Shown: positions 1-64,000 of the stretch, piece by piece | How the letters are laid out: each line of letters starts with the position of its first letter | Numbering within the stretch: position 1 is the first letter of the stretch | Source: Schmidtea polychroa | Taxonomy: Eukaryota | Direction: 5' to 3' | Assembly (NCBI GenBank): GCA_044892525.1 | Contig: CM097885.1 | Coordinates: forward strand, 247,504,001-247,568,000 | DNA: 64,000 bases | The notes under the pieces: generated by a model | What the model was told of the DNA's origin: nothing | What the model saw: only the letters and a program-made list of their open reading frames with translations | The model's database searches: none | Made by a program: the position numbers and the translations under genes

Positions 1-345
1 AATTAATTTATGCTTGAAAACCAATTCAGAACTACTAAGATACTGTCTCGAATTTGAGGTCCTTCGAAACCCCCTTTGAGATGGAGGCCCTGGGGGATTG
101 GGCCTACTAGCTTTCTCTGTAATAGTGCCTAAATACTATTACCTATATATACCTATAGGTATATATTACCTATATTATCTATATTTTAAATATTTATTTA
201 ACATCCATTACTAAATAAATAGGGCACCCGACAGAACCGCGACGACGACTGTTAAAGACAAAACCACTAAAATATGCCATCACGTCACCTACCAAAATGA
301 AGTTGAGAGCCAGTAAAATTTTAATGTATATGCACTGACACTGAT

Positions 346-600
346 CTAAACGGAAAAACATCCTACTAGCTGGACTTCCTGGAGCACGGTCCGCTGGCCG
401 TTTTGGCTAGCTTTCTCAAAATCTGACAAAATACTGGCTAAATTCAACGACAGACAAAGCTTTTTAATTTTACTTAATATGCATTCGTATCCCTGTGACG
501 TCTTGGATGGTATTATAGCATAAATGACATGATATACCGAATCATTGATCAAAACATGAATAGAAAAGACTTGATAAAACAAACAAAAACTTCGCCGTTT
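346..600 (-). pseudogene. Mutator/MULE transposase fragment
   Basis: Translation FYQVFSIH..VYHVIYAIIPSKT..Y..ILSDFEKA..VQLVGCF matches the MULE domain pattern FYQLYTIH..YALLP.K..DFE.A..GC.FH; fragment only. Confidence 0.75.
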
Positions 601-3600
601 TCATATTTAATCTACACGCTTTTGTTGGTTTACCAATAAAGAAATATTTCAAAAGTAAATAAAAAAATGAAGAATTATATCAAACGTTAAGTATAAAATT
701 GTTAATATAAATAAATATAGTTAAAGCGAATTAATAATTTTTAATTTCGTTTTAAAATGGTGTTGGTAAATTCAGTAAAACAAATTGAAATTGAAATTTT
801 CATCTCATAATCTTGTCTAGAATTTTAAGAGTCTAACCAAGCCAGAATTTGTCACGAAACTTTTACTTTATTTATTAGCGAAGCGATCACTGGATATTGC
901 CAACACTCAGCAGCGAGGAGGGTTAGGAATGAAATCTTGCCTGCAGGCCTGGGCGGTTATTAAACTAAAAATTTGTCACGGTATGTTTTTCCGCTCGATA
1001 TTGGTTAAGAGAATACTTAATGTATATTTTAATAATTAATGATATGTATTAGTTTCCTAATTGACAAACGAGTGCAGAATGGACCAACATTTGAAAATGA
1101 AAAAAATTATCAGTTGAATTGAAAGTTTTAAATATTAATCTCATTTCAATATAGAATTTGGTTTTTTCTGCATATAAATACCTANNNNNNNNNNNNNNNN
1201 NNNNNNNNNNNNNNNNNNNNNNNNNNNNNNNNNNNNNNNNNNNNNNNNNNNNNNNNNNNNNNNNNNNNNNNNNNNNNNNNNNNNNNNNNNNNNNNNNNNN
1301 NNNNNNNNNNNNNNNNNNNNNNNNNNNNNNNNNNNACTTTTAAATGTAAAAAATAATTGAAAATCGAAAAAATCAAAGGTAAAAATCAAAAGAAGTTCTT
1401 AAGTTAATAGTAAAAAAAATAATTAAATTTTCAATTGTTTAATTAATTATTACTTTTATTATTTATTTAAATTATTTTTAATTATTTTAATTTGATTAAT
1501 TATTAATTAATAACTTTATTTAATTATTATTTTTACTTAATTTTTACTTACTTTTAATTTCATTAATTAACTATTTCTTTTTATTATTTAATTTAATTAA
1601 TTGCGTAATCTTATTTAATTATTTTATTTTAATAAATTTATAGATTAATAATATTACTTTTTTCATTTATTTATTTTATTTTATAATTTAATTTATCAAA
1701 TTAGATTTTTTAATTATTTTAATTATTTTATTTAATTAAGTAATTTTAATTATTTTCCTTTTTTCTTATTACTATTTTATGACTCATTATTTATATTATT
1801 ATTGAAGGGATTGATATCAGAACCTATATAGTTTTTAATGAGTGACTATTAAGATAATCTTTACCATCTTTACCCAGCTGCTGATTTCATTTAACAGATA
1901 TCCATGTTTTGACGATAACAACGACTGATTTTCAATAGCTTTTACTCTAATTCATTTATAAGTTGACCATTATTTTATCGAATTGCAAAGTATTAAAAAG
2001 CATAGTCACTGAATGTATTTTGATTATGTACTTTTAATAAAACTTTAGGTAATTCAATATAATTTTCAATACTCAAGACTACTTTTAAGAAAATGGTTTT
2101 AATAATTATAAATAAAATGTCTGAAAATAATAATTAATATATTATTATAAATTTTTATTAAATAAATAAATTTGTTTTAATTAACTGATATACTTGTATA
2201 AAAATTATTTAAATATTATTACTTATAGATTATTGCACAGATACAATTCAATTTATCTGAACAAAATTCCCACATTAGTTTAATTAACTTGATGACGACC
2301 ATAAGCCAAAACAACCAATCAACCCGCTTCCAGAAGTTTATAATTTATGTGAAGACGTGTATCTGTATGACTCATACTACAACATCAATACAAACCAGGC
2401 GCATTACACATTCAATATCAGGTGTAAATGGACCCTTCACAACCTATCATTCAATTGAATATCATCATTTCAAATTAAGGCACGTGTTTTACTTTAACAA
2501 ATCCTATAACGATATGATAAAAATATGTATTACTCATATGCTACAACAATAATAAAAATCATACACATTGTCACTACATAACAATAACTCCTCTGAACCT
2601 ATCATCCAATTAGACCACATATACTAACTTATCCACGTTTCAATACGACTCACACAGACAACCATTTATGACCCTCATTTACCTTCATATCAATAATCTT
2701 CTTATTAAAAAATATCATTATAAAGTTAAAATCTTAACGATATATGTTTGGTTTCAAGTAAATACTTTTTTATGTTAAATTTAAAGTAATATTAATTTCT
2801 AAATTAAATTTTAAGTTAATGTAATTCTTTTTATTAAAAATTAGTAATTCAATTCTTAAATTTTAATTTGAGATAAATTTAAAGTTACTTAAATTAATTT
2901 AGAGTTTAAAGTAAGTATTTTTGTTTTATTATTTCAAATAATTAATTTTAGATTGAAATTTGTTGACATTTTATGTAACTATAATTTATTTTAAAATTAA
3001 TTTAAATATTCATTTTAGAAAATCCAGCGAAGTTACGAAGAATATTATTCACATGATAAATTTATGCTAAATGTAAATTGAACGTCTAATAATATCTTAA
3101 TTATGTTTTAATGTAAATAAAATTAACTTGATTAAATAATTTTATAAATAAATATGAGATAAAATGTAATCAACTGTTAATATAATCAATTTAGTTTTAC
3201 TAAATTTGTAATTAACTTAATTTTAAAAATTAACTTTAATGAAATTTAACTTTATCTAAATTTATTTATGGTGACCGACAGATACAGAAGAACTAATTTT
3301 ATTTTAATATTATGAGGGTTGGGATCCAATCTTGAATTCTTAAGGTTTTGAATAATAAAAATAGCGATCACTTTATTAATTAAAAATGACTACAACTTTA
3401 TTACAAAATATTAATATTATGTCACAGGGTGCATGATGACGTATTACCATGTGTGAAACCCGAGGATTTTGTAACCACGCGTGCTATATGTAACCCGATG
3501 ATTATGAAATGATGTATATGATTATATAAATATTACTGATCCAATTATGATGTAATACATATAGGTGGGTATTGGCGCATTATGCTAATAGTACCCTAAT

Positions 3601-3777
3601 AAATTGGTTTTCCATAAACTAAATCCAAGAATTTCCCCAAAACAATCCTCCTGTAGTATGTATTATCATGGTCACAAAAATAATAGACAAAATGTTATTA
3701 AAACTAAAATATGAAAATAACCAAAATAATGTAATATTTTATAAGTGGTTTCGACATTATAATCAAAATAATTTGAT

Positions 3778-3860
3778 CTTACCGATGCACGACCTTATGG
3801 GAGACAGGTCGATATTCTGGACAGCGAAAAATGGTGCTAATTGAAGCTGACCCCCATCCT
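3778..3860 (+). pseudogene. short decayed mariner transposase fragment
   Basis: Reads TDARPYGRQVDILDS, similar to DLTDTRRSGRHVDILDN of the mariner at 6037-7104. Confidence 0.5.
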
Positions 3861-5110
3861 TCTAAAATTCTAACATTTTCAATATAATTTATAATTGCTA
3901 AATTTTGCAGAATTTAGTGTATTAAATGGCATACAATCACAATGCTATAAAAGTTTTTGTAATTAAAAATTAATTATTATTGTTATATTTTCAATTTTTA
4001 ACTGTTTAAAAAGACCAAAAAATTGCGATGAAATAATGTAAAATAAATTCAAATATATTCTGATCATTTCCATGTGTAATTTATAAAAAATATCCAAAAA
4101 TAAAAAGAAAAAACTTATTTCCGCAATCAAAATTATGAAATTAACTACTAATAATCTTGTATTTGTGATACTTAATCTTTTCTTAATAAACTACGATGCA
4201 TTAAAACAAAATTTGTAGGAAATAGCTAAAATATCATAAACAATTTTAATTAATAATTCAGTTTGTGATGAGTTACATTAGGAAATTCATTAATGATGTC
4301 ATTACCAATTAATTGAAGTTTCCTGCAAATATATAATCATATATATTACAAATACGTTATAATTTTTTATTATGTTAATGAAGAGATTAGATTTACAGTT
4401 CAAGAGTTAATTAAAATTAGGAAATATTATTAGAGATTTCGTAATTTTGTACAACATATAATATAAAGATAATTTGTAAATAAATTATTATTTATTCCCT
4501 GGGGCACTTAATTAATATAATCCACATCATATAGTTTATAAATGAACCTAAAAATTAGAATGTTGAAAAATTACAAATTATAATACAAATTTCAGACATG
4601 TTATTTATAATATAATGTCACTGCACGTTTGACGCTTATTTTATGTATTAAAATTAGATTTAAATGTTTTCACAATTACAAATATCTAAAAAATTGAAAA
4701 TTATATAAATATACAAAAATGTTTTCTTTTCCTTTTTGCTAGAGTTTATCTCAATGTTCAAGACTTCCAATGCTGTGTAAAATTCAAAAGCCAGCATGTT
4801 TAATTTTTTAAGGAATATTCAGATAAAATAGTGTAATATAAATTCTCAGTATATTGACATCTTCAACAATATTTCAAAAATATTTCAATTAAAATCTTAG
4901 CCAGTGGTATAGTAACTAAGACGAACATTGTAACTAATAAAATAAAAAAATTATTAATTATAGAATTGTGATCGTGATTTGGTTGCAATACTAACTGGAA
5001 AATGTAAATAAATTAAATTTGATTTTTTTTTGATAAGAGTTTTAATGTTGAGCTTCATCATCTTCATATTCCTAAAAGCGCGCGTATTTGTAGTTTCTCA
5101 TTATTTAAAC

Positions 5111-5527
5111 CAGTGTTGTCCAAACATTTTTGGGCCACGGAACACTTGGCTGAATTAAAAATTTTCGCGGCACACCTAAATTTTTTTTTGCTTATTATGC
5201 AATTTTTTATTGCACTTTTACTAATCTTTTAATAAGAAATGAAAAACTTATAAACTAAAAAATATTATTATTTAATATTTAAGATTCTAAATAAACATAA
5301 TTAAGCTGCTTACGTATTTTAGATATTCAATATTTCTAGTAAGAAATATAAATATGATTGTAAACAAATAAATTTCGCACTTAATTGGCTGATTAACATT
5401 TAAATTTGAAATAACTGTTAAAATATCCACAATTCAATTTCCTTTTATTTAGTTGTTTGGAAAAACAGGGTTTTTTGACTTTTTTTTAAAAAAATTTCAC
5501 GGCACCCGCACAGTTTGGACAACACTG
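5111..5527. mobile_element. hAT-type MITE (417 bp)
   Basis: 15-bp perfect TIR CAGTGTTGTCCAAAC / GTTTGGACAACACTG; perfect 8-bp TSD ATTTAAAC at 5103-5110 and 5528-5535. Confidence 0.9.
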
Positions 5528-6036
5528 ATTTAAACAAAACTTATTTTTTCTCTTAGTAAATTTTTAATATAAATATTTAATACAAGTATATAAATTTTTA
5601 ATATTATTTTAGGTAAATATAAAAACTTCTATAAAGTGGAGGCACTACAAGTGGCAACATTCAAAAAAACAACATCCAACGATTAACACTGAAAATAAAT
5701 CACTGAAATCTCCAGTCGGATTTGTTGTTAATTTTGATGTAAAATTTGTGGATTTTTCAGGAGGCTTTAAAATAATTTTTTATACAAATAATGAATTCTA
5801 ATAATATTAATTCAAGTAAATAAAAATTCAAATACAGTAATTTAAAATTTTATATTTTCTGCAATTTAGATTTAAAATTTTTTTTAATCAATTTTAACCA
5901 ATGAATAAGTAGAAACTGAATATAAAAAAGAATACCAGCAAGCTCCTGAAAATTAGATCATTGCTAATTACTAGGAAATGGTTAGAGATAGTTATTAACA
6001 GAATGAAACTAAATATTTATCTTTTAAAAATCGTAT

Positions 6037-7104
6037 TTAGTCAGTAAAGTATTTTTTATTCAGTAATATCCTCTTATTCCATTTCTCGGCCAATTGCATA
6101 ATCCGGCGCTCATAGAACCACTCTGGTTTCTGGTTGAAGAAGTGATCCAGGTGACAAATCAACTCTTTCACGGAACAAAATATTTTACGACCTAAGCTAT
6201 TTTGAAGTGATCTAAATAGGTGGTAATCGGACGGTGCAAGGTCGGGAGAGTATGGTGGATTGATCAAAGCATCAAAATTGAGTTGCGAAAACTTGCTTCA
6301 GGCGGCCAAAGATACGTGTGGCTTTGCATTGTCTTGCTGGATAACAATACTCTTTCTGTTGGCTAATGCATATCGCTTCTATTCGATGGCTAGCTTCAGT
6401 TCATTTAGTTGGTAGCAGTATTATGGTGTTGTTTACAGATAAAAACTTATACAAAATTATTCCCTTTCTGTCCCACCGAATGCATAACATTACCTTATGG
6501 TGCAAACTTGCTTTGATATCAGTTAAAGGAGATTCCCTTGCCATAGACCAAAGGTTTTGGGCTTAGAATTAGTATACCAAATCCATTTTTCGTCTCCTGT
6601 NNNNNNNNNNNNNNNNNNNNNNNNNNNNNNNNNNNNNNNNNNNNNNNNNNNNNNNNNNNNNNNNNNNNNNNNNNNNNNNNNNNNNNNNNNNNNNNNNNNN
6701 NNNNNNNNNNNNNNNNNNNNNNNNNNNNNNNNNNNNNNCTTGTTGACCATACGAAGTTTGCACAATCGTCTGGAAACTGTAGAATGATTTTTTCCACTAA
6801 TTCCACTCATTTCGTGATTTGTTTTGTGTCGGTCAGCTTCGATTAGCACCATTATTTTGTTGTCCAGAATATCGACATGTCTCCCAGAACGTCGTGTATC
6901 GGTAAGATCAAAATCCTTTTGATTAAAATGTTGAAACCACTTACGACATGTGGAATCATCAACAGCATCATCGTCATCCGCATTGCCATACATTTCATTT
7001 TTTTCTGGGCAGCCCTTTTCCCTTCCAGGAAGATGAACTTCATAAGGTGACGTTTCAATATTTAATTTGTTTGTAATTTTTGAAAAACACGACCTTTTAG
7101 TCAA
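6037..7104 (-). pseudogene. mariner transposase, disrupted and spanning a gap
   Basis: CRKWFQHF..DLTD..RSGR helix-turn-helix region, TGDEKWIWY (first catalytic Asp) and YSPDLAPSDYHLF mariner signature, split over several frames. Confidence 0.9.
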
Positions 7105-7231
7105 TTAATAATTAAAACTGATTTCGATAAACAACAGCAAAAGTTATCACACATTATTATATATTGAATGCAATTAGCAAATTCATACTAAAACAGGACG
7201 AATTGATGCACCAATCTAATAATAAAAAAGT

Positions 7232-7487
7232 CAGTGGCGTAACTAGTGGACGCAGGACCCTGCGTTGCGGTGGCCCACCAGCTATAGGGTGCCCAAAATT
7301 ATTACCGAAAAAATATTTACAATCATTTTCTGAAACTTTTTTCCCGCAGTTATATTTGCCTACAAACATAAAACTATCATTGAATAGCGGCTGCTGTGAA
7401 TAACTATGTATTAAACTTTAACCGAAAAGTTTAAGTGGAAATATTTTACATTGCGCGGGGGGCCCAAATTTTGAAGTTTCGCCACTG
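7232..7487. mobile_element. hAT-like MITE (256 bp)
   Basis: TIR CAGTGGCGTAACT / AGTTTCGCCACTG; imperfect 8-bp flanks AAAAAAGT / AAAAAATA. Confidence 0.65.
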
Positions 7488-8548
7488 AAAAAATAATAAT
7501 ATTAAATTATGAAAAGCCTTATATTACATAAAATAAAGCGTTTTATATTAATATTTTCATATTGCATTAAATTATATACTTTATCTAATTAAAACAAAAT
7601 ACTATTTCCATTTAAATAAACAAATCGTTATTTTTAATAGTTGTTTGTTGAAAATAAATCACATTCTTTCTTTTATTGTTTGAAAATTAATTAAATTTTT
7701 CAAATAAAATTTCTTTGAGGTCATAATGAGTTAATGCAACATCAAAAATATAAATCTTAAAAGCTATTTAAGCTTTCATTGTTCAATCTCTAATGAAAAT
7801 CATCTAATTTATAATTTTAAATAATTGCATCGTGATTTTAATATTCAATTAATTTATTTTAACAAAAAGAATAAAAGAAAGTTCATAATTAAAAACAAAA
7901 AAAAATGTTAGCTGTAATTGAACTGCAATTATTTTCTGATTTCTGTTGTTTATTTAATAAGATAGTGTTGATTTATTTTGTTTAAATCTATTATTTATTA
8001 TTATTAACTTTATCATGTGAAAGATTTTGTTTTAATTCAGAAAATATTTACCTTAGAAAAATTATCTTGAAAGAACGCTAGTTTTGTACGCAAATTTGAC
8101 TTTGGTAGTTTTGCTTATAAATTACTTTATAGTTATATTTCACATCGGTAGCACTTTAAACCAATTTGTCTTTAGTGATGCCAAATTGGAACATTTTTTT
8201 CCGCCACAGATTTTTACAGATATTTACATCCATTTTAATTTCATCTTAATTTAATTATACTTGAAAACATTCCCAAATTGCTCACTTTAAAATCCTAAAG
8301 TTTCTGACTTAATTAAGTCATTTATTATTTTTATCCCATTAAAATGTGTCTGATGTTAAAGCTTTCCAATCACTTTTATGATGTAATTATTTTGGAATAT
8401 TTATATTATATTATGTCCACCTTCGCAATTAATAAATGGATATCTTATGTTTGATGAATTAATCTTGATTATTTAGGTCCTCAAATTATATCAATGTTTA
8501 TTATTTAACCCCATAATATATAATGATAGATGTTTTGTTGGCGCGTGC

Positions 8549-8752
8549 ATACACACACACACACATAACTATTTTTTCAAATTTCTTCACTGATTTATTT
8601 TCCATTGACATTGTATTTATTAAAAAGCTTGACTATGAATCAGTAAATATATCAAAAACATCGATATATATATATATATATATATTAAGCGTTATAATAA
8701 ATAAAATATATCTATAGATAGATATATAGATAGATAGATAGATAGATAGATG
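8549..8752. repeat. (CA)n, (TA)n and (TAGA)n microsatellites
   Basis: Seen directly. Confidence 0.8.
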
Positions 8753-9665
8753 ATATATTTAAAATCTTCATATTGTTTTGTAATTTTGATTCCTTATATT
8801 ATTTTCAATAACAACAGTTCATTTTACATACAATTCTACACGAATATAGAACATATAGTTATTTCAAAGGCATCTAAAATAAATATTTTAAGTGCATAAT
8901 ATGCATTGAACTCCAGAATTTTCATTGAAAAGCGTAAAAATATTTTCAAAATCATTTTTAATCAAAAAAAAATTAATAATAAACCGAAAATAATGAAATA
9001 AATATTACATATATAAATATCCTTGTTTATCCTTGTTTTTATTAATCTCGAAAATCTCAACAAATTTTATTAATTTATTTTCAAAAAAATTTCAAAATTA
9101 CATAATATCATTTTCTCATATTTTATGAATAAAAAAGAAATAATTTATTTATATTTTCTAAGTATTAGTAGAGAATTTTAGAATGAGTTTTAGACATTTT
9201 ATTAATTGATTATCTAGTCTTGCATGAGATTATGAATCAATGTTTCATAAAAAAACAAATTGAAAAATCATGTGAAATTCAAACTTTTGAAATTTTCCTA
9301 TATAAAATTACAAATCCAGCACATTTGAAAACATTTCCACTCGTTGGAATTAGACATTTTTTTGAAATAAAATTAAAATATTGTCAGTAAATATTAATAA
9401 TTTATTATTTATTATTTTATTCATAAACATAATTAAATAATTTTAGTATTTTTAAATATATGAAATTATGAAAATGGCTTTGAATATTTTTACAGTAAAT
9501 AAATTATTTCTTGTTCATCTTTTATCCGGTTTTTGATGATATTTCGTTTATTTTTCCATTATTTTCATGTTAGCAATAGAACAATTATAAAAAAAATGAG
9601 TCACCAATAAAATCTGTATTACGACTGTTGAGTATAGCTTGAAGGCTTGCATATATTATTTATGC

Positions 9666-10471
9666 CAGGGGTGTCCAACCTTTTAGCTTCCCTGGGCCAC
9701 ATTAGACATAAGATGAGTTGTTTTGGGCCACACAAAATAAATTCACTTACACTAATAATGGTTGATGAGAAAATAAAACTTATGTTATATAGTTAACATA
9801 TTTATGTATTTTATATATTTATTAATTTCTTATTCCAAAAGTAAAAGACAAAACCAAATTCAGAAATTAGTGAGACACTCGACTTTGTTTTTGATATACT
9901 AATGCGTCAATATTTGCTTCGATGGAAGTAGTTGCGATTCTTAGTGATTGCTCAAGATGCTCATCAGATAGTTTCGTTCTATTTTTATTCTTTGTGTACT
10001 TCATCCATGAAAATAACTGCTCACAAATGTAGGTGCTTCCAAATAGCGATGACATAAATAGGGCATGGTTGTGAAGTGAGAGATATTTTTCTTTGGGAAA
10101 TAAACCTTATAAAAGTCGAGTAAAGAGACTTGATGAAATTTTTCTTTAAGTTGAATGTCATATTGTAACTCTATGCATTCTATTTGAAAATTGGCTGGTA
10201 ATAATTTAATTTCGGCTGAAAAAGGAGTCGCAAATATACCAAAAAGTAGATTAAACGCAACAGCACTAACAGAATGATTAGAGATTATTTGAGAATTATT
10301 TTATGAATTATTATAAATTAATAGCTTCATTAAGTTGAAGTTTTATTTTTAGTGTTATTAATGGTATTTCCAGCCGAAATCACTCATAATTTGTGGAAGT
10401 TTACGATTTGTCATTGTGCCGCATTCATAGCAGTCTTGGTCCTCATGCGGGCCGCGGGTTGGACAAGCCTG
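9666..10471 (-). mobile_element. internally deleted hAT (SPIN/GTF2IRD2-like) element retaining the transposase C-terminal dimerisation segment
   Basis: TIR CAGGGGTGTCCAACC / GGTTGGACAAGCCTG; TSD ATTTATGC / ATTTATAC (7 of 8); ORF 9867-10055 LFGSTYICEQLFS.MK..K...R..L.DEHL is the hAT dimerisation motif. Confidence 0.88.
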
Positions 10472-13400
10472 ATTTATACAATACACTTATTAAATAAATA
10501 TTTTGGTAGTATAAATAATAATAAATATTAACGTTAATTATAAAAAAAATATTTTAACATTTTTAATTTTGGGAATTTATTCAAATTATGTAATTGATTA
10601 AGGACTTTTTCCCAGAGAATATTTGCTGGAAATAACCCATTGAAATGAAATAATATCGAAATATATCTTTATTCGTAATTCAGTAAATAATACTAGATTT
10701 TCCAATTTGCAGGATTTAAAAATTTAAAACTGTCCTTTAACCTTTTAGTTTCTATTTTTATAAAAGAAAATCCAATATAAACATTTTTATAAATCAATTT
10801 TTATTTTTAAATCTATATTAAATATGGAATTTTCATTATAGAACATTTATTCTATTTTTATAAAAACTTACAATTATCTGCAACTATAATGTAGTGTAAT
10901 ATTTTATTAAAACTATTATTTTTAAATAAATAACTTGTTATAATCATGATGATATGAAAATGTTTAAATACAACTTTTTATTTACGATTTTTAATAAAAT
11001 AAATTTTTCATAAATTAAAAGAAAGAAAATTCCATAATATTTCAAACAAAAATTTACTATTTTTAACCATAAAAAATTTATTAGAATTAAAATATATCTC
11101 AAATCTGTAAGAAATACGAATTCGACGTTTTTCCACTGATTTATTTTCCCCATTAATTTCTAAGAAACAGCAATGAAATTAATAATTATTTTATTTGACA
11201 CATTGTTCGGGATTTGTCAGAATTTGATATGATAAGACAGTTTAGTGAATATAAAATGTCATTCTTTGACACCTGTTAGAAATGGACTGACGTTAGAAAT
11301 AATAATAATACTTTGATAAGTGAAAAGNNNNNNNNNNNNNNNNNNNNNNNNNNNNNNNNNNNNNNNNNNNNNNNNNNNNNNNNNNNNNNNNNNNNNNNNN
11401 NNNNNNNNNNNNNNNNNNNNNNNNNNNNNNNNNNNNNNNNNNNNNNNNNNNNNNNNNNNNNNNNNNNNNNNNNNNNNNNNNNNNNNNNNNNNNNNNNNNN
11501 NNNNNNNNNNNNNNNNNNNNNNNNNNNNNNNNNNNNNNNNNNNNNNNNNNNNNNNNNNNNNNNNNNNNNNNNNNNNNNNNNNNNNNNNNNNNNNNNNNNN
11601 NNNNNNNNNNNNNNNNNNNNNNNNNNNNNNNNNNNNNNNNNNNNNNNNNNNNNNNNNNNNNNNNNNNNNNNNNNNNNNNNNNNNNNNNNNNNNNNNNGAG
11701 AGACAATGTTTAGCGACGACATAAAATTTCTGACAAATTTCATTGTTGAAATTCGATTTATAAATAAATTGACAATCTAATTTAGGGAGATTAGTATTTT
11801 CGTTAAATTCTCAATCAGTCTCTGCGCGTTAGGGCAATGGGAACCCAACTGATCGTCAGAAATCTGAATAATCTGAAAGAAAATCGTCATTTAGACAATT
11901 TTCACCATTTCGACTGGGCTGTTTCATGAGCAATAATTGGATAATTGGCAGTAATCTTCGGACTTAATGATGAAATTATGAAAACGTCTCAAGCTAAGAG
12001 CAATTGTTGGTTAAATCTCAGTTTTATTTGATGATAGGAAAAGAATTACGATTTCTTCCCGATAGGCTTATAAATAACACTTCAATAATACGCCCAGCAA
12101 TTGTTGTTCTATTTCAATTATTTTGTTTTTGCCTGTTTTTATTAATGAATGAACAAATATATTTTAANNNNNNNNNNNNNNNNNNNNNNNNNNNNNNNNN
12201 NNNNNNNNNNNNNNNNNNNNNNNNNNNNNNNNNNNNNNNNNNNNNNNNNNNNNNNNNNNNNNNNNNNNNNNNNNNNNNNNNNNNNNNNNNNNNNNNNNNN
12301 NNNNNNNNNNNNNNNNNNTCAAAAATGATAATTAACAAAAAATAATTATTTTTTTAAATTTTATTTATATTAATTAGTTTGAGAGATAAAACAAATTAAT
12401 TTTTGATACTATATATATTTTAAGTTCAATTATAACAGTTTTAAATTTTTACGTTTTTAAAAAACTTTTAAACTGTCAACCAATATAAAACAAACATAAA
12501 ACAAAATATCAATCGATAATCTAAAAAAAAATTAAACTAAAAAAGTTGAAAAAAAATCAATGTTGATAAAAATAAAGTATAAAACTCAAAGAATTCCAGG
12601 TCCAAATCTAATAGTGTTGTCGTAACTGGAAAAACTTCCACAGCTGAAATTTAAGTTAATTATATATTTTCATTTATATCTTAATTAAATTATTTATTAA
12701 ATTATTAATTTAATTATCAATAAAATTCTTTGAAATATTTTCCAGATAGTTTATCCACTTCTCCCATCGAATTAATGAATAATTAACAACATTTCGAACA
12801 GTTGTTTGATATTTTAACATGTTCTGCATGAAAAAAAGATATATTTTGTAAAAAATATTCTTACCTAATCGAATGGATTTGTTTTATGGTTTCCTTTATC
12901 CCGGTGCATCAAAATGCTAAAATACGGTAAATAGCGTTGAAATATTTATGCATTTAAATGCTTACATGACATTTGGATCGGTTGAGATTTTTTTTATTAA
13001 ATGTTTTCATGACATTTTGTTTTACAGAAGTGCTAAATTTTTAATTTGTATTAATGATTTCAGTCTTTCAGATTTTTTCTGGGTTTTTATTTTGATTAAT
13101 TTTATTTTAATTAAGAAAAAATTATTGATTCATTTTTCCTGTTAAATTGAAAAGTAGAAATCGAAAAATTATAATTTTTGTTTTATTATATTTTACTGAT
13201 AAATATTAAGTAATTAATATAATATTATATTTATTGATGAAATATATCTATAATACAGAATATATATATATATATATCAAATATATAATTATAATTAATT
13301 AATTAAAGTTGCATTTATATCTACAACAACCGCTTTGATGATATTATTATTATTATTTTTGGAAAGTTGTCGAATTCGAAATTTTTATTTTTGAGCATGA

Positions 13401-16400
13401 TTTCTCAAAGACAATTCACAAAGTCTTTAGTGAAGATGCTAGGACAAAATGGTAGCGGAAAACTATATAAGGTGGAATAACCAATGAAAATATAAAATAA
13501 ATATTAAAAGTTAAAAAAAAAATTTCAAATTTTTTCCGGTCGATATTTTGTTTGCGTGACAGATAAATCTTTTTAAAATATGTTGTGACTGACACCTGTA
13601 GGTTCTCATTAAAATTAAATTAACACGTACCGTTTCTTGTCTAATGTTTCAATTAAAATTTTATGAAGCATCATGATTAGGCTTGCCAACTCTCCCGTTT
13701 TTGCCGGGAGTCTCCAAAAATCGGCTTTCGTCTCCCGTCTCCCGGTTAACTATGACCCGGGAGATTTAAATCTCCCGTCTTTCCGTTTTTTACAATATTT
13801 TACAATTTTTCAAGAAATAAGTGCAGTTTTAGAAGTTTTAACTTTTATTTGATTTCTCTAAAATAATGATAGTCAATATTTATTTTTGCTCACAGTCATC
13901 GGAAGTTTAATTTGTTTGTTCGCGGCGAGCGATTTTATGTTTTTCTTTTTACCCACGTTATTAGTCTGTCACTGTCAGGTCTTTTTCACTTTTAAAATGT
14001 AAAAAATGTAAAATGTAATATGTAAAAATAATAGTTTTGTTTAAATCTTTATGGTATTAGTCATCATATAGTTAAAATCACTAACATGTGTAAACCAAAA
14101 AAGTGAAAAACCACCTGTTATATTATTTCTTAAGCGTTACACTGTTCGCAATTTCATAATTTCGCAGGTCTAAAAAATGAATTTATCAGAATACGTTTAG
14201 TAAAGGTCGATAAGCAAGGGAATGGAAAAAAACAAGAAATCGTTTATTAATAAATTAATTAATTAATTAAAGAAAATTCAAGTTGAATAGACAACAAATA
14301 AAGCAAACAAAAGGGAAATCAAAACGCCATTATCAAAACAGCATGATTAATAGAAAGATGTGGAAAGAAATTATCATTAGAAAGGTGCATGGTAGGGTAA
14401 TTAATTATATTGTTAGATGACAAGAACATGAAAGAAAGCCAGAGAGGGAAAATTGTCAAACATAGACTAATTGGGTTGAGGATCATTAATCAAATGGATT
14501 ACACCACTATATAAAACAAGTCGAAATTTGAATTTGCCTCAGGTAGAGACAAAGAAATTAAGAATAGGATTTCAGGAAATATATAAAATTTTTGTAAATA
14601 GGGTGAACGAAGGTCAATAGATCAATTAGGCTCGAATCAGGATCAGGTTATTGTACGAATGGGCAAGAAAATTAAACAGCCGCAACGGGACTCATTGGGT
14701 AATCATAACGTATATTATTTCTTTCTGTAACAATTCGTTTGTGTAATTTGTGATATATAACTGTTAAAACAGATATATGTTAGGAATGTTGTGTCCTATT
14801 TTATAGAACGCGAGGAGTCAGAAGCACCGACTAGTATTCTCTATTGTATGTACCTATTAGATTGCTTCTAGAAGGAGAGCCCTTTTCTTAACAATGGGGA
14901 ATCGTTGCAAATGTATATGAACCTATTTGGAGGGGGTGGCTAATAAATTAAAAAAAATCTTGTTTTACACAATTCAAAAAATGTTTTATATTTATTATTC
15001 AGACTAAAATATTTATTTTATTTATAATATTAGAAAGAAATGTAATACACTCGATGTTAATTATTGCAAAATATGAATATTTTGGTATGACATTTTCTGA
15101 TTACGCTGTTTTAATTAATTCTATAAATGAAAATATTGTCAATTAATCCTGAAAAAAATTTTACCAATCGGAAACAATTTTCATTAAGCTGGATATTTTT
15201 TGGGTTTCCTTTAGAAACTTAACATTATTACTTTTTCTAGCAAAAACATGAATTTTATCTGAGTCCGAAAAAACAAATATAAATCTGAATGCAAAACGTG
15301 CAAAATATTAATACTGAATTTCACTGTAAAACATAAAACTTATAGGCCAATAACCAAAGTAATCCAAAAATTGTTTTTTAAATATTCTATTTTACTTTTA
15401 TAGTTTTATTGAACTCAATATTATCATTATTTTTATTTATAAACAACCATAAAACATCGTTATATTTAGCAACTGATAAAACAAATCTAGTAACTTGTTT
15501 TAATGTTTGAGGTCCAAATACCCCTCACAATTATGTGTTTTGCAAATTCACATAACCAGAGTGACCCACTAATCCAATATAGAAAAGTTCCACAGACTAA
15601 TATCTAGTTCAAAACTGACCGAGACCATAGTTCCGTATATAAAAATATCTGGGCCTCAAACTTCCTTCACTATAGTACGTTCTTCACATTGACATAACAT
15701 TAGTGGCACAATGCCCCATAAAATAAATTCTTGATATGAAATTACCTTTTAACTATATTTGTTGCCCCAAAGAGGGTAGTTATGGGGCAGGGGTTATTAT
15801 CGACCTACTGTTGATATTTAGGGGTTTTGAGGTGTTTGAAATTACAGGATTATGACCTTATTTAAAAATTCGTGATTTTGTCGTCAGGAATTTTGTCTGC
15901 CCAACCTGATCTCCCAAGCCTTATTTCGTTTTTCCAATCCTAAATTTAATGTTTTTTCATTCATTTTTCATTATTATTCATTTTATTATTATTACTCAAA
16001 CATCATAACAAACTTAAATAACAAAAGATAGCAGGTAGTTAGTGGTCCCGAATAGCACGACCATCCGGGGTAACCCCGTCATCCTTAGAAAAATTTTATT
16101 AATTGCTACCGGGGGCTCTAAAACTATAGTGAGGGGGTCTCTCTGGACCATTGGAGTTTTTTGTACACAAAATCTGGCCGTCACTAAAGAAGCCATTTAA
16201 AAAATTATTTTAAGGTCTATATAATTTTATATACATAGAATCCAGTCATCGTCAAAAAAGTCAAAGTATATTAAGATCCCAAGATTTTTTGTAAAAAGAA
16301 TTTATGGTCAAATATTTTGATGAATCGATGGCCAGGTGAAAATTCGGTAATAATTTTAAATTAAAGTAAATTAGAGGTATAATTCAAAATTAGGTAAAAG

Positions 16401-17292
16401 ATTTTGATAAATCGATGACATTTGAGAAATGGAGGTAATAATTTAAAATTAAGTAAATTAGTGTAATATTTAAAAATAAGTAATAGATTTAAAATTTTGG
16501 TGATATGTTTAGAAGTATCGATAGGTATTGAGACTTTGAGGTAATAATTTAAAATTTAGTAAATTTATTTAAATTAGTGTAATATTTTAAAAATAAGTAT
16601 TAGATTTAAAATTTAGTTAGATATTTAAAAGAATCGATATGTATTGAATTATGGTAAATTAAGGAAATATTTTAAAGAAAAGTAAGAGGAATATTAGTGA
16701 GCACAATAAGGGCTGTAAGAGTAAAATATGTATGTCTGATTTTAAAATTTTATTAAAAAATTTTGATAATTATTGGGAACGTGTAATTTGTGAGGCGTTG
16801 TTGATAAAATCATTCAATCCGAAAATTATTGTGCAAAATGCGGTGAATACTTGTGTTTTAAATGTTTTTAAATAATTTTTTGTATATTGTATGTATTGAT
16901 TGTTGTTTGTTAAATTAAATAATTAATAAAAAAAATTTTAAATTATTAAATTAAATTATAAATGCTATAATTTTAAAAATAATATGTTTGTGAGGTGTTT
17001 TCAGCTGAGAACTAAATATTTCAATGATTTATTAAGATTTATTTTAAATGATAAATAATTGACGATTAAAATAACTTTTAAAATAATTATTAAATTGAAT
17101 TTTTTAAATTGAAATTTTTAAATTTTTAATTTGTAAAATTAAACAATCTCTCTATTAGTAAATCATTTTAAATAAATATATTTTAAATATCGAAATTTTA
17201 ATAAATAGTTTTGAAAATATTTTATTCAACGCTGAAAATTTGTTTGGAAAATGTGCAACATTTCATTAAATAAATACTTGGAATTATGACGT

Positions 17293-17538
17293 TGTGAGGA
17301 AGATTTAATTATTAGCACAATATAATATTATAATAATAAATTTACATCTGAATTATTACTATTAAGAAATTAACATATACATATATTAAAGTATTATATT
17401 CGTATTATATTATGGCGTACATAATTATTATTGTTATTTATAAATGCTTAATCGTCAATTTAATGATTTGTTTAGTCAAACCGATATTGTTATAGTTTTT
17501 GAATACAATTTGAATTCGACTTCTAGTTTTATTTAACA
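17293..17538 (+). repeat. 5' LTR (246 bp)
   Basis: TGTGAGGAAG...TTTAACA; no differences from 22217-22462 found by eye. Confidence 0.97.
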
Positions 17539-18701
17539 TGGCGACCCTGGCAATAGTGAATAAGATGATTCCGGATGTTTACGACGGAAGATACGAAATC
17601 GAAACTTTCATTGAAGAATGTAAGCGATATTTTCAGTTATGTGGTCTAGATCAAGATAACCAAAATATGATGATAAAATGCCTTATTTCAAGAGATATTT
17701 TACCGATTTATGAAGCCGTCGATGTCAAATTTATTAATTTTGAAGATAGACTCAGAGAAGCTTTCAAAAAGCCGTCAACACTGATAGGCGATTTTCTGAA
17801 CTTATACAATTATGAGAAAGATAACGATGCAGCGCCAGTGTTTTTCGAAAAGATTGAGAAAATGGTCGACAAAGTATTGAAACACAAGTGGGATAAAAAC
17901 GAATTAGTCGCTTATTTTTTGATACATTGTGTCAAAGACAAAGAAATCCAAAAAGAGATCAAGATGCGAGATGCTTTAAAAGTCGAAGAGATCAAGGACG
18001 TAATTCGTAAAGTTGATGCTATCAACATTGAAGTTTCTAGTATTGCAGTTATGCAAAGAAAAGAAACGTTCGCAAACGTAATAAAGAAACGACAAGGATT
18101 TGCCGATATACAAGATCGACAACGCAATTTTTCTAATGTTCAAGAAAGACGAAATTTTGAACCAAGATTCAATTCTATTCCGCACACTCAAAGATTCGAT
18201 TCTGGAAGGAATACTAATCAACAGTATTACCAAAGAGACAACAGAGCAAGTGGAAGTCGCGTTGTTACATGTTGGAATTGTCAAGAACTAGGACATTCGA
18301 GTCGAGAATGCCCAAAAAAGAAGTGTTACGGATGTGGAAAAGAAGGACACATGATTAGAGAATGCAAAAATAACAAGATAAATTCAGAATTGAGATGCAA
18401 CGCTTGTAAGGAATCTGGCCATCACCGGGGAGAATGTCCATCGATTTCATGCTCAGGATGTGGAAAACGTGGTCATTTGCGATTTCAATGTTGGGGAACA
18501 GCAGACACACGATCATCAGGAAGAAACCAATCTAGAAATTACGAGGATAACAGACGATATCAAGACAGATATGCCGATGGAAGAGTGGCAGCTATGGAAG
18601 ACCGCGGAAACGAAGCGGAGGATTTTCAGTCTACCCGAAGTGATGGACACCCAAATGGGAGGGCTCCATCATTAGGCGAGATGATAGGAGCCATGCATTA
18701 A
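17538..18701 (+). CDS. gag: Gag with four CCHC zinc knuckles
   Basis: CWNCQELGHSSREC, CYGCGKEGHMIREC, CNACKESGHHRGEC, CSGCGKRGHLRFQC. Confidence 0.95.
   Translation: MATLAIVNKMIPDVYDGRYEIETFIEECKRYFQLCGLDQDNQNMMIKCLISRDILPIYEAVDVKFINFEDRLREAFKKPSTLIGDFLNLYNYEKDNDAAPVFFEKIEKMVDKVLKHKWDKNELVAYFLIHCVKDKEIQKEIKMRDALKVEEIKDVIRKVDAINIEVSSIAVMQRKETFANVIKKRQGFADIQDRQRNFSNVQERRNFEPRFNSIPHTQRFDSGRNTNQQYYQRDNRASGSRVVTCWNCQELGHSSRECPKKKCYGCGKEGHMIRECKNNKINSELRCNACKESGHHRGECPSISCSGCGKRGHLRFQCWGTADTRSSGRNQSRNYEDNRRYQDRYADGRVAAMEDRGNEAEDFQSTRSDGHPNGRAPSLGEMIGAMH
17539..17550 (+). promoter_or_regulatory. primer-binding site TGGCGACCCTGG (most like tRNA-Arg-type PBS)
   Basis: Immediately follows the LTR-terminal CA; TGG is complementary to the tRNA CCA end; the tRNA identity is an inference. 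Confidence 0.8.
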
Positions 18702-21700
18702 AAGGTAATAATGATGATTGTGTGCGCCAAGATAAGTATAGTATATTTTTTAATAATAATAGTAATAGTAATTTAGACAGTATATATAATTTTAAAAGTA
18801 GTAATAATAATTTAGACAGTATATCTAAATCAAATTTAAAGGTAAAAAATATTAGATTTAAATCAGATGTAATTTTAGAAGATAGTATTAAAAACGTGAA
18901 AATTAAATTAAAAAAATATGATGTAATAAAGAAAGATAATCAGAGTAACAGTAAGATTATATATGACGTAAGAGATAAAACTGATATTAATGATTGTAAT
19001 TGGATGCGTGATAAAATTAATGTAATTGAAAATAAATGTGATCAGAATTGTAAGAAGATAATAAGTATTTGTGAGGCAAAATTAATAAATAGCAGTAAAA
19101 AGTTTGTTTATGACGAAACATTGGATAAACATATAAATAATATTTCTGTTTTAAATGACGATTTAGAAATTGTATATGATAAGATGGGTGGAAGACCAAG
19201 CGTAATAGTTGGGATTAATAGGATTTATTTTAAACATTGTCTATTGGATACGGGGGCTAGAATGAATGTTATAGATAGCTCGATCATCAAAGAAATAGGT
19301 GAGATAGATATTAAACCTCACAATGAAGGAATTTGGTGTGCAAATGGCAGTCCATTGGAAACATTTGGCAATGTTAAATTGAAGATTCAAATCGGTAACA
19401 AAGAAGAGAATGTGATTTTTGTTGTTGTTAAAAAGGTTTCACCGCCAATTATTGGTGGGATAGATTTACTTCGTCAATTCAACATCAAGTTAATGAAAAT
19501 AAACGATAGTATAACTGAAAATACGGAAATAGAAAATAATTTTAATGAAATTTGTAATATTGAGGCAAGATTTAGCAACTCATATAATGATGAGAAAAGA
19601 TTTAGTCGAGCAATAAAATTATTTGATTTAAAAAAAGGAGATAAAATGTATCAGATAATTAATGAAAATAAAGAAGTTTTTATGGCTGATAAATGGGACA
19701 TTGGAAAAACAGATTTATTATGGCACGAAATCAAAACTACTGAAGGCCCAATTTACATGAACCCTAGACGACAACCGGCTCATTTAGAAGAAAAGATTGA
19801 GGAGGCTATAAAAAATTTGGAAGAAAATGGTATTATTAGGAAATGTGATTCGAGTTGGAATACTCCATTGGTATGTGTTTGGAAAAAAGAAAAGAATGAC
19901 ATCAGATTGTGTTTGGATTTTAGAAACCTAAATAAAATAACAGAAAGACAAATATTTCCAATGCCTAATATTGAACAAATGTTAGATTCACTCAATGGAT
20001 CCAAGTTTTTTAGTACTATAGATCTTGGAAGTGCATATTATCAAGTGGAGTTAACAAATAATTCACAAGAAAAAACCGCATTTTCAACAAGGAGCGGACA
20101 GTACTGTTTTAATAGAATGCCTTTTGGAATTGCTGCGGCACCGGCTACATTTCAAAAATTAATGAATATGGTTTTAGGAAAACTTCTGTGGAATACAGCT
20201 ATTGTATATTTGGATGACATATTAATATTTTCTACAAATAAAGAAGAGCATTTTAAAAGAATAAATGAAGTATTAATGAAAATTAAGGAAGCGGGATTAC
20301 GAGTAAATCCAGAAAAATGTATATTTTTAACAAATGAGACAAAATTTTTAGGCCATATAATTAATAATAAAGGTGTGAAAGTGGATGAAAATAAAATTGA
20401 AGCAATTAAAAATTTTGTAAGACCTAAATGTTTGAAACAACTAAGAAGTTTTTTGGGGTTGTGTAATTATTATAGAAAATTTATAAAAAATTATTCAATG
20501 TTTTCACGAATATTAGAGTCTATATGTGGTACGACTAATGAAAAACTTATATGGTCAGAAAAATGTGAAGAAGCATTTGAAGAATTAAAAAATGCATTAT
20601 CGAAAACACCAGTATTAATATACCCTAACTTTCAGAAAGAATTTATTTTGGACACTGATGCAAGTTTTGACACAATTGGTGCGGTTTTATCACAGTTAGA
20701 CGAACAGGGACATGAGCGAGTAATTGCATATGGTTCGCATTCAATGAATAAGCATGAAATAGGTTATTGTATAACAAGGAAGGAGTTATTGGCCATTTAT
20801 TATTTTACTAAACATTTTAAACATTATTTGTATGGGAAAAAATTTAAATTAAGAACGGACCATAAAGCAATAACATTCATGATGACAACAAAAAAGCCAA
20901 TCACGGCACAATTCCAAACTTGGATAAATTTTCTTAGCAGTTTGGATATGGATATTTCATTTAGAAAAGGTATGGAACATACCAATGCAGATGCATTATC
21001 CCGAGATAATTGTGGACGATGTACTCAATGTATGGAAGTTCATGAAAATCCTAAAACAGAAAAAATGAAAACAAGACTTTTAACAATGACAGCTGTTAAG
21101 CAAGGTGTGATTTGGCAAAAGGGTAATGTTGAGATAGAAAATCAAAAAGAATTAATCATGAAAAATGTAAAAACTAAATTTAAGATTGATGATGATGTTA
21201 TCATGACAAAAGAAAATAAAATTTGGATTCCTAAAAACAATCGCGAAAAATTTATCAAAGAAATGCATAAAATCCTATGCCACGCAGGTTGCAAAAAAGT
21301 GATTGACTACATAAAAGTAAATTATGACATGGATGAATTACAAATGATAACTACAGAAATTATTCAAAATTGTGAATTATGTCAAAAAAGAAAAACACTA
21401 ACAACTAAAACAAAGGAAACTATACTAAAAACGGAAGTGTCGAAACCGTTTGAAACAATTGCTATAGATTTTTGTGGACCTTTGAAAACAAGTGTACATG
21501 GGAAAAAGTATATTTTAGGAATTATTGATATGTGCACTCGATATATTTCTCTTACAGCAGTTTCTAAGCAAGATGAGAAAACAACAGCGGACACAATAAT
21601 GAAATTTTGGATTCTAAAATACGGTTCTCCTAGGATAATTCAAGTAGATTGTGGAAAGACATTTGAATCAGGTGTGATGAAAGAATTAGCTAAAACCCAT

Positions 21701-22249
21701 AACATAATGCTTCAATTTTCAAGTCCATACCATCATAGTGCAAATGGATTAATAGAACGGCAATTTCGAACAATAAGAGATTTCATGAGTACCTCAATTA
21801 AAGATAGATTAAAAAGCAATTGGGTAGAGGTATTACCAGAAATTGAATTTGCTTTGAACGCAACCGTACAAAGTACACTAGGGAAAAGTCCAGCGGAAAT
21901 AGTATTTGGGTTTCGAATAACAAGAGAATGGCAAAACAAAAAGGAAGTTAATAATGACCGAATTAGAATCATTGAAGAGATACAAGAAAAGCAAAGAAAT
22001 GTTAAGTACAGAAACGCAGATAGAATTAATAGAGAATTTAAAATAGATGACAACGTTTTAGTAAAGATAGACATAAGAAAAAAAGAAGATGATAGATACA
22101 GAGGACCTTTTCGAGTGATAAAAAAACTACATGATAGAAGTTACGAACTTATGGATAGAGAAGGTAATATAATGATTCGAAATGTAGAATGGCTAAAGCC
22201 TTTTAAACAGGGGGGATGTGAGGAAGATTTAATTATTAGCACAATATAA
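18644..22249 (+). CDS. pol: Pol polyprotein (aspartic protease, RT, RNase H, integrase with GPY/F-like tail)
   Basis: LLDTGA protease, YLDDILIF RT, DTDAS...TDH RNase H, HHCC plus IAIDF..D..E integrase, YRGPF; no ATG before the protease domain region start; stop codon lies inside the 3' LTR. Confidence 0.96.
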   Translation, partial: WTPKWEGSIIRRDDRSHALKGNNDDCVRQDKYSIFFNNNSNSNLDSIYNFKSSNNNLDSISKSNLKVKNIRFKSDVILEDSIKNVKIKLKKYDVIKKDNQSNSKIIYDVRDKTDINDCNWMRDKINVIENKCDQNCKKIISICEAKLINSSKKFVYDETLDKHINNISVLNDDLEIVYDKMGGRPSVIVGINRIYFKHCLLDTGARMNVIDSSIIKEIGEIDIKPHNEGIWCANGSPLETFGNVKLKIQIGNKEENVIFVVVKKVSPPIIGGIDLLRQFNIKLMKINDSITENTEIENNFNEICNIEARFSNSYNDEKRFSRAIKLFDLKKGDKMYQIINENKEVFMADKWDIGKTDLLWHEIKTTEGPIYMNPRRQPAHLEEKIEEAIKNLEENGIIRKCDSSWNTPLVCVWKKEKNDIRLCLDFRNLNKITERQIFPMPNIEQMLDSLNGSKFFSTIDLGSAYYQVELTNNSQEKTAFSTRSGQYCFNRMPFGIAAAPATFQKLMNMVLGKLLWNTAIVYLDDILIFSTNKEEHFKRINEVLMKIKEAGLRVNPEKCIFLTNETKFLGHIINNKGVKVDENKIEAIKNFVRPKCLKQLRSFLGLCNYYRKFIKNYSMFSRILESICGTTNEKLIWSEKCEEAFEELKNALSKTPVLIYPNFQKEFILDTDASFDTIGAVLSQLDEQGHERVIAYGSHSMNKHEIGYCITRKELLAIYYFTKHFKHYLYGKKFKLRTDHKAITFMMTTKKPITAQFQTWINFLSSLDMDISFRKGMEHTNADALSRDNCGRCTQCMEVHENPKTEKMKTRLLTMTAVKQGVIWQKGNVEIENQKELIMKNVKTKFKIDDDVIMTKENKIWIPKNNREKFIKEMHKILCHAGCKKVIDYIKVNYDMDELQMITTEIIQNCELCQKRKTLTTKTKETILKTEVSKPFETIAIDFCGPLKTSVHGKKYILGIIDMCTRYISLTAVSKQDEKTTADTIMKFWILKYGSPRIIQVDCGKTFESGVMKELAKTHNIMLQFSSPYHHSANGLIERQFRTIRDFMSTSIKDRLKSNWVEVLPEIEFALNATVQSTLGKSPAEIVFGFRITREWQNKKEVNNDRIRIIEEIQEKQRNVKYRNADRINREFKIDDNVLVKIDIRKKEDDRYRGPFRVIKKLHDRSYELMDREGNIMIRNVEWLKPFKQGGCEEDLIISTI
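18650..18692 (+). promoter_or_regulatory. -1 programmed ribosomal frameshift signal (slippery heptamer plus hairpin)
   Basis: C CCA AAT in the gag frame, 5-nt spacer, then hairpin GGCTCC-ATCAT...ATGAT-A-GGAGCC; the pol (-1) frame is open from 18644. Confidence 0.8.
22205..22216 (+). promoter_or_regulatory. polypurine tract
   Basis: AAACAGGGGGGA directly before the 3' LTR TG. Confidence 0.85.
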
Positions 22250-22462
22250 TATTATAATAATAAATTTACATCTGAATTATTACTATTAAGAAATTAACAT
22301 ATACATATATTAAAGTATTATATTCGTATTATATTATGGCGTACATAATTATTATTGTTATTTATAAATGCTTAATCGTCAATTTAATGATTTGTTTAGT
22401 CAAACCGATATTGTTATAGTTTTTGAATACAATTTGAATTCGACTTCTAGTTTTATTTAACA
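22217..22462 (+). repeat. 3' LTR (246 bp)
   Basis: Matches the 5' LTR; followed by the GACGT TSD. Confidence 0.97.
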
Positions 22463-23183
22463 GACGTTAACTTTTGAACCGGATTTAAAAAATTATTTCG
22501 AAGATGTGTCAGCAGCTTCTAATAATGTTATTTTAATTATAATTTTTAAAAAAGAATGAAATGTTTTTATTGAATAAAAATTTTTTATATAATTAACCTG
22601 GTAAGGATTGCAAATTTACCGATGAAAATAAAATTACCGGTTTACCGGGAAATTATCGCAAAATTTTTTTTACTAAAAGATAAAATAAAGTTGACAAAAA
22701 AACAAGTTTAAGTTTCCATTTCACGATTTTTATATAAAATATGAAAAATATAAAGATTAATGTATTATTATAAATCAAAACAAATTATAATAATATTGTT
22801 GGGTTTTATTAGATCAACTCGGTAACCTCTGACTCCACGTGTCCTGTTAATCATAATTAACAAAACAATAAACTACCCAACGTATATTCGAATCACAAAT
22901 CTCTCACAATCCAATGATACAATCAACGATAGGCATTAACCAATTTAATCGGTTCTCCGCTAGGCGCTGATGCTTTTTATTTTTTTTTTCCAATTTTAAA
23001 TCAATCAAACTTTGTCGGACAGTATCATTAAGTAATAAAATCTCTCCAACATATTTAATAAACTATTCCACCTGGTTTTACAATCTAAAATTAAAAAAAG
23101 CTCTTTCCCAATGATTTCTTTTACATATTTTTGTAATAAATTATTTTTGGTTTCCGATTTTCTATAAATTCTTACTATTTGCC

Positions 23184-24861
23184 CATGAACGTCCGCAGGA
23201 ATTTTTCCAAGGGGGAGGGCAAAAATATTTTTTTTAACAAGTATATATTTTTTCTAGAGGGGAAGAGAGTTGAAAAAAAATGCATGTGTATAATCAATAT
23301 TTGGGGCATTATACAAAATAGGTTTTTTCTTATTTATTTACAAAATAGAACACTTTTTTTATAACCAGAACGTAAGTTAATATTGAAAGTTTTTATACAA
23401 ATAAGATGATTTGAAATCATTGATTTCCAGATATAATTAATAACATTAAAAAAACAGGAAGCCTCTTTAAATTAAATTTTTTTCATTGAATTTATTAAAA
23501 AGAGAGTTTGAAGACTATAAATCAGTAATATATCAATGTTTGTTGATACTCACGAATTTTCGGCACTGCCTTTTTCAAGTGAATTTGATCATTATTACAT
23601 TTAATAATTATTGTTGGAAAAAAATTAAATTATTTCGTATTTTATAAAAAATTTATTGGTTTAATTATATATTATTTATATTTTATTTTAATTACCCAAA
23701 TAATATTTCCTATTTTTTAAATTTTAAATTCTATAATTTAATTTAATTTTTTAATATTTTATTTTATAAAAAAACGTTTTTATTATTTTAAATTTTAAAT
23801 CTAATTAAATATTAATTTAAGTATTAATTTAGTTGAATGTTGATGGACGGTTTAAGTATTTTTATATAAGTTTTTTAAGTCTCCGCGGCTAATCTTTGCA
23901 ATGAATTTTTGAACGCATCTTGTAACATTTTGCATTTTGTTTCGTGTAAGAGTGGTGCTGATTTGTGCACTTTTTTCCAGTGTTCGTGATAATTGCTGAT
24001 TTTGCTCTTGACGTGTTCGTTGAGTCTTGTTTGGAACGCTCTATGTGTTTCACTTATGTACGATGCGTCACATCTTGTGCAAGTAATTTGGTAAACAATG
24101 TTCTTTGAGAAGCAGAAACATTTGGTGGAGGATTGGCATATACGATCTCGATGAAATAGGTCTGATTTTAGAGATTTTTGAGACTTACGAAGCTGTGATT
24201 TCAAAGGTGCAGCAGTTATAAAAATTGGCCGAAAATGAACTGGCAACTCCATATTGCGAATGTAAGCTCTGATTGTGTTACATGTCCTTTTGTTTAAAAA
24301 GGGGAAGCGTAGGTATATTACTGGTTTATTGACATGCTCTTTTTGTGTATTATGCCTATTAGAGTTATATTCGCTCAAGAAGTATTTTTCTACGAAATCC
24401 TTTGGATATCCATTTTGTAAGAACCGTGTTTTAAAGTTTTCCGGGGTTTCTTGTTTTTTTGTTTTGTCCGAACAGTTCCGTATTGCTCTTTTTTTCTCCC
24501 CTACTAATAGAACGATTTTTCGTCGGAGTGGAACGTGACTTTCCCAAGGAAGAATGTGCCCACTGTGTACACTTTTAGTGAATAAATCTGTCTTGAATGT
24601 GAGCGTGTTTGGACCTTCAGAAGGACTTATCATGGTATCTAAGAAAGCAATCTTACCTTCTGGGTCAGGTAGTTCTAGAGTAAATTGTATATTAGTGTTA
24701 GTGGAGTAATTTTTTTATTAATTTTTTTTGTCTTGGGTTTTTCCAACATTGTTTGAGCGCATCTATTTAAATATGTTTAAATTAATCGAAAAATAGAATG
24801 GTTTGGGAAATTCATGGGGGAGCAGTGCCCTTTCTTGCCCTCCCCCTTGCGGACGCCCATG
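23184..24861. mobile_element. second hAT-like MITE nested in the above
   Basis: TIR CATGAACGTCCGCAGG / CTTGCGGACGCCCATG; flanks TATTTGCC / GATCTGCC (6 of 8). Confidence 0.7.
23875..24770 (-). pseudogene. Penelope-like retroelement 3' fragment (RT thumb plus GIY-YIG endonuclease)
   Basis: FLQNGYP...VYQITCTRCDASYISETHRAFQTRLNEH, typical of the Penelope GIY-YIG domain. Confidence 0.85.
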
Positions 24862-27098
24862 GATCTGCCGTATTTTTGTTATTAAACAATTAATTTCAAC
24901 ATTTTGAAGAACAAGTTGAAAGATTCAGTTGCTTCTTGTTATATATAAAAATGATCATATTCACTATCGGAAATATCAGAATAAAATTTCAGAATAAAAG
25001 TTTCTATCAAGGATTTTTAATTTACCGAACTTACCGGCAAATTTACCGAGTGTTTTTTTTGCCAATTTACCGGTAAACCGGTTTACCGGTATACAATCCC
25101 TACTACCTGGTGATGACAGGAAAACTGTTTGAAATATATCATGAAAAGAATGTTTGATTGGCGTTTTCTTATAATTAAATCATTGCCATGTATGTTTAAC
25201 TATTTATTCAAAAGTAATAGGTTTAAACTTTTTAGTAAAATATTTAGAAAAAGCAATGGATATTGAGACATTAAGGTAATTATTTAAAATTTAGTAAAAT
25301 AAAGTAAGTTAATATATTATTTTAAAAATAAGTAATAGATTCTAAATAAGTAAAGCAATATTTTAAAATTAAGATAATCATGTTAAAGAAATCATGTACA
25401 CAATAACAAATTAACCAACTAAAAATATTATATCTTCAGTGTACTTTATCAAATGTTTTTTAATAAATTAATTTTTTATATGTGTTAGAATCAAACATAT
25501 TTTGAACTAAATTACAATCAGTAACCATTGTAGTGATTTTGCAGGTGTTTTGTTATTTTTTTTTATAGAAACAATTATTAAAAACATTTGTTTTAATATT
25601 TAGTATTATATAGATAACTTTTATATAGATAAGACAATAAAAATATAATTAAATAGCATAAGTAATTAAAATAACTAATTAATAAATTATAATAAAATAA
25701 CTAGATAGAAGTAATTAAATTAAAATAAAATAATAATAAACATATAATAAAATAATTAATTAATAAATGTAATAAATTAAAAATTAACAGAAGTATTAAT
25801 TAAAATCAAATAATAATAAAAATATAATAAAAATATAATAAAATGTAATTAAATTAAATTAAAAATAAATAAATAAAATAAATGATTCGATTGGTCTATA
25901 TTTGATCTTGACCTTTCATGACCTTGAAAGTGGGTTGGAGTCCTTACTACATACTGCTCTTATAACATCTTAAATAAAAGTAAAATAATTTAATGAATCA
26001 ATTTATATCAATTCCAATTATATCTAAAGTTCTCAAATATTAATAGTCTGTTCTAAACCATTGTCTTTTAGAGATATAAATATCCAAACAAATGACCTTA
26101 ATGCATTCAAAACTGACATTCATCAACAGTTTTATTTCAACTTACATTTGTTTGAGTTCGTCTAAAGTAGTTCAAAATAAATTTGAATATGCAAAATGCC
26201 GAATATAAAAATATATAAAAGGCAAAAATTTACAAAAATTCAGAATTAATTAAAATTTGAAAAATTGATGTATTTCAAAGGGAATTTACGGATAGTAAGT
26301 GTTGAGACGAACACATAACAAATAAAAATTAAATTTACAATATTGTATCAAACCTTTTAGACTTTTAATAAAATGTTTTGAGTTGGGTCTTATTTTGATA
26401 ATAGAAGCAGAGCACGAGGAGTCAGTACCAACAATAATATTCCAATACGTTTAATGAACTAATATTGAATCATTGTTAAAGAGTGACTATTTCCTTAAGG
26501 TATTGTAATTTCACTTAAAACATTAATATTTTACCAATGAGAACTCACTGGAACATTATAATTCTACCCATTTTTTACTTTATTTTATTAAATTTTAAAT
26601 TATTACTTTAGTGCCTCAATATCCATTGGTTTTTCTAAATATTTTACTAAAAAGTTTAAACCAATTACTTTTCCTTAATTTACCATAATTTGCTTTAATG
26701 TTAGACAATTACGGTAATGGTATCACCTTCATTTCTCAATACCTATCGATTCTTCTAAATATCTAACTAAATTTTAAATCTAATACTTATTTTAAAAATA
26801 TTACACTAATTTAAATTAATTTACTAAATTTTAAAATATTACCTCCATTTTTCGAATGTCATCGATTCATCAAAATCTATTACTAATGTTTAAAATATTG
26901 CCTTAATTTACTTTAATTTAAAATAATTAGCAAAATTTCACGTCTCCATTGATCCATAATTGACCATAAATTCTGGTACACAAATCTAGAGACCTTTTAA
27001 TACTTTGGCTTTTTTAACTAGGCCTGGATTTTGTATAGAAAAAGTTATATAAACCTTAAAATCGTAGCACGACGTTTAATACGTTGACAGTTGGTACA

Positions 27099-27910
27099 GG
27101 TCACTTAATCACTATGTCACTTAATGCCACGTCAATTAATCCCTGAGACACAATTCCATACTATACTCAAATATATATATATATACATATATTGACCATG
27201 TGTGCAATATTCGGCTGTACGAGCAAAGGAAGAAAAACTGTTATACATTGTAATTTTGAATTGACTAAGCATCGCGACAATGCTAACGGAACGACAGCAT
27301 GGTGCTATATAAACTCGGTACAGTTTCACAGCAAAACTCGTCTGATCACAAGAGGTGATCAAATAATCAACATTAAAAATCCGGAGCATACCCACCAAGG
27401 CAATGAATCCATTGCACAAGCTCGAAAGGCCGTATCCAAAATAAAGTCGGCCATGGATGGCATCGGAGTTACACCATCTTCTTCTCAAGGAATTTTATCC
27501 GTAAATCTTACGGATGATCTACTAATGGCACTTCCGAAGCGGTCAACTTCTACAGGGAGTGACAGATGTTGTTCATCCACCAAAGGAGATGTATTGGCGG
27601 CTGCAAAAACGCATTGAAGAAGCCGTTGCAGCATACGGTCGAACTGAAATCCTGGTGTTCCTTTGTGCAATGTCGCATCTGTCTCACGCATAATTTGAGA
27701 CGCACTGTCATAAATAAACTTTGAAATGATTAAATTTTTTTATGAAAGTGAACTATGTATTAAATGTCGTGGTATCCATTGTCGTGGGATTATATGTCGT
27801 TGGGATTAATTGTCGTAGGGAATATTTGACATAGGGATTATTTGACGTAGGGATTAAATGTTATGTATTAAATGTCGTGGTATTAAGTGTTGTGGTATTA
27901 AATGTCACCC
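27099..27910 (+). mobile_element. deleted Mutator-like element with FLYWCH zinc-finger ORF fragment (27192-27617)
   Basis: SKGRKTVIH.NFE..KHR....TAW...EHTH FLYWCH-like motif; both ends are built of ~20-bp tandem units (TGTCGTGGGATTAA-like) in inverted orientation. Confidence 0.7.
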
Positions 27911-28399
27911 TTAAAATACTTTGGCTTTTTTAATGAGAACAGGATTCCATGTACAAAGATTTTAAAGACTTAAAATACCACATCAATATAGTGTGAATTT
28001 ATTAAAATACAGTGTAACCTCCGGCAGCAATGAAAATACCCTGTAAAAATTTTCCCTATGGGAGGGGGAGGGTAGGGTATCCCAGATGGTCGTGGGGTCG
28101 GGGGCTGCTAGCTACTTACTGAAGATGCTGACTGCTTTTCAATAGATTAAGAAATTAACTACGGCTTTTCCTTATGAAGAATTTATAGATAAAATAGTCT
28201 TATTTGCTGTCTTTCAAAGTATTTACTGCCTTATTTTTCATTTTTAAAACTAGATATCTTCGTTGTTACTTTATGATATATTTTAGTTTATTTTTTTATA
28301 ATTTTTCAAATAACATTTTAGAACTTGATAAATAAACTTTGATATATTATTTTTTTTTATTTTATACAATATTTTATACAAAAAAAGAGATTATTTTGA

Positions 28400-29150
28400 A
28401 CAATAGACCCTCAGAGTATATTGGCGGCATTTTTATTAACACCAAGAATATGGGAAATGGAATTTCATATATTCAACAGAGCGCATCAAGATATTAGATT
28501 AGAACTTGAATATCCAGAAGAAATCAGATCTCCGAAGTTTCTGAATCTGAAAATTAAACTTGAATTACCCACTTCAACATATCGATTCTACAAAGAACCC
28601 TCTCTCAAAGTAATATTTAAGCAATAAAAAGAGAAAACTTAAGGTGGTTAATTGTCATTGGGTCAGCAATACAAGGATACATTGAAGAACAAGCTGATAA
28701 AATTGTATGACTATATAAATTTTTATGCAAATCCACATCGCATTTCATCATGCTGTTATAAGTCGCCTAATGAATAGCAGAAAATGATACCAAAATAAAG
28801 GGCAAAAATTCAAGAGCAAAGATCTCTAACAATTTCTCTTTCGGTAGTAGTTGTAAGACTTAAATGTTTATAAGAAACAATTCTACAAATTGCATGAAGT
28901 AAATCCTATCTTTTATAGGCATAGTGTGTGGTACTTCATCTCCGAAATATAAAACAATGCAGGTAGTTCTTCCTGAAGTATAAAACGAAAGCACATATTA
29001 AATAGTGACATACATAAAAGGACCATTGAATGTCTCAAACTTTATTTGAGTTATTTGATATTCAGTGGTCTTCAAAATGCTTTTTTTCAGCGACAAATTG
29101 AATTTAATCGAATACAAAACTATCTCGAAAGCCACAGAACAACAACGCTT
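28400..29150 (+). pseudogene. decayed Penelope-like RT thumb/endonuclease region
   Basis: FNRAHQDIRLELEYP..PKFLNLKI resembles the fN..hp.I.FT.E...pFLDl motif; many stops. Confidence 0.5.
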
Positions 29151-30479
29151 TGAATCATAATTTCAAAAAATTCCAAAAAACATTCAACTTAACAAAATCA
29201 TACCTCAAAATTAAACAAAAAACATCAACTCCTCGTGTATATGTGCGCACCCAACAGACAAAGCCAAATAACTATCACGCACACAGACGCGACAACAGAA
29301 ATTGAACACTAGATATCAAACGTGATTCAATAAAATTTTAAATCAAAAAACGCTAAGGTAACATGAAAATAAAAGATTTGGATCCTATTTGGAGAGACTA
29401 CGAAATTTTATAAACGAAAATATTTATATTTGAAAATTCTTTATTTTTTATTGCAGGTAGTTTAATGTCAATTTTGTTCATGACACACACACACACACAA
29501 ATACACTTTGGTGTATTTCCTATAATAAATAATTATTTAATTATATTACAAATAATTTCAGGTGACTGTTTTGAAGAAGTTTTAACAAATTTCGATACTC
29601 ACAATTAAATTTTATATTCATTATTAAATTTTAAAAAATATAAATATCAATTAAATGCTATAAAAATTTAAAAATGAATTTCTAAAATAAATGAACGTTA
29701 AAAACTCAAAAAAAAATAGATGAAATTTAATTGAACAAATCCATTGAATTGGTGATAATTCATCGCGCTTGATTCATTCAAATTATGTACTTCATTCATC
29801 AACCATTCAGCTCACTTAAACAAGAAATAATTTTGGCCATTTTAAATATTTCGGTTATCATTACAAAGATTCATTGGATTTTTGTACATAAAATTGAAAT
29901 AANNNNNNNNNNNNNNNNNNNNNNNNNNNNNNNNNNNNNNNNNNNNNNNNNNNNNNNNNNNNNNNNNNNNNNNNNNNNNNNNNNNNNNNNNNNNNNNNNN
30001 NNNNNNNNNNNNNNNNNNNNNNNNNNNNNNNNNNNTTTTCAATTCATTAAAATTTAATTTTGATAAATGCAAATAATAAAATCGAAAGTTGAAAGTAATT
30101 GTTCATAAAATTTTCAAAGTTAAACAAAAACATTTGGGAATGAAAGCAAAACATGCTCATTAATTTATTAAAAACATTGAATTTTTACATTTCCCTGTGG
30201 TTAAAAGAATACTAAATTATGCAAAAATTAATTTAATTTTCTCTTTAATTGTGTTGTTACAATATTTATGTCAATTATAATCAATTTTATATTCAGAAAT
30301 TGGTTTGTATTTAATTAAAGTTTAATTAAACTTTTTGATTTATAAATATATCTGTAAGATAATTGTTGATACGTCTTGATCTTAGAAATTCAAAAATAAA
30401 AATTGACAATCACTGAAACACAACAAATAATTTATTTAGTTTAAACAAAATGCATTATGTATTTAAACAAAACCAAAAG

Positions 30480-30700
30480 AATTACTTATAATATGTGATG
30501 TAACTGATATTGGTGAAACTCATTGAACTTTTCAGTCCTGATTCAATGAACACATTAAAAACAAAACTAGCAATTATCACGAACATTGGCAGAAATTACA
30601 CAAGAGCGTCCAATCTATAGATGAAACAAAATGTTAATTTCTAGAAGACGATTTAAAAATTCATTACAAAGATTAGTTTCCAAGAGTCATTTCATTAAAA
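30480..30700 (+). pseudogene. decayed Penelope GIY-YIG fragment
   Basis: DIGETH*TFQS*FNEHIK parallels YISETHRAFQTRLNEHVK at 24000-24070. Confidence 0.6.
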
Positions 30701-31099
30701 ACACAAACTATGCGTTAACATTCAATTCACCCGAAATCTTAAAAAAAAAAAAATTAAATTAATCATATAAATTCTATTTGTTAAATTGTCATACAGTACA
30801 TACAGAATTTATTTGTTATTTGGCCATTTTATCAGTCCATTTTACTTTAAATTTTATTAATAAATAAATTTTATTTCAGTGTTTAAATATAATTTAACAT
30901 TTATTTTTTAAGAAAGTTTTTTTTCTAATTATTTAGACATTCATTTTAGACATGGCATTATATGAAACCTTAAATTATGAGTATATCATAAAATAGATTT
31001 TTCGAAAAGAGATCGAATGGTTTCAATTTCATTTTAATCTTTATGTGGTGAATGATTATAACTATGTATGATTTTCTAAAAAAAATATTTATCCATGTT

Positions 31100-31495
31100 T
31101 TATTTCCTTGATGCAGTAAAAAACATTTTCATTTTATCTTTCAATATACGATTAATTAACTCTGCTGGCAAACCCATGATGAATGCGCTTTTAATTATGA
31201 TTTCGTTATCTATCTTGGCCAGAGATGCTAAGTTTTTGAGATCATTCAAATAGACATCTACTGGCTCATTGCACCACTTTCGTTCACGGAATCGGTCATA
31301 TGCTTGGAACATATCTATCGAATAGACATCGATTAAGGCATGTTCGATCTTCAATGTGTTGCCTTTGTCTTTCACGCTCAAATGCTGATATGCTGCAAAA
31401 GCTGGTCCATGTAGATATAAAGGAATTATTGATTCCAACTTCACGATTTTTTGAATTTTTGCCACTAGCTTCACTTTCTGAATCCACTTGTCCAT
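31100..31495 (-). pseudogene. LTR-retrotransposon Gag N-terminal (capsid) fragment
   Basis: W..KV.LVAK..IPLYLHGPAF..Y...EPVDVYLNDLK.LA...FIMGLP is typical of Gypsy gag; no pol follows. Confidence 0.7.
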
Positions 31496-31652
31496 GATAT
31501 GGCCGCGATAGCTTGTAGTTTTATTGACACAATGAAATCACAACGTTTTTTAAATTCTATTTTTATCACAATATGTACATATTAAAACAAATTTAATTAT
31601 GCAATTACACAAATGTCAAACGAATAAAAAATTCTATACATGTCAAAATATA

Positions 31653-31920
31653 GGCGACGCTCTAGTATAGGGGGCAATATAAATATAAATTAATTAATTG
31701 ATTGTAAGTTTTTATATATAGTCTGAATTTATCCGAAAAAATATTTTGTCCCCCTATGTGTATTTGTAGTAAGGGTACTGGTCACATTCAACATGTCGCA
31801 AGGGTATATTAATTATATTTTATTATATTTTATTAAATTACATATATTATTTTATATTTTATAATCAATTAATTAATTTTTATTTATATTTATATTGCCC
31901 CTCTATACTAGAGCGTCGCC
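31653..31920. mobile_element. MITE with ~40-60-bp TIRs starting GG (Merlin- or hAT-like)
   Basis: GGCGACGCTCTAGTATAGGGGGCAATATAAATATAAAT inverted at 31920; perfect 8-bp TSD AAAATATA. Confidence 0.85.
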
Positions 31921-33879
31921 AAAATATATATATTTATTTTCGAATATTTTAAAATATTTCAATATTTCTCTTATTGATTTTTGAACATGGAATCATTTCC
32001 ATCAAATTCATTTGTTATAATTCATCAATACTGAAAGTTCTTTTAGAAAATATTTTCAATATCAAATTGCTTAATTTTATGCTTGATGCCACTTTTCCGT
32101 CTCCTTTTTCAAATTGACAACATTTTTCGTTAATTTTTCGACCCCATCGAAATCACATTTGTCGTTTAGGTTGTTCCATATCTTCTCCATTACAAAAAAA
32201 ATTTGAAATTTTAATTAAGATTAGGGAAAGAATGAAACATTGTTTATTGTCTTCTTTGTCCTAATAATCCGGTTCCATAAAATATTGATAATGCCAATGT
32301 CAACAATGCAGCAATAAAGCTTCTTTATGGTTTATACATCATATTTCGAACAAAGATAATCTTCCAAATGTTTAAGCTAAAATTACGACTACTGATGGTT
32401 ATTCATTCAGAGTTTTTATAAATTCTATTGAGCTAAGAAAATCACTTATATCTAGAGGACGACGGCATGCGTGGTATTAACCTGAAATTGGTTTACGATT
32501 ATATTTTAACTATTCCCCCAACAAGCGTGGAAGCTGGACGGGCTTTCTCTTCTTCAGGGATGTAATGTACCAAAATACTTTCTTCTTTAAATGACAAAAC
32601 TTTAAATAATTTATGTTTTTTGAGATCATATTTTAATACTAAATAATTCTTTATTTTTATGTCTATCTGTTTTAAATAAATCGGTTTTAACCATTTTGTT
32701 ACTTTAAACGATAAAAGTTTTTGAACTTTTTATTTATCCTTTTGTATTTCGATTTGTGCTTTTTCCAATTTCCGGTATTGGAAGCCCTAATCTTGACATG
32801 TGCTTTTAGAAACATGGTTAATATTATATTTTATTTCAGTTTTGTCTTTAAACCATGCCTCCTTTTTTAATTAAAATTATTGATCCAAACTCGTAATTCA
32901 GCTGGACATTATTGAGTGAAATCTGAAAATTCCGATTATTATTATACGCCTGCCTAACGAGAAAATCAATAACAGTGACATCACTTGGGATTTAAAACTA
33001 CTCATTTTTGCACATTCAAATGACATATTCTCCTTGATGATACAGATTTTGAGTTATTAAAGTCACCGTGATACCAACATTTCTACTAATCTTTGTAAAT
33101 AAATTATTGAATTTTTTCTTTATTTGCTTCTTGATATAAATCATCAATGAGCATAACATTACTCTTTTGTAATCAACATTACCAATTTTTAGCGAATCCC
33201 TTAATTATTTTATAATTTTTAATTTACAGTATCTCGTTTGTGTCTATCAATGTTCTTCACTCGCTCCACAATACCAATAACACTTATTGAATTTAGATTT
33301 GGGTAAATTTTATTTGAATATTTTGCCAAAAAAATCTATTAATACTGGACCCGACAATTAGGTAAACTGCATTATTCCGTATTCCATTTTCAAAATTAAA
33401 ATATTCAGATATTGTTTATATAAATCAATTGAACGAATTATTATTAAGAATAATTTAAATAGAGATCAGAATTAATTTGATTAAAAATGTAATTAAATAT
33501 AAATTAATTCATTTTAATCTAGATATCCTTATGCGAATTATCATTGTTAAGATGGAAAAGCTTAGCTGGAAATTTTATCGGAATTAATATGATGTGCACC
33601 AGAAATAATTTAATACAGAATTTTGCTTGCGACGGGATGGGTACAATACCATTGATGAAAAGCGTTTTTTATTTTGTTGAAAATTTTTATAAAATAAAAA
33701 AAGTGAAAAGAAACAAATAGTGCAACATTTATGAAATTTAAACAAAGATTTATACACTTGAACGGTTTTGATTGGGCAACCTTTGACATGATCTTTAAAA
33801 TTAGCTATAATTTAACAATTAAATCAAATCTTTGCAAAATTTTTATCAGCGTCTGATGGCTACATTGTCAACTGAGGAT

Positions 33880-34320
33880 AGTGATGTTTTGAAAAAAGTG
33901 TTTATTAAAATCAATAGCTGTTTTCAAGTGACTTCAGAATTATTGTAAAGTAACAGGACAAAAACAAAGGATTAACTGATAAAACTTTGCAAGTCATGCA
34001 GTGTTTTCAAAATGATTGTACAAAGTGGTCTCATTGAGACACCTCGAAATATTAATTCCAATGTTTCACAATCACCAGTATCATTGTACTATAAAAAATG
34101 GAATTTACCATGAAAAATATTGAGACATGTAAGCAATAAATCCATCACACTGGAAGTTTTAGAAGTGTGAAATAAATTTGTTTTGAAATATCGAAATATT
34201 CCAAACAGCCAAACACTATATCTAGATGAAACTGGCTTTAATCTTCATACCTTCGTGGTTTCATAATGCAATACAAATGCATTATTGACAAAGACATGTG
34301 GAGTACAAGTGTAAGGTTAA
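33880..34320 (+). pseudogene. decayed Tc1/IS630-type DDE transposase
   Basis: LYLDETGFNLHT at 34216-34251; surrounding frames broken. Confidence 0.6.
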
Positions 34321-34625
34321 CAAAGAGAATTCAATAAAATACTATAACCTTTGATTAATTCATTGTTGAGATATGATTTTTTGTTGAAAAATACTTGCTT
34401 TGTGATGACCTACAACATATCAAAAGTTAATGTTTTCATAAAATACTTTTTAATCACCAAAGCTATTTAAAAAGTTGAAACACAAACCATTTGTATCGAA
34501 TTTTTCGTCCTTTCAGCGACATAATTTCATCATGGGACATGTGTGAACATTAAGCAAGATTTTTTAAATTTGAATTTTAAATATCTTTTCAATTTATATG
34601 ACAATACAGAATTTGATTTCATTAT

Positions 34626-36141
34626 AGTAGGTAGATGTGAGCCCCATGAATCAGTATGAGTTATCGCGCATATATACCCCCCCCCCCTTGCTGATAAGTT
34701 ATTGCGCGTTTGATCGATGAGTTATAGCGCATATATTGATTTTTAAGTGCAAAGTGCAAAATGTGCAAAATGTGCAAAATGTGCAAAATGTGTAAAATTT
34801 ATTCAGGTGTGCTTTTCTTACATTAAAGATTTCACCCAGACATTTTCCACGAAAAAAGATTTGTTATTTGTCGACACAGATTAATTTATATGAAATCAAC
34901 AAAAAGATTTCTTTTCAATATATATGTCACGTTTTTAAGGAATAATTTTTGGAACATTGGGAACCAAGTATATTTAGTCGAGACATCCTTAACAAAAAAG
35001 TTGCGTCTTGATTCAACTAAGAAGATTCTTTAATAAAGATCTCGAAAAATTTCTTGGTTCTCCTAGGAATTCAGAAAGTGTAATCAATCAATATTTTTGG
35101 GCTATCTTGAGAACGAGACATATTTAGTCGAGACATCCTTAACAAAAAAGTTCAACTAAGAAGATTCCGAAATAAAATCCTCGAAAAGTTTCTTGGTTCT
35201 CCCAGGAATTAAGAAAAGGTAAAATCAATCGATAATTCTCAAAAATTCGGCTATGTCCGAATGTATTATGAATTATCACGGATTTTGATTGATGAGTTAT
35301 TGCGCGTTTGATCGATGAGCTATCGCGCATATATACCCCCACCCCCCTACTGATGAGTTATTGCGCGTTTGATCGATGAGCTATCGCGCATATATACCCC
35401 CACCCCCCTACTGATGAGTTATTGCGCGTTTGATCGATGAGTTATCGCGCATATATTGATTTTTAAGTGCAAAGTGCAGAAAGTGCAAAATGTGCAAAAT
35501 GTGCAAAATTTAGTCAGATGTGCTTTTCTTACATTAAAGATTTCACCCAGACATTGTTCACGAAAAAGATTTGTTATTTGTCGACACAGATTATTTTATA
35601 TGAAAATCAACGAAAAGATTTCTTTTCGATATAAATTTCACGTTTTTAAGGAATAATTTTTGGAACATTGGGAACCAAGTATATTTAGTCGAGACATCCT
35701 TAACAAAAAAGTTGCGTCTTGATTCAACTAAGGAGATTCCGAAATAAAATCCTCGAAAAGTTTCTTGGTTCTCCCAGGAATTAAGAAAAAGTAAAACCAA
35801 TCGATAATTCTCAAAAATTCGGCTATGTCCGACGGACTTGAAATATTTTCAACCATTCTATTTATGACAGTGCATCGTAAAATTTACATATTTTGATTCG
35901 ACTTTCAGCTTTCTATAGTAGTTTTGAATGGAGATTTCAAATCTTTGTTCAAATGTATACTGTTATTGTGTCAACTATGAATATTTGTTTAAATAAACTC
36001 ATTTGATTAATATATAGAGCCAATATAAATAGAGATATTAATACCAATGTTTTTGTTTTATATGTAATTAAAATCAGAGATGTCGAATCTTTGTTTTAAA
36101 AATTATTTTTCGCGCGCAATTTAAAAAATATTTACTATTTC
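34626..36141 (+). repeat. left TIR (1516 bp) with internal duplications
   Basis: Reverse complement of 49704-51211 apart from a few indels and substitutions. Confidence 0.95.
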
Positions 36142-36180
36142 TAATTAAATTTTCAAAACAATGAAACATTTATTAAAAAA

Positions 36181-36537
36181 CTATTTGAAATATTTATACA
36201 ATTCGTTGAGTAGAATGTTTACTGTTTGTTTTCTTTTGTAAGTAATACATTCTTGACATTGATATTGACAACATGAATCTTTTAGTAATTGAGTTTGCTT
36301 TTCATATCCATACATCATAAATTTATGGTGAAAAATAATGCGCTCTATGTTAATCCCAGTTGCCTGAAATATTTTGGCTGGTGCAATTTCCGGAGCATAA
36401 TTTATAATTTCATCTTTGATTTCCGGATAAATCTCAAACACTTTATTAATTAGAATTTCTATTTGATAATCTAAACATAATTTTAAAAATTTAAGAATAA
36501 AATATATTTATTTACCGATTTCAGAAACTTGTGACAT
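36181..36537 (-). CDS. Polinton accessory protein, ~103 aa, CCxxxCxxC motif; predicted two exons (36537-36516, 36470-36181)
   Basis: Track ORF starts at GTG; removing a 45-nt G/GTAAAT...TTTAG intron joins MSQVSEI in frame to DYQIEILINKVFEIYPE. Confidence 0.6.
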
Positions 36538-36573
36538 TGTAATAAATGAAACAAATGTTAAAGTGTACAATAT

Positions 36574-37023
36574 TTATAGTTTTTGTGAACCAATCAAATC
36601 ATTTACATCATTTATAATTTTGTTGACAATCCAATTATAATTTAGAGTTTTTAAACCAAGTACAACTATTTTTCCACTAGAAAACAAGTTTACACACAAG
36701 GGGTTATAAGATATGAGACGCAAACCCGGGAATATTTCTGGTTCATATACACATTTTGTTTTCTTTGACAAATATTGCAAATTAATTAGTTGTTTGATAT
36801 CAATAGTAATTGTACAAGATTGAAGATGAACATCTTTAATATTATAATGTATGCTTTCAATAGGTTTTTTGCAACCCATTATTCGACATTTCCCTGTCTT
36901 GAAGAATATAATTGTATAATTATCAGTTTTATCTATTATTTGCTGAGGTTTACCATAAGGAAAATTCATATTTTGTATAACTTTTAATGAAACCCGTCCA
37001 CGGTAATTAATATTTACTAACAT
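36574..37023 (-). CDS. TATA-binding protein (TBP)-like protein, 149 aa
   Basis: Two TBP repeats: LVNINY...IIFFKTGKCRIMGCK and LQSCTI...YEPEIFPGL...VNLFSSGKIVVLGLK, compared with TBP YEPELFPGL...LIFVSGKVVLTGAK. Confidence 0.88.
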   Translation of the reverse strand: MLVNINYRGRVSLKVIQNMNFPYGKPQQIIDKTDNYTIIFFKTGKCRIMGCKKPIESIHYNIKDVHLQSCTITIDIKQLINLQYLSKKTKCVYEPEIFPGLRLISYNPLCVNLFSSGKIVVLGLKTLNYNWIVNKIINDVNDLIGSQKL

Positions 37024-37180
37024 TATTGAAAATAATGGATAACTCTAGGTAATTATATTGATTATTTTAAATTTTAAATATTATTATGACAACCAAATTA
37101 TGATATCATAACAACACGATTTTTAAACAGAAACATTTATTTAATAAAAATAACATAAGATATTAACATACATAATTTCT

Positions 37181-37573
37181 TTATAATTTTCCACTTACAA
37201 TCTTCCATATAGGTAATATTGCTGTACTTGGCGCTATTTTATAACCTTGAATGCAAATTTTCATATTCCATTTAGCATTAGGTTTAAATGGGATTTGATT
37301 CTCGTCTTCATCATAAAATTTCGTTGATGGACCGCCTATGAATGAACCATTTTCATTAACTATAAGTTGCTTGTTGATTCGTCCAAATATTGTAGTAATC
37401 GCTTCTTGATCTTCTTGAGAGAATTCTTCAATCCAGTAATTGTAACTAGTTTTCACTAGTTCAACAGGAATCAACAAATTGTAATTGATCGGATTGACTA
37501 GTAAATGTATTTGATGCTCATGAAAAATATAAGTTGCTTTAAATAACGGTTGCTCATTCTTCATATTCAACAT
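37181..37573 (-). CDS. hypothetical protein, possible OB-fold ssDNA-binding protein (130 aa)
   Basis: ATG-started intact ORF; TKFYDEDEN...MKICIQGY...PIWKIV resembles the C-terminal strands of NCLDV/T7 gp2.5-type SSBs (recalled pattern, not searched). Confidence 0.5.
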   Translation of the reverse strand: MLNMKNEQPLFKATYIFHEHQIHLLVNPINYNLLIPVELVKTSYNYWIEEFSQEDQEAITTIFGRINKQLIVNENGSFIGGPSTKFYDEDENQIPFKPNAKWNMKICIQGYKIAPSTAILPIWKIVSGKL

Positions 37574-37728
37574 TTGAAATAATGATAAACTTTAAGTTCT
37601 ATACACACACTGTCTCACATACATCTCTCATTTGTTCATTTTATCAACAAATCAAATACTTGTTACATTAACCAATCAAAATATGCATTAATCTTGCATA
37701 TTAATTTCAAGATACATTCATTTTTACA

Positions 37729-38163
37729 ATGAATGAATACATAATCGCCATTGTCAATGGTTTAATTTATAAAAGTGATGATCAAACAATAAATTGTTTA
37801 TTAAAAATAATAAAAGAAGTAGAGCTTCGATGTACCATTGATTTCTCTTCTATTTTATCATCGGAAGGTAATCAGGAAAAAACATTCAAGGATGTCTTTG
37901 AATCGTTGTTTGAGGATGGTATATGTTGGTCTAAAGTCATCGTTAGCTTAATGTATGTCAGAAACATTCTTATTTTATGCCCAAATGAACATCCAAAATA
38001 TATGAACTGGTCAGTGCAAGAAATTACAAAAATATACCCATGGATCAAAGAAAATGGTGACTGGAAATATATAAAAAAATTAGAGTTACATTTTTGGTTA
38101 AGAACTATGTTTAAACGTTTCATTATATTTTTTGTCAATTTAATAAAAATTTATAAACTTTGA
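37729..38163 (+). CDS. Bcl-2-like protein (144 aa)
   Basis: BH1-like LFEDGICWSKVIVSL (Bcl-2 family LFRDGVNWGRIVAFF), BH2-like WIKENGDW (WIQENGGW), hydrophobic C-terminal tail. Confidence 0.85.
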   Translation: MNEYIIAIVNGLIYKSDDQTINCLLKIIKEVELRCTIDFSSILSSEGNQEKTFKDVFESLFEDGICWSKVIVSLMYVRNILILCPNEHPKYMNWSVQEITKIYPWIKENGDWKYIKKLELHFWLRTMFKRFIIFFVNLIKIYKL

Positions 38164-38233
38164 TAGTTAATTTAACTTGCATCAAATTCATATTTATTAC
38201 TTACATATTAATAATAACATTCTAGATCAACCT

Positions 38234-38263
38234 AGAATGTTCTAGAACATTCTAGAACATTCT
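38234..38263. promoter_or_regulatory. heat-shock element with six alternating nGAAn units
   Basis: aGAAt gTTCt aGAAc aTTCt aGAAc aTTCt; further GAAnnTTC at 38341-38348 and TTCnnGAAnnTTC at ~38366-38378; TATATAA at 38354-38360. Confidence 0.75.
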
Positions 38264-38550
38264 AGTTGATTGGTAACAATAAATATTTAGATACAATAAT
38301 TAGTTATTATTTAACTATGAACAAAATCTATGAATAAAAAGAATATTCTTAGTTATATAAAAAAATTCTAGAAGATTCTATTTGGTTGTTAACAATAGTT
38401 GCTTAGATAATTAACTATTGTTTTAATATTACATTTGAATTTCAATTAATCAATTAATTTTTATCTAACAAGTAAGATTTTATTTTGCTCTTGTTAAATA
38501 TTTATTTTCTTTTCTTTCAGATATTATTCATTCAAAATAAAAGAAGAAGA

Positions 38551-38788
38551 ATGCCAAATATTAAAAAACAAACGGTAAACTTTATTTATTTAATATATAT
38601 ATTAAGTTTTTCGTTTAGAAAATATGTTGTGATATCGATCAAGGAAATGATATGGAAGATTTCTATGATACATGTAAGTTATAAATTTTTATAATAAATT
38701 AAATTTTAATTAAATACTATTTTTTTTTAATAAATTTTATAATAAGTTAAATGTTTTAGCCGCTTTTCATAATAATACATTTAAATTA
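38551..38788 (+). CDS. putative spliced micro-ORF (~35 aa, MPNIKKQTKICCDIDQGNDMEDFYDTSAFHIIHLN)
   Basis: Consecutive GT-AG introns at 38472-38520 (UTR), 38575-38618 and 38674-38759; coding status unproven. Confidence 0.35.
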
Positions 38789-39132
38789 ATTTTTTAATGA
38801 TGGTAATACGTTCCAGTATTAATTTTATATAATACAATTAAATTAATTTTTTAATGATGGTAATACGTTCCAGTATTAATTTTATAAGTTTCGATTCTAT
38901 GTTTAATTACAATAAGAAAAGCTTTCAAAATAAATTTCAATTTGTAAAATCGAAAACCCTTCAATTTAAATCAAAAATAACCGGTAATATTTTTCCAATT
39001 GCAAACTGGTTAACTAATCAAATAAAATTCAAATTCTATAAGTTTGAATTCTGCTTTAAATATTTTTGACTAAATTATATTACTTTTAACTTCAAGTAGC
39101 AAGCATATAATAAATTATTATTTATATGGTAA

Positions 39133-39316
39133 ATTGCTGACCGGACAGACAAAATAAATCCGACTAAGGGTACTTAGGGGTAGTCACCTGGGGTTGAAAC
39201 ATAGTCTATGACCTGTCCCGAGTCAAATGAGGGTCACGTGTAAAATTTCAGCATCCTAGGTCCGACGGTGGGGAATTCTATAGAAAACAAACAAACTTTC
39301 ATCTTTATATATTAGA
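39133..39316 (-). mobile_element. small Helitron-like (Lep1-type) insertion inside the Polinton
   Basis: Minus strand begins a/TCTAATATATAAAGATGAAAGTTTGTTTG and ends GTCTGTCCGGTCAGCAAT, resembling recalled ends of such elements; GC-richer than its flanks. Confidence 0.35.
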
Positions 39317-40101
39317 TTTAATTAAGGATTATTATTTTATATATATATATATATTTTTAATAAATTAAAATTGAAAAAATAGATACAAATCTTTGTGAAT
39401 TTGAGATTTTCTTTGAGATTTTCTCCATTGGGTGTCTTTTTAAAATATAATTAATATTATATTTAAACAAATTTAAACATAAATAATGTTTGTTTAAAAA
39501 AAAAATATCAAATGGTAAAAATGACAAAAACGGTAAAAATGTCAATTGTATCGTCTTATTTATAATATTAAACTAAACAACATTAATATTTTTTTAATAA
39601 ATTTTATAATAATTTTAATTTATTTTTAATATTATTAAAATAGTATAAACATTACAAGTTATTGTTTTTGCTATCATCAATACTCTATAGGAGACGCAAA
39701 GAATTCTTTATGTACCAATAAGAATACAATATTATTGATCTAGCTTTATTGCATACTTTCCATGGTACACTGGAAATCACATCACTTGCATAATAGCTTG
39801 GTCACAGAAATCTGTATTCACGTAAACATAAGGTATGAAATCATAATCACCTCTGTTGACTAAAAAAATAGTCAATACATAGAAACTGTTTACAAATGCA
39901 TCCGTTTACCTTTAGCATTTTTAACTTATAAAGTAATGGTTTTTTGTCGGATGTCTTACACTTGAATAAAATAAACTACACATTGTTTGTGATTATAAAA
40001 CTTTTTTCTCAAAATATATGGAACACAAAAGTGAAACCCGAATTATTTTAATAAAATAAAATTCATTTAATAAATATTTAAATCATTATTTATTTTAAGG
40101 T

Positions 40102-43100
40102 GTGTTATACCCAAATTATTGTCAAAACAGTAGTCACAATAAAAGCTGTCATAAAATCATGCAAACATATTATGGCAAAACATATTATCAACAAAATTAC
40201 TTTTTATGCCCATATTGCGAAACTTTAAGTTCCGATCCCTACATGTCCTTTTATAACACGCATAAGACACATTTAAATCAATTTGTGATGCGTAAAGATA
40301 AGCTTTTCAAAAGAAAGGTTTCCACTCACTTAATTAAAAATAAAAAAGCAAGATTGGAGAAAATAGAAAATACAATATCGAACTCAGAAATAATTGTAAT
40401 CATAGATTCGGAGGAAGAAGATTCGAGGCATGAAGAAACTGGAAGTTCAAGGCGCAACGAAGCAGGAAGTTTAAGGCGTGAAGAAGTTGGAAGTTCAAGG
40501 CCTGAAGATAAGCTTATCAAAAGAAAGGTTTCCACTCACTTAATTAAAAATAAAAAAGCAAGATTGGAGAAAATAGAAAATGCAAACTCAGAAATAATTG
40601 AAATCAAGGATTCGGAGGAAGAAGATTCGAGGCATGAAGAAGCTGAAAGTTCAAGGCGTGAAGACGCTGGAAGTTCAAGGCGCGAAGAAGCTGGAAGTTC
40701 AGGGCGCGAAGAAGCTGGAAGTTCAAGGCGCGAAGACGTTGGAAGATCTGAAGAAGAAGAAATTGATATAATAAATGGATCGTTTGAAATAATAGAAGAA
40801 CTAGATTTCAATGATCAAAACGAAAATATATCGAATGTTGACAGTGATAGTACTGACTATGCAGATCACTACTCACTAGTTGATGACTTTCAAACAGGAG
40901 CAGGAATATCAGATGAACCGGAAATTGAATGTGATTTATACAGAACACATAGAATTATCACACTGGACATATCTTGTTATAATATACAAAAAATAGTTAT
41001 TCCACCAACGTTGCTGATAAAATTAAACGCTTGTATAAATGAAATGAAGAGCGTTAAGATACAGTTCGAGATCAATGCAGAATTCGTCAAAGACGGTGAG
41101 CTGAAGACTGCAAGAATTTCAAACAGAGCCACAAAATTAACAGATGACTTTTTAGATGAAGGAATCGAAAGTTTGAATGAGAAAATTGCTATTAGATCGG
41201 AGTTGGGTAGCAGTTGGCGTCTTAACAGGATACTGGAGATTAATTTTAAAATAACAAAGTTTGCCGAAATTAGTCGATTGTCTGGACATCGACATATAAG
41301 AACCCGGCATCATTAAAGAATAAAATTATAAACATCCAAAATCAAGACAATCTGTGTTTTATCTACAGCGTTTTGTCTATATTGAAATACGAAGACATTC
41401 ATGAAAACCGTAACAGACCGTCACAATATTATCGGTACATGAATGAAGTAAATTACGATTCGGAAAACCCTCCGACAACATTGAATGACATAAAGAAATT
41501 TGAAGATCAGAATCCAGGATTGGCGATCAATGTTCTCTCATACGAGTCGGATGATACATATTTAAATAATGATGATGATGTTGTTATGAAACATCCGAAT
41601 ATAGACATAATTAGGAGGACAAAGGTTAAAGATGTTACACCAATATATTTATTATTACTAAGTGAAAGTAATAATTACCATTACGTTGGAATACCTAATA
41701 TCAACAGGTTAATGAACTGTCATGTATCCAATAATTGTACAGTTCGAATTCAATGTATATGGTGTGTAAATTGTCTAAATGGATTTCGGAGACAATTGAC
41801 ATATGAAAGACATCTGGCTTTATGTAAGAAAAATCAGCTTGGGACAACTTTGTACGTTATGCCAACAGAAAAAGAGCTCAGATTCAAAGATTGGTCGAAG
41901 AAAGTGACTCCACCTTTCGTAATCTATGCTGATTTCGAATCTATTTTACCAGACGATCAGCAATACCATCAGAAACACTTACCGATTTCAGCTGGACTTT
42001 TGCTGATAAACAATTTTAGCGGAGCTTCCTCATATTTTCAATTTATTGGGTTAAATTGTATATTTGATTTTTTAAAGAAAGTAGAGGAAATAGCAGAAAA
42101 TAAAGTAAATCATTATTACCAGAGAAATGGTAAACAACCTTTAATTCTCAGTCCAACGGAACAATCCTCTTTTAATATGCAATCATTTTGTTATATATGT
42201 AAGGAACACTGTGATCATTTGGTTCGAGATCATGATCATTTCAGCGGGAAATATTTAGGTGCGGCATGTGGAAAATGTAATCTTTCAAGAAGAGTACGTC
42301 GAGTGCTTCCAGTAGTATTTCATAACCTGAGAGGTTATGATATGCATCATATTTTAAAATATGGCATAAATAAATTCCCTCACTGGAATTTGAGTTGTAT
42401 TCCGACAACATCCGAAAAATTTCTTACGCTTATTGCGCATTGTAAGCAAATAAAGATCAAATTCATTGATTCATATCAGTTTGTAAATGAATCTTTGGAT
42501 AATGCAGTAAAAACAATAAACAGTTTACCAATTACAAATGCAGCATTTACGGGAACAATACAGGATTCAAAAGGTATTTTTCCATACAATTTTGCCACAA
42601 GCCTGGAAGTTCTACGAGAAACCAGAGAATTGCCACCAATTTGGGAAGGAGTGTCACAAGCCGCATATGATAAAGCAGTGAACATATGGTCTGAAACCGG
42701 ATGTGAAACCCTTTTAGACTATATGATGATATATCTAAAGTTGGATGTATATCTTTTAGCAGATTACTTTCAACAATTCAGAACTAAATCACTAGCCCAT
42801 AATGGATTGGAACCTTTAAATTTTTTCGGTATTCCGGGAATGACATGGGCATCGGCATTAATGTCATTGGATAGACCTATTGAATTGTTGCAAGATAATG
42901 AAATGTATAATTATTATGAAGCTGGCATTCGAGGAGGTATGACTTTCGTTAATAAACATCAAGTCAGAAGAGATGAAAATACAGAGTTATTATATATCGA
43001 TATAAATAACTTGTATGGATGGGCACTTAGTCAGAGTTTGCCATATGGAAAGTTTGAATGGATCCATACTGATTTGGACACTATTCTAGAAGAGTGTAAA

Positions 43101-44243
43101 TCATCAAACATAGAGAATTTACCATATGGATATACGTTGGAGGTTGATATGAATATTCCAGATGAAATTCATGATTTATTAGACGATTTACCTGTTGCAC
43201 CAGAGAAGATGTGTCCAGAAGGAACAAAAGTGGAAAAGCTTCTGTTAACACATTACCCGAAGAAAAACTATGTAATTCATTGGCGACTATTGAAAATGTA
43301 TATGTTTTTAGGAGTTGAAGTAACAAATATACATCGGGCAATCAAGTTTAACCAATCAACTATTTTCAAGGAATATGTGGAAGCCAACACCAAATTGAGG
43401 GCTCAATCAACATCTGAACTGGAGAAGGGATATTATAAACTATTAAACAACAGTTTATATGGGAAAACAGTGGAAAATTTAAAGAAGAGGATGAATTTAA
43501 GGTTGTGCAATTCACAAAGAAAAATGGTAACATATTCATCAAAACCAACCTTCAAGAGAAGTATAAAGATTGCAGATGATTTAATAGCTGCAATTATGAA
43601 CCCTGATGTTGTATGTTTGGATAGACCTTCGTATATTGGACAAACAGTTTTAGATCTCTCCAAACTAAGAATGTATGAGCTGCAGTATATAGAACTACAA
43701 AAGTACCGTGAACAGTTCAATTGTGAGATTAATATAGCAGCAGGGGATACGGATTCGTTCTTCTTGGAAATTAAGAATCTTAAATTGCAAACATTATTAG
43801 AAGCTATGATCCAAGATAATCTATTGGATGCATCTAATTATAATTCGTCTCATCCGCTGTATAACAGAAGATTAGATTCTGTTATAGGAAAGTTTAAGGA
43901 TGAAAGTAAGGGAGTCCTATATGATGAATGGATATTTCTTCGGCCAAAGCTTTATAGTTTGTTGGGTGGTCCAAAGAAAACTATTAAAGCCAAAGGTATT
44001 AGATTGAATGAAACTGAGATAGATCATCAATCATACATCGACTGTTTTAATGGAATGGAAATACCTAAAGTCATACAAACGAGGCTTGGGTCCAAAAATC
44101 ATCAACTTTACACATTTAAATCAACAAAGTTGGCTCTGTCAAATAAGGATGATAAAAGGGTATGGGTGGGTCGGAACAAAAGTTTTGCATATGGACACTA
44201 TAGTATAAATATTGTTGATAATGATGATAATATATTTGCATGA
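40102..44243 (+). CDS. polB: protein-primed DNA polymerase B, split by a one-base frameshift near 41303 (~1380 aa if joined)
   Basis: YIDINNLYG, KLLNNSLYGK and GDTDS motifs; endonuclease VII-like CYIC...RDHDH...ACGKCN insert; INIQNQDNLCF lies upstream of the 41373 ORF in the same frame. Confidence 0.95.
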
Positions 44244-44388
44244 TTATATGTGAAATCAACTGTCAAATTTCCTTAAACAGACATTCTATTTTTTATGTAT
44301 ATAAAGAGTTGTTATTGTTATTTAATAAAATATTGTACAAAAACTGTGTTATTTTAGTTATTTTTGAAAATAAAGAAATGAACACCAA

Positions 44389-44773
44389 CTAATATTTATT
44401 AAACTCAAAACATAACCAAACAATACAATGTTGTCCACATGTAACTGTTAGCGGTTCTTGATAACGAATTCTATTGTACACGATAGGTTTTGATAATTTC
44501 GACAACTTCGACACTAACAGAGGCGGATAATAGTAACCCATCGGATCAAACACTTTAATCTTTTCAGGTTTAACAAATACTGCTAGCCAATGTTCGCCAT
44601 CGAGACTTGATGATTGGGTATTGACTATTAAAGCATTGTTACTTTCAAGAAAAGGGATTTTATCCAGCGGATAAACTCCTAAAAACCTGTCTCCAAACAG
44701 ATTTGTTGCAATACAATTAAGCTGAACAGAACTAATCAAGTAAATCGTTTATTAGAAAGTAAACTTACTCCAT
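44389..44773 (-). CDS. adenain-like cysteine protease; predicted 5-nt first exon plus 37-nt intron (115 aa)
   Basis: GEHW, VFDPMG and YQ...TCGQHC catalytic motifs; ATG GA/GTAAGT...TTAG/T TCT GTT gives MDSVQL. Confidence 0.9.
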
Positions 44774-44803
44774 ACTTCAACTTACTCCATACTTCATCTT
44801 TGT

Positions 44804-46033
44804 TTAAACTAGAATTGACCGATTTGCTGAAATCTGTATTTCGCTTTCAAAAACTCCATAAATAATTACATATACAGGAGATGTTAAAGCCTTGTTGAAT
44901 TTAATATCAAGTCTCAGATTTCCATTTTGTGGCAATTGACTTTGATTCCAATCAAAGTCTGAAGCCAAAATGAATGTAAAGAAAGGATATTTGGTCTTAA
45001 AATCTACAATGTCGATTCCGCAATTTAAATTCTTATCTAAATAACCCATATTTCGAACTATAGATTGCATATAGGTCGCAGCATAGTTATCGTTGTCGAA
45101 ATCTTGAGTATATGTCTCACGATAATCGGAATTTTTTGATAAAGTTAAAGAAGTTATACTGAAATGTGCGAATTTTGAGCTAGTTTCTGTATATGAACCA
45201 TTATATTGTGCTTCTGATTGGAAGGTTACAAGAATAAAATTTGGCAAACGTTTATCGCCAAATATTTGTTCTTTATAAAATGAGGATGAATCTTTACTTA
45301 TTGCAAAGGCAACAATTTCTTTGGTTTTGATAGGATAAATCGCATGTTGTGAATTAAGACCAATCTGATGGCCTGCCAACACTGATGACTCAACTCGTAC
45401 ACGGCTAACCATTAATTTTGCATCAACCAACTGATATTTTGGTGATGCTCCAGCTACAGATGTATCCAAACAAAATTTTGAGTCTGATCTCTTCATACGA
45501 ATATGTACATTGACTCCTGGTAGTAAATATTTAGGCTGATCCATAAAATCTAGTTGTAATGATGAACACATTGAAAACAGTCTTGATTTCGCAATCCATG
45601 TTTTCCTAAAATCTTTACTTCCATAACCCATCGGCGCAAGACAAATACTTTTTGTATCTCCGTTATAGTTTAAAATTGTTTCAATTAAAGCTTTGTGTGC
45701 ATATGTGTTGTTGCCACTTTCGATTTTGATATTATTAAAACCCAGAATAACATCTTTAAATAGAGTATGAAACATGTAGTTGGTTGGAATTACATCAACA
45801 CCATCTGCCAGATCTTTATTGTCTTTATCTACAACCTTCAGTTGAATGGATAATAGAGTGTCATTCAAATCTAAATATTCAGTCTGTGAACCGTTAACAA
45901 AAAATTCTACATCATTCCTTGAATCAGTAATTGAATTCATAGGAAATACATCTTCAAATATTCCATTTTCAATTACTACTTGTGGAGACGGACGATCAAA
46001 AATACACAATTCAGTTTTACCGGAGATCATCAT
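44804..46033 (-). CDS. double jelly-roll major capsid protein (409 aa from ATG 46033)
   Basis: N-terminal KTELCIFDRPSPQ, YLDLNDTLLSIQLKV and C-terminal GNLRLDIKF..L...V.VIIYG.FE match Polinton MCP. Confidence 0.92.
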   Translation of the reverse strand: MMISGKTELCIFDRPSPQVVIENGIFEDVFPMNSITDSRNDVEFFVNGSQTEYLDLNDTLLSIQLKVVDKDNKDLADGVDVIPTNYMFHTLFKDVILGFNNIKIESGNNTYAHKALIETILNYNGDTKSICLAPMGYGSKDFRKTWIAKSRLFSMCSSLQLDFMDQPKYLLPGVNVHIRMKRSDSKFCLDTSVAGASPKYQLVDAKLMVSRVRVESSVLAGHQIGLNSQHAIYPIKTKEIVAFAISKDSSSFYKEQIFGDKRLPNFILVTFQSEAQYNGSYTETSSKFAHFSITSLTLSKNSDYRETYTQDFDNDNYAATYMQSIVRNMGYLDKNLNCGIDIVDFKTKYPFFTFILASDFDWNQSQLPQNGNLRLDIKFNKALTSPVYVIIYGVFESEIQISANRSILV

Positions 46034-46406
46034 TTTCGAATATTGTTCCACGACCTTTCCATCTTTTGTTTATACGAGATTTTCGTCGCTTACTCAAAAT
46101 TTGTTGTGGTGTTGATGTTGGAGGTTTTTTAGTTTCATTTGGTTTAGAAATCTTTGCTGCACTTGGCATCAATTTCCCAATTTCATTCATTGCATGTCTT
46201 TTCAATGTTGGTAGTATTTTTTGATCTTTCATTACCACATCCTTTGCTGTTCTCATGCCAAATGAACCAATCTTTTTAAGTATTGGAAGTGCGAACCTTC
46301 CAATTGTTTGCAACCATCCGGATCCATATTGCTTACCCATAAAATATGGTAATTCTCCACCAGTTTGACTATTACTATATAACGACACAATATCAGGATA
46401 AGACAT
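46017..46406 (-). CDS. basic virion core / membrane-active protein with Gly-Gly-type cleavage sites
   Basis: QTGG and QYGSG followed by amphipathic WLQTIGRFALPILKKIG; Lys/Arg-rich tail; conserved position upstream of MCP. Confidence 0.7.
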   Translation of the reverse strand: MSYPDIVSLYSNSQTGGELPYFMGKQYGSGWLQTIGRFALPILKKIGSFGMRTAKDVVMKDQKILPTLKRHAMNEIGKLMPSAAKISKPNETKKPPTSTPQQILSKRRKSRINKRWKGRGTIFENDDLR

Positions 46407-47409
46407 TCACCTTTCGAAAATGTAAAGTCAAATGGGTTTTTGAATCTTTTGAAAAGTTTATCAATTTTCCAGAATCATCACGTATATTAATTTCTATATT
46501 GTTTATACATGATGTTGCAACAGATAAATACATAGGATTTTCAATCGTTATCTGTACCACTTCATCTTGTTCATGCTTTTCAACCCATACTGCTTTCATT
46601 AGAGGAACACTTACATCACCAACAATTACAGATTCAACAATATTACTATAAATGAACATTTGCTGATGAAGTTTAATTATTTTTGGTTTCGATGTTCCTT
46701 CGTTAACTTTTAAGTTTTGTATATACGTTTCTTTTGATAATCCTAATGTCTTTACCAAATTAGAGTCAAATTTCATTTGGCCAACATTCGGATTCATTTG
46801 AAATTTAAAAAATTTGTCTAATTCAACAACAGCGAAAATATCTGCACAATGTTTTGTTAAATAAACTTTTAATTGATCAAGATCTGTAATATACAAATCA
46901 TCTTGAAATGTATAGCTATGCTCAACAGCTTTGTTATACAAGAGTTGAAATTTGAATATAGCATCAGTTTTTGGAAGAGTATCAATATCAAATTTCACCG
47001 TTTCATCAAAAGTGTTACGCAATAGAGTAAATCCTAGGCGTTTTGCATCAGTTAAGGTTTCAAATAAAAATTGAAATGGTCGCTTCAAACATTGAAAGTA
47101 TAAATATCTATCCTCAACATATATTATCGCATTTGTATTTGCTTGATTGATCATTTCATAGCTATCTTGAATTATCTGCACTTTGACAATTTCTGATACT
47201 GATTCCATCTTGGTATATTCAATCTTGGATTTACTGTAAAACGGAAAGAGATTGTATACAAATGTAAAACCCAACAAGGACACTTCCCAACTACCATTTA
47301 AATAGATTGGATTTTGAAGTTCGACAATAAATTTACTGGCATTGTTATTTGGATGAATTAAAGGAGAGCTATTGGTGGGTAAAATCATGTAAAAATTAGT
47401 TTTATTCAT
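46393..47409 (-). CDS. penton (single jelly-roll minor capsid protein), 338 aa from ATG 47409
   Basis: FYMILPTNSS..HPNN.ASKF.VEL..PI.L.GSWEVSL at the N-terminus; YSNIVE..IVGD..PL and I.I.IRD..G..I.F at the C-terminus. Confidence 0.9.
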   Translation of the reverse strand: MNKTNFYMILPTNSSPLIHPNNNASKFIVELQNPIYLNGSWEVSLLGFTFVYNLFPFYSKSKIEYTKMESVSEIVKVQIIQDSYEMINQANTNAIIYVEDRYLYFQCLKRPFQFLFETLTDAKRLGFTLLRNTFDETVKFDIDTLPKTDAIFKFQLLYNKAVEHSYTFQDDLYITDLDQLKVYLTKHCADIFAVVELDKFFKFQMNPNVGQMKFDSNLVKTLGLSKETYIQNLKVNEGTSKPKIIKLHQQMFIYSNIVESVIVGDVSVPLMKAVWVEKHEQDEVVQITIENPMYLSVATSCINNIEINIRDDSGKLINFSKDSKTHLTLHFRKVNVLS

Positions 47410-48428
47410 TTCAACTGAGATTCCAGTATCCAAGTAGGGTTTTGATAACCATGCCATTTGACATAATATTGTTTATGCTTCCCTTTTCCTCTGGTCTTTA
47501 GAATTTCTTGTATTCTAAAAGTTGTAGGACTTGGAATAACTTGTAATTCTTGTTCATAAAATTTACCTATAATTTCATTGTTATCATAATCCTTAATGAC
47601 ATACATTATTGGACTCTGTTTAGTGTTAATCTTCGAAATTTGAAAAACTTCGTCGCTCCAATTACTATCAAAGTTTTTAATGAATGGAGAAGCACTAATT
47701 TTTGATATTCTTACATAATCACTGATTTTATATTTTGCTTTCTTGGGTTTTGGAACTTGTCGAGATAACCATAATTTGACTTGATTATCATTTGAAACAT
47801 CAACTGGTCTTAATCCATTTAAACCACGGTGCGAGGAATGATTATATGAATGAATCAGATTTTGTAAAACATGTATCCATGTCTTATTGCCTTGATGTAC
47901 AAAATACTTTTTCAATTTATCTCTCAATGTACGATTAAATCGTTCGACATAGGCTGCCTTATATTGAGAATGAACAGTGTAGTGATTTACATGATTTTCT
48001 TTTAGAATTTGTTTAACTTTACTGTTGTAAAATTCCTTACCCAAATCAGTTTGCAAATTATCGGGATGTCCATCAGCAAATAAACTCTTTATTGCTTGAG
48101 CAATTTCACTAGCAGATTTAGTTTTAACAGGTATAGCTCTCGCAAATCGGCTAAATATGTCAATACATGTTAAAATATATTTGTAACCTTTGTTGATACT
48201 GGAATATGGAATCATTTCCAACAAATCCGCTTGCCATAAATCATCAATACCAAATGTTTTATATGCTCTTGTTGGAAATCTTTTTAACATCGGTTTGTTG
48301 AGACTGTATGCAAGTTGGCTTGATAACCAATTTCTTGTCTCTTTCTTTGATTTCTTCATTGCTTTCTGTAGTCTGTCGATTCCGCCGAAAGATGCTGGGT
48401 CTCTTGGATTTGTCCAAATTTTCTCCAT
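47406..48428 (-). CDS. int: retroviral-like DDE integrase with C-terminal chromodomain (340 aa from ATG 48428)
   Basis: WQADL, IDIFSRFA, LQTDLGKEF, VERFNRTL; ILKTRG...YYVKWHGY..TWI chromodomain. Confidence 0.95.
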   Translation of the reverse strand: MEKIWTNPRDPASFGGIDRLQKAMKKSKKETRNWLSSQLAYSLNKPMLKRFPTRAYKTFGIDDLWQADLLEMIPYSSINKGYKYILTCIDIFSRFARAIPVKTKSASEIAQAIKSLFADGHPDNLQTDLGKEFYNSKVKQILKENHVNHYTVHSQYKAAYVERFNRTLRDKLKKYFVHQGNKTWIHVLQNLIHSYNHSSHRGLNGLRPVDVSNDNQVKLWLSRQVPKPKKAKYKISDYVRISKISASPFIKNFDSNWSDEVFQISKINTKQSPIMYVIKDYDNNEIIGKFYEQELQVIPSPTTFRIQEILKTRGKGKHKQYYVKWHGYQNPTWILESQLK

Positions 48429-48489
48429 TGCAACAATTTGAATTAAAATCAAGTTTGAAATTCGGTAATGAAGGACTACCACCCATTGT

Positions 48490-49092
48490 TTATGAACTTC
48501 GACTTCCTAATAAACCTGCTCCACCTAATAAAGATAATGCAAGAGGAATTAATGCAGCTATAAATCCTCCTTGTTGTTTATACATAATCTTTCTCATTTG
48601 TTTTTTGTTTTTGCTATTTACAAGTGATAGAAGCGATTTCTTGTGTTTTTCCAAAATATGTTTTCTTGCACTGCTTATATTTATCTTCCCATGTACAACT
48701 TTCATTATAATATCAAGTAAATCATCTATCACAAATGTAGGGAATGTTTGTAAAATTATCATTCTTGATTGTTTAGGAGCCTTCAACAAAGAATTAAAAT
48801 ATGGTAAGCTTCTTGGAATTTTGATTTTTCTAGATGCTATAAAATCTTTAGGTTTTTGTTTTGATAATTGAAACTCTTTTGGTTCAGTGTAACTGGTTTT
48901 CAGTGGAATTTTATTTGCAATTTTATTTGTAATTTTCCTCTTCTTACGCTTTGCAATCAAATTCTTCAATTTCTTTGAAGGTTTGATAATTACTTTTTGA
49001 AAAGACATTATTAATCTTTTCAAGTGATCAACTTTGTTTATATACTGTTGCACCGTTTTTGTTAAATATATCTGTTCGAACTCGTAATTCAT
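48490..49092 (-). CDS. basic Polinton structural protein ending QQGG-FIAALIPLALSLLGG (start may be ATG 49008)
   Basis: Lys-rich body with a C-terminal QxGG site and hydrophobic helix, as seen in Polinton core proteins. Confidence 0.7.
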   Translation of the reverse strand: MNYEFEQIYLTKTVQQYINKVDHLKRLIMSFQKVIIKPSKKLKNLIAKRKKRKITNKIANKIPLKTSYTEPKEFQLSKQKPKDFIASRKIKIPRSLPYFNSLLKAPKQSRMIILQTFPTFVIDDLLDIIMKVVHGKINISSARKHILEKHKKSLLSLVNSKNKKQMRKIMYKQQGGFIAALIPLALSLLGGAGLLGSRSS

Positions 49093-49651
49093 CCGAACAT
49101 TTTTGGGTAAAGTCTAGAAATAAATATCCATGGGGAATTTTAGTTGCATCTTGAAATGCTTCTAGTAGAAACTTCCTATTGTTTGGGTATGCTTGTCTTG
49201 CTAGAAAATCAATGACTGTTGCATCTCTAGGGTTTTTAAAAATTGTTAGATAATGTACATTTAAATTACGAGTTCTATGATTTCCTCCTTGATGGAAAAG
49301 ATTTTGGGTTATAAAAATAACTGTAACTCCAACATGTCTAGAAATCTTTGTAAACAAATTATTAAATTCCTTTTCTTTGTTGGCTTCTTGATATAAATCA
49401 TCAATGATGATGACATCTCTCTTTTGTAAACGTTTTGTCCAATCTTTATCAAACCCTTTTATAATTTTCATTTGTACTTTACAGAATTCTGAATGCGTCA
49501 AACCATTTTCAGTTTCTGAACCTCGATGCCAATATATTTTGTTGAATTTTTCAACAAACAAATTAGACTGAAGCAATTTACATACAAAAAGCGTTTTACC
49601 GCTTCCACTAGGACCGACAATTTGATAAACAGCTTCATTTTGTAATTCCAT
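49028..49651 (-). CDS. FtsK/A32-family genome-packaging ATPase
   Basis: Walker A GPSGSGKT, Walker B IIIDD, SRH..VTVIFITQNLF; TATATAAA on the minus strand at 49684-49677. Confidence 0.95.
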   Translation of the reverse strand: MELQNEAVYQIVGPSGSGKTLFVCKLLQSNLFVEKFNKIYWHRGSETENGLTHSEFCKVQMKIIKGFDKDWTKRLQKRDVIIIDDLYQEANKEKEFNNLFTKISRHVGVTVIFITQNLFHQGGNHRTRNLNVHYLTIFKNPRDATVIDFLARQAYPNNRKFLLEAFQDATKIPHGYLFLDFTQKCSDELRVRTDIFNKNGATVYKQS

Positions 49652-49703
49652 TTAAAAAGATGTACTACAAATATTGTTTATATAATGAGTCGAAAAACAT
49701 GTT

Positions 49704-51211
49704 GAAATAGTTAATATTTTTTAAATTGCGCGCGAAAAATAATTTTTAAAACAAAGATTCGACATCTCTGATTTTAATTACATATAAAACAAAAACATTG
49801 GTATTAATATCTCTATTTATATTGGCTCTATATATTAATCAAATGAGTTTATTTAAACAAATATTCATAGTTGACACAATAACAGTATACATTTGAACAA
49901 AGATTTGAAATCTCCATTCAAAACTACTATAGAAAGCTGAAAGTCGAATCAAAATATGTAAATTTTACGATGCACTGTCATAAATAGAATGGTTGAAAAT
50001 ATTTCAAGTCCGTCGGACATAGCCGAATTTTTGAGAATTATCGATTGGTTTTACTTTTTCTTAATTCCTGGGAGAACCAAGAAACTTTTCGAGGATTTTA
50101 TTTCGGAATCTCCTTAGTTGAATCAAGACGCAACTTTTTTGTTAAGGATGTCTCGACTAAATATACTTGGTTCCCAATGTTCCAAAAATTATTCCTTAAA
50201 AACGTGAAATTTATATCGAAAAGAAATCTTTTCGTTGATTTTCATATAAAATAATCTGTGTCGACAAATAACAAATCTTTTTCGTGAACAATGTCTGGGT
50301 GAAATCTTTAATGTAAGAAAAGCACATCTGACTAAATTTTGCACATTTTGCACATTTTGCACTTTCTGCACTTTGCACTTAAAAATCAATATATGCGCGA
50401 TAACTCATCGATCAAACGCGCAATAACTCATCAGTAGGGGGGTGGGGGTATATATGCGCGATAGCTCATCGATCAAACGCGCAATAACTCATCAGTAGGG
50501 GGGTGGGGGTATATATGCGCGATAGCTCATCGATCAAACGCGCAATAACTCATCAATCAAAATCCGTGATAATTCATAATACATTCGGACATAGCCGAAT
50601 TTTTGAGAATTATCGATTGATTTTACCTTTTCTTAATTCCTGGGAGAACCAAGAAACTTTTCGAGGATTTTATTTCGGAATCTTCTTAGTTGAATCAAGA
50701 CGCAACTTTTTTGTTAAGGATGTCTCGACTAAATATGTCTCGTTCTCAAGATAGCCCAAAAATATTGATTGATTACACTTTCTGAATTCCTAGGAGAACC
50801 AAGAAATTTTTCGAGATCTTTATTAAAGAATCTTCTTAGTTGAATCAAGACGCAACTTTTTTGTTAAGGATGTCTCGACTAAATATACTTGGTTCCCAAT
50901 GTTCCAAAAATTATTCCTTAAAAACGTGACATATATATTGAAAAGAAATCTTTTTGTTGATTTCATATAAATTAATCTGTGTCGACAAATAACAAATCTT
51001 TTTTCGTGGAAAATGTCTGGGTGAAATCTTTAATGTAAGAAAAGCACACCTGAATAAATTTTACACATTTTTGCACATTTTGCACTTTGCACTTAAAAAT
51101 CAATATATGCGCGATAACTCATCGATCAAACGCGCAATAACTTATCAGCAAGGGGGGGGTATATATGCGCGATAACTCATACTGATTCATGGGGCTCACA
51201 TCTACCTAACT
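49704..51211 (-). repeat. right TIR (1508 bp)
   Basis: Inverted copy of 34626-36141. Confidence 0.95.
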
Positions 51212-51312
51212 CATTATATTGATAGTTATCTTCTCTTTCCTACGGTGGAGAAGAGAGAATTTTCCAACTGTGGAGACACGAAACTAATTTGCATAAAGTT
51301 TTTATTGAAAAC

Positions 51313-51669
51313 GATCATTGAAATATTTGCTGCAGCAGTCAATGTTGCCATGAAACCATCGGTACTTAATCTGGCGATTGTACTGAGATTGTCGATGAAC
51401 TCGCATTTGGGCATGTAGACTCCAGTATTGTACGATGTGAAAGTATTGGAATCTTTTTCTGGAATAACTTTGATCATTAACTTCTATTGGCAATCGAAGA
51501 CGGATGGGTCAGTCCGGCTCTCGTAACGAACTTTATCATGAAAATTACTATAATTGTGAATTAGTATTCTAAGGAAAGTTTCTTTGGTTGAACAGAAGGT
51601 GTTGATGATCAAGCTCATCAACACAGAGATCTCTCAGCTAGAAGTTTCAGCTTCTCGAATGTTTGGCAT
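51313..51669 (-). pseudogene. hsp90: Hsp90 N-terminal ATPase-domain pseudogene fragment
   Basis: One frame from ATG 51669: [25 protein letters not shown]...DKVRYES.TDPS...IKVIPEK...NTGVYM.K.EFIDNLSTIAR...ANISMI, with two in-frame stops; similarity ends before GQFGVGFY. Confidence 0.9.
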
Positions 51670-52739
51670 TTTTTTAAATTTATTTTGATGAGAGTTAACG
51701 ATTGAAATGTCGAAAGATGCATGAATTGTTTATGATGTTTTTGAATAAAAATAATATTTAAACAATCAATTTAATTTAATTAATTTAATAATATATTTTA
51801 AGTTTAATTATTAAGTTGATATTTTTATTAATGTGGAAGTCAGATGAAATGACATATACAATAGCCTCCGCCGAAGTATGCGGAGCATATCGAAAGATAA
51901 AAGCAATGATAACAGTGGAGGCAGTCACTGAAGTTCATAATCTGAGAAGTATTGAGGGACTATAGTGCTTAATTAATATTTTTAAAAATCTTTTTGAAAT
52001 TTTGAAATTTTTTACTTTAAAAATTATTTTATTTAAATATAGTTTCTAATTTTACGTATCATTAAAAACACGGGCATTCATTAAAATAAATGAGCTCAAC
52101 GACAACTCTTTCAGTAGCTCTCGTTCTGTGGTAATTGAGATCAAGATAATATATTCGATCATATCTAAGAGTTAATCACAGTATCCTTTCGGAATTGAAC
52201 GGGGAAAATGCTCACAGTATCTCTCAATCTTTTGTGTTTTATTCAGTTACTATCGCTAAGTCAGTATCTTAAATGAGTATGTTTGGAAAATTGCTAACCT
52301 TTTGAGGACCGAAAAGAATTTTAGAGAAATAAATGAATTTTAAGAATTAAATTTTACATTTACGCAAGGTTGTTAAATAATAAAATTACAAAAAATACGT
52401 TACGGATTACGCATTTAGTGAAATAAATATTTAAATAATTTCGGTTTACTTACACAATCTAGACTTTTTGTTGGGAGGCATCCGTTAGAGGGTCATGAAA
52501 GGGTTAACTCTACCATTACAAATAGAGACCTGTAAATGGGTCCCGACAAAAAGGCCTTTGCCAAACCGGCCCCCGACAAAAGGACCCTTGGCAAAACGGC
52601 CGCCGACTGATACAAGGGCCCTTGCCAAAATGACCCATTTCAAAAGGTCCCCCGCCAATAAACCAAAACACACTGTTCCAGAGGTTTCACACCCCATCAA
52701 CAACTATACACTTATTCCTTCTGGAAAGCCCAAAATTCT

Positions 52740-52950
52740 ATTTTACACCGCACCGCCACATATTCTCTTCCTGACCAGCCTGATACATCTCTTCTTGCTA
52801 ACGCATTCCGTGAATACCTCGCTGACAAGATTGATCGAATTCGTGCCAAATTTACTAATCCGGCCTCTACTGGTCCATATAAAATTCTAACTACTCCCCA
52901 GCCAAAACCATTCCATAGTACCATATGCATGTGTAATAGCAAACGTATAG
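52740..52950 (+). pseudogene. L2/CR1-type LINE ORF2 fragment (region before RT)
   Basis: LPDQPDTSLLANAFREYLADKIDRIRAKF matches the LA..F..yF.dKI..IR motif. Confidence 0.5.
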
Positions 52951-53921
52951 AACCTAATTTAAACAGTCCAAATCGACGGCATTCTTTTGCCACTTACCAG
53001 TTAACGCTTAAAAGGTCACGGATGACGTCATCATAGCAACGTCACAATACAATATTGGTGTCCTTTTGAAGTCAATATACATACAATAAAAGTCACCCTA
53101 TGTCATAAATCCTAGACCCTCCTATAAGTATCTCACAAATTTCTCACACACCCCCCAGAAACTAAAACATTGTTTACATGTCTATAAATCATAAATGCAA
53201 GAAATTTGTATTNNNNNNNNNNNNNNNNNNNNNNNNNNNNNNNNNNNNNNNNNNNNNNNNNNNNNNNNNNNNNNNNNNNNNNNNNNNNNNNNNNNNNNNN
53301 NNNNNNNNNNNNNNNNNNNNNNNNNNNNNNNNNNNNNNNNNNNNNNNNNNNNNNNNNNNNNNNNNNNNNNNNTTGGTAGCAGCATTTATTATTTAAAGCA
53401 ATAAAGTGATAATTTAAGCCTTTTGCTGAGAAAATATTTTCGACTATAAGATAGTCCTTGTCAATTTCCTGGAATTTAGCCATCATCTTCACGAAAATAC
53501 ACTTCTATCTTTCTTTTATTTCCTTTTTCTTAATTCTCATTGGTTATAAGTATAATATATACTTTCTTTTTATGAATTTTTTTATTAAAAATTTTATTGA
53601 AAATTAAAATTAAAAATAAAATAAATACCATTTAAAATTTAAAATGACACAATCTAAAATTTTTTTAAATATTTTTAAAGATTCTATAATGAGCTTCTAG
53701 AAACCTAATCAAACTCCAATAACTATTTATATACAATATTTAAATATTTCAATAAATGTGTCAATTTTGATTTTTAAATCCTATCTTTTGAAAGTGTCTT
53801 TCCTAAAATTTTCTATATTATTTTAATTATAACTTTTTAATTTATTATATTTTTTATAAATTATCAGTTATTGTCAAGGTCAATGGCAACAGATCAAATT
53901 GATGATTTCATTGATTTCTAC

Positions 53922-54164
53922 TTAAGTGTTGATTTTTGGCCGTCTGTTTATGATGAGAATTACTTCTTTGAATCTGACATTTTTTTGGCTGTCTCCATTA
54001 GCTATGATTTTGATTGAAATATTTTTTCTTTCCTCTGTTGGTTGACATTGTTGGAGATGTATGTTTATCGAGGATGTTCCATCAGGATCTAGATGTTCTT
54101 TAACTCTTTGGTGCAAGATCCTGAATACAGAAGGAGAAACAGAGTCAGGATTGCTTACAGGCAT
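53922..54164 (-). pseudogene. Penelope GIY-YIG C-terminal fragment
   Basis: LHQRVKEH...SSINIHL..C...IKII...KEVILI...PKIN. Confidence 0.65.
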
Positions 54165-57100
54165 TTAATAATAGTACGAAATGCCTAATATTAAGTAGTT
54201 ATAAAGTTGAGTATTATCACCATTCACTAAGATCCAATTTAATTTTCTACCTACGCGGTCCTATTAACAGGGGCTTTTTTGACAGGGGCCGTTTTGCCAA
54301 GGGCCATTTTGTCCAGGGCCCTTTTAACGGGGTACCTTACTAATCATCTACTTACATTTTAATAGTAATGCACAAGTTGAAATAAATAAAATCATTTTAA
54401 TGCTTCTTTACAATTCGTTGGAAATTTATCGAATGAAATTTTATTATAGTTTCAATTAATATAATTCATTTGCTTTTATCATCGTATATTTTAAGAATAG
54501 ACGTTAATAGTAAGTTTATTTTAAAATAATTACTTTATAACTTATGATTTTTGATAAATGAATAAAAATATATATTAAACATTAATAATAAAAATGATAA
54601 TGATNNNNNNNNNNNNNNNNNNNNNNNNNNNNNNNNNNNNNNNNNNNNNNNNNNNNNNNNNNNNNNNNNNNNNNNNNNNNNNNNNNNNNNNNNNNNNNNN
54701 NNNNNNNNNNNNNNNNNNNNNNNNNNNNNNNNNNNNNNNNNNNNNNNNNNNNNNNNNNNNNNNNNNNNNNNNNNNNNNNNNNNNNNNNNNNNNNNNNNNN
54801 NNNNNNNNNNNNNNNNNNNATGAATATTACTATTTATGATAGGTAAAATTATTTCAAAATTTGTTTTCATGACTTTGTTTGATTTTATTTGTGTCTTATA
54901 TTTTTATTGTTTTAATTCAACAAATTTCTATAATAACTTTGTTTTCTTGAATGAATTTATTATCAGCAGAGGCATTATTAAATTGTGTTTTATGTGAATT
55001 ATTTGCTAAGACAATGGATTTGGTGAATATATATTTGATAAATATTCCACTGAATCCATTTCATAAACTAATGCGCATTCAATATAAAAAATCCTCATAA
55101 AAGAGAACTTTCTCTCCCCTTTAAATTAGAAAATGAAATTTTTGTTGTGGATTTCAATATCCCAAATAATTGAATATGTGACGGGAGAGTTTAGGAAATA
55201 GTTGATTTTATAATATTCGTTTGATATTAAATATTTTTTAAAAATATATATTTTTATTTAAAGATTTTGATATGTTTAACTCAGTGAAATATCTTTTTTC
55301 TTGGTTTTCAGTTTATTTGTGAAAACAGAACGTCATTCGGATATTTTGATAGGCGAGAAACATATTTATGAATTTATATTTTTAAATTTTATATGTGGAT
55401 AAAGAAAATTGAAAATTGTGAAATAATTGAATAGGTGAGTGTTTTCCACGGAATTCAGAAGCTTAGAAGAGAGGATAAATAAATGAACATGGAAGGGCTT
55501 TTCTAATCAGAATGAAATAAAATTTATAAAATTAATTAACTGATTAATTTTAGATGAAACCGTACCAANNNNNNNNNNNNNNNNNNNNNNNNNNNNNNNN
55601 NNNNNNNNNNNNNNNNNNNNNNNNNNNNNNNNNNNNNNNNNNNNNNNNNNNNNNNNNNNNNNNNNNNNNNNNNNNNNNNNNNNNNNNNNNNNNNNNNNNN
55701 NNNNNNNNNNNNNCTTTTAAATATATAAATAAAAAAATTTTCAATGTGTTCAGAAGGAGCAGGGTTTATTACAATTCAAAATTTAGACTTTTTGTATGTT
55801 GAAATTTAAATAATTCCTACAGAATCACAAAGATTAGGCATCAAATTTCACATCAAAGTAAAATTTATTAAATTATTTGGCAACAAATAAAATATTCTAT
55901 CAATTCTGTTGTTGTCATGTTGCCAAAAAGCACTCCAAAAGCTCTTACAATTATGTTTCTACTTGCTCACAGGTCCCATTAGGATATTTATCAGGTGCTT
56001 ACCTGTCATAGCTTTACAAGTTGATTGTTTTCCCATTAAACCATTGCGTGTTTATGAAAGAATTATTTATGTTTTAATATTGAGAATTAATATTTTCATA
56101 TCAATAGAAAACATGATTTATGATATCATAANNNNNNNNNNNNNNNNNNNNNNNNNNNNNNNNNNNNNNNNNNNNNNNNNNNNNNNNNNNNNNNNNNNNN
56201 NNNNNNNNNNNNNNNNNNNNNNNNNNNNNNNNNNNNNNNNNNNNNNNNNNNNNNNNNNNNNNNNNNNNNNNNNNNNNNNNNNNNNNNNNNNNNNNNNNNN
56301 NNNNNNNNNNNNNNNNNNNNNNNNNNNNNNNNNNNNNNNNNNNNNNNNNAGAAATAATATTTCTTACCAGTAATGAGTTTGCCATGTCTTAAAAGACTTC
56401 CATGATAATTAAATAGTACTATGAATCGTTTTGTGAATGTGAATAAATGTTTATAAAATTGAACCTATATGATAAATTCAATAATTTAATTATATTTTTG
56501 GTTCCATTTGATATGTATTTCGATGATTTTTCATTTATTTTCATTCTGAGGAAAGATCAAAAATTTAATTCTTCTCAATACAAATTTTTGACGTTGTTTT
56601 AATCAATAACATTTTATTGTTAAGTAGAATGAAATTTTTTATCTTTTTCAAAATGAAAATTAATGAAATATTATTAAAAAACCCAATCAAAAATGGCCAA
56701 AGAAATAAAGAATTTTATTGATAAAATGACTTTTCAATTTGTTGTTTGTTAATATCAAAATTCCGCCATGGATTGTCTAAAATTTAGACTCTATATAATA
56801 ACAGTATTAAAAATTAATTATTAATTGTTTAGAATCTACAAATTTAATCATAATCATCAAAACTAATATACGCAAATTTGAATAATTGGAGAATTCCTTA
56901 GGAAAATGAACAATTAATTATTACAAAGGCAGTCATGTTCGTATTTTATTTCAATCATGTTCAAAAGTTTGTTGAAATGAAAAAAGTCAGATAAAAATAT
57001 GAACATAATGTAAATTAACTAAGTCCCATTTACTAGTAAACTTAATGGGAATCTTGTTTATTTAGAGAATGATGCCTGTTGAGGAATATTAATTTTGATT

Positions 57101-59467
57101 TTTCTGTGAAACTTTCTTAAAAATAGTTTAAAGATTAAACATTAATTATTTGATGTCAAAGATTAAAATTATAAATTATAAAATGTTATAAATTTTGTTA
57201 AAAAAGATTTTGTTTTAAAATTGTAATTTAAGAGATTTTTAAACAGTTTATTTTGAATTAGTTAATTGTTTTATGTTTATTAATAAAGTTTTTGAAAGAT
57301 TTAACTTAATGAATTATGTTAATTATTTTAATTATGTTTAATCTAATAATCTGGATTTGTTGAGAACTGAATCATTTGGTGACTTTACAATGAAAATAAA
57401 TGAAAGAATTCTTGATTTTAACTCAAATAACAAATAGATAAAATTAATTCCAATAGTTCTATTTAAATAAGTAATAAAAAAATTTTAAATTTTAAATTTA
57501 TTCATTTTTAATTGAAATGATTACGAGAGCAAACTATTTGTTTAAAAATTTATTTTGTTTAAATTACTAATTGATTATTTTAGTTTATTTACTGGAAAAG
57601 TGAATTCGAAATAATTCAGAAAAATTGTGAAATGGATTTGAAATTATATTTTTATTACTATTAAATTCATCGAAAACAATTTTATTGGCATTTATTTACA
57701 AAAATTATTTTTATATGTTAAAAACCCATAAAATTTATCAGTTAGTTATTTAAAGTAGTTTTATTTCTTTCATATGAAGACAAAATTAATAACATATTTC
57801 TAAGCATATCTTTTGATTAAATAAATAATTAAAAAAATAAAAAAGAATATAATATATCACAATATGTAACCAGTAGTAATAAGTAAGCAATTCAAAAATA
57901 ATTTTTAGATATGTGGTCAGCTGGTAACTGATTGCCTTGAAAGAGTTAAAAATCATTAAAAATTCTCGATTGAAATTCTTCATATTCAATAATTTAAATG
58001 AATTAAATTAAATTAAATATCAATTAATTTAATATTAAATTATAATATAACTAAATAGACGTATGTATCTATTATCAGATTTACAAATAATTATTTATAA
58101 TATTCGTCACAAGCAGTTTTTCAAAATCAGAACAAACTTGTTTGAATTTGAATAAATAAATATTAATTATCTTATATAATTATTTAATAAATAAAAATAA
58201 TAATGAAAATAATATTCAAATTATTATTATTTTATTATTATGAAACTAATTTAAAAATATATAGGAATAAATGCCTGTTTTACGATTTTTCTATTTTATC
58301 AAGCCAGTGACGTACACTTGGTAAAACTAAATTAAATAATGACAAATGAATCTTAGCAAAAAAAACTTGTTAGCAAGAAATCTATTAATTAAACAATGAA
58401 CAAAATCAAAACAAAATAAAAGAATACAGAGCATGAATGAAAGACAAAATGATCAACGAGTATTGCGCAATAGCAAAAACAAGAAATGCAATTTCAGAAC
58501 ATATTTTATAGAACCTTTGAGAAAATCTGGAAAAATGATTGAAAGAAAATTATATTAATTATATTAAGTCAGATTAATGGATGTAATTTTCAATTTCACC
58601 GTATTTACTTCAAATATAATTAATTAAAGATCAAAAATATTATTATAAGAAATTTTGTTTATTTAATTTCAGAAAACCCATTAAAATTGTTTTTGAATTT
58701 TCTATTAGTTTTAAAATAATATTTAAAATAACGCAATAAAATATTTTCGAATTTCGCGTCCGAGAAAGCTCTATTCCAAATTTTACATCTCTACTAAGAA
58801 TAATAAATAAAATGATAAATTTCATAAACAAAAAAATATTTATCAATTAAATTAATAAATCGTTTCAATTATTTTAAAAGATTAAAAGAAAAAATCGATA
58901 ATTTCAATTATGTAATTAAATTTAGAAATAATTATGTTTGGATTTTTCTCAACTGAAAAAATATCAAAAAATTCTCCAAAAAAAAATTATATTTGATTGT
59001 TTGTTTGAAAGGAAAATAAAATTGCAAAATTGTGCAAATGACTGTTTTGTCAAAAGTAAATAAAAAGTGGCTGTTTAATTACTGAGCGATTAGAATATTT
59101 TATCCAACATGTCAAATATTTTCTACGAGACTCTTTGATATATTTATTCAATGCAGGCAAGCCAAACATGACAAGATGCTATTTAAATTAATTATAGAAT
59201 CACAGACATTTTATGCATTAAATTTACACTTTTTCATTAGTAATCTATAATACAATTTAGAAAAAGTTTATTACTGACAATCTTGCAATATCATCAAAGA
59301 TTGGAACAATTTTGTTTTATCAAATTTATAAAATAAAAAAAATAATAAATACTAATCATTTTTAAAAATGTCTACGGCTAATGGGTTTATCAATTTTGAA
59401 ATGAAGCGTTTGTTTTTAATAATATTTATAACTTTATAATTTTACCAAGAGGTAAAATTAAAAAATG

Positions 59468-59830
59468 AAATAACTGGTATTGACTGTCAGTTGTAAAGAT
59501 ATTTAATATATAGAATGTGTAATTGGAATTTTATAGTTAAATTTTATTCCAAATTTAAGATTCATAATTCGTTAGTAGTCAATATTGAAAAAAATTTAAA
59601 TATAATTATTAATTGAAAAAATAAATTGGATAAAATTAAAAAAAATTAAATAAAATTAGGTAAAATTAAAAATTTAAATAACTGGTATTGACTGTCAGTT
59701 GTAAAGATATTTAATATATAGAATGTGCAATTGAAGTTCTATAATTAAATTTTTTACAACTTTAAAATTCATAATTCGTCAGTAGTCAATATTGAAACAA
59801 TTATAATATAATTATTAATTGGGAAAATAA
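59468..59830. repeat. ~208-bp-period diverged tandem duplication
   Basis: AAATAACTGGTATTGACTGTCAGTTGTAAAG... starts at 59468 and 59676. Confidence 0.85.
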
Positions 59831-60339
59831 ATTCGATATCATCCAACACAGCTGTGATTAAAATTTAAAAATCAATTTCATGAATCACCTAGAGGACTTT
59901 ATGATACCCCATCCCACATCTTACTACTCACTAAATGACAGTAGCTATTAAATATTTCAATTGATAAAGAAGATTAAATTAATCTTAGCGAGATTTTAAA
60001 TTATGTGCAGTTATTAATTATTTTGTTTTATTATTTTATTAAAATTCATATTATTTTCATTCATTAATTATTTTTTTATTAAACTTTATTTTTACTATTA
60101 TTAATCATATATTATTATTTATTATAATTTTTATTATTTTACATGTTTTATATATTTTTTAATAAACCTAGCACTTAAGTAATGGATAGTCAGTTATTAT
60201 TCCACAATTCTTATGTAAAACTATGAATATAACAATAAATGATGACAACAAAAACAAATATATGGGTATGCAGTAATTAAATTGATATCACAATCAAATG
60301 TCAATGATTTGGTGGATAGTTTGATGACCAGTTTGAAAG

Positions 60340-60760
60340 TAATTCTGTCTATTTATCCGTATTCGCTATCATAAAAGTAACATATGCCACAATTTCCTTC
60401 TTTCCAATCCAAACTTTTTTATCATCGGTATTTGTAAGGGTGACTTTAATTGTTAGAGAACTATAAAACTTGTAGTTTTTAATATATATTCTAAATTGGA
60501 ATAATTTAGGTATTTAAACAAATTTAAACTGATTTTTTATGTTTGTATCTTCCAATATTGACTCTTTCGATTTTTTTCGTATTACTTCATAAACTATAAT
60601 ATTTTGGTCATAGAAATATCAACGCTTTGTAATTATTATCTTTATTCTCGTCTCTAAATTTTCCAATGACGGAATCTAATTTATTATTGTATAATAGATA
60701 AGTCGGATCATAATTTGAAATACACAAAAAAGACTGTCATTAATCATTTATGGTAATAGA
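60340..60760 (-). pseudogene. decayed C-terminus of a second Polinton PolB
   Basis: SNYDPTYLLYNNKLDSVIGKFRDENK...IFL*PKL* and TLTNTDDKKVWIGK..AY align with SNYNSSHPLYNRRLDSVIGKFKDESK...IFLRPKLY and ALSNKDDKRVWVGR..AY of the 41373 ORF. Confidence 0.85.
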
Positions 60761-60889
60761 AAACTTTAACTTGCATTAAATTTATTGATCAATAAATAAA
60801 ATTCTAAAATACTATAAAATAATAATAAGGGGAATCCTGAGATGTTACACAATTTTCAAATAGAATTTGCTAAAAATCAATAATTTATA

Positions 60890-62474
60890 CGTTTATATGC
60901 GCGGCCTATGGTTAGGAGAGGCGCCAAAACCTTTGGGCAAAAAATGATTTTTATACTATAATATCTACAAATAAATAAAACTTCATATTGTAACGAAACT
61001 GTAAATATTCAGTAAATAAAGACTTAATCTTATTTTTATTAAATTTCTATACATACATTTAATTCGTATATAAAAATTATCCGAAGAGGAAGATTTTAAA
61101 ATTGGCGCCTTTGCAACGCTCTGTTTCGGTATTGCACAAAACGGCCGTTAGTTGCACGAAACAATAACCTGAAATTTATACGTCACTCGTCGCAAATGTG
61201 TCAACTGAAGCGAATTGGTGGGGTGTGTTATTGTTACTATCGTGATTTCCTTCTGAAAATAATCGTTACTATATTTTCATATTTATATTTAATTATTATT
61301 TATTTTAAATTATATCAATAAAATATTTTTAGAGAAATGGATAAATTTTTGAGTGGGTACAAGAGAAAAGTCGACAATAATGAAGATAATAATGCTGATA
61401 CAAGTGGGAATAATATGAGAAAAGAAGGAGGTAAAACTCTCACGAAAAGACAATACTGTTCATCATATTTATCGTTAGGATTTAAAAGTGTTGTTATAGA
61501 TGGCTCGGAAAAACCAATGTGTTTGTTGTGTTTGAAAGTCTTGGCTTCAGATAGTATGAGACTAGTAAAATTAAAACCGCACCATGAAACTCTACACCCT
61601 GAATATGTTAACAAACCCATAGAATTTTTTCAAAGAAAATTGCATGAGATAAATATTCAAAAAGAAACGTTCAAAAAATAGTTTCTATCACACCAAACGC
61701 ATTATTTGCTTTGTACCATGTCTCATACCGAATTGCGAAATGAAAGAAACCACATACAATTGGAGAAACCCTAATTTTACCAGCAACTGTTGATATGGTT
61801 CGAATAATGTTCGGCGAATCGTATGCAAAACACTTGCAATTTCAAGGGCAATGTATGCATCTTTTTATGGCTGGTCGAACTTCATTTTGAGATTGTTCTT
61901 GTAAAATATTGTTACTATGGAGTGCATATGTCGGCGTTGGATTCGTGTGAGGGTTTGTATAGTACTTCTATATTTCAGGTAGTCATCAAAAAGAGAAAAA
62001 TCTAATGTTTTGAGATATTTTTTCTAGGTTTTATAAATTTTTTCAAGCAAAAAAAATACGTAATAGGTCGCGTGGGGTCTATACAAGCCCACGCGCGAAC
62101 AAAAGTTTGCTCTACTCAGGCATCTTGAGCAAACTCAGCCGCGCATATATTGCAAAGTGTGTATTTGTTATTTAGGCAGCTACTGAGACACACAAACCTG
62201 CAACTTAAATAATTAAAAAATTATGTCAGTTTTTCTAAGCTCCGGGCATTTAAAGACCCCACGCGACCAACGATTTAATTTAATATACAAATAAATATAC
62301 TTGTTCGTATGTTAAAGCAAAACCTTGTTTTTATTCTGTTAATTGTAGTTTTAATTTTTTTTTGTATTAAAGTTATTATTGTTTAAAACGTGTTTATATT
62401 ATTATATATATTAAAAAAAAGATGTATGTATATTTTTTGGGGAGGCGCGGTAGCATAAAGCTTGGAAACCGCTG
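60890..62474 (+). mobile_element. deleted hAT Buster/ZBED5-like element (transposase fragment 61337-61850)
   Basis: KRQY.SSYLSLGF...KPMCLLC.KVLA.DSM...KL..H.ET.H BED finger and KPHTIGETLILPA; right end GCTTGGAAACCGCTG; left end degraded, so its coordinate is approximate. Confidence 0.8.
62066..62268. mobile_element. small MITE nested in the Buster element
   Basis: 15-bp perfect TIR GGTCGCGTGGGGTCT / AGACCCCACGCGACC; TSD unclear. Confidence 0.6.
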
Positions 62475-63376
62475 TGTTACATGCACCTGAGATATTTTTC
62501 TGGTTTGATAAAAATATATTGTACATGCCTTGGATAGTGTCCATATTTTTCTGCTTATAGCAAATTGAAATTAGAAATAGTGTATCATCCATTGCATTTC
62601 TTATTAATAATCACATGATTTGACTGAAGAGAAAAGTAGTTCAAGTCACCATTGCAATATCCTACTGACCAGTCATTAATGATACGGACGTATTTATCAA
62701 CAAACATCTAAGTTAAGGTGCTTCCAATTATATAAATTACTTTTGAGATGAAACGATATAATTTTTATAATCTTTAAGGGTTCTTTTAATTTGTTTTTTT
62801 TTATTAAGACACAAAATGAAATTTGTTTTCACTCTTGAGGTTTCCTCGCAATCTATAAGAAACGGTGTTTTATCTAAAATTTCAAAAACTCTACTCTAAA
62901 TAATATTTTAATTTATCAAATTCAAAATATCATTCAATTTACATTTATATCTTCCTAAAATATTTTTATACGTTACTTTTAATAGTAAAATTTTAAAGTT
63001 TATTTATTATAATTTTTAATATTATAACTTCTTTCGATTTTCACCTGTGATTTCTTTTCAATTGCGATTGAATTTCAAAATTGAGGAGATTTAAAATCAG
63101 AATAGTTACAGAAAATATTTGTTATGTGAATGCCTTTAGAGATAAATATGAGAGGAATAATCCTCAGTGGACAGGCGAAAGACAAATTCATATTAATTCC
63201 AANNNNNNNNNNNNNNNNNNNNNNNNNNNNNNNNNNNNNNNNNNNNNNNNNNNNNNNNNNNNNNNNNNNNNNNNNNNNNNNNNNNNNNNNNNNNNNNNNN
63301 NNNNNNNNNNNNNNNNNNNNNNNNNNNNNNNNNNNNNNNNNNNNNNNNNNNNNNNNNNNNNNNNNNNNNTTTTCTG

Positions 63377-63667
63377 TTGATAAATCTGATGACGGATCCA
63401 AACTTGCATCAAGATGATCGACTGATTCTTCATAAGGATTCTGATTATATTAAATCCAAAGATGGTTCAATTCCCTCAAATTCATCGACATTTTCTTCCA
63501 TATCGAACAATAACACATGTTTTCTTTATGTTTTAATTGGGATATTATCATTTATTTTATTAGTAATGGTGTTGAGTTTAGTTGTTCAGTTGATAATAAT
63601 TTGCCGTAAAACTAGGATCAAACAACCAATTGAAAATCATCTTCTCAACGATCCAAATAAGGTTTAG
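63377..63667 (+). CDS. possible host exon encoding a single transmembrane helix and short basic tail
   Basis: Ser/Asn-rich stalk, then FLYVLIGILSFILLVMVLSLVVQLIII-CRKTR; the upstream part is lost in a gap. Confidence 0.4.
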   Translation: MINLMTDPNLHQDDRLILHKDSDYIKSKDGSIPSNSSTFSSISNNNTCFLYVLIGILSFILLVMVLSLVVQLIIICRKTRIKQPIENHLLNDPNKV

Positions 63668-64000
63668 AATAAATATTTTAATATTTTTGATTTACTCTGC
63701 TTTAATAAATAAATTTTCTTTATTTTTGTTTAAATGATATCTAGGATTGAATCGCAGTAAAAGAATCGAAAATAGAAATTAAACGTCTACATTATGTAAA
63801 TGTTTATAACTTTAAATAAACAACTTTATTACAATATCACATAATCAAAAAATATACAGACTTCAAATGTTATTTTACATTTTATGATTTAGATATTTTA
63901 TCAACTATTAAACATTTTACTCAATTAATAAGATTTAATAGATAAAAATTAAAAAATATAAATTTAAAATTTAAAATAAAGTTTTTAAAAGCCATTTAAA

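What the first reader, a model, noticed from the sequence alone, without database searches (positions are those of the whole stretch)
34626..51211. Near-intact Polinton/adintovirus-like element with an unusual regulatory left arm
Seen: exact boundaries (CATTAT TSD, 1.5-kb TIRs), a full virion and replication gene set, and a ~4-kb left-arm cassette (Cys-rich ORF, TBP-like, SSB-like, Bcl-2-like, heat-shock promoter). Established: Polintons encode PolB, INT, ATPase, protease, MCP and penton, and are thought to form virions. Inference: this lineage has added transcription-initiation, replication-accessory, anti-apoptotic and stress-sensing functions, a lifestyle closer to an inducible provirus than a transposon. 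I do not know of this combination being described.
Basis: partly seen in the sequence, partly recalled or inferred. Interest (0 to 1): 0.9.

Follow-up and report, generated by a model that had tools for sequence, protein, structure and literature searches.

The report
Integrated Polinton virus with TBP–SSB–Bcl-2 genes
This is a recently integrated, almost intact Polinton/adintovirus-like virus in an AT-rich animal-type genome; its extra genes (a compact TATA-binding protein, a single-strand-DNA-binding-like protein, a Bcl-2 homologue) are real, and the first two occur throughout a metagenome-only clade, so it is a new member of a known kind, not a new kind.

Summary
The element spans 34626-51211, with a CATTAT target-site duplication, 5'-AG..CT-3' ends and ~1.5-kb inverted repeats (1503 matches, 4 mismatches). 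It encodes PolB, an rve/chromo integrase, an A32-type ATPase, an adenain-like protease and a double jelly-roll capsid protein confirmed by fold. A penton is assigned by position only. PolB carries one frameshift; every other gene reads through.

The left arm holds a TBP-like gene (Pfam 1.9e-14), an OB-fold protein closest to T7 gp2.5-type SSBs, a Bcl-2 homologue just above Pfam's cut-off, and a six-unit heat-shock-element array.

- The TBP gene sits in 70 related metagenomic loci (plus two further loci of a contig already counted), all Polinton-like where the contig is long enough to tell. It usually lies next to the SSB-like gene and is under purifying selection.
- Bcl-2 is shared only with one sub-lineage.
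- The heat-shock array is seen only in this copy.
- New here: virion genes, but not the accessory genes or PolB, carry a conserved TATAAACAA motif about 30-40 nt upstream.

Bcl2 homologues in adintoviruses, and TBP in related viruses, were already reported (Starrett 2021). Interest is moderate.

The parts
34620..34625 (.). Left copy of the 6-bp target-site duplication (CATTAT)
34626..51211 (.). Whole element, 16,586 bp, with 5'-AG...CT-3' termini
34626..36141 (.). Left terminal inverted repeat. It is built from two ~0.71-kb units about 92% alike, and contains 61-bp and 9-bp sub-repeats that repeat the terminal motif.
36181..36441 (-). Weakly supported as a gene.
   Evidence: only a 29-residue motif is shared with the 138-150-aa ORF in L005-L010; no Pfam or PHROG match
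36574..37023 (-). Compact TBP-like protein, 149 aa. The C-terminal TBP repeat is clear; the N-terminal repeat is shortened.
37181..37573 (-). OB-fold protein, 130 aa, structurally closest to T7 gp2.5-type single-stranded-DNA-binding proteins
   Evidence: no sequence-level match
37729..38163 (+). Bcl-2 family homologue, 144 aa, with BH1/BH2-like motifs and a hydrophobic C-terminal tail
38219..38266 (.). Array of about six alternating nGAAn/nTTCn units, a canonical heat-shock-element pattern
38366..38378 (.). Second, three-unit heat-shock element. It lies in a 48-nt direct repeat of the first module.
38164..40158 (.). AT-rich stretch with no convincing ORF and no homology to any relative. It contains the heat-shock elements, 57-bp tandem repeats and a GC-richer island at about 39130-39290.
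40159..44243 (+). Protein-primed family-B DNA polymerase gene. It has an N-terminal Cys/His motif, an in-frame 204-bp tandem duplication, an Endonuclease-VII-like motif and the polymerase core. It is broken once, by one frameshift, with no internal stops.
44389..44739 (-). Adenain-like cysteine protease, 116 aa
44804..46033 (-). Double jelly-roll major capsid protein, 409 aa
46017..46406 (-). Small conserved virion-module protein, 129 aa, function unknown
46393..47457 (-). Putative penton or minor capsid protein, 354 aa, assigned by position only. It has two or three tandem paralogues in some relatives.
47406..48428 (-). rve-type integrase with a C-terminal chromodomain-like end
48490..49092 (-). 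ORF of 200 aa whose C-terminal ~110 aa are conserved; Gly-rich hydrophobic C-terminus
49028..49651 (-). A32/FtsK-HerA-type genome-packaging ATPase, 207 aa
49674..49680 (-). TATAAACAA-type motif (7-mer core) 29 nt upstream of the ATPase ATG
48486..48492 (-). The same motif core 64 nt upstream of the integrase ATG
47469..47475 (-). The same motif core 18 nt upstream of the 354-aa gene
46499..46505 (-). The same motif core 99 nt upstream of the 129-aa gene
46066..46072 (-). The same motif core 39 nt upstream of the capsid gene
44800..44806 (-). The same motif core 67 nt upstream of the protease gene
49704..51211 (.). Right terminal inverted repeat
51212..51217 (.). Right copy of the target-site duplication (CATTAT)

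Best explanation
This is a young, integrated copy of an adintovirus-like Polinton (Maverick) virus. It belongs to a clade so far seen only in metagenomes and unannotated assemblies.

Shown:
- The element was inserted by an rve-type integrase mechanism: 6-bp duplication, AG/CT ends and nearly identical 1.5-kb terminal repeats.
- It carries a complete morphogenesis module: a double jelly-roll capsid protein, a putative penton, a packaging ATPase, an adenain-like protease and small core proteins.
- It carries a protein-primed PolB that has one frameshift.

Inferred, an adenovirus-like division of labour:
- An 'early' set, made of the TBP-like protein, the gp2.5-like OB-fold SSB, the Bcl-2 homologue and PolB, lacks the late motif and would be read by host machinery.
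- The SSB would coat displaced strands during protein-primed replication from the terminal repeats.
- The Bcl-2 homologue would hold off apoptosis.
- The compact viral TBP would recognise the conserved TATAAACAA element that sits about 30-40 nt upstream of virion-module start codons, and so switch on capsid production.

The heat-shock-element array is a candidate stress-responsive enhancer acquired by this copy alone. No evidence here links it to the element's own expression.
For: - Anatomy and integrity.
- Capsid fold.
- Clade-wide TBP gene inside PolB+INT+ATPase+MCP elements.
- TBP under purifying selection: median dN/dS 0.34 over 131 pairs, 122 of them below 0.5.
- TBP C-repeat with both Phe positions invariant (F98, F114), plus F41 invariant and F21 nearly so in the N-half.
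- w130 homologues neighbour TBP in 32 loci. The model has pLDDT 95. Its best PDB matches are the Enc34 SSB, T7 gp2.5, ASFV CP312R and RPA OB folds. Twenty BFVD matches reach E<=1e-3, with TM up to 0.71.
- Bcl-2.
- Motif: TAAACAA lies upstream of 6 of 7 virion genes and 0 of 5 early genes in the window. In relatives the figures are 47/76 against 4/90, Fisher p 1e-16. ATAAACA is in 56/75 upstream regions against 3.4 expected, with a peak at -40 to -31.
- TBP genes carry a different upstream motif, ATCATAAT, in 16/54 against 1.2 expected.
Against: - No expression, binding or replication data exist.
- TATAAA is also the host consensus, so the late motif could be served by host TBP alone.
- The SSB assignment is at fold level only. 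No PDB match reaches E<=1e-3. The acidic C-terminal tail typical of gp2.5 is absent. dN/dS for this family is high (median 0.68).
- The Bcl-2 match is only just above Pfam's cut-off.
- PolB is frameshifted, so this copy may be unable to replicate, unless the frameshift is an assembly error.
- Related upstream sequences are not phylogenetically independent, so the motif statistics are inflated.
- The host species is unidentified.
Confidence: 0.72

Rival explanations
1. This is an ordinary endogenous Polinton whose accessory ORFs are passenger genes picked up from hosts, with no role in the element's own cycle. The cassette would be cargo and not a regulatory arm.
For: Accessory content varies among relatives: RING fingers, an E2 ubiquitin-conjugating enzyme, a C48 peptidase, LRR and C2H2 proteins. 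The position of the cassette also varies. Bcl-2 is found only in two lineages, at 23% identity.
Against: TBP is present in every one of 70 related loci recovered through it. Its length stays near 149 aa and its dN/dS is about 0.34. It is at most 31% identical to cellular TBPs, so it is not a recent capture. The TBP/SSB-like pairing persists through rearrangements.
Confidence: 0.12
2. The heat-shock-element array makes this copy a heat-inducible provirus. On this reading, stress-activated HSF drives transcription of early genes from the 38.2-38.4 kb region.
For: The array has six contiguous perfect nGAAn units plus a second trimer 100 nt away. All five matches in 64 kb lie within 150 nt. The array sits between the Bcl-2 gene and PolB. 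A TATA-like run and a reversed CCAAT lie nearby.
Against: There is no four-unit array in any of the 72 related loci then in hand, and three-unit matches in 75 are at chance level and inside ORFs. The surrounding 1.9 kb has no homology to relatives and no ORF conserved with them. The array is 3' of Bcl-2 and about 1.9 kb from the PolB start. It may belong to a nested or captured host fragment.
Confidence: 0.15
3. The 130-aa OB-fold protein is not a replication SSB. It could be another OB-fold function, such as a DNA-end or terminal-protein partner, or a transcription co-factor of the adjacent TBP.
For: There is no sequence-level match to any SSB. The best PDB Foldseek E-value is 0.047. It lacks the acidic C-tail. 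It is tightly linked to TBP and not to PolB.
Against: The top structural matches in two libraries are consistently gp2.5-type SSBs or their giant-virus counterparts, including the ASFV CP312R SSB and ranavirus P31K. Protein-primed replicons generally need an SSB; this last point is from established knowledge of phi29 and adenovirus.
Confidence: 0.2

Closest known systems
Polintons/Mavericks (Kapitonov & Jurka 2006; Krupovic, Bamford & Koonin 2014), class Polintoviricetes
   Same: Protein-primed PolB, rve integrase, long terminal inverted repeats, 6-bp target-site duplication, AG/CT ends, double jelly-roll capsid protein, A32-type ATPase and adenain-like protease. All of these were found here.
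   Different: It carries a conserved TBP-like gene and an OB-fold SSB-like gene, plus Bcl-2 in this lineage. The closest named PolB proteins (a beetle, an abalone) are only 30-33% identical.
Adintoviruses (Starrett et al. 2021, PMC8502044; Buck et al. 2024, 10.1101/2024.03.25.586562)
   Same: The gene order ATPase-integrase-penton-small protein-hexon-adenain facing PolB, and an integrase with a chromodomain-like end. Anti-apoptotic Bcl2 and IAP homologues are reported in adintoviruses, and TBP is reported in MELD viruses with adintovirus-like PolB. Duplicate pentons are also reported.
   Different: The OTU-like PolB domain that defines the group was not detected by Pfam (0 of 26). No named adintovirus protein came back in any search, so Alpha or Beta placement is untested. 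A gp2.5-like SSB and a TATAAACAA late motif were not found in the papers searched.
Adenovirus early/late programme (E1B-19K, E2A DBP, major late promoter)
   Same: By analogy only: a protein-primed linear dsDNA virus with an anti-apoptotic Bcl-2-like function, its own ssDNA-binding protein, and TATA-dependent late expression of capsid genes.
   Different: There is no sequence relationship between the accessory proteins. Adenoviruses use host TBP and have no integrase.
T7 gp2.5-type SSBs of phages and giant viruses (Enc34 SSB, PMC5686142; ASFV CP312R; iridovirus P31K)
   Same: OB fold with the helix between strands 3 and 4. These are the best structural matches in both libraries.
   Different: It is much smaller, at 130 aa. 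It has no acidic C-terminal tail and no detectable sequence similarity.

Membership tests
Polinton/Maverick | Protein-primed family-B DNA polymerase | tested here: met
   Pfam DNA_pol_B_2 5.9e-34. There are 519 relatives. The gene has one frameshift.
Polinton/Maverick | Retrovirus-like (rve) integrase | tested here: met
   Pfam rve 1.1e-11, 45.3 bits against a cut-off of 32.6
Polinton/Maverick | Long terminal inverted repeats, 6-bp target-site duplication, 5'-AG...CT-3' ends | tested here: met
Polinton/Maverick | Double jelly-roll major capsid protein | tested here: met
   AlphaFold2 pLDDT 90; Foldseek E 6e-16 to 1e-12 against the SGIV, PBCV-1, Sputnik and mavirus capsid proteins
Polinton/Maverick | Single jelly-roll penton protein | tested here: inconclusive
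   The 354-aa gene sits in the expected place but has no Pfam, PDB-profile or PHROG match.
Polinton/Maverick | A32/FtsK-type packaging ATPase and adenain-like protease | tested here: met
   Pox_A32 35 bits against 22.8. Peptidase_C5 22.2 bits against 21.3, which is marginal.
Adintoviridae (as defined by Buck et al. 2024) | [quoted passage not shown] | tested here: inconclusive
   Pfam OTU matched 0 of 26 full-length relatives, while Endonuclease_7 matched 26 of 26. The PDB profile found only phi29 polymerase at E 0.09. The list of invariant columns includes an Asp, a Cys and a His in the N-terminal third, which permits a Cys protease but does not show one.
Adintoviridae | Hexon recognisable by BLASTp against the Alpha or Beta reference hexons | not testable with these tools
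   None of the 169 capsid homologues carries a name. Reference proteins of animal viruses may not be fetched here.
Adintoviridae | Integrase with a C-terminal chromodomain | tested here: inconclusive
   Pfam Chromo at residues 323-348, 18.7 bits, below the cut-off of 25.1. It is marked 'faint' in relatives.
TATA-binding protein (PF00352) | TBP repeat with the two DNA-kinking phenylalanines | tested here: met
   The C-terminal repeat scores 53.7 bits against 22.9. It aligns with archaeal TBP repeats, including both Phe positions. F98 and F114 are invariant in 40 sequences.
TATA-binding protein (PF00352) | Two repeats forming the saddle | tested here: inconclusive
   The N-half is only about 62 aa. 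N-half against C-half by hhalign gives E 0.009 over 54 columns. F41 is invariant and F21 nearly so.
Bcl-2 family (PF00452) | Bcl-2 homology fold with BH1 and BH2 motifs | tested here: met
   Pfam 32.7 bits against 31.4. Bcl-xL 1.7e-4 with the W-containing BH1 and the BH2 Trp-Gly-Trp region aligned. Pro- or anti-apoptotic activity cannot be tested here.
T7 gp2.5-type SSB | OB fold of the gp2.5 type | tested here: met
   pLDDT 95.2. PDB best match Enc34 SSB, probability 0.94, TM 0.44-0.49, E 0.047. BFVD has 20 matches at E<=1e-3, with TM up to 0.71. This is fold-level evidence only.
T7 gp2.5-type SSB | Acidic C-terminal tail that contacts the polymerase | tested here: not met
   The C-terminus of the 130-aa protein is not acidic (translation). 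For that reason it is filed as 'gp2.5-like fold' and not as a member.
Heat-shock element | At least three contiguous inverted nGAAn units | tested here: met
   About six units at 38219-38266 and three at 38366-38378. HSF binding and promoter activity cannot be tested here.

The most novel reading that the evidence does not exclude
A widespread clade of animal-associated Polinton-like viruses runs its own two-step transcription programme. On this reading, a virus-encoded miniature TBP reads a conserved TATAAACAA late promoter in front of each virion gene, while a gp2.5-like SSB serves protein-primed replication. In this genome one young copy has additionally acquired a strong heat-shock enhancer, which would tie provirus expression to host stress.
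Probability: 0.2. Interest if true: 0.75.

Novelty: new member of a known kind. Interest (0 to 1): 0.42.

Why it matters
Polintons are thought to be viruses that live mostly as genome residents, but how they regulate their genes is unknown. Two results give a concrete hypothesis for early/late control in this group. The first is a clade in which every member found carries its own TBP and usually an SSB-like partner. The second is a TATA-like motif in front of virion genes but not early genes. The hypothesis can be examined with existing sequence, expression and structure data. The copy itself is ordinary in its core. Two of its accessory gene types, Bcl2 and TBP, are already in the adintovirus literature.

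Tried and rejected
- Exact-protein look-ups of the window's TBP, Bcl-2 and ATPase found no record, so the host could not be identified and no second copy was found that way. One further look-up was not sent because the queue was full.
- IMG/VR holds no TBP relative.
- Rfam and tRNA scans found nothing. Bacterial promoter and terminator scans were uninformative.
- I considered an intron in place of a frameshift in PolB and rejected it, because the relatives have one continuous ORF.
- The f160 family found next to TBP in one sub-clade is not a divergent SSB (hhalign E 0.52) and is absent from the window.
- Splice-like signals around 38.52-38.68 kb were noticed.
- dN/dS for Bcl-2 could not be estimated, because every pair is either saturated or nearly identical.
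- The supplements of Starrett et al. are not held, so I could not see which genomes carry TBP or Bcl2.

Slips, declared:
1. Those bounds bracket the break.
2. While reasoning I read the consensus line that the aligner printed for the PolB family, and I thought about where the break lies relative to a motif. Nothing from that is used in this report, and nothing was deleted.

Full report

Yes. Inverted repeats of about 1.5 kb lie at 34628-36141 and 49704-51208. Aligned end to end, they show 1503 matches, 4 mismatches and a handful of small gaps. The sequence CATTAT flanks both ends, at 34620-34625 and 51212-51217. A 6-bp duplication with AG/CT ends is the classical Polinton signature; this point is from established knowledge (Kapitonov & Jurka 2006).

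Each repeat is itself made of two ~0.71-kb units about 92% alike. It also contains 61-bp and 9-bp sub-repeats that reiterate the terminal motif.

The surrounding DNA is 21-30% G+C. It carries a Ty3/gypsy element and a mariner-type remnant. It also carries decayed pieces of older, related Polintons at 31970-33423 and about 60367-60718. This is therefore a true chromosomal insertion in a repeat-rich region that has been invaded before.

**2. Core genes**

| Gene | Evidence |
|---|---|
| PolB | Pfam DNA_pol_B_2, 5.9e-34 |
| Integrase | rve 1.1e-11, with a weak chromodomain match at its end |
| Packaging ATPase | Pox_A32, 35 bits against cut-off 22.8 |
| Protease | Peptidase_C5, 22.2 bits against cut-off 21.3 |
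| 409-aa capsid protein | no Pfam match; 169 homologues; model pLDDT 90; Foldseek E 6e-16 and upward against the double jelly-roll capsid proteins of an iridovirus, PBCV-1, Sputnik and mavirus |
| 354-aa protein | in the penton position; no match in Pfam, in a PDB profile search or in PHROGs; remains 'putative' |

Integrity was checked against proteins of eight related loci. Every gene except PolB aligns end to end in a single frame.

Full-length PolB relatives are 1191-1256 aa. They align from their first residues across the long ORF that lies 5' of the polymerase ORF, and they do so in two frames. That 5' ORF is therefore part of PolB, not a separate 'Oncoid'-type gene. The gene is broken once, by one frameshift, with no internal stops. 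It also carries an in-frame 204-bp tandem duplication. Whether the frameshift is biological or an assembly error cannot be told from the window.

**3. The left arm**

- **TBP-like gene (36574-37023).** It matches Pfam TBP at 53.7 bits against a cut-off of 22.9, and solved archaeal and eukaryotic TBPs down to 5e-11.
  - The match covers the C-terminal repeat, including both phenylalanines that kink DNA in TBP.
  - The N-terminal half is too short for a full repeat, but resembles the C-half weakly (hhalign E 0.009).
  - The N-half has one invariant and one nearly invariant Phe at comparable places.
- **130-aa protein (37181-37573).** It has no sequence-level match, but 45 homologues exist among 1.8 billion representatives.
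  - The model built on them is very confident (pLDDT 95.2) and shows OB-fold topology.
  - In the PDB the best matches are the phage Enc34 SSB, T7 gp2.5, ASFV CP312R and RPA subunits. All are weak (best E 0.047, TM 0.44-0.49).
  - In BFVD, 20 giant-virus proteins match at E<=1e-3 with TM up to 0.71, and ranavirus P31K also matches (E 5.3e-3).
  - From my own knowledge (Kazlauskas & Venclovas 2012), these are the gp2.5-like SSBs of nucleocytoplasmic large DNA viruses.
  - The protein lacks the acidic tail of gp2.5, so I call it gp2.5-like in fold, not a member.
- **Bcl-2-like gene (37729-38163).** It passes Pfam's cut-off narrowly (32.7 against 31.4). It aligns with Bcl-xL across BH1 and BH2 (1.7e-4) and ends in a hydrophobic tail.
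- **Small ORF (36181-36441).** It shares only a 29-residue motif with one group of relatives.
- **Heat-shock elements.** All five three-unit matches in the whole window fall within 38235-38378, against 1.16 expected. They form a six-unit array plus a second trimer.

**4. Relatives**

The TBP-like protein has 40 close relatives of conserved length, 43-62% identical. All come from metagenomes or unannotated assemblies. Their contigs, plus 62 further loci from JGI metagenomes, make 72 loci in all, 70 of them related. Soil-type samples appear to be among the JGI sources, judged from memory of the accession series; no tool reported the sample types. Every contig long enough to judge is a PolB + integrase + ATPase + capsid element of the same family. 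Identities to the window are:

| Protein | Identity to the window |
|---|---|
| ATPase | 62-77% |
| Capsid protein | 41-66% |
| Integrase | 49-72% |

The SSB-like gene is the usual immediate neighbour of TBP, in 32 loci. The cassette's position differs between lineages:

- mostly just upstream of the ATPase;
- in one sub-clade between the protease and the 3' end of PolB;
- in the L005-L010 group beyond the ATPase, together with a Bcl-2 gene;
- only in the window at the end distal to the ATPase.

Other accessory genes vary: RING, E2, C48 peptidase, LRR and C2H2 proteins. A ~160-aa family present in 24 loci is missing from the window.

Selection, as median dN/dS:

| Gene | Median dN/dS | Note |
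|---|---|---|
| TBP | 0.34 | 131 unsaturated pairs, 122 below 0.5 |
| ATPase | 0.11 | |
| Capsid protein | 0.10 | one unsaturated pair |
| SSB-like family | 0.68 | 32 pairs; weak constraint or saturation |
| Bcl-2 | not estimable | |

The heat-shock array has no counterpart. No four-unit array occurs in 72 loci. Three-unit matches in 75 loci are at chance level and inside ORFs. The 1.9-kb stretch around the array has no nucleotide or translated similarity to any relative.

**5. A promoter motif (new here)**

In the window, the 7-mer TAAACAA, usually preceded by TA, lies upstream of six of the seven virion-module genes. It lies upstream of none of the five other genes.

- In relatives it occurs within 100 nt upstream of 47 of 76 virion-module genes, against 4 of 90 TBP, SSB-like, Bcl-2 and PolB genes (Fisher p 1e-16).
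- It peaks at -40 to -31 from the ATG.
- ATAAACA occurs in 56 of 75 virion-gene upstream regions against 3.4 expected.
- Upstream of the ATPase the motif persists although the neighbouring gene differs between lineages. That argues for a promoter element and against a coding constraint.
- TBP genes carry a different enriched motif, ATCATAAT, in 16 of 54 against 1.2 expected.
- These counts are inflated by shared ancestry, but the contrast between gene classes is large.

**6. How it most likely works**

Shown: it is an integrated, young, nearly complete virus-like element. It has a capsid module, a replication gene and conserved accessory genes, and it has two classes of upstream motif.

Inferred:
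- An early set (TBP-like, SSB-like, Bcl-2, PolB) is read by host factors.
- The SSB-like protein supports strand-displacement, protein-primed replication from the terminal repeats.
- Bcl-2 delays host cell death.
- The viral TBP recognises the TATA-like late motif and turns on virion genes.

This resembles the adenovirus logic, without any sequence kinship of the accessory proteins. Host TBP could equally serve a TATAAA-type motif, so this link is a hypothesis. I put about 0.35 on the viral TBP being the reader of that motif. The heat-shock array is best treated as a copy-specific acquisition of unknown consequence.

**7. Comparison with what is known**

All testable Polinton features are met. 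The penton is inconclusive.

For Adintoviridae as defined by Buck et al. (10.1101/2024.03.25.586562):
- The OTU-like PolB domain was not detected.
- The chromodomain is below threshold.
- The hexon criterion could not be tested.

I therefore call it adintovirus-like.

Starrett et al. (PMC8502044) already record 'Oncoid' genes upstream of PolB, Bcl2 and IAP homologues in adintoviruses, and TBP in MELD viruses with adintovirus-like PolB. Duplicate pentons are also on record. In the library searched I found no report of the following:
- a gp2.5-like SSB in Polintons;
- the TBP/SSB pairing;
- a conserved late motif.

That search covers open-access text only.

**8. Verdict**

This is a new member of a known kind, with some new details at clade level. 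Interest is moderate (0.42).

Slips are declared under 'tried and rejected'.

Noticed in passing
window 31970-33423 (-) and about 60367-60718 (-): These are decayed fragments of older related Polintons. One is an integrase+ATPase remnant (65-76% nucleotide identity across three aligned pieces; the ATPase part 72%) just 1.2 kb left of the intact element. The other is a PolB fragment on the right. The region has been invaded repeatedly.
   Followed up: partly
window 17538-22249 (+): An apparently intact Ty3/gypsy-type retrotransposon. It has a 387-aa gag with zinc knuckles and a 1175-aa pol with protease, RT, RNase H and integrase domains.
   Followed up: partly
window 6526-7104 (-) and 23878-24633 (-): One ORF has a weak Mos1-type HTH match (mariner remnant). 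Another, of 252 aa, has a weak GIY-YIG match. Both are below Pfam's cut-offs.
   Followed up: no
window 40295-40761: An in-frame 204-bp tandem duplication and 24-bp repeats, encoding acidic and Ser/Arg-rich stretches, lie in the 5' part of PolB. In some relatives (three of the six tested) the alignment breaks into separate pieces upstream of the polymerase part.
   Followed up: partly
window 34626-36141 and 49704-51211: Each terminal repeat consists of two ~0.71-kb units about 92% alike. The terminal ~100-nt motif recurs internally as 61-bp repeats. These may be binding sites for replication or integration proteins. The repeats have no similarity to those of relatives.
   Followed up: partly
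window 39130-39290: A GC-richer island of about 160 nt inside the AT-rich non-coding stretch. It has no Rfam match and no other copy in the window. It may be a small nested insertion.
   Followed up: partly
window 38520-38680: Short open stretches bounded by AG and GT, with an ATG at 38553 that is the first one downstream of the heat-shock elements.
   Followed up: no
L005-L010 about 3961-6985; L019 5616-7687: The putative penton gene is present as three (L005 group) or two (L019) tandem paralogues, 27-39% identical to the window's single copy.
   Followed up: partly
L005-L010 and L073 (ENA assemblies ERZ2271472-ERZ2272806): Contigs of 13.7-16.3 kb from at least six samples are 99.1-99.6% identical to one another. 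They rank second or third in size in their assemblies. This suggests a multi-copy or episomal element in a repeatedly sequenced host. PolB starts 392 nt from one contig end.
   Followed up: partly
L001 6320-6739, L054 1710-2168, L019 225-719, L075 708-1565, L048 1918-3327: Relatives carry other host-like accessory genes: RING fingers, an E2 ubiquitin-conjugating enzyme, a C48 (Ulp1-type) peptidase and a leucine-rich-repeat protein.
   Followed up: partly
24 related loci (e.g. L005 1480-1959, L036 ORF of 161 aa): A conserved ~160-aa protein family of unknown function lies between the protease or capsid genes and PolB. It is absent from the window element.
   Followed up: partly
upstream of TBP genes in 16 of 54 related loci; window about 37100: A second enriched motif, ATCATAAT, lies upstream of TBP genes. 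It is distinct from the virion-gene motif.
   Followed up: partly
window, ten N runs (e.g. 1185-1335, 11328-11697, 53213-53372): These are masked or gap stretches outside the element. I left them as they are.
   Followed up: no

Follow-up and report, generated by a model that had tools for sequence, protein, structure and literature searches.

The window analysed here, a stretch of 64,000 nucleotides taken as a whole, contains a freshly integrated Polinton of 16.6 kb that carries a gene for a protein related to the TATA-binding protein (TBP). The element is bounded by terminal inverted repeats (TIRs), whose arms are 99-100% complementary over ~1.5 kb and at whose tips ATATATA lies beside a C-run (Table 1). 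Both arms are flanked by the 8-bp direct repeat TCATTATA, the probable target-site duplication (TSD); the chance of such a match was estimated at ~1e-3. Polinton TSDs usually measure 5-6 bp, and the exact termini of the element are for this reason slightly uncertain. Together with the TIRs and the direct repeats, a family-B DNA polymerase (PolB), an rve integrase, an A32/FtsK-type packaging ATPase and a double jelly-roll (DJR) capsid fold identify a Polinton, the context already named in the first-pass annotation of the locus. No tRNA genes are present.

The capsid protein was recognised by fold only. Its profile gave no match among PDB sequences, whereas a Foldseek search with the AF2 model (pLDDT 89.5) returned the major capsid proteins of iridovirus, PBCV-1, Sputnik and mavirus as best matches, with E down to 8e-17. 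It is 53-65% identical to its relatives, the packaging ATPase 71-77%, and no relative of the capsid gene was found in IMG/VR. The PolB frame is split once, as the single-ORF polymerases of relatives (1148-1395 aa) match two frames in tblastn, which reflects either one frameshift or a small intron. The small conserved ORF probably starts within the listed interval, because the versions in relatives measure 104-124 aa, and the 354-aa ORF possibly encodes a minor capsid or penton protein. The 130-aa ORF next to the TBP-like gene matched nothing in Pfam or PDB and is transcribed divergently from the Bcl-2-like ORF; in relatives L005-L008 the Bcl-2 gene lies directly upstream of the TBP gene. Bcl2 homologs have been noted in adintoviruses (Starrett et al. 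2021, PMC8502044).

Table 1 Features of the Polinton and its putative promoter words (positions in the window).
Feature	Position	Strand	Remarks
Left direct repeat TCATTATA, 8 bp	34619..34626		1 nt outside TIR
Left TIR	34628..36141		~1.5 kb; internal 61-nt and 9-nt tandem repeats; C-run near tip
TBP-like gene	36574..37023	minus	149 aa, two-lobed minimal TBP; lobe 1 ~1-62, lobe 2 ~63-149
TATA-like word TATAATTA	37050..37057	minus	34 nt before TBP start codon; ordinary TATA variant, presumed promoter element
130-aa ORF	37181..37573	minus	kept beside TBP gene in relatives
Bcl-2-like ORF, 144 aa	37729..38163	plus	PF00452, E 1.1e-7, 32.7 bits (cut-off 31.4)
Protein-primed family-B DNA polymerase	40102..44243	plus	PF03175, E 5.9e-34
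116-aa conserved ORF	44389..44739	minus	counterpart in L040 (assembly GCA_031406105.1): faint Peptidase_C5 (adenain) match
DJR major capsid protein	44804..46033	minus	409 aa from ATG; AF2 and Foldseek
129-aa virion-module ORF	46017..46406	minus	conserved in relatives
TATAAACA site	46067..46074	minus	41 nt before capsid start codon
354-aa virion-module ORF	46393..47457	minus	conserved; three tandem paralogs in L005
TATAAACA site	46500..46507	minus	101 nt before 129-aa ORF
rve integrase with C-terminal chromodomain	47406..48482	minus	PF00665, E 1.1e-11; Chromo weak, E 0.0017
Small conserved ORF	48490..49092	minus	
TATAAACA site	48575..48582	minus	upstream of integrase region
A32/FtsK-type packaging ATPase, 207 aa	49028..49651	minus	PF04665, E 1.4e-8
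TATAAACA site	49035..49042	minus	upstream of small conserved ORF
TATAAACA site	49675..49682	minus	31 nt before start codon of ATPase, the first gene inside right TIR
Right TIR	49704..51208		from inverted-repeat comparison
Right direct repeat TCATTATA	51211..51218		2 nt outside TIR

The TBP-like protein and its family

As the first-pass annotation had it, though with no strand given, the TBP-like gene is an intact, intronless ORF. It runs from ATG to TAA without an internal stop, and its 149 residues match those of relatives from first to last. The protein matched the Pfam family PF00352 (TBP) at E 1.9e-14, its 53.7 bits lying above the cut-off of 22.9, and all 35 significant matches in a PDB sequence search were TBPs, with solved TBPs at E 5e-11. 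What HMMER aligned was residues ~64-140, i.e., lobe 2, which matched each of the two repeats in cellular TBPs; lobe 1 (residues 1-62) was never aligned to TBPs by HMMER, either as a single sequence or as a profile. Profile-profile comparison linked lobe 1 to canonical N-lobes (E 1.8e-5) and to lobe 2 of the same protein (E 0.01). AF2 predicted a two-lobed TBP saddle with pLDDT 95 and pTM 0.84. The best 44 Foldseek matches of this model in the PDB were all TBPs (167-177 columns, TMq 0.69-0.75), followed at ranks 45-46 by weak matches to RepDE. The earlier claim that both TBP repeats are present is borne out by fold and profile-profile comparison, while HMMER sees the second repeat only and the first is shortened: in the model, lobe 1 is without the long helix H2 and its H1 region is short. 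Judged by sequence and predicted structure, the Polinton ORF encodes a genuine but minimal TBP-family protein.

Lobe 2 is canonical, with a Y-E-P-E-(I/L)-F-P-G stirrup, both Phe residues and an F-S-S-G-K strand. The short motifs quoted in the first-pass annotation are found at residues 39-41 (IFF), 93-96 (YEPE), 97-100 (IFPG) and 113-116 (LFSS), and its description of the DNA-binding face was accurate. Of the four DNA-kinking Phe that mark the TBP family, three are kept (F41, F98 and F114) and the first site of lobe 1 is occupied by K25/P26; the central Asn position of lobe 2 is Ser69, and an N-terminal extension is missing. In addition, Arg47 and Met49 stand where canonical lobe 1 has its DNA-facing Val and Thr. 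The roles of the Asn and Thr residues on the concave face of TBP are textbook knowledge; in the Polinton TBP the canonical minor-groove Asn/Thr pairs are incomplete, with N4 as the probable counterpart of the canonical lobe-1 Asn in a register deduced from strand boundaries. Like other TBPs, the protein may bind and bend TATA DNA.

In human TBP, E284 and E286 form the adapter for TFIIB and Brf, and a basic cluster on H2 of the N-lobe serves as a common dock for TFIIA, Mot1, TAF1 and Brf1/2 (PMC7221094). The acidic adapter site is present in the Polinton TBP as E94 and E96, a putative contact for TFIIB, and the H2 basic cluster is absent.

Around 40 relatives share 43-62% identity with the protein, and an exhaustive search retrieved 55 clusters of the family at E<=1e-30. 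Residue counts were taken over 95 full-length members, and the derived deletions and substitutions are common to at least this number of full-length relatives. The adapter glutamates, which align to the E-P-E of solved TBPs, are kept in 90/95 (E94) and 93/95 (E96) members, F41 and F98 in 94 each and F114 in all 95. The non-canonical DNA-face residues are similarly invariant (R47 94/95, M49 95/95, S69 92/95), and N4, N6 and N112 also belong to the DNA-contact positions that are as conserved as the stirrup; Cys46, Cys51 and Cys110 are conserved as well. Across the family, K, P or T takes the place of the first lobe-1 Phe, adjoining an invariant Pro, and the lobe-2 Thr position is Leu in 55 and Thr in 16 of the 95 members. 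The linker between the lobes measures 11-19 aa in most members, against ~33 residues over the corresponding stretch of a solved TBP.

Wherever the genomic context of a relative was informative, it was that of a Polinton carrying PolB, rve integrase and A32 ATPase, and this held even for lineages in which the capsid protein shows no more than 41-45% identity. The divergence of the TBP (43-51%) falls inside the range of the element core genes. For nine intact TBP genes we obtained pS values of 0.60-0.95, pN values of 0.32-0.54 and dN/dS ratios of 0.13-0.50; the ORF stayed intact in all nine sampled elements although synonymous divergence is saturated. The gene is under purifying selection. We read it as encoding a minimal, element-specific TBP that belongs to the standard gene set of one Polinton clade. 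The gene may be of eukaryotic, archaeal or giant-virus origin: profile scores against archaeal, microsporidian, plant, yeast and human TBPs all lie at 54-79 bits with no clear preference, and the lobes are short and saturated.

A strand-specific, putative promoter word upstream of virion genes

In an unbiased 8-mer test over 66 upstream windows from four elements, TATAAACA/ATAAACAA ranked first with 20-21 matches (p ~5e-21). Sites of TATAAACA lie at -31 to -42 from start codons in 18 of 26 cases, typically at ~34 nt, and they precede the ATPase and capsid genes in all four elements. The 99-101 nt spacing seen before the 129-aa ORF recurs in L001 and L005. Upstream of the TBP, Bcl-2, integrase and PolB genes of the four elements no TATAAACA was found, with the exception of one site 112 nt before the PolB ATG of the window. 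In 27 further loci, 98 sense sites stood against 3 antisense sites, and elements of 33% and 42% GC showed ratios of 7/0 and 8/0. Position 7 of the motif is C in 94 sense sites, compared with A in 13, T in 8 and G in 6, and C in 3 antisense sites. The 94 exact matches compare with at most 13 for any one-mismatch neighbour, in elements of 31-42% GC. Counted over the whole window, the word is not enriched, either as a 9-mer (7 against 4.6 expected) or as an 8-mer (14 against 11.3 expected); the signal lies in how the sites cluster inside the element, in their strand and in their spacing, a pattern that recurs in relatives. This strand-specific placement ~34 nt before virion-gene start codons across the clade is new here.

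A TATA-like word of some kind stands 30-42 nt ahead of the ATG at every promoter of the element; for accessory genes including TBP it lies at ~-30 to -34. No TATAAACA occurs within 150 nt upstream of the TBP gene, where an ordinary TATA variant, TATAATTA, is found instead. With a TATA word ~34 nt from the start codon, and if the usual ~30 nt to the start site hold, the mRNAs would be almost leaderless, a difficulty for the role proposed below.

The possibility that TATAAACA marks the 3' end of the gene before it, in the manner of a poly(A) signal, was considered and rejected, because the word also stands before genes that are first in their array (the ATPase of the window and of L005, the 91-aa gene of L001 and the 154-aa gene of L002) and because, where two genes overlap, it is found ahead of the previous gene's stop codon.

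All contigs of sufficient length had the TBP gene, and those in which it was missing were too short for a judgement. The association of gene and motif was thus observed in a set made up of TBP-bearing elements. TATAAACA includes a perfect TATAAA core, and the title of PDB entry 1qn3 names canonical TBP in a crystal with the adenovirus TATA box in its C(-25) variant. Owing to these two facts host TBP alone could serve the TATAAACA promoters. The 3' part, ATAAACA, also matches the forkhead-factor consensus, so that it could be read by a host factor.

Possible roles of the Polinton TBP

To our knowledge, Polintons/Mavericks have been assumed to depend wholly on the host for transcription, and no mechanism is known to us for the switch by which silent integrated copies begin to make virions. 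A Polinton element may carry its own transcription start factor. We propose that the Polinton TBP serves the element as its private initiation factor for late genes, using host TFIIB and Pol II, a reading of sequence and model that we regard as evenly poised between right and wrong. The first-pass annotation had suggested a viral initiation factor with altered specificity, and this is the best-supported reading, on circumstantial evidence. It is favoured because the DNA face has been rebuilt in lobe 1 but hardly varies, the adapter glutamates are kept, and a private, strand-specific TATA-like word exists.

We infer DNA binding, the assignment of lobes to half-sites, TFIIB recruitment, timing and escape from regulators as follows. 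Host machinery would transcribe the TBP gene from its ordinary TATA-like box. The protein would then bind TATAAACA ~31-42 nt before the start codons of ATPase, capsid and other virion-module genes. Lobe 2, with its two Phe and the E-P-E stirrup, might occupy the TATA half and recruit host TFIIB and thereby Pol II, while lobe 1, with Lys, Pro or Thr in place of one Phe and with Arg47 and Met49, might read the 3' half containing the C. This assignment follows the orientation in canonical TBP-TATA crystal structures, which is textbook knowledge, and the predicted model. Devoid of H2 in lobe 1, the protein could escape TFIIA, TAF1/TFIID, Mot1 and Brf1/2, and so start virion genes independently of TFIID and free of regulation. 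Where the TBP gene sits inside the element differs among relatives, so that its putative early status derives from the promoter type only.

Alternatively, the protein might be a general TBP substitute that acts at all element promoters or widely in the host nucleus and contributes no more than TBP activity free of regulation, with TATAAACA being read by host TBP or a forkhead protein. The TATA-like words of the accessory genes, the canonical core of TATAAACA, the tolerance of canonical TBP for C at this place (1qn3 title) and the retained TFIIB adapter would all fit. Left unexplained, however, are the non-canonical yet near-invariant R47, M49 and S69 on the lobe-1 DNA face, as well as the use of one exact 8-mer with strict orientation and spacing. 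Forkhead-type sites usually function in both orientations and at variable distance, which speaks against a forkhead reading. We consider a general substitute unlikely.

The restriction of TATAAACA to virion genes could also point to a repressor or latency factor, which would occupy the word, block host TBP/TFIID and keep the integrated virion genes silent; devoid of the TFIIA/TAF1 surface, it would fail to bring about productive initiation itself. Capsid genes of integrated elements must stay quiet, and the loss of H2 from lobe 1 removes a surface for positive cofactors, too. Yet near-invariant E94, E96 and F98 are needless for a pure blocker. For basal transcription, TBP, TFIIB and downstream factors suffice and TFIIA and TAFs are not needed, which also counts against this reading. 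A repressor is distinctly unlikely in our view.

The first-pass annotation had also considered a decoy that titrates host TFIIB or other TBP partners off host promoters. The kept TFIIB-adapter motif and the small size of the protein, which has no further domain, agree with this idea, but F41, F98, F114, N4, N6 and N112 are as conserved as the stirrup and would be needless for a soluble decoy. Since the H2 surface used by TAF1 is lost along with those for TFIIA and Mot1, the protein would not mimic TBP toward TAF1/TFIID, TFIIA or Mot1, and we judge a decoy quite improbable. Very improbable is a non-transcriptional DNA bender shaping replication-origin or TIR architecture or serving genome condensation and packaging: ATATATA does lie beside the C-run at the TIR tips, and TBP-like folds occur in non-transcription proteins, as the weak RepDE matches recall, but no distinct site was seen to be enriched in the TIRs and the sequence likeness is specifically to bona fide TBPs (the 35 PDB matches), including the polymerase-adapter stirrup. 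A recent, decaying capture of host TBP, for which only the ultimate source of the fold in cellular TBP speaks, is excluded by an identity of at most 31% to the nearest canonical TBPs against 43-62% inside the family, by derived features shared across the breadth of that family, by ORFs kept intact under selection and by co-divergence with the element core genes.

Extending the proposed late-gene initiation factor to a whole programme is a bolder step, whose chances we put somewhat short of even. One Polinton clade would then run a two-class, virus-style transcription programme, in which a private general factor, the smallest known two-lobed TBP, has kept the TFIIB adapter, shed the host-regulation surface and redirects host Pol II to TATAAACA on virion genes. 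If true, no basal transcription factor encoded by the element itself would have been described for Polintons/Mavericks before this one. A minimal TBP that is clade-wide and under selection, together with a private promoter word on virion genes, would offer a testable handle on the Polinton switch, and gene and TATAAACA can serve as simple markers of the clade in genomes and metagenomes.

Comparison with known TBPs and TBP-like factors

Cellular TBPs (PF00352; 1ytb, 1cdw, 1ais) share with the Polinton protein the two-lobed saddle, the canonical lobe 2 and the second lobe-1 Phe (F41). Their core comprises ~180 aa compared to 149 aa, and the Polinton protein differs by the absence of H2 in lobe 1 and of an N-terminal extension, the loss of the first lobe-1 Phe, Arg47/Met49, Ser69, a lobe-2 Thr that is mostly Leu, and by being encoded by a mobile element. 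TBPL1 (TRF2/TLF) likewise has no N-terminal extension and an altered DNA-contact residue in the N-lobe, a Trp at N.L5.1, and is thought to read non-TATA promoters (PMC7221094). It retains most lobe signatures and both H2 helices (PMC7221094), whereas the Polinton TBP keeps Phe at N.L5.1 (F41), is altered at other DNA-face residues and has its N-lobe H2 deleted; none of our searches gave a TBPL1-specific affinity.

The first-pass annotation knew of no TBP in Polintons, which is nearly right. One figure label precedes our finding: the legend of Fig. 5 in Starrett et al. 2021 lists a 'TBP' gene, 'similar to TATA binding proteins', in MELD viruses, the carrier being a midsize linear dsDNA virus or element with an adintovirus-like PolB (PMC8502044). 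The label stands there by itself, sequence, structure, distribution and promoters not being analysed, and it may or may not denote the family described here.

The likeness to UL87/BcRF1/ORF24 of beta- and gammaherpesviruses is one of mechanism only, an analogy. In these viruses, a virus-supplied TBP-like factor reads a variant TATA on late (virion) promoters; the factors are large and multidomain and contact Pol II directly in a multi-protein complex, unlike the Polinton TBP, which has a TFIIB-type adapter and consists of the two TBP lobes and nothing more. No sequence match to UL87/BcRF1/ORF24 that would indicate homology was obtained, and fold matches to BcRF1, U58 and UL87-type proteins were weak (ranks 29, 31, 37 and 42; E 1e-3 to 1e-2, TMq 0.35-0.47). 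If the proposed late-gene role is true, the Polinton TBP would be a convergent counterpart of the herpesvirus late-gene factor.

TBP-like proteins of giant viruses (Nucleocytoviricota) are a further case of a virus-encoded TBP fold, and the best matches in a viral structure library came from Heterosigma akashiwo virus, Terrestrivirus, ChoanoV1 and an ASFV-like B263R homolog (E 1.7e-8 to 1e-4). Giant-virus TBPs act together with an RNA polymerase that the virus itself encodes, an enzyme that Polintons lack. The giant-virus proteins are longer (~190-500 aa), only 10-17% identical to the Polinton TBP, and have lost the signatures of the TFIIB adapter and of regulator binding (PMC7221094), whereas the adapter glutamates of the Polinton TBP are near-invariant. 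The Polinton TBP thus represents a natural dissection of TBP, a DNA saddle and polymerase adapter without the regulatory N-lobe surface, in contrast to giant-virus TBPs, which kept DNA binding and lost the adapter.

A two-lobed TBP-like protein with a remodelled first repeat

The first-pass annotation had proposed, from the sequence alone, that the Polinton encodes a homolog of the TATA-binding protein (TBP). The predicted gene was borne out as a complete open reading frame, and the YEPE, IFF, IFPG and LFSS motifs were all found in its translation as quoted. The 149-aa protein scored 53.7 bits against the Pfam TBP model (threshold 22.9, E 1.9e-14), and a sequence search of solved structures returned TBPs as the only significant matches, the best being archaeal (E 5e-11). 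In HMMER searches using either the single sequence or a family profile, only residues ~64-147 aligned, to both repeats of cellular TBPs. By sequence search alone, the protein therefore resembles one repeat joined to an unassigned N-terminal half.

An AlphaFold2 model built from 29 family members was very confident (pLDDT 95, pTM 0.84). When this model was used in a fold search of the PDB, the best 44 matches were all TBPs (TMq 0.69-0.75), with alignments of 167-177 columns spanning the whole saddle. Profile-profile comparison matched residues 1-62 to canonical N-lobes (E 1.8e-5), canonical C-lobes (E 6.6e-5) and the protein's own lobe 2 (E 0.01), confirming at the level of sequence profiles that this half is a diverged TBP repeat. 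In the model, lobe 2 shows the full strand-helix-strands-helix pattern and ends in a 16-residue helix H2 (130-145). In lobe 1, the last strand (45-51) is followed by 11 residues without a long helix before the first strand of lobe 2 begins (63-75), compared with ~33 residues between the equivalent points in a solved TBP. The helix missing from lobe 1 is H2, which in eukaryotic TBPs carries a basic cluster contacted by TFIIA, TAF1, Mot1, Brf1 and Brf2 (PMC7221094).

Residues were counted over 95 full-length family members. Lobe 2 keeps its Phe pair (F98 in 94/95, F114 in 95/95) and its stirrup (E94 in 90, P95 in 87 and E96 in 93 of the 95). In alignments, E94 and E96 fall on the E-P-E of solved TBPs; TFIIB and its paralogs bind human TBP through E284 and E286 (PMC7221094). 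Lobe 1 retains its second Phe (F41 in 94/95), and the site of its first Phe is occupied by K, P or T adjoining an invariant Pro. Canonical TBPs present a DNA-facing Val and Thr 6 and 8 residues past the position of F41; here these sites hold Arg47 (94/95) and Met49 (95/95), in a register set by family-profile and profile-profile alignments to canonical TBPs. In lobe 2, Ser69 (92/95) stands in for the central Asn, and the Thr position is mostly Leu. The DNA face is changed mainly in lobe 1. Since the changed residues are as strongly conserved as the canonical ones, the pattern agrees better with an altered yet specific DNA-reading surface than with decay. Three cysteines of the window's protein, C46, C51 and C110, have no counterpart in canonical TBPs and are conserved in 75, 67 and 86 of the 95 members, respectively.

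The host element and its relatives

A 16.6-kb element carries the TBP gene, immediately interior to its left arm. The terminal inverted repeats (TIRs) are identical apart from a small indel, which implies that the element inserted very recently. They are internally repetitive, with a 61-nt unit present 2.7 times and the 9-nt GTGCAAAAT 4-5 times, and carry ATATATA followed by a C-run near the tips. The element codes for a protein-primed PolB, an rve integrase with chromodomain and an A32-type packaging ATPase. A search for sequence matches between its 409-aa protein and annotated proteins found none; the model of this protein (pLDDT 89.5) folds as a double jelly-roll major capsid protein (MCP), with iridovirus, PBCV-1, Sputnik and mavirus MCPs as the best fold matches (E down to 8e-17). 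Compared with its relatives, the PolB reading frame is interrupted once, by a frameshift or small intron, and the other core genes are in a single frame and nearly full length. The element is thus a young, nearly intact Polinton.

Features of the window (L-numbers are contigs of relatives carrying related elements)
Feature	Position	Strand	Observation
ORF with weak Mos1-type HTH match	6523-7104	-	probably a mariner-like transposase remnant, judging by the match
Inverted, not direct, repeats flanking the Ty3/gypsy-type element	near 16320-16647 and 26575-26957		~150 nt, 82-84% identity
Ty3/gypsy-type retroelement	17538-22249	+	gag with zinc knuckles; 1175-aa pol with protease, RT, RNase H, integrase
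252-aa ORF	23875-24633	-	weak GIY-YIG nuclease match (E 0.0028); near retroelement
114-nt inverted repeat	23963-24076 with 30490-30603
TIRs	34628-36141 and 49704-51208		~1.5 kb; 99-100% complementary
8-bp direct repeat TCATTATA	1-2 nt outside each TIR tip		probably the target-site duplication
TBP gene	36574-37023	-	ATG to TAA, 149 aa
130-aa ORF	37181-37573	-	adjoins TBP gene; conserved in L001, L002, L005, L012, L014 at 20-34% identity
Bcl-2-like ORF	37729-38163	+	Pfam E 1.1e-7, just above threshold; near TBP gene
AT-rich stretch of the element	38164-40101		1.9 kb; almost no ORFs; small tandem repeats, e.g., 57 nt x2 at 38772-38886; no match to relatives' proteins; single TATAAACA site at 39644-39651 (+)
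Five private-word sites	46067 to 49682	virion-gene strand
354-aa virion-module gene	46393-47457	-	single in window, L001, L002; matches three tandem paralogs (329, 345, 332 aa) in L005, 3961-6985
Integrase region with short other-frame ORF	47406-48486	-	ORF overlaps integrase 5' end; conserved in window, L001, L002, L005; may be a shared small intron, alternative start or overlapping gene

A word-indexed search retrieved ~40 proteins of ~145-155 aa with 43-62% identity to the TBP-like protein; the next matches were canonical-length TBPs at only 31% identity. An exhaustive profile search gave 55 clusters at E<=1e-30 and 722 at E<=1e-10, and 95 of the proteins retrieved matched the family profile end to end. 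All informative contigs of relatives (L001, L002, L005-L008, the contig of protein P0031, L009, L012, L014, L036, L039, L040 and L041) lay in Polintons with PolB, rve integrase and A32 ATPase. They include the ~16-kb contigs L005-L008, which recur across many samples, and the distant TBP members L036 and L039 (~34% identity). Also included are L040 and L041, with capsid proteins that share only 41-45% identity with that of the window; L040 derives from a genome assembly at NCBI. Between elements, TBP identity (43-51%) is within the spread seen for core genes (capsid 53-65%, PolB 49-61%, 354-aa protein 27-38%). The position of the gene varies. In the window, TBP and the ATPase gene occupy opposite ends; in L001, L002 and L039 the TBP gene immediately precedes the ATPase gene, and in L040 and L041 it sits downstream of the gene for the capsid protein. 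Nine TBP genes compared were all intact despite saturated synonymous sites (pS 0.60-0.95, pN 0.32-0.54, dN/dS 0.13-0.50 where computable). On these comparisons, TBP is a clade-wide Polinton gene.

Recent capture of the host TBP, which the first-pass annotation had named as a refuting case, is rejected by the higher identity within the family than to canonical TBPs, the clade-wide occurrence and the intact genes at saturated pS. The metagenomic relative L009 holds the sole non-intact copy among those examined, broken once into two ORF pieces.

The 130-aa ORF adjoining the TBP gene had no match in Pfam or PDB, and its product might partner the TBP-like protein. In L005-L008, a Bcl-2 gene (9398-9775) lies directly upstream of TBP. 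The Bcl-2-like gene suggests that the host is an animal and that the accessory module counters apoptosis.

A candidate promoter word upstream of virion genes

Reading upstream regions of the four elements first compared, we found TATAAACAA before the ATPase gene in 4/4; as this word was picked post hoc, independent motif tests were run. Every 8-mer in the region from -60 to -10 relative to 66 gene starts, taken from four elements, was scored in an unbiased enrichment analysis; TATAAACA and ATAAACAA ranked far above all others (20-21 hits, p ~5e-21). This private word lay 31-42 nt before the start codon in 18 of 26 sites (mode 34), and a second group of sites was located ~100 nt before a gene of 129/102/114 aa in three elements. 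In each of the four elements, the word stands upstream of both the ATPase and the capsid gene. None was found in these elements upstream of TBP, Bcl-2 or integrase genes, nor upstream of PolB genes, the one exception being a site in the window, 112 nt before the ATG of PolB.

Among 27 further metagenomic relatives, the word preceded the capsid gene by ~40 nt in 23, and 98 sites were on the gene strand vs 3 on the opposite strand. Elements of 33% and 42% GC had 7/0 and 8/0 sites (gene strand/other). Over 13 elements, the variable position of TATAAANA was C 94, A 13, T 8 and G 6 times on the sense strand and C 3 times on the antisense strand; no one-mismatch neighbour of the word exceeded 13. 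ATAAACA also matches the forkhead consensus.

The word as a 3'-end signal of the preceding gene was rejected on two grounds. Genes that come first in their array have it upstream too (in the window the ATPase gene immediately within the TIR; the L005 ATPase, the 91-aa gene of L001 and the 154-aa gene of L002), and where two genes overlap, it is found before the stop codon of the earlier gene is reached.

The TBP genes' own TATA words are ordinary, of TATAATTA, TATAAATAG or TATATATA type, at similar distances. Judged by its upstream words, the element has two promoter classes. For both gene classes in all elements, TATA-like words stand only ~30-42 nt before start codons. With such short spacing, either the 5' leaders are very short or the distance to the start site is unusual; at the usual TATA-to-start distance, a spacing of 34 nt to the start codon would leave the mRNAs almost leaderless.

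Proposed initiation mechanism and comparison with known systems

Based on the two promoter classes, the canonical adapter lobe and the remodelled other lobe, we propose a mechanism in three parts. The TBP gene would be expressed by the host machinery from its ordinary TATA promoter. In canonical TBP-TATA structures, the C-terminal lobe lies over the 5' TATA half and the N-terminal lobe over the 3' half. With this orientation carried over, canonical lobe 2 would sit on the TATA half of the word and the remodelled lobe 1, with Arg47 and Met49 and without its first Phe, on the AACA half, which holds the C setting the private word apart from generic TATA boxes. The protein would then nucleate initiation at TATAAACA promoters via putative binding of host TFIIB and Pol II and, as the N-lobe H2 is absent, would act without TFIID and TFIIA and beyond Mot1-type removal. 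We consider such private initiation, with the gene-motif link seen among TBP-bearing elements, an evenly balanced proposition. Host TBP alone may serve these promoters, since the word includes a perfect TATAAA and a crystal structure (1qn3) has a plant TBP bound to the adenovirus TATA box in its C(-25) variant.

Full-text literature searches for a Polinton or MELD-virus TBP returned only Starrett et al. 2021 (PMC8502044) and its preprint, where TBP is a figure-legend label without analysis; this paper also mentions Bcl2 and IAP homologs in adintoviruses. Given this label, the existence of a Polinton TBP gene is not strictly new; new here are the family definition, the minimal architecture, the clade-wide conservation and the associated promoter word.

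Giant-virus TBPs lack the signatures of both the TFIIB adapter and the regulator surface (PMC7221094); in contrast, the Polinton protein retains the TFIIB adapter and drops the regulator surface only. We would expect this combination for an element dependent on host Pol II for want of an RNA polymerase of its own. Beta- and gamma-herpesviruses possess a TBP-like late-gene factor, which is the nearest functional analogy to the Polinton TBP. As herpesvirus late-gene factors were matched only weakly in the fold search with our model, the likeness is one of analogy, not membership.

What the first reader, a model, noticed from the sequence alone, without database searches (positions are those of the whole stretch)
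37729..38163. Viral-type Bcl-2 with a non-canonical BH1 motif
Seen: compact intronless BH1/BH2 protein with a C-terminal hydrophobic anchor; NWGR is replaced by CWSK and the second Gly of BH2 by Asp. Established: adenovirus E1B-19K and many large DNA viruses use Bcl-2 mimics to block apoptosis, and the BH1 Gly-Arg shapes BH3 binding. Inference: it is an anti-apoptotic factor for a productive viral cycle, or has an altered groove with another role such as autophagy or innate-signalling inhibition.
Basis: partly seen in the sequence, partly recalled or inferred. Interest (0 to 1): 0.7.

Follow-up and report, generated by a model that had tools for sequence, protein, structure and literature searches.

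The report
Bcl-2 gene carried by a Maverick
The ORF is a real, intact Bcl-2-family gene, carried as cargo by a recently inserted virus-like Maverick/Polinton (adintovirus-type) element in an AT-rich animal genome; such cell-death regulators have already been reported in these elements, so it is a new member of a known kind.

Summary
ORF 37729-38163 (+, 144 aa) matches Pfam Bcl-2 just above the curated cut-off, and a profile of it and its few relatives hits Bcl-xL in the PDB at E = 7e-12. The C-terminal "anchor" is weak and basic.

The gene lies inside a 16.6-kb Maverick/Polinton (adintovirus-like) insertion, 34626-51211. The element has about 1.5-kb near-perfect terminal inverted repeats and a 6-bp target duplication. 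It encodes a protein-primed PolB, an rve integrase, an A32-type ATPase and conserved virion-module ORFs.

Related elements in metagenome assemblies carry the same accessory set: Bcl-2, a TBP-like gene and a small ORF. Other relatives lack Bcl-2. One related Bcl-2 gene keeps a short intron at the family-typical BH2 position, which points to capture from a host gene.

The BH1 Gly-to-Ser change is shared with the two closest relatives, which evolve under purifying selection (dN/dS about 0.12). It is therefore a lineage trait, not decay.

A pro-survival role during element replication is the best inference but is untested. Structure prediction failed (pLDDT about 53-55). Adintovirus Bcl2 and IAP homologs were reported in 2021, so novelty is modest.

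The parts
37729..38163 (+). Bcl-2 family gene (144 aa, continuous ORF): BH4-like N-terminal helix, degenerate BH3 region, BH1 = CWSK, BH2 = ENGDW, basic and weakly hydrophobic tail
34626..51211 (.). Whole Maverick/Polinton (adintovirus-like) insertion, 16,586 bp, termini 5'-AG...CT-3'
34620..34625 (.). Left copy of the 6-bp target-site duplication (CATTAT)
51212..51217 (.). Right copy of the 6-bp target-site duplication (CATTAT)
34626..36141 (.). Left terminal inverted repeat (about 1.5 kb, with internal tandem repeats)
   Evidence: blocks of 991 nt and 368 nt are 100% complementary to the right arm, and a 91-nt block is 99%
49704..51211 (.). Right terminal inverted repeat
36574..37023 (-). 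TBP-like gene (149 aa, two TBP repeats), part of the conserved accessory set
   Evidence: Pfam TBP E = 1.9e-14; 51% identical to the TBP gene of L002
37181..37573 (-). 130-aa ORF of unknown function, transcribed divergently from the Bcl-2 gene; homologs sit next to TBP in L004 and L007
   Evidence: E = 4e-14 to the L004 110-aa ORF; no Pfam family
40102..44243 (+). [quoted passage not shown] Homology to relatives spans 40891-44210 and is split over two reading frames, so the gene is interrupted once, by a frameshift, an assembly error or a short intron.
   Evidence: Pfam DNA_pol_B_2 E = 6e-34; 50-64% identity to metagenomic pPolBs; frame count
44389..44739 (-). Possible adenain-like protease; weak match to the N-terminal part of the profile only
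   Evidence: Pfam Peptidase_C5 E = 1.2e-4, 22.2 bits against a cut-off of 21.3; no detectable similarity to the ORFs at this position in relatives
44804..46051 (-). Conserved 409-415 aa ORF, candidate major capsid protein (inferred from position and conservation only)
   Evidence: 57-65% identity over 100% of the L002 and L004 homologs; no Pfam or PDB sequence hit
46017..46406 (-). Conserved small ORF (129 aa), virion-module position
46393..47457 (-). 354-aa ORF of a family of about 330 aa that is present as 2-3 tandem paralogs in relatives; candidate minor capsid or other virion protein (inferred)
47406..48482 (-). Retrovirus-type integrase (rve core, weak chromodomain)
   Evidence: Pfam rve E = 1.1e-11; 72% identical to L002
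48490..49092 (-). Conserved ORF, homolog of the 103-109-aa ORFs between integrase and ATPase in relatives
49028..49651 (-). A32/FtsK-type genome-packaging ATPase
   Evidence: Pfam Pox_A32 E = 1.4e-8; 77% identical to L002
38233..38264 (.). Array of six contiguous alternating GAA/TTC 5-mers (heat-shock-element-like palindrome), about 70 nt after the Bcl-2 stop; a 3-unit copy lies at 38366-38378
38278..38283 (+). AATAAA, a possible poly(A) signal for the Bcl-2 transcript
   Evidence: read directly

Best explanation
Shown: the ORF encodes a cellular-type, multi-BH-domain Bcl-2-family protein. It is an accessory (cargo) gene of a recently integrated Maverick/Polinton element of the adintovirus kind, and it sits in a small accessory set with a TBP-like gene and a 130-aa ORF that related elements share.

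Inferred: when the element is expressed, the protein acts as a pro-survival Bcl-2. Through its basic, weakly hydrophobic tail it would associate with mitochondrial or ER membranes, and it would hold the host's death-promoting Bcl-2 relatives or BH3 proteins in check. The cell would then survive while the element's polymerase, packaging ATPase and capsid genes act.

Also inferred: the BH1 changes (Gly to Ser, Arg to Lys) are a conserved trait of its sub-lineage. They probably retune the groove to the host's ligands rather than abolish it. The gene was most likely captured long ago from an animal host gene.
For: Family: Pfam Bcl-2 is above its cut-off and is the only family found. The family profile hits Bcl-xL and Bcl-2 at E = 7e-12 to 3e-9. 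The best PDB matches are pro-survival members (Bcl-xL 24.7 bits, Bcl-2 22.4, A1 19.3), slightly ahead of Bax at 18.9. An N-terminal BH4-like helix aligns with that of Bcl-xL-type sequences. The BH3 region lacks the Gly-Asp pair, as is usual for non-killer members.

Carrier: TIRs, TSD, pPolB, integrase and ATPase.

Conservation: near-complete related elements L002 and L007 carry a Bcl-2 gene next to a TBP gene, and every core gene is shared at 33-77% identity.

Selection: the two closest relatives differ at dS about 1.0 with dN/dS = 0.12, and both keep Ser in BH1.

Host origin: the L002/L007 gene keeps a 41-nt GT..AG intron directly after the BH2 Trp codon. This is the same place where the cellular-type genes L014 and L015 have GT. 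A second exon encodes a tail anchor.

Precedent: adintovirus homologs of Bcl2 and IAP are reported (PMC8502044), and IAP is reported in leafhopper adintoviruses.
Against: There is no functional or structural test. Both AlphaFold2 runs were of low confidence (pLDDT 55 and 53), and the Foldseek matches are not meaningful (TM about 0.22).

From established knowledge of Bcl-2 and Bcl-xL mutagenesis, replacing the BH1 Gly even with Ala abolishes Bax binding and protection. Ser at that site could therefore mean a changed or lost groove.

The tail is much less hydrophobic than in relatives.

The polymerase gene of this copy is split over two frames, so this copy may not be autonomous and its cargo may be idle.

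Bcl-2 is absent from several related elements, including four substantial contigs (L003, L004, L005, L018), so it is dispensable for the lineage.

The genomic context of the two closest relatives (short contigs L001 and L008) is unknown. They could be cellular genes.
Confidence: 0.6

Rival explanations
1. The Bcl-2 fold is kept but repurposed. With Ser and Lys in BH1 and no canonical tail anchor, the protein no longer binds BH3 helices. It would act on another host pathway, such as autophagy, innate signalling or calcium/ER functions, as some viral Bcl-2-fold proteins do.
For: BH1 is CWSK instead of the usual motif. The Ser is conserved in the sub-lineage under purifying selection, so it is functional rather than decayed. 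The tail is basic and weakly hydrophobic.
Against: The rest of the BH1/BH2 region is very close to the pro-survival consensus (alignments). Lys at the Arg position also occurs in a canonical-looking relative, L016. The sister gene in L002/L007 keeps Gly-Arg. No data point to any specific alternative pathway.
Confidence: 0.2
2. The gene is idle cargo of a dead copy. The element has stopped replicating and the Bcl-2 ORF is intact only because the insertion is young.
For: The polymerase gene is split over two frames. The protease match is weak and partial. The C-terminal tail differs from that of relatives. Degraded remnants of related elements lie nearby.
Against: The TIRs are essentially identical, and the other shared genes with detectable counterparts in relatives each match in a single frame at 86-100% coverage. 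The single interruption could be an assembly error in AT-rich sequence or an intron. Even so, the gene family is under selection in relatives.
Confidence: 0.12
3. It is a death-promoting member (Bax/Bak/Bok-like) used to kill the cell, for example for release of particles.
For: Multi-BH proteins with a tail can be effectors. Bax is also matched in PDB at 18.9 bits.
Against: The BH3 region lacks the conserved Gly-Asp. The best matches are Bcl-xL and Bcl-2. The known precedent in these elements is for anti-apoptotic homologs.
Confidence: 0.05
4. It is an ordinary host Bcl-2 gene or retrogene that merely lies near transposons.
For: The closest relatives, P0001 and P0123, sit on short contigs with no element genes in view.
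Against: The ORF lies between the two TIRs of one insertion bounded by a target duplication. The same gene type sits in the same accessory set in independent related elements.
Confidence: 0.03

Closest known systems
Bcl2 homologs of adintoviruses / animal Polintons (Starrett et al. 2021, PMC8502044)
   Same: An accessory anti-apoptosis-type gene in an element with pPolB, rve integrase, packaging ATPase and a capsid module. The paper states that homologs of Bcl2 and IAP were observed.
   Different: I could not compare sequences: the supplementary figures are not held, and viral comparators may not be fetched. This lineage was not found in IMG/VR, and its Bcl-2 has only three detectable close relatives in the protein collections searched. 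Pairing with a TBP-like gene is not reported for animal adintoviruses in that paper, where TBP is listed for elements of non-animal eukaryotes.
Cellular pro-survival Bcl-2 proteins (Bcl-xL, Bcl-2)
   Same: Same family by profile, with BH4-like, BH1 and BH2 regions aligned over about 90 residues. In a sister gene the intron position after the BH2 Trp is kept.
   Different: Only 144 aa, with no long loop after the first helix. BH1 has Gly to Ser and Arg to Lys, the BH3 region is degenerate, and the tail is weak. It is encoded by a mobile virus-like element.
Sequence-recognisable viral Bcl-2 homologs of herpesviruses, asfarvirus and some poxviruses (established knowledge, not compared here)
   Same: Captured host-type Bcl-2 genes, compact and intronless, presumed to delay death of the infected cell.
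   Different: The carriers there are large exogenous DNA viruses. No such viral protein appears among the 60 best PDB matches listed in either search, which are all cellular Bcl-xL, Bcl-2, A1 or Bax.
Adenovirus E1B-19K
   Same: The proposed role, blocking death during replication. Adenoviruses also share capsid and protease ancestry with Polintons.
   Different: No sequence likeness was detected. Pfam at E <= 1 returned only PF00452. The likeness is functional analogy only.
BCL-2 domain in giant Gypsy-like retrotransposons of planarians (Arkhipova and Yushenova 2019, PMC6431247)
   Same: Another mobile element that carries a Bcl-2-type domain.
   Different: There it is a domain inside a huge retroelement polyprotein. 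Here it is a free-standing gene in a DNA element.

Membership tests
Bcl-2 family (Pfam PF00452) | Significant match to the family profile above the curated threshold | tested here: met
   32.7 bits against a cut-off of 31.4, E = 1.1e-7, full-length profile match. Relatives score 40-45 bits. The family profile against PDB Bcl-xL gives E = 7e-12.
Bcl-2 family (Pfam PF00452) | Canonical BH1 motif (Asn-Trp-Gly-Arg type) | tested here: not met
   The Trp is kept, but the motif reads CWSK. Gly to Ser is shared with P0001 and P0123. The sister gene P0124 has SWGR. This is a variant motif, not an absent one.
Bcl-2 family (Pfam PF00452) | BH2 motif (Trp ... Glu-Asn-Gly-Gly-Trp type) | tested here: met
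   W-I-K-E-N-G-D-W. The same Asp variant occurs in the cellular-type L014. W, I, N, G and W are invariant in the 11-sequence alignment.
Bcl-2 family (Pfam PF00452) | Helical bundle of about 8 helices around a central hydrophobic helix, with a surface groove | tested here: inconclusive
   Both AlphaFold2 models are all-helical, with 8-10 helices in the expected order. However, pLDDT is 55 and 53 and pTM is 0.38-0.39. Foldseek TM is about 0.22.
Bcl-2 family (Pfam PF00452) | C-terminal tail anchor | tested here: inconclusive
   The best 19-residue hydropathy is 1.12, with 8 Lys/Arg in the last 32 residues. Relatives score 1.74-1.83. By hand calculation, the second exon of the L002 gene (translated) scores about 1.7.
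Pro-survival subgroup of the Bcl-2 family | Binds BH3 helices of death-promoting relatives and protects cells | not testable with these tools
   Only indirect evidence: the best matches are Bcl-xL and Bcl-2, a BH4-like helix is present, and the BH3 is degenerate.
Maverick / Polinton (adintovirus-like) elements | [quoted passage not shown] | tested here: met
   Pfam DNA_pol_B_2 E = 6e-34. There are 527 homologs at E <= 1e-10, including animal genome entries. In this copy the gene is split over two frames.
Maverick / Polinton (adintovirus-like) elements | Retrovirus-like (rve) integrase | tested here: met
   Pfam rve E = 1.1e-11.
Maverick / Polinton (adintovirus-like) elements | Long terminal inverted repeats, 6-bp target-site duplication, 5'-AG...CT-3' ends | tested here: met
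   Arms of about 1.5 kb, 99-100% complementary. CATTAT lies on both sides, and the termini are AG and CT. The comparison with the published hallmark of Polintons is from established knowledge.
Maverick / Polinton (adintovirus-like) elements | A32/FtsK-type packaging ATPase and adenain-like protease | tested here: met
   The ATPase is clear (Pox_A32 E = 1.4e-8). The protease is only marginal (22.2 against 21.3 bits, N-terminal third of the profile).
Maverick / Polinton (adintovirus-like) elements | Double and single jelly-roll capsid proteins | tested here: inconclusive
   Conserved ORFs lie at the expected place.
Sequence-divergent viral Bcl-2 mimics (adenovirus E1B-19K, poxvirus Bcl-2-like families) | Match to the corresponding Pfam families | tested here: not met
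   The Pfam scan at E <= 1 returned only PF00452.

The most novel reading that the evidence does not exclude
Bcl-2, the TBP-like factor and the small ORF form a conserved host-takeover cassette of a so far undescribed clade of invertebrate Mavericks. In this copy the cassette is wired to stress through the heat-shock-element-like array next to the Bcl-2 gene. The Ser/Lys BH1 variant gives a groove with a ligand range unlike that of any characterised Bcl-2 protein.
Probability: 0.12. Interest if true: 0.6.

Novelty: new member of a known kind. Interest (0 to 1): 0.35.

Why it matters
It gives a clean, bounded example of a Maverick/adintovirus-type element carrying a host-derived cell-death regulator together with its own TBP-like factor. 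This supports the view that these elements behave as viruses that manage the state of their host cell, not as plain transposons. In a sister element the family-typical BH2 intron is retained, which is direct sequence evidence for capture from a host gene and for nuclear, spliced expression. The conserved Gly-to-Ser change in BH1 is a natural variant at a position known to be critical in mammalian Bcl-2 proteins, so a structure of this protein would be informative about groove plasticity.

Tried and rejected
- **Structure prediction.** Neither a single sequence nor a 4-sequence alignment gave a usable model (pLDDT 55 and 53). The Foldseek search of PDB listed Bcl-xL first, but at TM about 0.22, so I do not count it as fold evidence.
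- **Word-based protein search.** The single protein found nothing. The exhaustive phmmer search found one true relative and one spurious repeat protein, P0002.
- **IMG/VR.** Scans with the Bcl-2 alignment and with the capsid-candidate alignment found no relatives.
- **Capsid candidates.** PDB sequence and profile searches found nothing.
- **Host identity.** Exact look-ups of ten window ORFs found none in the collection. Rfam and tRNA scans of the window were empty. The host remains unidentified beyond "AT-rich animal-type genome".
- **Metagenome scan.** The eight loci returned included three (L011-L013) that are vertebrate Bcl-xL-type DNA, that is, contaminating host sequence. I entered them in one alignment before recognising this and left them out afterwards.
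- **Lost tail hypothesis.** I considered that the window protein's odd tail reflects a lost relative-type anchor. The tails of P0001 and P0123 have no significant match in any frame of the region, so I make no such claim.
- **Ordinary host gene.** Rejected because of the TIR and TSD bounds.

Full report
**1. The observation**

The ORF is at 37729-38163 (+): ATG to TGA, 144 aa. The window is 26.6% GC, so a stop-free run of this length is expected only about 0.07 times over six frames.

- Pfam returns a single family, PF00452 Bcl-2. The match has E = 1.1e-7 and 32.7 bits against the curated cut-off of 31.4, and it covers the whole profile.
- phmmer against PDB puts Bcl-xL first (E about 2e-4), then Bcl-2, A1 and Bax.
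- A profile of the protein and its four relatives hits Bcl-xL at E = 7e-12.
- The gene is continuous through BH2.

The one weak item is the "hydrophobic anchor". The last 32 residues hold 8 Lys/Arg and only a 10-12 residue hydrophobic run. The best 19-residue hydropathy mean is 1.12, against 1.74-1.83 in the closest relatives.

**2. What carries it**

The window is AT-rich with sparse ORFs, as expected for a eukaryotic chromosome. The ORF lies inside one insertion:

- Inverted repeats of about 1.5 kb lie at 34626-36141 and 49704-51211. Blocks of 991 nt and 368 nt are 100% complementary.
- The ends read 5'-AG...CT-3'.
- The 6-bp CATTAT is duplicated at 34620-34625 and 51212-51217.

Inside are the following genes:

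- a protein-primed family B polymerase (Pfam DNA_pol_B_2, E = 6e-34);
- an rve integrase with a weak chromodomain;
- an A32-type ATPase;
- a marginal adenain-like match;
- several conserved ORFs at the position of the virion module.

This is the anatomy of a Maverick/Polinton of the adintovirus kind. The 6-bp duplication and the AG/CT ends match the published hallmarks, which I cite from established knowledge.

The near-identical TIRs indicate a young insertion. In this copy the polymerase homology is split over two reading frames, which I count as one interruption. I do not give its place. It may be a frameshift, an assembly error or a short intron. The other shared genes each match relatives in a single frame at 86-100% coverage.

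**3. Relatives**

The polymerase has 527 homologs at E <= 1e-10. The nearest (50-64% identity) are all from metagenome or run assemblies, and annotated animal genomes appear at about 31% (a beetle and an abalone). I fetched several contigs.

- **L002 and L007.** These are 16.3-kb and 15.1-kb contigs from two samples, 99.86% identical to each other. They carry every core gene of the window element at 33-77% identity. They also carry a Bcl-2 gene (Pfam E = 5e-10), a TBP gene (E = 1.7e-19) and a small ORF homologous to window ORF 37181-37573.
- **Same set in the window.** The same three genes sit together in the window at 36574-38163, although at the other end of the element.
- **Other relatives.** These come mostly from one sample whose contigs also hold piggyBac-type and retroelement genes, that is, animal-type genomic DNA. 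They have TBP (L004) or a RING protein (L003) but no Bcl-2.

Bcl-2 is therefore a sporadic accessory gene of this clade.

**4. The Bcl-2 sub-family is tiny**

An exhaustive phmmer search of 1.84 billion representatives found one true relative, P0001 (166 aa; 49% identical over the stretch phmmer matched, 44% by BLASTP). A profile search added P0123 (170 aa) and P0124 (125 aa, the L002/L007 gene). IMG/VR has none.

P0001 and P0123 lie on 0.9-kb and 1.4-kb JGI contigs that show no element genes, so their context is unknown. From memory, these JGI sets may be soil metatranscriptomes. I could not verify that.

**5. Is the non-canonical BH1 decay?**

No. In the alignment the Gly-to-Ser change is shared by the window protein, P0001 and P0123, while P0124 keeps Gly-Arg. 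P0001 and P0123 differ at dS about 1.0 with dN/dS = 0.12, which indicates strong purifying selection with the Ser in place. Lys at the Arg position also occurs in another metagenomic relative (L016), and the BH2 Asp occurs in a cellular-type gene (L014).

**6. Origin**

In L002 and L007 the codon for the BH2 Trp is followed directly by GT. A 41-nt GT..AG interval leads in frame to a 41-aa exon with a clear tail anchor. The cellular-type genes L014 and L015 have GT at exactly the same place, and from established knowledge this is the conserved intron position of the family. The sister gene thus still has a host gene's structure, which argues for capture from host DNA and for nuclear spliced expression. 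The window gene, P0001 and P0123 are continuous there.

**7. Mechanism**

- **Shown:** family membership, the carrier, the conserved accessory set, and constraint in the nearest relatives.
- **Inferred:** a pro-survival role during expression of the element. This rests on the ranking of PDB matches, a BH4-like first helix, a BH3 region without the Gly-Asp pair, and the literature.

On the literature, Starrett et al. 2021 state that adintovirus homologs of Bcl2 and IAP were observed. A 2026 preprint lists IAP in leafhopper adintoviruses.

Three things count against a simple reading: the Ser at a position where Ala is already disabling in mammalian proteins (established knowledge), the weak tail, and the interrupted polymerase gene of this copy. 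I put 0.6 on the pro-survival reading, 0.2 on a repurposed fold, 0.12 on idle cargo, and less on the remaining rivals.

**8. Structure**

Both AlphaFold2 jobs gave all-helical models with helices in the expected order but low confidence (pLDDT 55 and 53). Foldseek placed Bcl-xL first only through residue similarity (TM about 0.22). The fold test is therefore inconclusive, and the case rests on sequence profiles.

**9. Comparison and novelty**

This is a new member of a known kind: a Bcl-2 homolog in an adintovirus-type element. The points of some interest are:

- the pairing with a TBP-like gene in an apparently animal-borne clade;
- the retained BH2 intron in the sister gene;
- the conserved BH1 Ser;
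- a heat-shock-element-like array beside the gene.

**10. Slips to disclose**

- I wrote it before I knew that the gene is split.
- None was entered in a tool or used as evidence.
- Three vertebrate Bcl-xL-type metagenome loci (L011-L013) were included in one alignment before I recognised them, and I left them out afterwards.

Noticed in passing
window 38233-38264 and 38366-38378: A heat-shock-element-like array: six contiguous alternating GAA/TTC 5-mers, then a 3-unit copy next to a TATATAAAA. The 4-unit pattern is expected 0.03 times in the window, and all five 3-unit matches of the 64 kb fall here. It is absent from the 16 loci fetched at the time of the search. It could be a stress-responsive enhancer or simply a palindromic hairpin in the Bcl-2 3' region.
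   Followed up: partly
window 36574-37023 (-); L002 12985-13431; L004 7583-8161; L007 10604-11050: The element and three relatives encode a compact TBP-like protein (Pfam TBP E = 1.9e-14 to 1.7e-19). Starrett et al. list TBP only for related viruses of non-animal eukaryotes, so a conserved TBP gene in this clade may deserve its own look.
   Followed up: partly
L002 12748-12914 (and the same in L007): The Bcl-2 gene called as 125 aa is probably two exons. A 41-nt GT..AG intron follows the BH2 Trp codon, and a 41-aa second exon encodes the tail anchor. Such a short intron hints at a host with very short introns.
   Followed up: yes
window 17293-22462: A Ty3/gypsy LTR retrotransposon with 246-nt LTRs that are 100% identical, a gag with zinc knuckles and a 1175-aa pol ORF. 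It is a young insertion nested between inverted repeats at about 16320-16647 and 26736-26957, which may mark another DNA element that also holds a GIY-YIG ORF (23875-24633).
   Followed up: no
window about 31970-33310 and 60358-60718: Degraded remnants of related Maverick genes: integrase and ATPase pieces in several frames upstream of the intact element, and a polymerase fragment downstream. The region has been hit by this element family more than once.
   Followed up: partly
L002 6945-9969; L004 11070-13141; window 46393-47457: One virion-module ORF of about 330 aa is present as three tandem paralogs in L002/L007, two in L004 and L005, and one in the window element.
   Followed up: partly
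window 40290-40760: Tandem direct repeats (units of about 210 nt and 24 nt) encoding acidic and Ser/Arg-rich peptide repeats lie in the open reading frame upstream of the part of the polymerase gene that is homologous to relatives.
   Followed up: no
L011, L012, L013: Three metagenome contigs returned by the Bcl-2 pattern scan are vertebrate Bcl-xL-type genomic DNA, that is, host contamination of those metagenomes. They are not relatives of interest.
   Followed up: no

What the first reader, a model, noticed from the sequence alone, without database searches (positions are those of the whole stretch)
38218..38381. Extended heat-shock element plus TATA box inside the Polinton: possible stress-induced activation switch
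Seen: six perfectly alternating pentamers aGAAt-gTTCt-aGAAc-aTTCt-aGAAc-aTTCt (38234-38263), a partial unit at ~38218, GAAtaTTC just before TATATAA (38354) and a three-unit site at ~38366-38378. No comparable array was noticed elsewhere in the window. Established: three or more inverted nGAAn units bind the HSF trimer, and six can bind two cooperatively; the plant retrotransposon ONSEN uses HSEs for heat activation. Inference: host HSF1 could induce this element much as stress induces prophages.
Basis: partly seen in the sequence, partly recalled or inferred. Interest (0 to 1): 0.85.

Follow-up and report, generated by a model that had tools for sequence, protein, structure and literature searches.

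The report
Heat-shock promoter on Polinton polymerase gene
A virus-like DNA element in what is probably an animal genome has a textbook heat-shock switch in front of its predicted spliced DNA-polymerase gene, so host stress may turn on its replication gene, though this rests on sequence alone.

Summary
Six perfect alternating units (38234-38263), a 2-unit site, TATA (38354) and a 3-unit site lie inside a young 16.6-kb Polinton (34626-51211). No run above four units appeared in 200 shuffles, and all 12 perfect units are AGAAN against a 30% background. TATA and the 3-unit site alone are chance-level.

New here: the cluster is probably the promoter of the pPolB gene, which is spliced. Three GT-AG introns link an ATG at 38551 to the polymerase frame at 40100. 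The last junction supplies a Cys found in 23 of 24 homologous modules. A distant relative (L001) also has a spliced, TATA-led pPolB but no HSE.

Against: the array grew by local duplications and is not clearly better conserved than its flank; the 3-unit site sits between TATA and the expected start; this copy's pPolB is broken near 41316; sister copies and expression could not be checked.

Best reading: an HSF-responsive promoter on the replication gene, working like ONSEN or Helitron1_CE (about 0.55). Prophage-like induction of the whole element is not shown (about 0.25). No such case turned up in ten literature searches.

The parts
34626..51211 (.). Polinton/Maverick element, 16,586 bp, AG...CT ends, 6-bp target-site duplication at 34620-34625 and 51212-51217
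34626..36141 (+). left terminal inverted repeat (1516 nt)
49704..51211 (-). right terminal inverted repeat (1508 nt; 2 mismatches, 4 gaps against the left)
36181..36537 (-). small gene of unknown function with a predicted in-frame 45-nt GT-AG intron (36471-36515) after codon 7; internal control for splicing
   Evidence: no Pfam match
36574..37023 (-). TBP-like gene (149 aa); also present in relative L001 (44% identity)
   Evidence: Pfam TBP E 1.9e-14; PDB TBPs
37181..37573 (-). ORF of 130 aa, unknown function
   Evidence: no Pfam match
37729..38163 (+). Bcl-2-like gene (144 aa), ending 70 nt before the six-unit array
   Evidence: Pfam Bcl-2 E 1.1e-7, above cut-off; Bcl-xL structures E about 2e-4
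38214..38265 (.). distal HSE array: five 10-bp periods, 7 of 10 half-units perfect, six contiguous at 38234-38263; near-perfect palindrome 38226-38270
38269..38273 (-). CCAAT box on the minus strand (motif identity recalled; 12 such extended sites in the window)
38278..38338 (+). two AATAAA hexamers (38278, 38333), candidate poly(A) signals of the Bcl-2-like gene
38340..38349 (.). 2-unit HSE half-site, 4 nt before the TATA box
38354..38361 (+). TATA box (TATATAAA); expected start of transcription near 38384 (inferred from the usual 30-nt spacing)
38365..38379 (.). 3-unit HSE, in 10-bp phase with the 2-unit site, between TATA and the expected start
38362..38409 (+). second copy of the block 38246-38293 (81% over 48 nt, 116-bp offset)
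38472..38520 (+). predicted 49-nt intron in the 5' UTR
38521..38574 (+). predicted exon with the ATG at 38551 (8 codons)
38575..38618 (+). predicted 44-nt intron, phase 0
38619..38673 (+). predicted coding exon (18 codons plus 1 nt; second ATG at 38652)
38674..40099 (+). predicted 1,426-nt intron, phase 1; only perfect GTAAGT donor of 71 GT in 38362-40069; holds a 57-bp tandem duplication and apparent transposon debris
40100..41316 (+). pPolB N-terminal part: Cys/His domain starting at the splice acceptor, upstream of the in-frame ATG at 40159; frame closes at 41316
41439..44243 (+). pPolB catalytic part (934 aa), in another frame: the gene is broken in this copy or in this assembly
   Evidence: Pfam DNA_pol_B_2 E 5.7e-34
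44389..44797 (-). adenovirus-type protease with a predicted short 5' intron (most likely 44732-44768, 37 nt)
   Evidence: Pfam Peptidase_C5 E 1.3e-4, above cut-off; 47% to L001 protease
44804..46033 (-). double jelly-roll major capsid protein
   Evidence: model pLDDT 92; Foldseek E 8e-16 to iridovirus and PBCV-1 capsids, 8.5e-12 to mavirus MCP
46017..47457 (-). 129-aa ORF and 354-aa ORF (the latter probably the minor capsid protein, inferred from size and position); both conserved in L001 and L002
   Evidence: no Pfam match
47406..48428 (-). retroviral-type integrase with C-terminal chromodomain-like region
   Evidence: Pfam rve E 9.9e-12
48490..49651 (-). 200-aa ORF (PZ-like label recalled) and A32-type packaging ATPase (49028-49651)
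   Evidence: Pfam Pox_A32 E 1.4e-8

Best explanation
The cluster is the proximal promoter of the element's spliced pPolB gene, and it is built to answer the host heat shock factor. Steps: (1) shown in sequence: a six-unit AGAAN array ends about 90 nt before a TATA box, with two smaller sites next to it. (2) Strongly inferred: transcription starts near 38384 on the + strand and three introns join a short leader (ATG 38551) to the polymerase frame at 40100. (3) From established knowledge: activated HSF trimers bind such arrays, two trimers on six units, and HSE plus TATA is enough for heat induction. (4) Inferred, untested: heat or proteotoxic stress raises pPolB mRNA from accessible copies, tying element replication to host stress. 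The array was probably built by local inverted and tandem duplication and then kept. This particular copy cannot make a full-length polymerase as assembled, so any replication would need a sister copy.
For: Array far beyond chance, 12 of 12 perfect units AGAAN. A neutral 10-bp duplication would be an HSE unit in 0.4% of cases, an AGAAN one in 0.04%, and the window has 2 exact 10-bp duplications. Of 13 gene starts examined only this one has more than one inverted pair within 350 nt: 8 against 0 or 1. Polymerase homology begins at 40099-40120, above ATG 40159 and just below a stop. 23 of 24 distinct homologous modules carry a Cys at the codon that the acceptor splits; the other is cut off at its N-terminus. 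The one perfect donor among 71 GT is in the right phase, yields that Cys and is open back to an ATG. Acceptor 40099 is the only one of 42 AG that opens 50 or more codons. Two other genes of the element have short 5' introns. Relative L001 has TATA, CCAAT boxes and two in-frame GTAAGT introns ahead of its pPolB. Literature passages: three inverted GTTCT units are the optimised HSE and one HSE plus TATA gave 6-fold heat induction (PMC4326385); AGAAN consensus and cooperative binding (PMC2871787).
Against: No binding or expression data. HSE absent from the 989-nt pPolB upstream region of L001. Between the two 116-bp-offset copies the HSE (14 of 15) is not clearly better kept than its flank (23 of 30). 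The 3-unit site lies between TATA and the expected start, an unusual place (recalled). TATA-like words are common here. An AG at 38759 would close an 86-nt intron and lead to a stop after 12 codons. 26 of 71 GT would also give Cys, and a weaker donor at 39240 has its own ATG. 14 of 34 homologues with the domain lack its first half and 8 of them start at the Met matching 40159. pPolB is broken in this copy. In Drosophila fewer than 15% (107 of 815) of strong HSE motifs are bound after heat shock (PMC2936546).
Confidence: 0.55

Rival explanations
1. Neutral by-product: an AT-rich spacer underwent an inverted duplication, a 10-bp tandem duplication and a 116-bp-offset duplication, and happens to read as an HSE. 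It is silent in vivo or irrelevant to the element.
For: Tandem array of period 10, 5 copies, 75% matches; palindrome reaches 5-6 nt beyond the HSE; units decay at the left edge and in the second copy, 12 of 18 half-units perfect; HSE no better conserved than flank; other local duplications nearby (57 bp, 12 bp, 18 bp); absent in L001.
Against: Only 0.04-0.4% of 10-mers would give an HSE on duplication; every perfect unit has the preferred 5' A; it sits in the proximal promoter of the replication gene; the rest of the 116-bp period is at background identity, 22 of 68, so the block was kept or copied alone.
Confidence: 0.2
2. Captured host heat-shock promoter: the promoter, 5' UTR intron and two small exons came from a host stress gene or an HSE-carrying transposon and were spliced onto pPolB in this lineage. 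It would be heat-inducible, but as a recent accident rather than an evolved switch.
For: Most homologues with the whole domain start 1-4 residues before the first Cys, without the 26-residue leader; the long intron seems to hold transposon debris (recalled resemblance); Helitrons spread HSEs in Caenorhabditis (PMC6927752 passages); the element carries a Bcl-2-like gene next door that L001 does not show.
Against: Short 5' introns occur in two other genes of this element and in L001 pPolB, so introns need no capture; no Helitron ends or second copy of the block elsewhere in the window.
Confidence: 0.12
3. The palindrome acts as a structure, not as a protein-binding site: an RNA hairpin in the 3' UTR of the Bcl-2-like mRNA or a DNA cruciform.
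For: 38210-38290 folds at -16.5 kcal/mol, z -6.4, 0 of 200 shuffles as good; it lies between the Bcl-2 stop (38163) and AATAAA at 38278.
Against: Any HSE array is palindromic by nature; the extra 10-bp unit and the two separate downstream sites add HSE units, not stem; no Rfam match in 37600-40200.
Confidence: 0.08
4. The promoter fires leftwards: TATATAA also reads on the minus strand, with the 3-unit site upstream of it, giving an antisense transcript over the Bcl-2-like gene or a leader for the 130-aa ORF and TBP-like gene.
For: On the minus strand the 3-unit site is upstream of TATA; a GTAAGT donor lies on the minus strand at 38204; HSEs have no orientation.
Against: No coding exon supported by homology on that side; 8 GTAAGT occur in the element, about one per 4 kb of strand; the + strand has a full exon chain.
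Confidence: 0.05

Closest known systems
ONSEN (Arabidopsis Ty1/copia LTR retrotransposon; PMC8376061, passages)
   Same: HSEs inside the element's own promoter; heat activation through HSFA2 gives transcripts and extrachromosomal DNA.
   Different: Plant retrotransposon with HSE in the LTR driving the whole element; shown by experiment. Here a DNA virus-like element, HSE internal, facing one gene; untested.
HSE-bearing Helitrons of Caenorhabditis (PMC6927752, passages)
   Same: [quoted passage not shown]
   Different: Rolling-circle transposon, HSEs in many copies that rewire host genes; here a single compact cluster ahead of a protein-primed polymerase.
EBV Qp promoter / EBNA1 and HIV LTR (PMC9157408, passages)
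   Same: Latent viral genomes with an HSF1 site in the promoter of a replication-related gene or of the provirus.
   Different: Unrelated viruses; natural sites are not shown here to be six-unit arrays (not checked).
Polintons/Mavericks (PMC6431247 section 10; PMC8097293 passages)
   Same: TIRs, 6-bp TSD, pPolB, integrase, ATPase, protease, capsid genes, 15-25 kb.
   Different: Intact vertebrate Mavericks are reported as intronless; this element and L001 have predicted spliceosomal introns. No host-stress promoter was found described.
Endogenous mavirus of Cafeteria (10.1101/068312, passages)
   Same: Integrated Polinton-related virus that is silent until a trans-acting factor recognises its promoter.
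   Different: Trigger is a giant-virus late factor acting on all genes; here the proposed trigger is a host stress factor on one gene.

Membership tests
Canonical heat shock element (HSF site) | Three or more contiguous inverted nGAAn units | tested here: met
   Six units at 38234-38263, three at 38365-38379; definition from PMC9157408 and PMC2871787 passages
Canonical heat shock element (HSF site) | Preference for A at position 1 (AGAAN) | tested here: met
   12 of 12 perfect units against 30% background
Canonical heat shock element (HSF site) | Lies within a few hundred bases upstream of a transcription start | tested here: inconclusive
   Six-unit array is about 120-150 nt above the expected start and 290 nt above ATG 38551; the start itself is inferred; the 3-unit site falls below TATA
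Canonical heat shock element (HSF site) | Cores conserved under selection across copies or species | tested here: inconclusive
   No sister copy available; 14 of 15 against 23 of 30 between the two local copies; absent in L001 at 31% pPolB identity
Canonical heat shock element (HSF site) | HSF binds it and confers heat-inducible transcription in vivo | not testable with these tools
   Needs binding and expression data; host not identified
Polinton/Maverick | Long TIRs with AG...CT ends and a 6-bp target-site duplication | tested here: met
Polinton/Maverick | Protein-primed family B polymerase and retroviral-type integrase | tested here: met
   Pfam DNA_pol_B_2 and rve; polymerase gene broken in this copy
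Polinton/Maverick | Packaging ATPase, adenovirus-type protease, double jelly-roll major capsid protein | tested here: met
Polinton/Maverick | Minor capsid protein | not tested
   354-aa ORF assigned by size, position and 25-26% identity to the matching ORFs of L001 and L002; no fold run
Intact vertebrate-type Maverick | Eight intact, intronless ORFs | tested here: not met
   Predicted introns in three genes and a split pPolB; criterion from PMC8097293
ONSEN-type heat-activated mobile element | Heat causes HSF-dependent transcription and extrachromosomal or new copies | not testable with these tools
   Sequence only
Helitron-supplied HSE | HSE lies within a Helitron (5'-TC, 3'-CTRR with hairpin, multi-copy) | tested here: inconclusive
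   No second copy of the block in the 64-kb window; rest of the genome not available; criteria from PMC6544945 passages

The most novel reading that the evidence does not exclude
This Polinton family is a stress-inducible animal provirus: host HSF switches on the replication polymerase directly, the adjacent Bcl-2-like gene keeps the stressed cell alive, and the element's TBP-like protein relays the signal to the capsid and integrase genes, a eukaryotic counterpart of SOS prophage induction and a reason why particles of animal Mavericks have not been seen in unstressed tissue.
Probability: 0.25. Interest if true: 0.85.

Novelty: new variant of a known kind. Interest (0 to 1): 0.6.

Why it matters
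What triggers animal Polintons/Mavericks is open: their particles have not been observed (PMC8097293, abstract in listing), and the inducible relatives found in the searches are woken by giant viruses. An HSF site on the pPolB promoter names a host trigger and a single transcript to measure in existing heat-shock RNA-seq. Separately, the spliced 5' end seen here and in L001 means ORF-based annotation truncates Polinton polymerases and misplaces their promoters by more than a kilobase.

Tried and rejected
Homologue search with the Bcl-2-like protein: 0 of 27 candidates scored. Search for long forms of the pPolB N-terminal part: 0 of 7699 candidates. Names and taxa for ten homologues could not be obtained, so the host stays unidentified; 120 listed capsid homologues carry no useful names and atlas taxa are only leads. 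The degenerate Polinton pieces in the window (about 31050-33420 and 60367-60718) keep integrase, ATPase and polymerase C-terminal fragments only, so they hold no homologous promoter. Fold search of the N-terminal Cys/His domain (model of homologue P0052, pLDDT 87): no match at E 0.001, best rows are zinc fingers at E about 2; not used as evidence. piggyBac-like and Helitron-like labels for pieces of the long intron are recalled resemblances; Pfam found nothing for the two translated piggyBac-like pieces. Rfam: no match. ATG 40159 as sole start was rejected because three invariant residues lie above it, though 8 ORF-called homologues begin there. A programmed frameshift at the pPolB break was considered: 14 of 21 homologues with a loose motif match continue in frame and 7 do not or end, so a plain break or assembly error is preferred. 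The viral and metagenome contig collections stayed unchecked, as did Repbase entries, subscription papers and all supplements, any of which could already describe such promoters.

Full report
Observation. The window has 58 runs of two or more alternating GAA/TTC units: 56 of two, one of three and one of six, and both longer runs belong to this cluster. In 200 dinucleotide-preserving shuffles no run exceeded four units. Eleven paired units fall within 170 nt, against at most five elsewhere in the window and at most six in 60 Markov simulations. All 12 perfect in-phase units are AGAAN, against a 30% background. The 3-unit site alone (1.17 expected per window) and the TATA word alone (67 TATATAA on both strands) are chance-level.

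The element. The cluster lies in a Polinton at 34626-51211 with AG...CT ends, a perfect 6-bp target-site duplication and TIRs of about 1.5 kb that differ by 2 mismatches and 4 gaps, so the insertion is young. It encodes pPolB, integrase, A32 ATPase, TBP-like and Bcl-2-like proteins, an adenovirus-type protease and a double jelly-roll capsid protein. pPolB is split in two ORFs in different frames, 40159-41316 and 41439-44243. The host is not identified. An animal is inferred from the Bcl-2 homologue, the surrounding transposon debris and atlas clusters that are mostly arthropod and nematode (weak).

What the cluster faces. At first sight the array is 1.9 kb from the nearest downstream ORF start. 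A search with the frame 40099-41313 gave 73 proteins, and many align from query residue 3 to 8, above the ATG at 40159. The aligned domain has invariant Cys and His residues, three of them above that ATG. A profile built from 16 of these proteins found the domain in 34 of the 73. Twenty of the 34 have its first half; they gave 26 pattern matches, two of them double counts, so 24 modules, and 23 of 24 have a further Cys 4-8 residues upstream; the one exception is cut off at residue 2. In the window that position is a Gly codon preceded by a stop, and its first base is the G of a T-rich AG acceptor at 40099. Of 42 AG in 38700-40115 only this one opens 50 or more codons in that phase. Of 71 GT between TATA and the acceptor exactly one is a perfect GTAAGT (38674). 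It is in phase 1, the split codon reads as Cys, and its exon is open back to an acceptor at 38618; a 44-nt intron then links it in frame to ATG 38551, and a 49-nt intron precedes that in the 5' UTR. So HSE and TATA most likely form the promoter of a spliced pPolB gene. This is a prediction; no transcript was seen.

Controls for splicing. Two other genes of the element have short GT-AG introns near their starts: 45 nt in the leftmost gene and probably 37 nt in the protease, where the spliced start matches the unspliced start of the L001 protease in length and pattern. A scan of genome contigs with the capsid alignment matched 52 stretches, of which 2 were relatives. L001 carries the same core genes and the TBP-like gene (capsid 45%, pPolB 31%, TBP-like 44%). 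Its 989-nt region above pPolB has a TATA box 42 nt before an ATG, CCAAT boxes, and two GTAAGT donors, both phase 1 and in frame, joining a C2H2-like first exon to the polymerase. L002 does not reach pPolB. Both records are titled as bacterial MAGs; the introns suggest eukaryotic DNA binned with them (inference).

Results against. L001 has no run of three units anywhere and no inverted pair above pPolB, so the HSE is not family-wide at this distance. The array has a duplication history: period 10, five copies, a palindrome reaching a few bases past the HSE, and a second copy of 38246-38293 at a 116-bp offset. Between these copies the HSE matches at 14 of 15, the next 30 nt at 23 of 30 and the rest at 22 of 68, which is background: the block is kept, but the HSE not clearly more than its tail. 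The 3-unit site lies between TATA and the expected start. An AG at 38759 would end the third intron after 86 nt and lead to a stop; 26 of 71 GT would give Cys and a weaker donor at 39240 has its own ATG. Fourteen of 34 homologues lack the first half of the domain and eight start at the Met matching 40159. AATAAA at 38278 and 38333 could put the array in the Bcl-2-like 3' UTR. Against pure chance, only 0.4% of window 10-mers would form an HSE on tandem duplication (0.04% with AGAAN), the window has two exact 10-bp duplications, and of 13 gene starts only the pPolB leader has more than one inverted pair within 350 nt.

Mechanism. Most likely (0.55), activated HSF trimers bind the six-unit array, transcription starts about 30 nt below TATA, and splicing yields pPolB mRNA, so host stress raises the replication protein. 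The motif is shown; the gene model is strongly inferred; binding follows from established knowledge (three inverted GTTCT units are the optimised site and one HSE plus TATA gave 6-fold induction, PMC4326385 passages; AGAAN and cooperativity, PMC2871787 passages); induction in vivo is not shown, and fewer than 15% of strong motifs are bound in fly cells (PMC2936546 passages). The capsid, integrase and ATPase genes face the other way and lack such arrays, so whole-element induction needs a further relay, and this copy needs a sister copy for polymerase. Rivals: neutral duplication product (0.2), captured host or transposon promoter (0.12), hairpin in the Bcl-2-like UTR (0.08), leftward promoter (0.05).

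Comparison with what is known. It works, if it works, like ONSEN (PMC8376061 passages), the HSF-1-driven full-length Helitron of C. elegans (PMC6927752 passages) and EBV Qp (PMC9157408 passages). It is a member of none of these. The element is a Polinton by every feature tested except the intronless, intact ORF set reported for vertebrate Mavericks (PMC6431247 section 10 and passages; PMC8097293 passages). The inducible relative I read about, mavirus, answers a giant-virus factor (10.1101/068312 passages); two similar papers were seen in a listing only. Ten searches listed no paper describing an HSE in a Polinton; the one paper with both 'Polinton' and 'heat shock element' is a plant review (PMC5056178, listing only). 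Subscription papers, Repbase and supplements were not seen.

Verdict. Real feature, probably a promoter of the polymerase gene, plausibly heat-responsive, unproven as an activation switch. New variant of a known kind; interest 0.6. The boldest reading not excluded, a host-stress-inducible animal provirus, has probability about 0.25 and would merit 0.85.

Noticed in passing
window 36471-36515, 44732-44768, 38472-40099; L001 3435-3721: Spliceosomal introns near the 5' ends of Polinton genes, including pPolB in two distant elements, whereas intact vertebrate Mavericks are reported intronless.
   Followed up: yes
window 36574-37023; L001 10246-10698: TBP-like gene shared by both elements (44% identity), so it is a family gene rather than a recent capture.
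   Followed up: partly
window 37729-38163: Bcl-2-like gene in a Polinton; no homologue found in the protein search and none seen in L001. Planarian Burro retroelements carry a BCL2-like motif (PMC6431247 passage).
   Followed up: partly
window 40100-40330: A Cys/His-rich domain of about 75 aa at the pPolB N-terminus, sometimes repeated two or three times in homologues; confident model, no structural match, no Pfam family.
   Followed up: partly
window 38673-38683 and 40099-40109: The two ends of the long intron are alike (8 of 11 bases), as if the intron arose from a duplicated stretch of coding sequence.
   Followed up: no
window 38760-40050: Long intron holds a 57-bp tandem duplication, a G+C-richer piece near 39160-39330 that resembles a Helitron/DINE end and a piece near 39680-39905 (minus) that resembles piggyBac transposase; both labels recalled, Pfam negative. 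38719-38757 recurs at 39586-39624 (87%).
   Followed up: partly
window 41316-41439: pPolB reading frame is broken here although TIRs and TSD are nearly perfect; real break or assembly error.
   Followed up: partly
window 40295-40760: 24-bp and about 204-bp tandem repeats expand an acidic low-complexity stretch of pPolB in frame.
   Followed up: no
window 44762-44800: 17-bp tandem duplication copies the protease start and splice donor.
   Followed up: partly
window 34656-35832 and mirror: TIRs contain an internal repeat of about 711 bp offset, 61-bp tandem units with a C-run and 9-bp arrays.
   Followed up: no
window 31050-33420 and 60367-60718: Decayed pieces of an older related Polinton (integrase, 200-aa ORF, ATPase; polymerase C-terminus), the first interrupted by other insertions.
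   Followed up: partly
window 17293-22462: Apparently intact gypsy-type LTR retrotransposon with identical 246-bp LTRs, gag and pol ORFs.
   Followed up: no
window 38158-38204 minus strand: A GTAAGT donor and weak acceptor 47 nt apart just left of the array; possibly chance, possibly a leftward transcript.
   Followed up: no
L001, L002: Eukaryote-type Polintons in records titled as bacterial metagenome-assembled genomes; probably mis-binned contigs.
   Followed up: no

Follow-up and report, generated by a model that had tools for sequence, protein, structure and literature searches.

Where does a Polinton maturation protease begin when its reading frame offers no start codon? The question is raised by a locus within a 64-kb stretch of DNA (the window), in which the protease gene lies on the minus strand. 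As reported in an initial annotation of the window, the protease frame (44748-44389, minus strand) has no in-frame start ATG: it is closed upstream by the in-frame stop TAA at 44751-44749. No ATG precedes the catalytic His, and the first in-frame ATG, at 44541, is located downstream of this residue. The protease gene most likely needs host splicing, because a tiny intron parts the start codon from the rest of the gene and is shared by related elements. From the comparison of sequences we infer, with high confidence, that the start is joined to the gene by removal of a 37-nt intron, i.e., that the protease is encoded by a two-exon gene.

The Polinton Element and Its Surroundings

The protease belongs to an element that resembles Polintons/Mavericks (adintovirus, Eupolintoviridae) in its polymerase, integrase, ATPase, TIRs and 6-bp TSD, and in a His-Asp-Cys adenain-type protease (PRO/Adenain) that directly follows the major capsid gene. 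The features needed here are:

34626-51211 (unstranded): Polinton/Maverick (adintovirus-type) element of 16,586 bp, with long TIRs and the 6-bp TSD CATTAT (34620-34625 and 51212-51217)
44804-46033 (minus strand): probable major capsid protein gene, directly upstream of the protease, with Atlas look-alikes
38472-40099 (plus strand): predicted spliced leader of the polymerase, with GT-AG introns of 49 nt (38472-38520), 44 nt (38575-38618) and 1426 nt (38674-40099) and congruent frames

The TIR arms (991 and 368 nt) are 100% complementary, and CATTAT is present on both sides. The retrovirus-like integrase and the packaging ATPase match the Pfam families rve (E 1e-11) and Pox_A32 (E 1e-8), respectively. 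The protein-primed family B polymerase was undetected in searches of Pfam, PDB and PHROGs, has DNA_pol_B_2 look-alikes in the Atlas at 0.98 and contains motifs A, B, and C. The gene upstream of the protease probably encodes the capsid protein, with Atlas look-alikes at 0.98 (15-30% of their members have a DJR-like domain, and the recognition score is low) and no Pfam match.

Several further observations concern the element and its neighborhood. The window contains apparently intact frames for a gag of 395 aa and a pol of 1201 aa at 17514-22249 (plus strand), which we take to be Gypsy-like from their motifs, and a decayed older Polinton remnant at 31900-33200, which resembles the young element's integrase and ATPase genes at 71-80%. 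The element itself carries a short TBP-like gene (36577-37044, minus strand, E 2e-14) and a Bcl-2-like gene (37705-38160, plus strand, E 1e-7). Tandem repeats with periods of 204 and 24 occupy 40295-40760 (plus strand) in the N-terminal frame of the polymerase, and the polymerase frame is broken at 41274-41316 (plus strand), where contigs of the sequencing runs X1, X8 and X12 differ from the window; the break may be peculiar to this copy, or the assembly may be in error there. An Endonuclease VII/HNH-like domain is located inside the polymerase (42180-42285, plus strand), as described for Polintons of the pPolB2 class (10.1101/2023.08.22.554363).

A Candidate 37-nt Intron at the Protease Start

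Between the capsid stop codon and the protease frame, the minus strand presents the following features, listed from upstream to downstream:

44800-44808 (minus strand): TTTAAACAA box, a variant of the promoter-like box (T)ATAAACAA, overlapping the capsid stop codon; putative function
44787-44797 (minus strand): third unit, ATG AA/GTATGG, weaker, ATG at 44797; would give a 61-nt intron
44780-44790 (minus strand): distal unit, ATG GA/GTAAGT, ATG at 44790 and donor at 44785, 17 nt from the box; would correspond to an intron of 54 nt
44763-44796 (minus strand): perfect 17-bp tandem duplication, copies 44796-44780 and 44779-44763 being identical
44769-44773 (minus strand): coding part of predicted exon 1 in the proximal unit, made up of the ATG and the first two bases of codon 2, at a distance of 34 nt from the box
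44732-44768 (minus strand): candidate 37-nt phase-2 GT-AG intron, present at the same position in 12/51 relatives
44389-44731 (minus strand): predicted exon 2 of the maturation protease, with the last base of codon 2, 113 codons and the stop

The initial annotation had proposed an ATG GA followed by a consensus donor and a TAG acceptor 37 nt apart, and this layout is indeed present: the proximal unit consists of the ATG at 44773-44771, GA, the donor GTAAGT at 44768-44763 and an acceptor TAG ending at 44732, and the next full codon, from 44730, is in the protease frame. The candidate intron holds the in-frame stop that closes the protease frame, AATAAA at 44753, and the motif CTAAT, the A of which lies 17 nt from the intron start and 20 nt from its 3′ end. 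The motif ATGRAGTRAGT occurs twice in the 64 kb, both times at the protease start (0.09 expected), and the arrangement of ATG, donor and acceptor arises by chance in 129 of 200,000 shuffles of the 60 nt before exon 2.

The enzyme encoded by exon 2 is intact in its catalytic residues. Its product matches Pfam Peptidase_C5 above the cut-off, adenain (1avp) matches the protease with an E of 6e-8, and the His-Asp-Cys triad and the oxyanion Gln of C5 proteases, invariant in 9/9 aligned sequences, are all kept in the window (His47, Asp62, Gln91 and Cys98 in exon-2 numbering). At 115 aa, the predicted protease is shorter than adenain (204 aa). The window contains no second copy of the protease.

According to the proposed mechanism, host RNA polymerase II would initiate some 25-30 nt past the TATA-like box (44808-44800), so that the transcript start would fall a few bases before the ATG at 44773. 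The host spliceosome would then remove the 37-nt intron and join the ATG and the split Asp codon to exon 2, yielding the 115-residue adenain-type maturation protease, while an unspliced transcript would give only a two-codon product.

Conservation of the Intron Among Related Elements

A profile search of metagenome contigs returned 66 loci, 51 of which could be parsed (15 without the exact GEHW motif were left out). In 12 of these 51 relatives, the phase-2 position of the window intron, immediately ahead of the same conserved Ser/Thr, is occupied by an intron of the form ATG+RA/GTRA...AG/Y. A direct in-frame ATG is present in 38, and the remaining one (L009) has the acceptor, but its locus is cut by the contig edge. 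A blind search over 116 loci for the pattern of box, ATG, donor and acceptor matched exactly the 12 intron-bearing relatives. They represent eight lineages (four pairs at 94-99%) with 47-71% protein identity between lineages; among the 13 intron-bearing proteins including the window, identity starts from 47%, with a median of 58%. The GT donor and the AG acceptor, as in spliceosomal introns of the U2 type, are found at the shared position and phase in 13/13 loci, and each layout would arise in 4-129 of 200,000 shuffles per locus. The comparative evidence thereby supports the earlier proposal that the start of the maturation protease depends on splicing.

The intron interior has evolved freely by comparison. 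Intron length is 37-43 nt and is not a multiple of three in 8 of the 12 relatives; L012 and L013 differ by 2 nt inside the intron. Interiors are a median of 62% alike, compared to 59% for shuffles (95th percentile 70%), and the signature of introners (near-identical introns at many sites) is absent between lineages, the interiors being unrelated. In all 13 loci, the unspliced reading stops after two codons. The bases flanking the intron are R-A and Y in 13/13, so that the split codon 2 encodes Asn or Asp, which is also residue 2 in 92 of the 131 homologues with a start 42-56 residues ahead of the His motif (among the 150 matches listed). The splice consensus favors AG/G at the exon junction; the flanking bases here appear to follow the codon need of the protein rather than this consensus.

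One element of the initial annotation did not extend to the relatives: the CTAAT taken as a branch site is present in the window, but recurs in none of the 12 relatives, which counts against the 37-nt intron. The looser motifs TTAAY/TTGAT are found in the introns of 9/12 relatives, and AT-rich DNA yields such motifs easily. The AATAAA at 44753, considered as a conserved poly(A) signal of the capsid gene, was rejected in this role, with AATAAA in 0/12 introns of the relatives. Likewise, L019 and L023 were rejected as intron carriers: their 72-nt candidates have non-consensus donors, and a direct ATG is present.

Immediately behind the protease, several of the loci L001-L006, L011-L014, L021 and L022 have an extra ORF (about 155-190 aa), which starts like 'YFIDFQGF' and often has its own box; the window is without this ORF.

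A 25-row tree of the capsid protein groups the window, 10 intron-bearing loci and the intron-less L010 in one clade (100/100). The protein of L010 begins with Met-Asp-Ser, and its locus (1464-1530) has a direct ATG immediately behind the capsid stop, with the box 30 nt away. The capsid tree pairs L010 with L011 (88/89), an AU test leaves a single intron clade unrejected (p 0.26), and the protease tree is poorly resolved. L010 may have lost the intron precisely, or it may have branched off early. Viral contigs gave no matches with a single-protein query and 50 distant loci (26-35% identity) with an alignment query, and none matched the pattern of box and intron. Taken together, conservation identifies the intron as an old trait of one Polinton clade, and we regard a clade-wide micro-intron that separates the start codon from the maturation protease as real, as far as sequences can tell.

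Could the protease be translated from unspliced RNA instead, from the near-cognate TTG at 44739, the splice signals being there by chance? This TTG lies in the protease frame, three codons ahead of the conserved Ser (the window also has an in-frame ACG), and the database protein P0001 begins at the equivalent place, from an unstated start codon. However, a TTG at this position is found in none of the 12 intron-bearing relatives. Eight of them have no in-frame ATG, TTG, CTG, GTG or ACG before exon 2, L003 and L011 are without a near-cognate codon of any tested kind there, and in 9/12 the first Met of exon 2 comes after the catalytic His. The TTG start therefore cannot be the general solution, and it would leave the conserved ATG+RA/GTRA unit unexplained; we consider it very unlikely. 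Against a spliced start speak the TTG and ACG codons of the window, and L006 and L012, each of which carries a further in-frame ATG ahead of exon 2.

Other Copies of the Locus

The start of the window copy might also have decayed privately, i.e., the copy might be a mutated pseudogene that has lost its direct ATG. Relatives with a direct ATG exist, as seen above, and the broken polymerase frame indicates that the copy or its assembly is not flawless. Of 19 sequencing runs, 14 contain the stretch or part of it, none of them recorded as RNA; contigs of four runs (X1, X8, X12 and X6) were aligned to 40800-49690. A 293-nt contig from the DNA run X6 (record 23) covers 44645-44937 without any difference from the window, at a depth of 1098, which is similar to that of the other main contigs of the element. 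This main DNA form has the tandem duplication and no direct ATG, so that the main form gives no sign of an unsplit start. Private decay of the start is excluded, because the main form in X6 is identical across this interval. The perfectly complementary TIR arms, the intact catalytic residues and the occurrence of the same layout in eight other lineages likewise speak against a pseudogene, an explanation that hardly deserves credence. A diverged copy in X6 (record 22) lacks one base inside the distal unit and has 25 other differences in 290 nt; it may be a decayed copy. Among the 15 contig joints listed, out of 40, none corresponds to 44732-44768 or 44732-44785. The three runs tentatively marked as RNA have a fairly even, DNA-like depth over genes of both strands, and this result is therefore uninformative about splicing.

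The Promoter-Like Box and the Choice of Start Unit

In all 12 relatives, the protease ATG is preceded by a ATAAACAA box at a distance of 31-35 nt (30 nt in L010). It sits in the tail of the capsid gene, where it is read as Ile-Asn codons, a pair that codon usage alone would give in 3-10% of cases (10 loci with long frames), and it also precedes other genes of the module. The window's capsid tail is without the ATAAACAA box that relatives have there; instead, TTTAAACAA, a one-mismatch variant of ATAAACAA, overlaps the stop codon. A promoter role of TTTAAACAA and ATAAACAA is suggested by their position. The protease ATG lies -1 to 4 nt from the capsid stop in the relatives, while the three ATGs of the window lie at 6, 13 and 30 nt from it, and at 10, 17 and 34 nt from TTTAAACAA; the third unit is the one nearest to the ATG position of the relatives, and only the proximal ATG fits the distance from the box seen in them.

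The motif ATAAACA occurs seven times on the sense (minus) strand and once on the other strand within 44300-49700 of the window. Five of the seven sense copies are located 30-67 nt before a likely gene start, and two are without a suitable ATG in the next 80 nt. Genes of relatives are preceded by this box, too. The short TBP-like protein of the element is a candidate reader of the box.

The initial annotation had noted a second ATG GA/GTAAGT at 44790, created by a 17-bp tandem duplication. The duplication was verified as perfect and the second unit is present, which raises the possibility that splicing is real, but that the distal unit with its 54-nt intron works, alone or along with the proximal one, the duplication lengthening a too-short intron to host size. 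The two donors are identical and both in phase 2, and the duplication is part of the main DNA form. Moreover, short introns of Schmidtea mediterranea are described as peaking at 45-85 nt (PMC13594981), so that the 54-nt form, which falls within this peak, would be favored over one of 37 nt if the host is a planarian. Against this, the distal ATG is only 17 nt from the box, compared to the 31-35 nt kept in relatives; the introns of all 12 relatives measure 37-43 nt, and a 37-nt peak is reported for the introns of a fluke (PMC6530080); a 44-nt intron is predicted elsewhere in the same element; and the diverged copy in X6 has lost a base of this unit. Use of the distal unit is thus a tentative alternative that we think rather unlikely.

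The boxes of the integrase and capsid genes are followed by out-of-frame ATGs at 7 and 11 nt, which suggests that the zone just after a box is untranscribed. The distal ATG is probably too near the promoter-like box to be transcribed, and the proximal ATG at 44773 is most likely the start used, although this choice of unit is less sure than the spliced start as such. The second unit of the initial annotation thus stands as a sequence feature, more likely as part of a spacer than as a start. The duplicated start-plus-donor unit is a trait of the window's lineage, and we slightly favor the idea that the duplication acts as a spacer, which places the unit at the clade's usual distance from the box. 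In the simplest history, the unit near 44797 would be ancestral; the ancestral box in the capsid tail would have been lost, a new box would have arisen on the capsid stop, and short tandem repeats would have moved a copy of the unit to working distance, restoring the spacing.

Annotation of the Protease in Databases

As the initial annotation had anticipated, ORF finders miscall the protease start: within one 90%-identity cluster, the same protease is listed with four starts (P0004, P0010, P0011 and P0012; 102, 124, 150 and 155 aa). P0004, P0012, P0014, P0015 and P0049 begin with hydrophobic stretches such as reading through an AT-rich intron would produce. P0019 looks like the protein of L011 begun at a later Met.

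Relation to Known Systems

In adenoviruses, the start of pTP and of the polymerase lies in a three-codon upstream exon. Adenovirus pTP is described as encoded on two exons (PMC11304566), and acceptors just before the ATG are described for LO4-LO7 of adomaviruses (10.1101/341131). These are related viruses that use host splicing; however, they employ long leaders and a shared promoter, whereas in the window the 37-nt intron is local, comes after a box of the gene's own and interrupts the second codon of the protease. Microintrons of flukes are reported to peak at 37 nt, to have near-consensus splice sites while other signals are often lost, and to be enriched near the transcription start, but they are known from host genes, whereas the window intron resides in a Polinton gene (PMC6530080).

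Within Polintons, the description of intact vertebrate Mavericks speaks of "eight conserved and intronless ORFs" (PMC8097293), in contrast to the window, in which the protease start would occupy a separate 5-nt coding exon. Dinoflagellate eupolintoviruses are reported to bear introners, spliceosomal introns inside polinton-like elements (PMC12166617); these are young insertions of intron-generating transposons, whereas the window intron is old, with a position fixed throughout the clade and an unconserved interior. The consulted text of the adintovirus paper (PMC8502044) has no mention of splicing and one unrelated mention of an intron, and the excerpts of a nematode Polinton paper and two PLV papers mention group I introns only. 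In the papers it covered, our literature search turned up no description of an intron within the protease gene of a Polinton, although Repbase entries and key reviews may mention one.

Implications for Polinton Biology

Descriptions of animal Mavericks, and screens for them, treat the core genes as intronless ORFs (PMC8097293). Any clade with the protease start in a 5-nt exon would score as defective or receive a wrong N-terminus, as public entries already do. The spacing between box and ATG, in turn, predicts the transcription start site.

A regulatory role for the intron is speculation, and an ordinary 5′-proximal microintron under purifying selection explains the data equally well. One might imagine that the protease, as the sole late virion gene gated by an intron, is subject to a valve that sets its timing or dose, that polymerase II transcribes the virion genes in the nucleus rather than in a giant-virus factory, and that loss of the box was offset by duplications restoring a strict spacing of 31-35 nt; we hold this combination to be doubtful, at perhaps one chance in several. 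Nevertheless, a spliceosomal intron in a virion-maturation gene bears on the question of whether Polinton particles are made alone in the nucleus or need a giant virus. A working valve would place transcription of the virion genes in the nucleus, under host polymerase II, instead of in the cytoplasmic factory of a helper giant virus.
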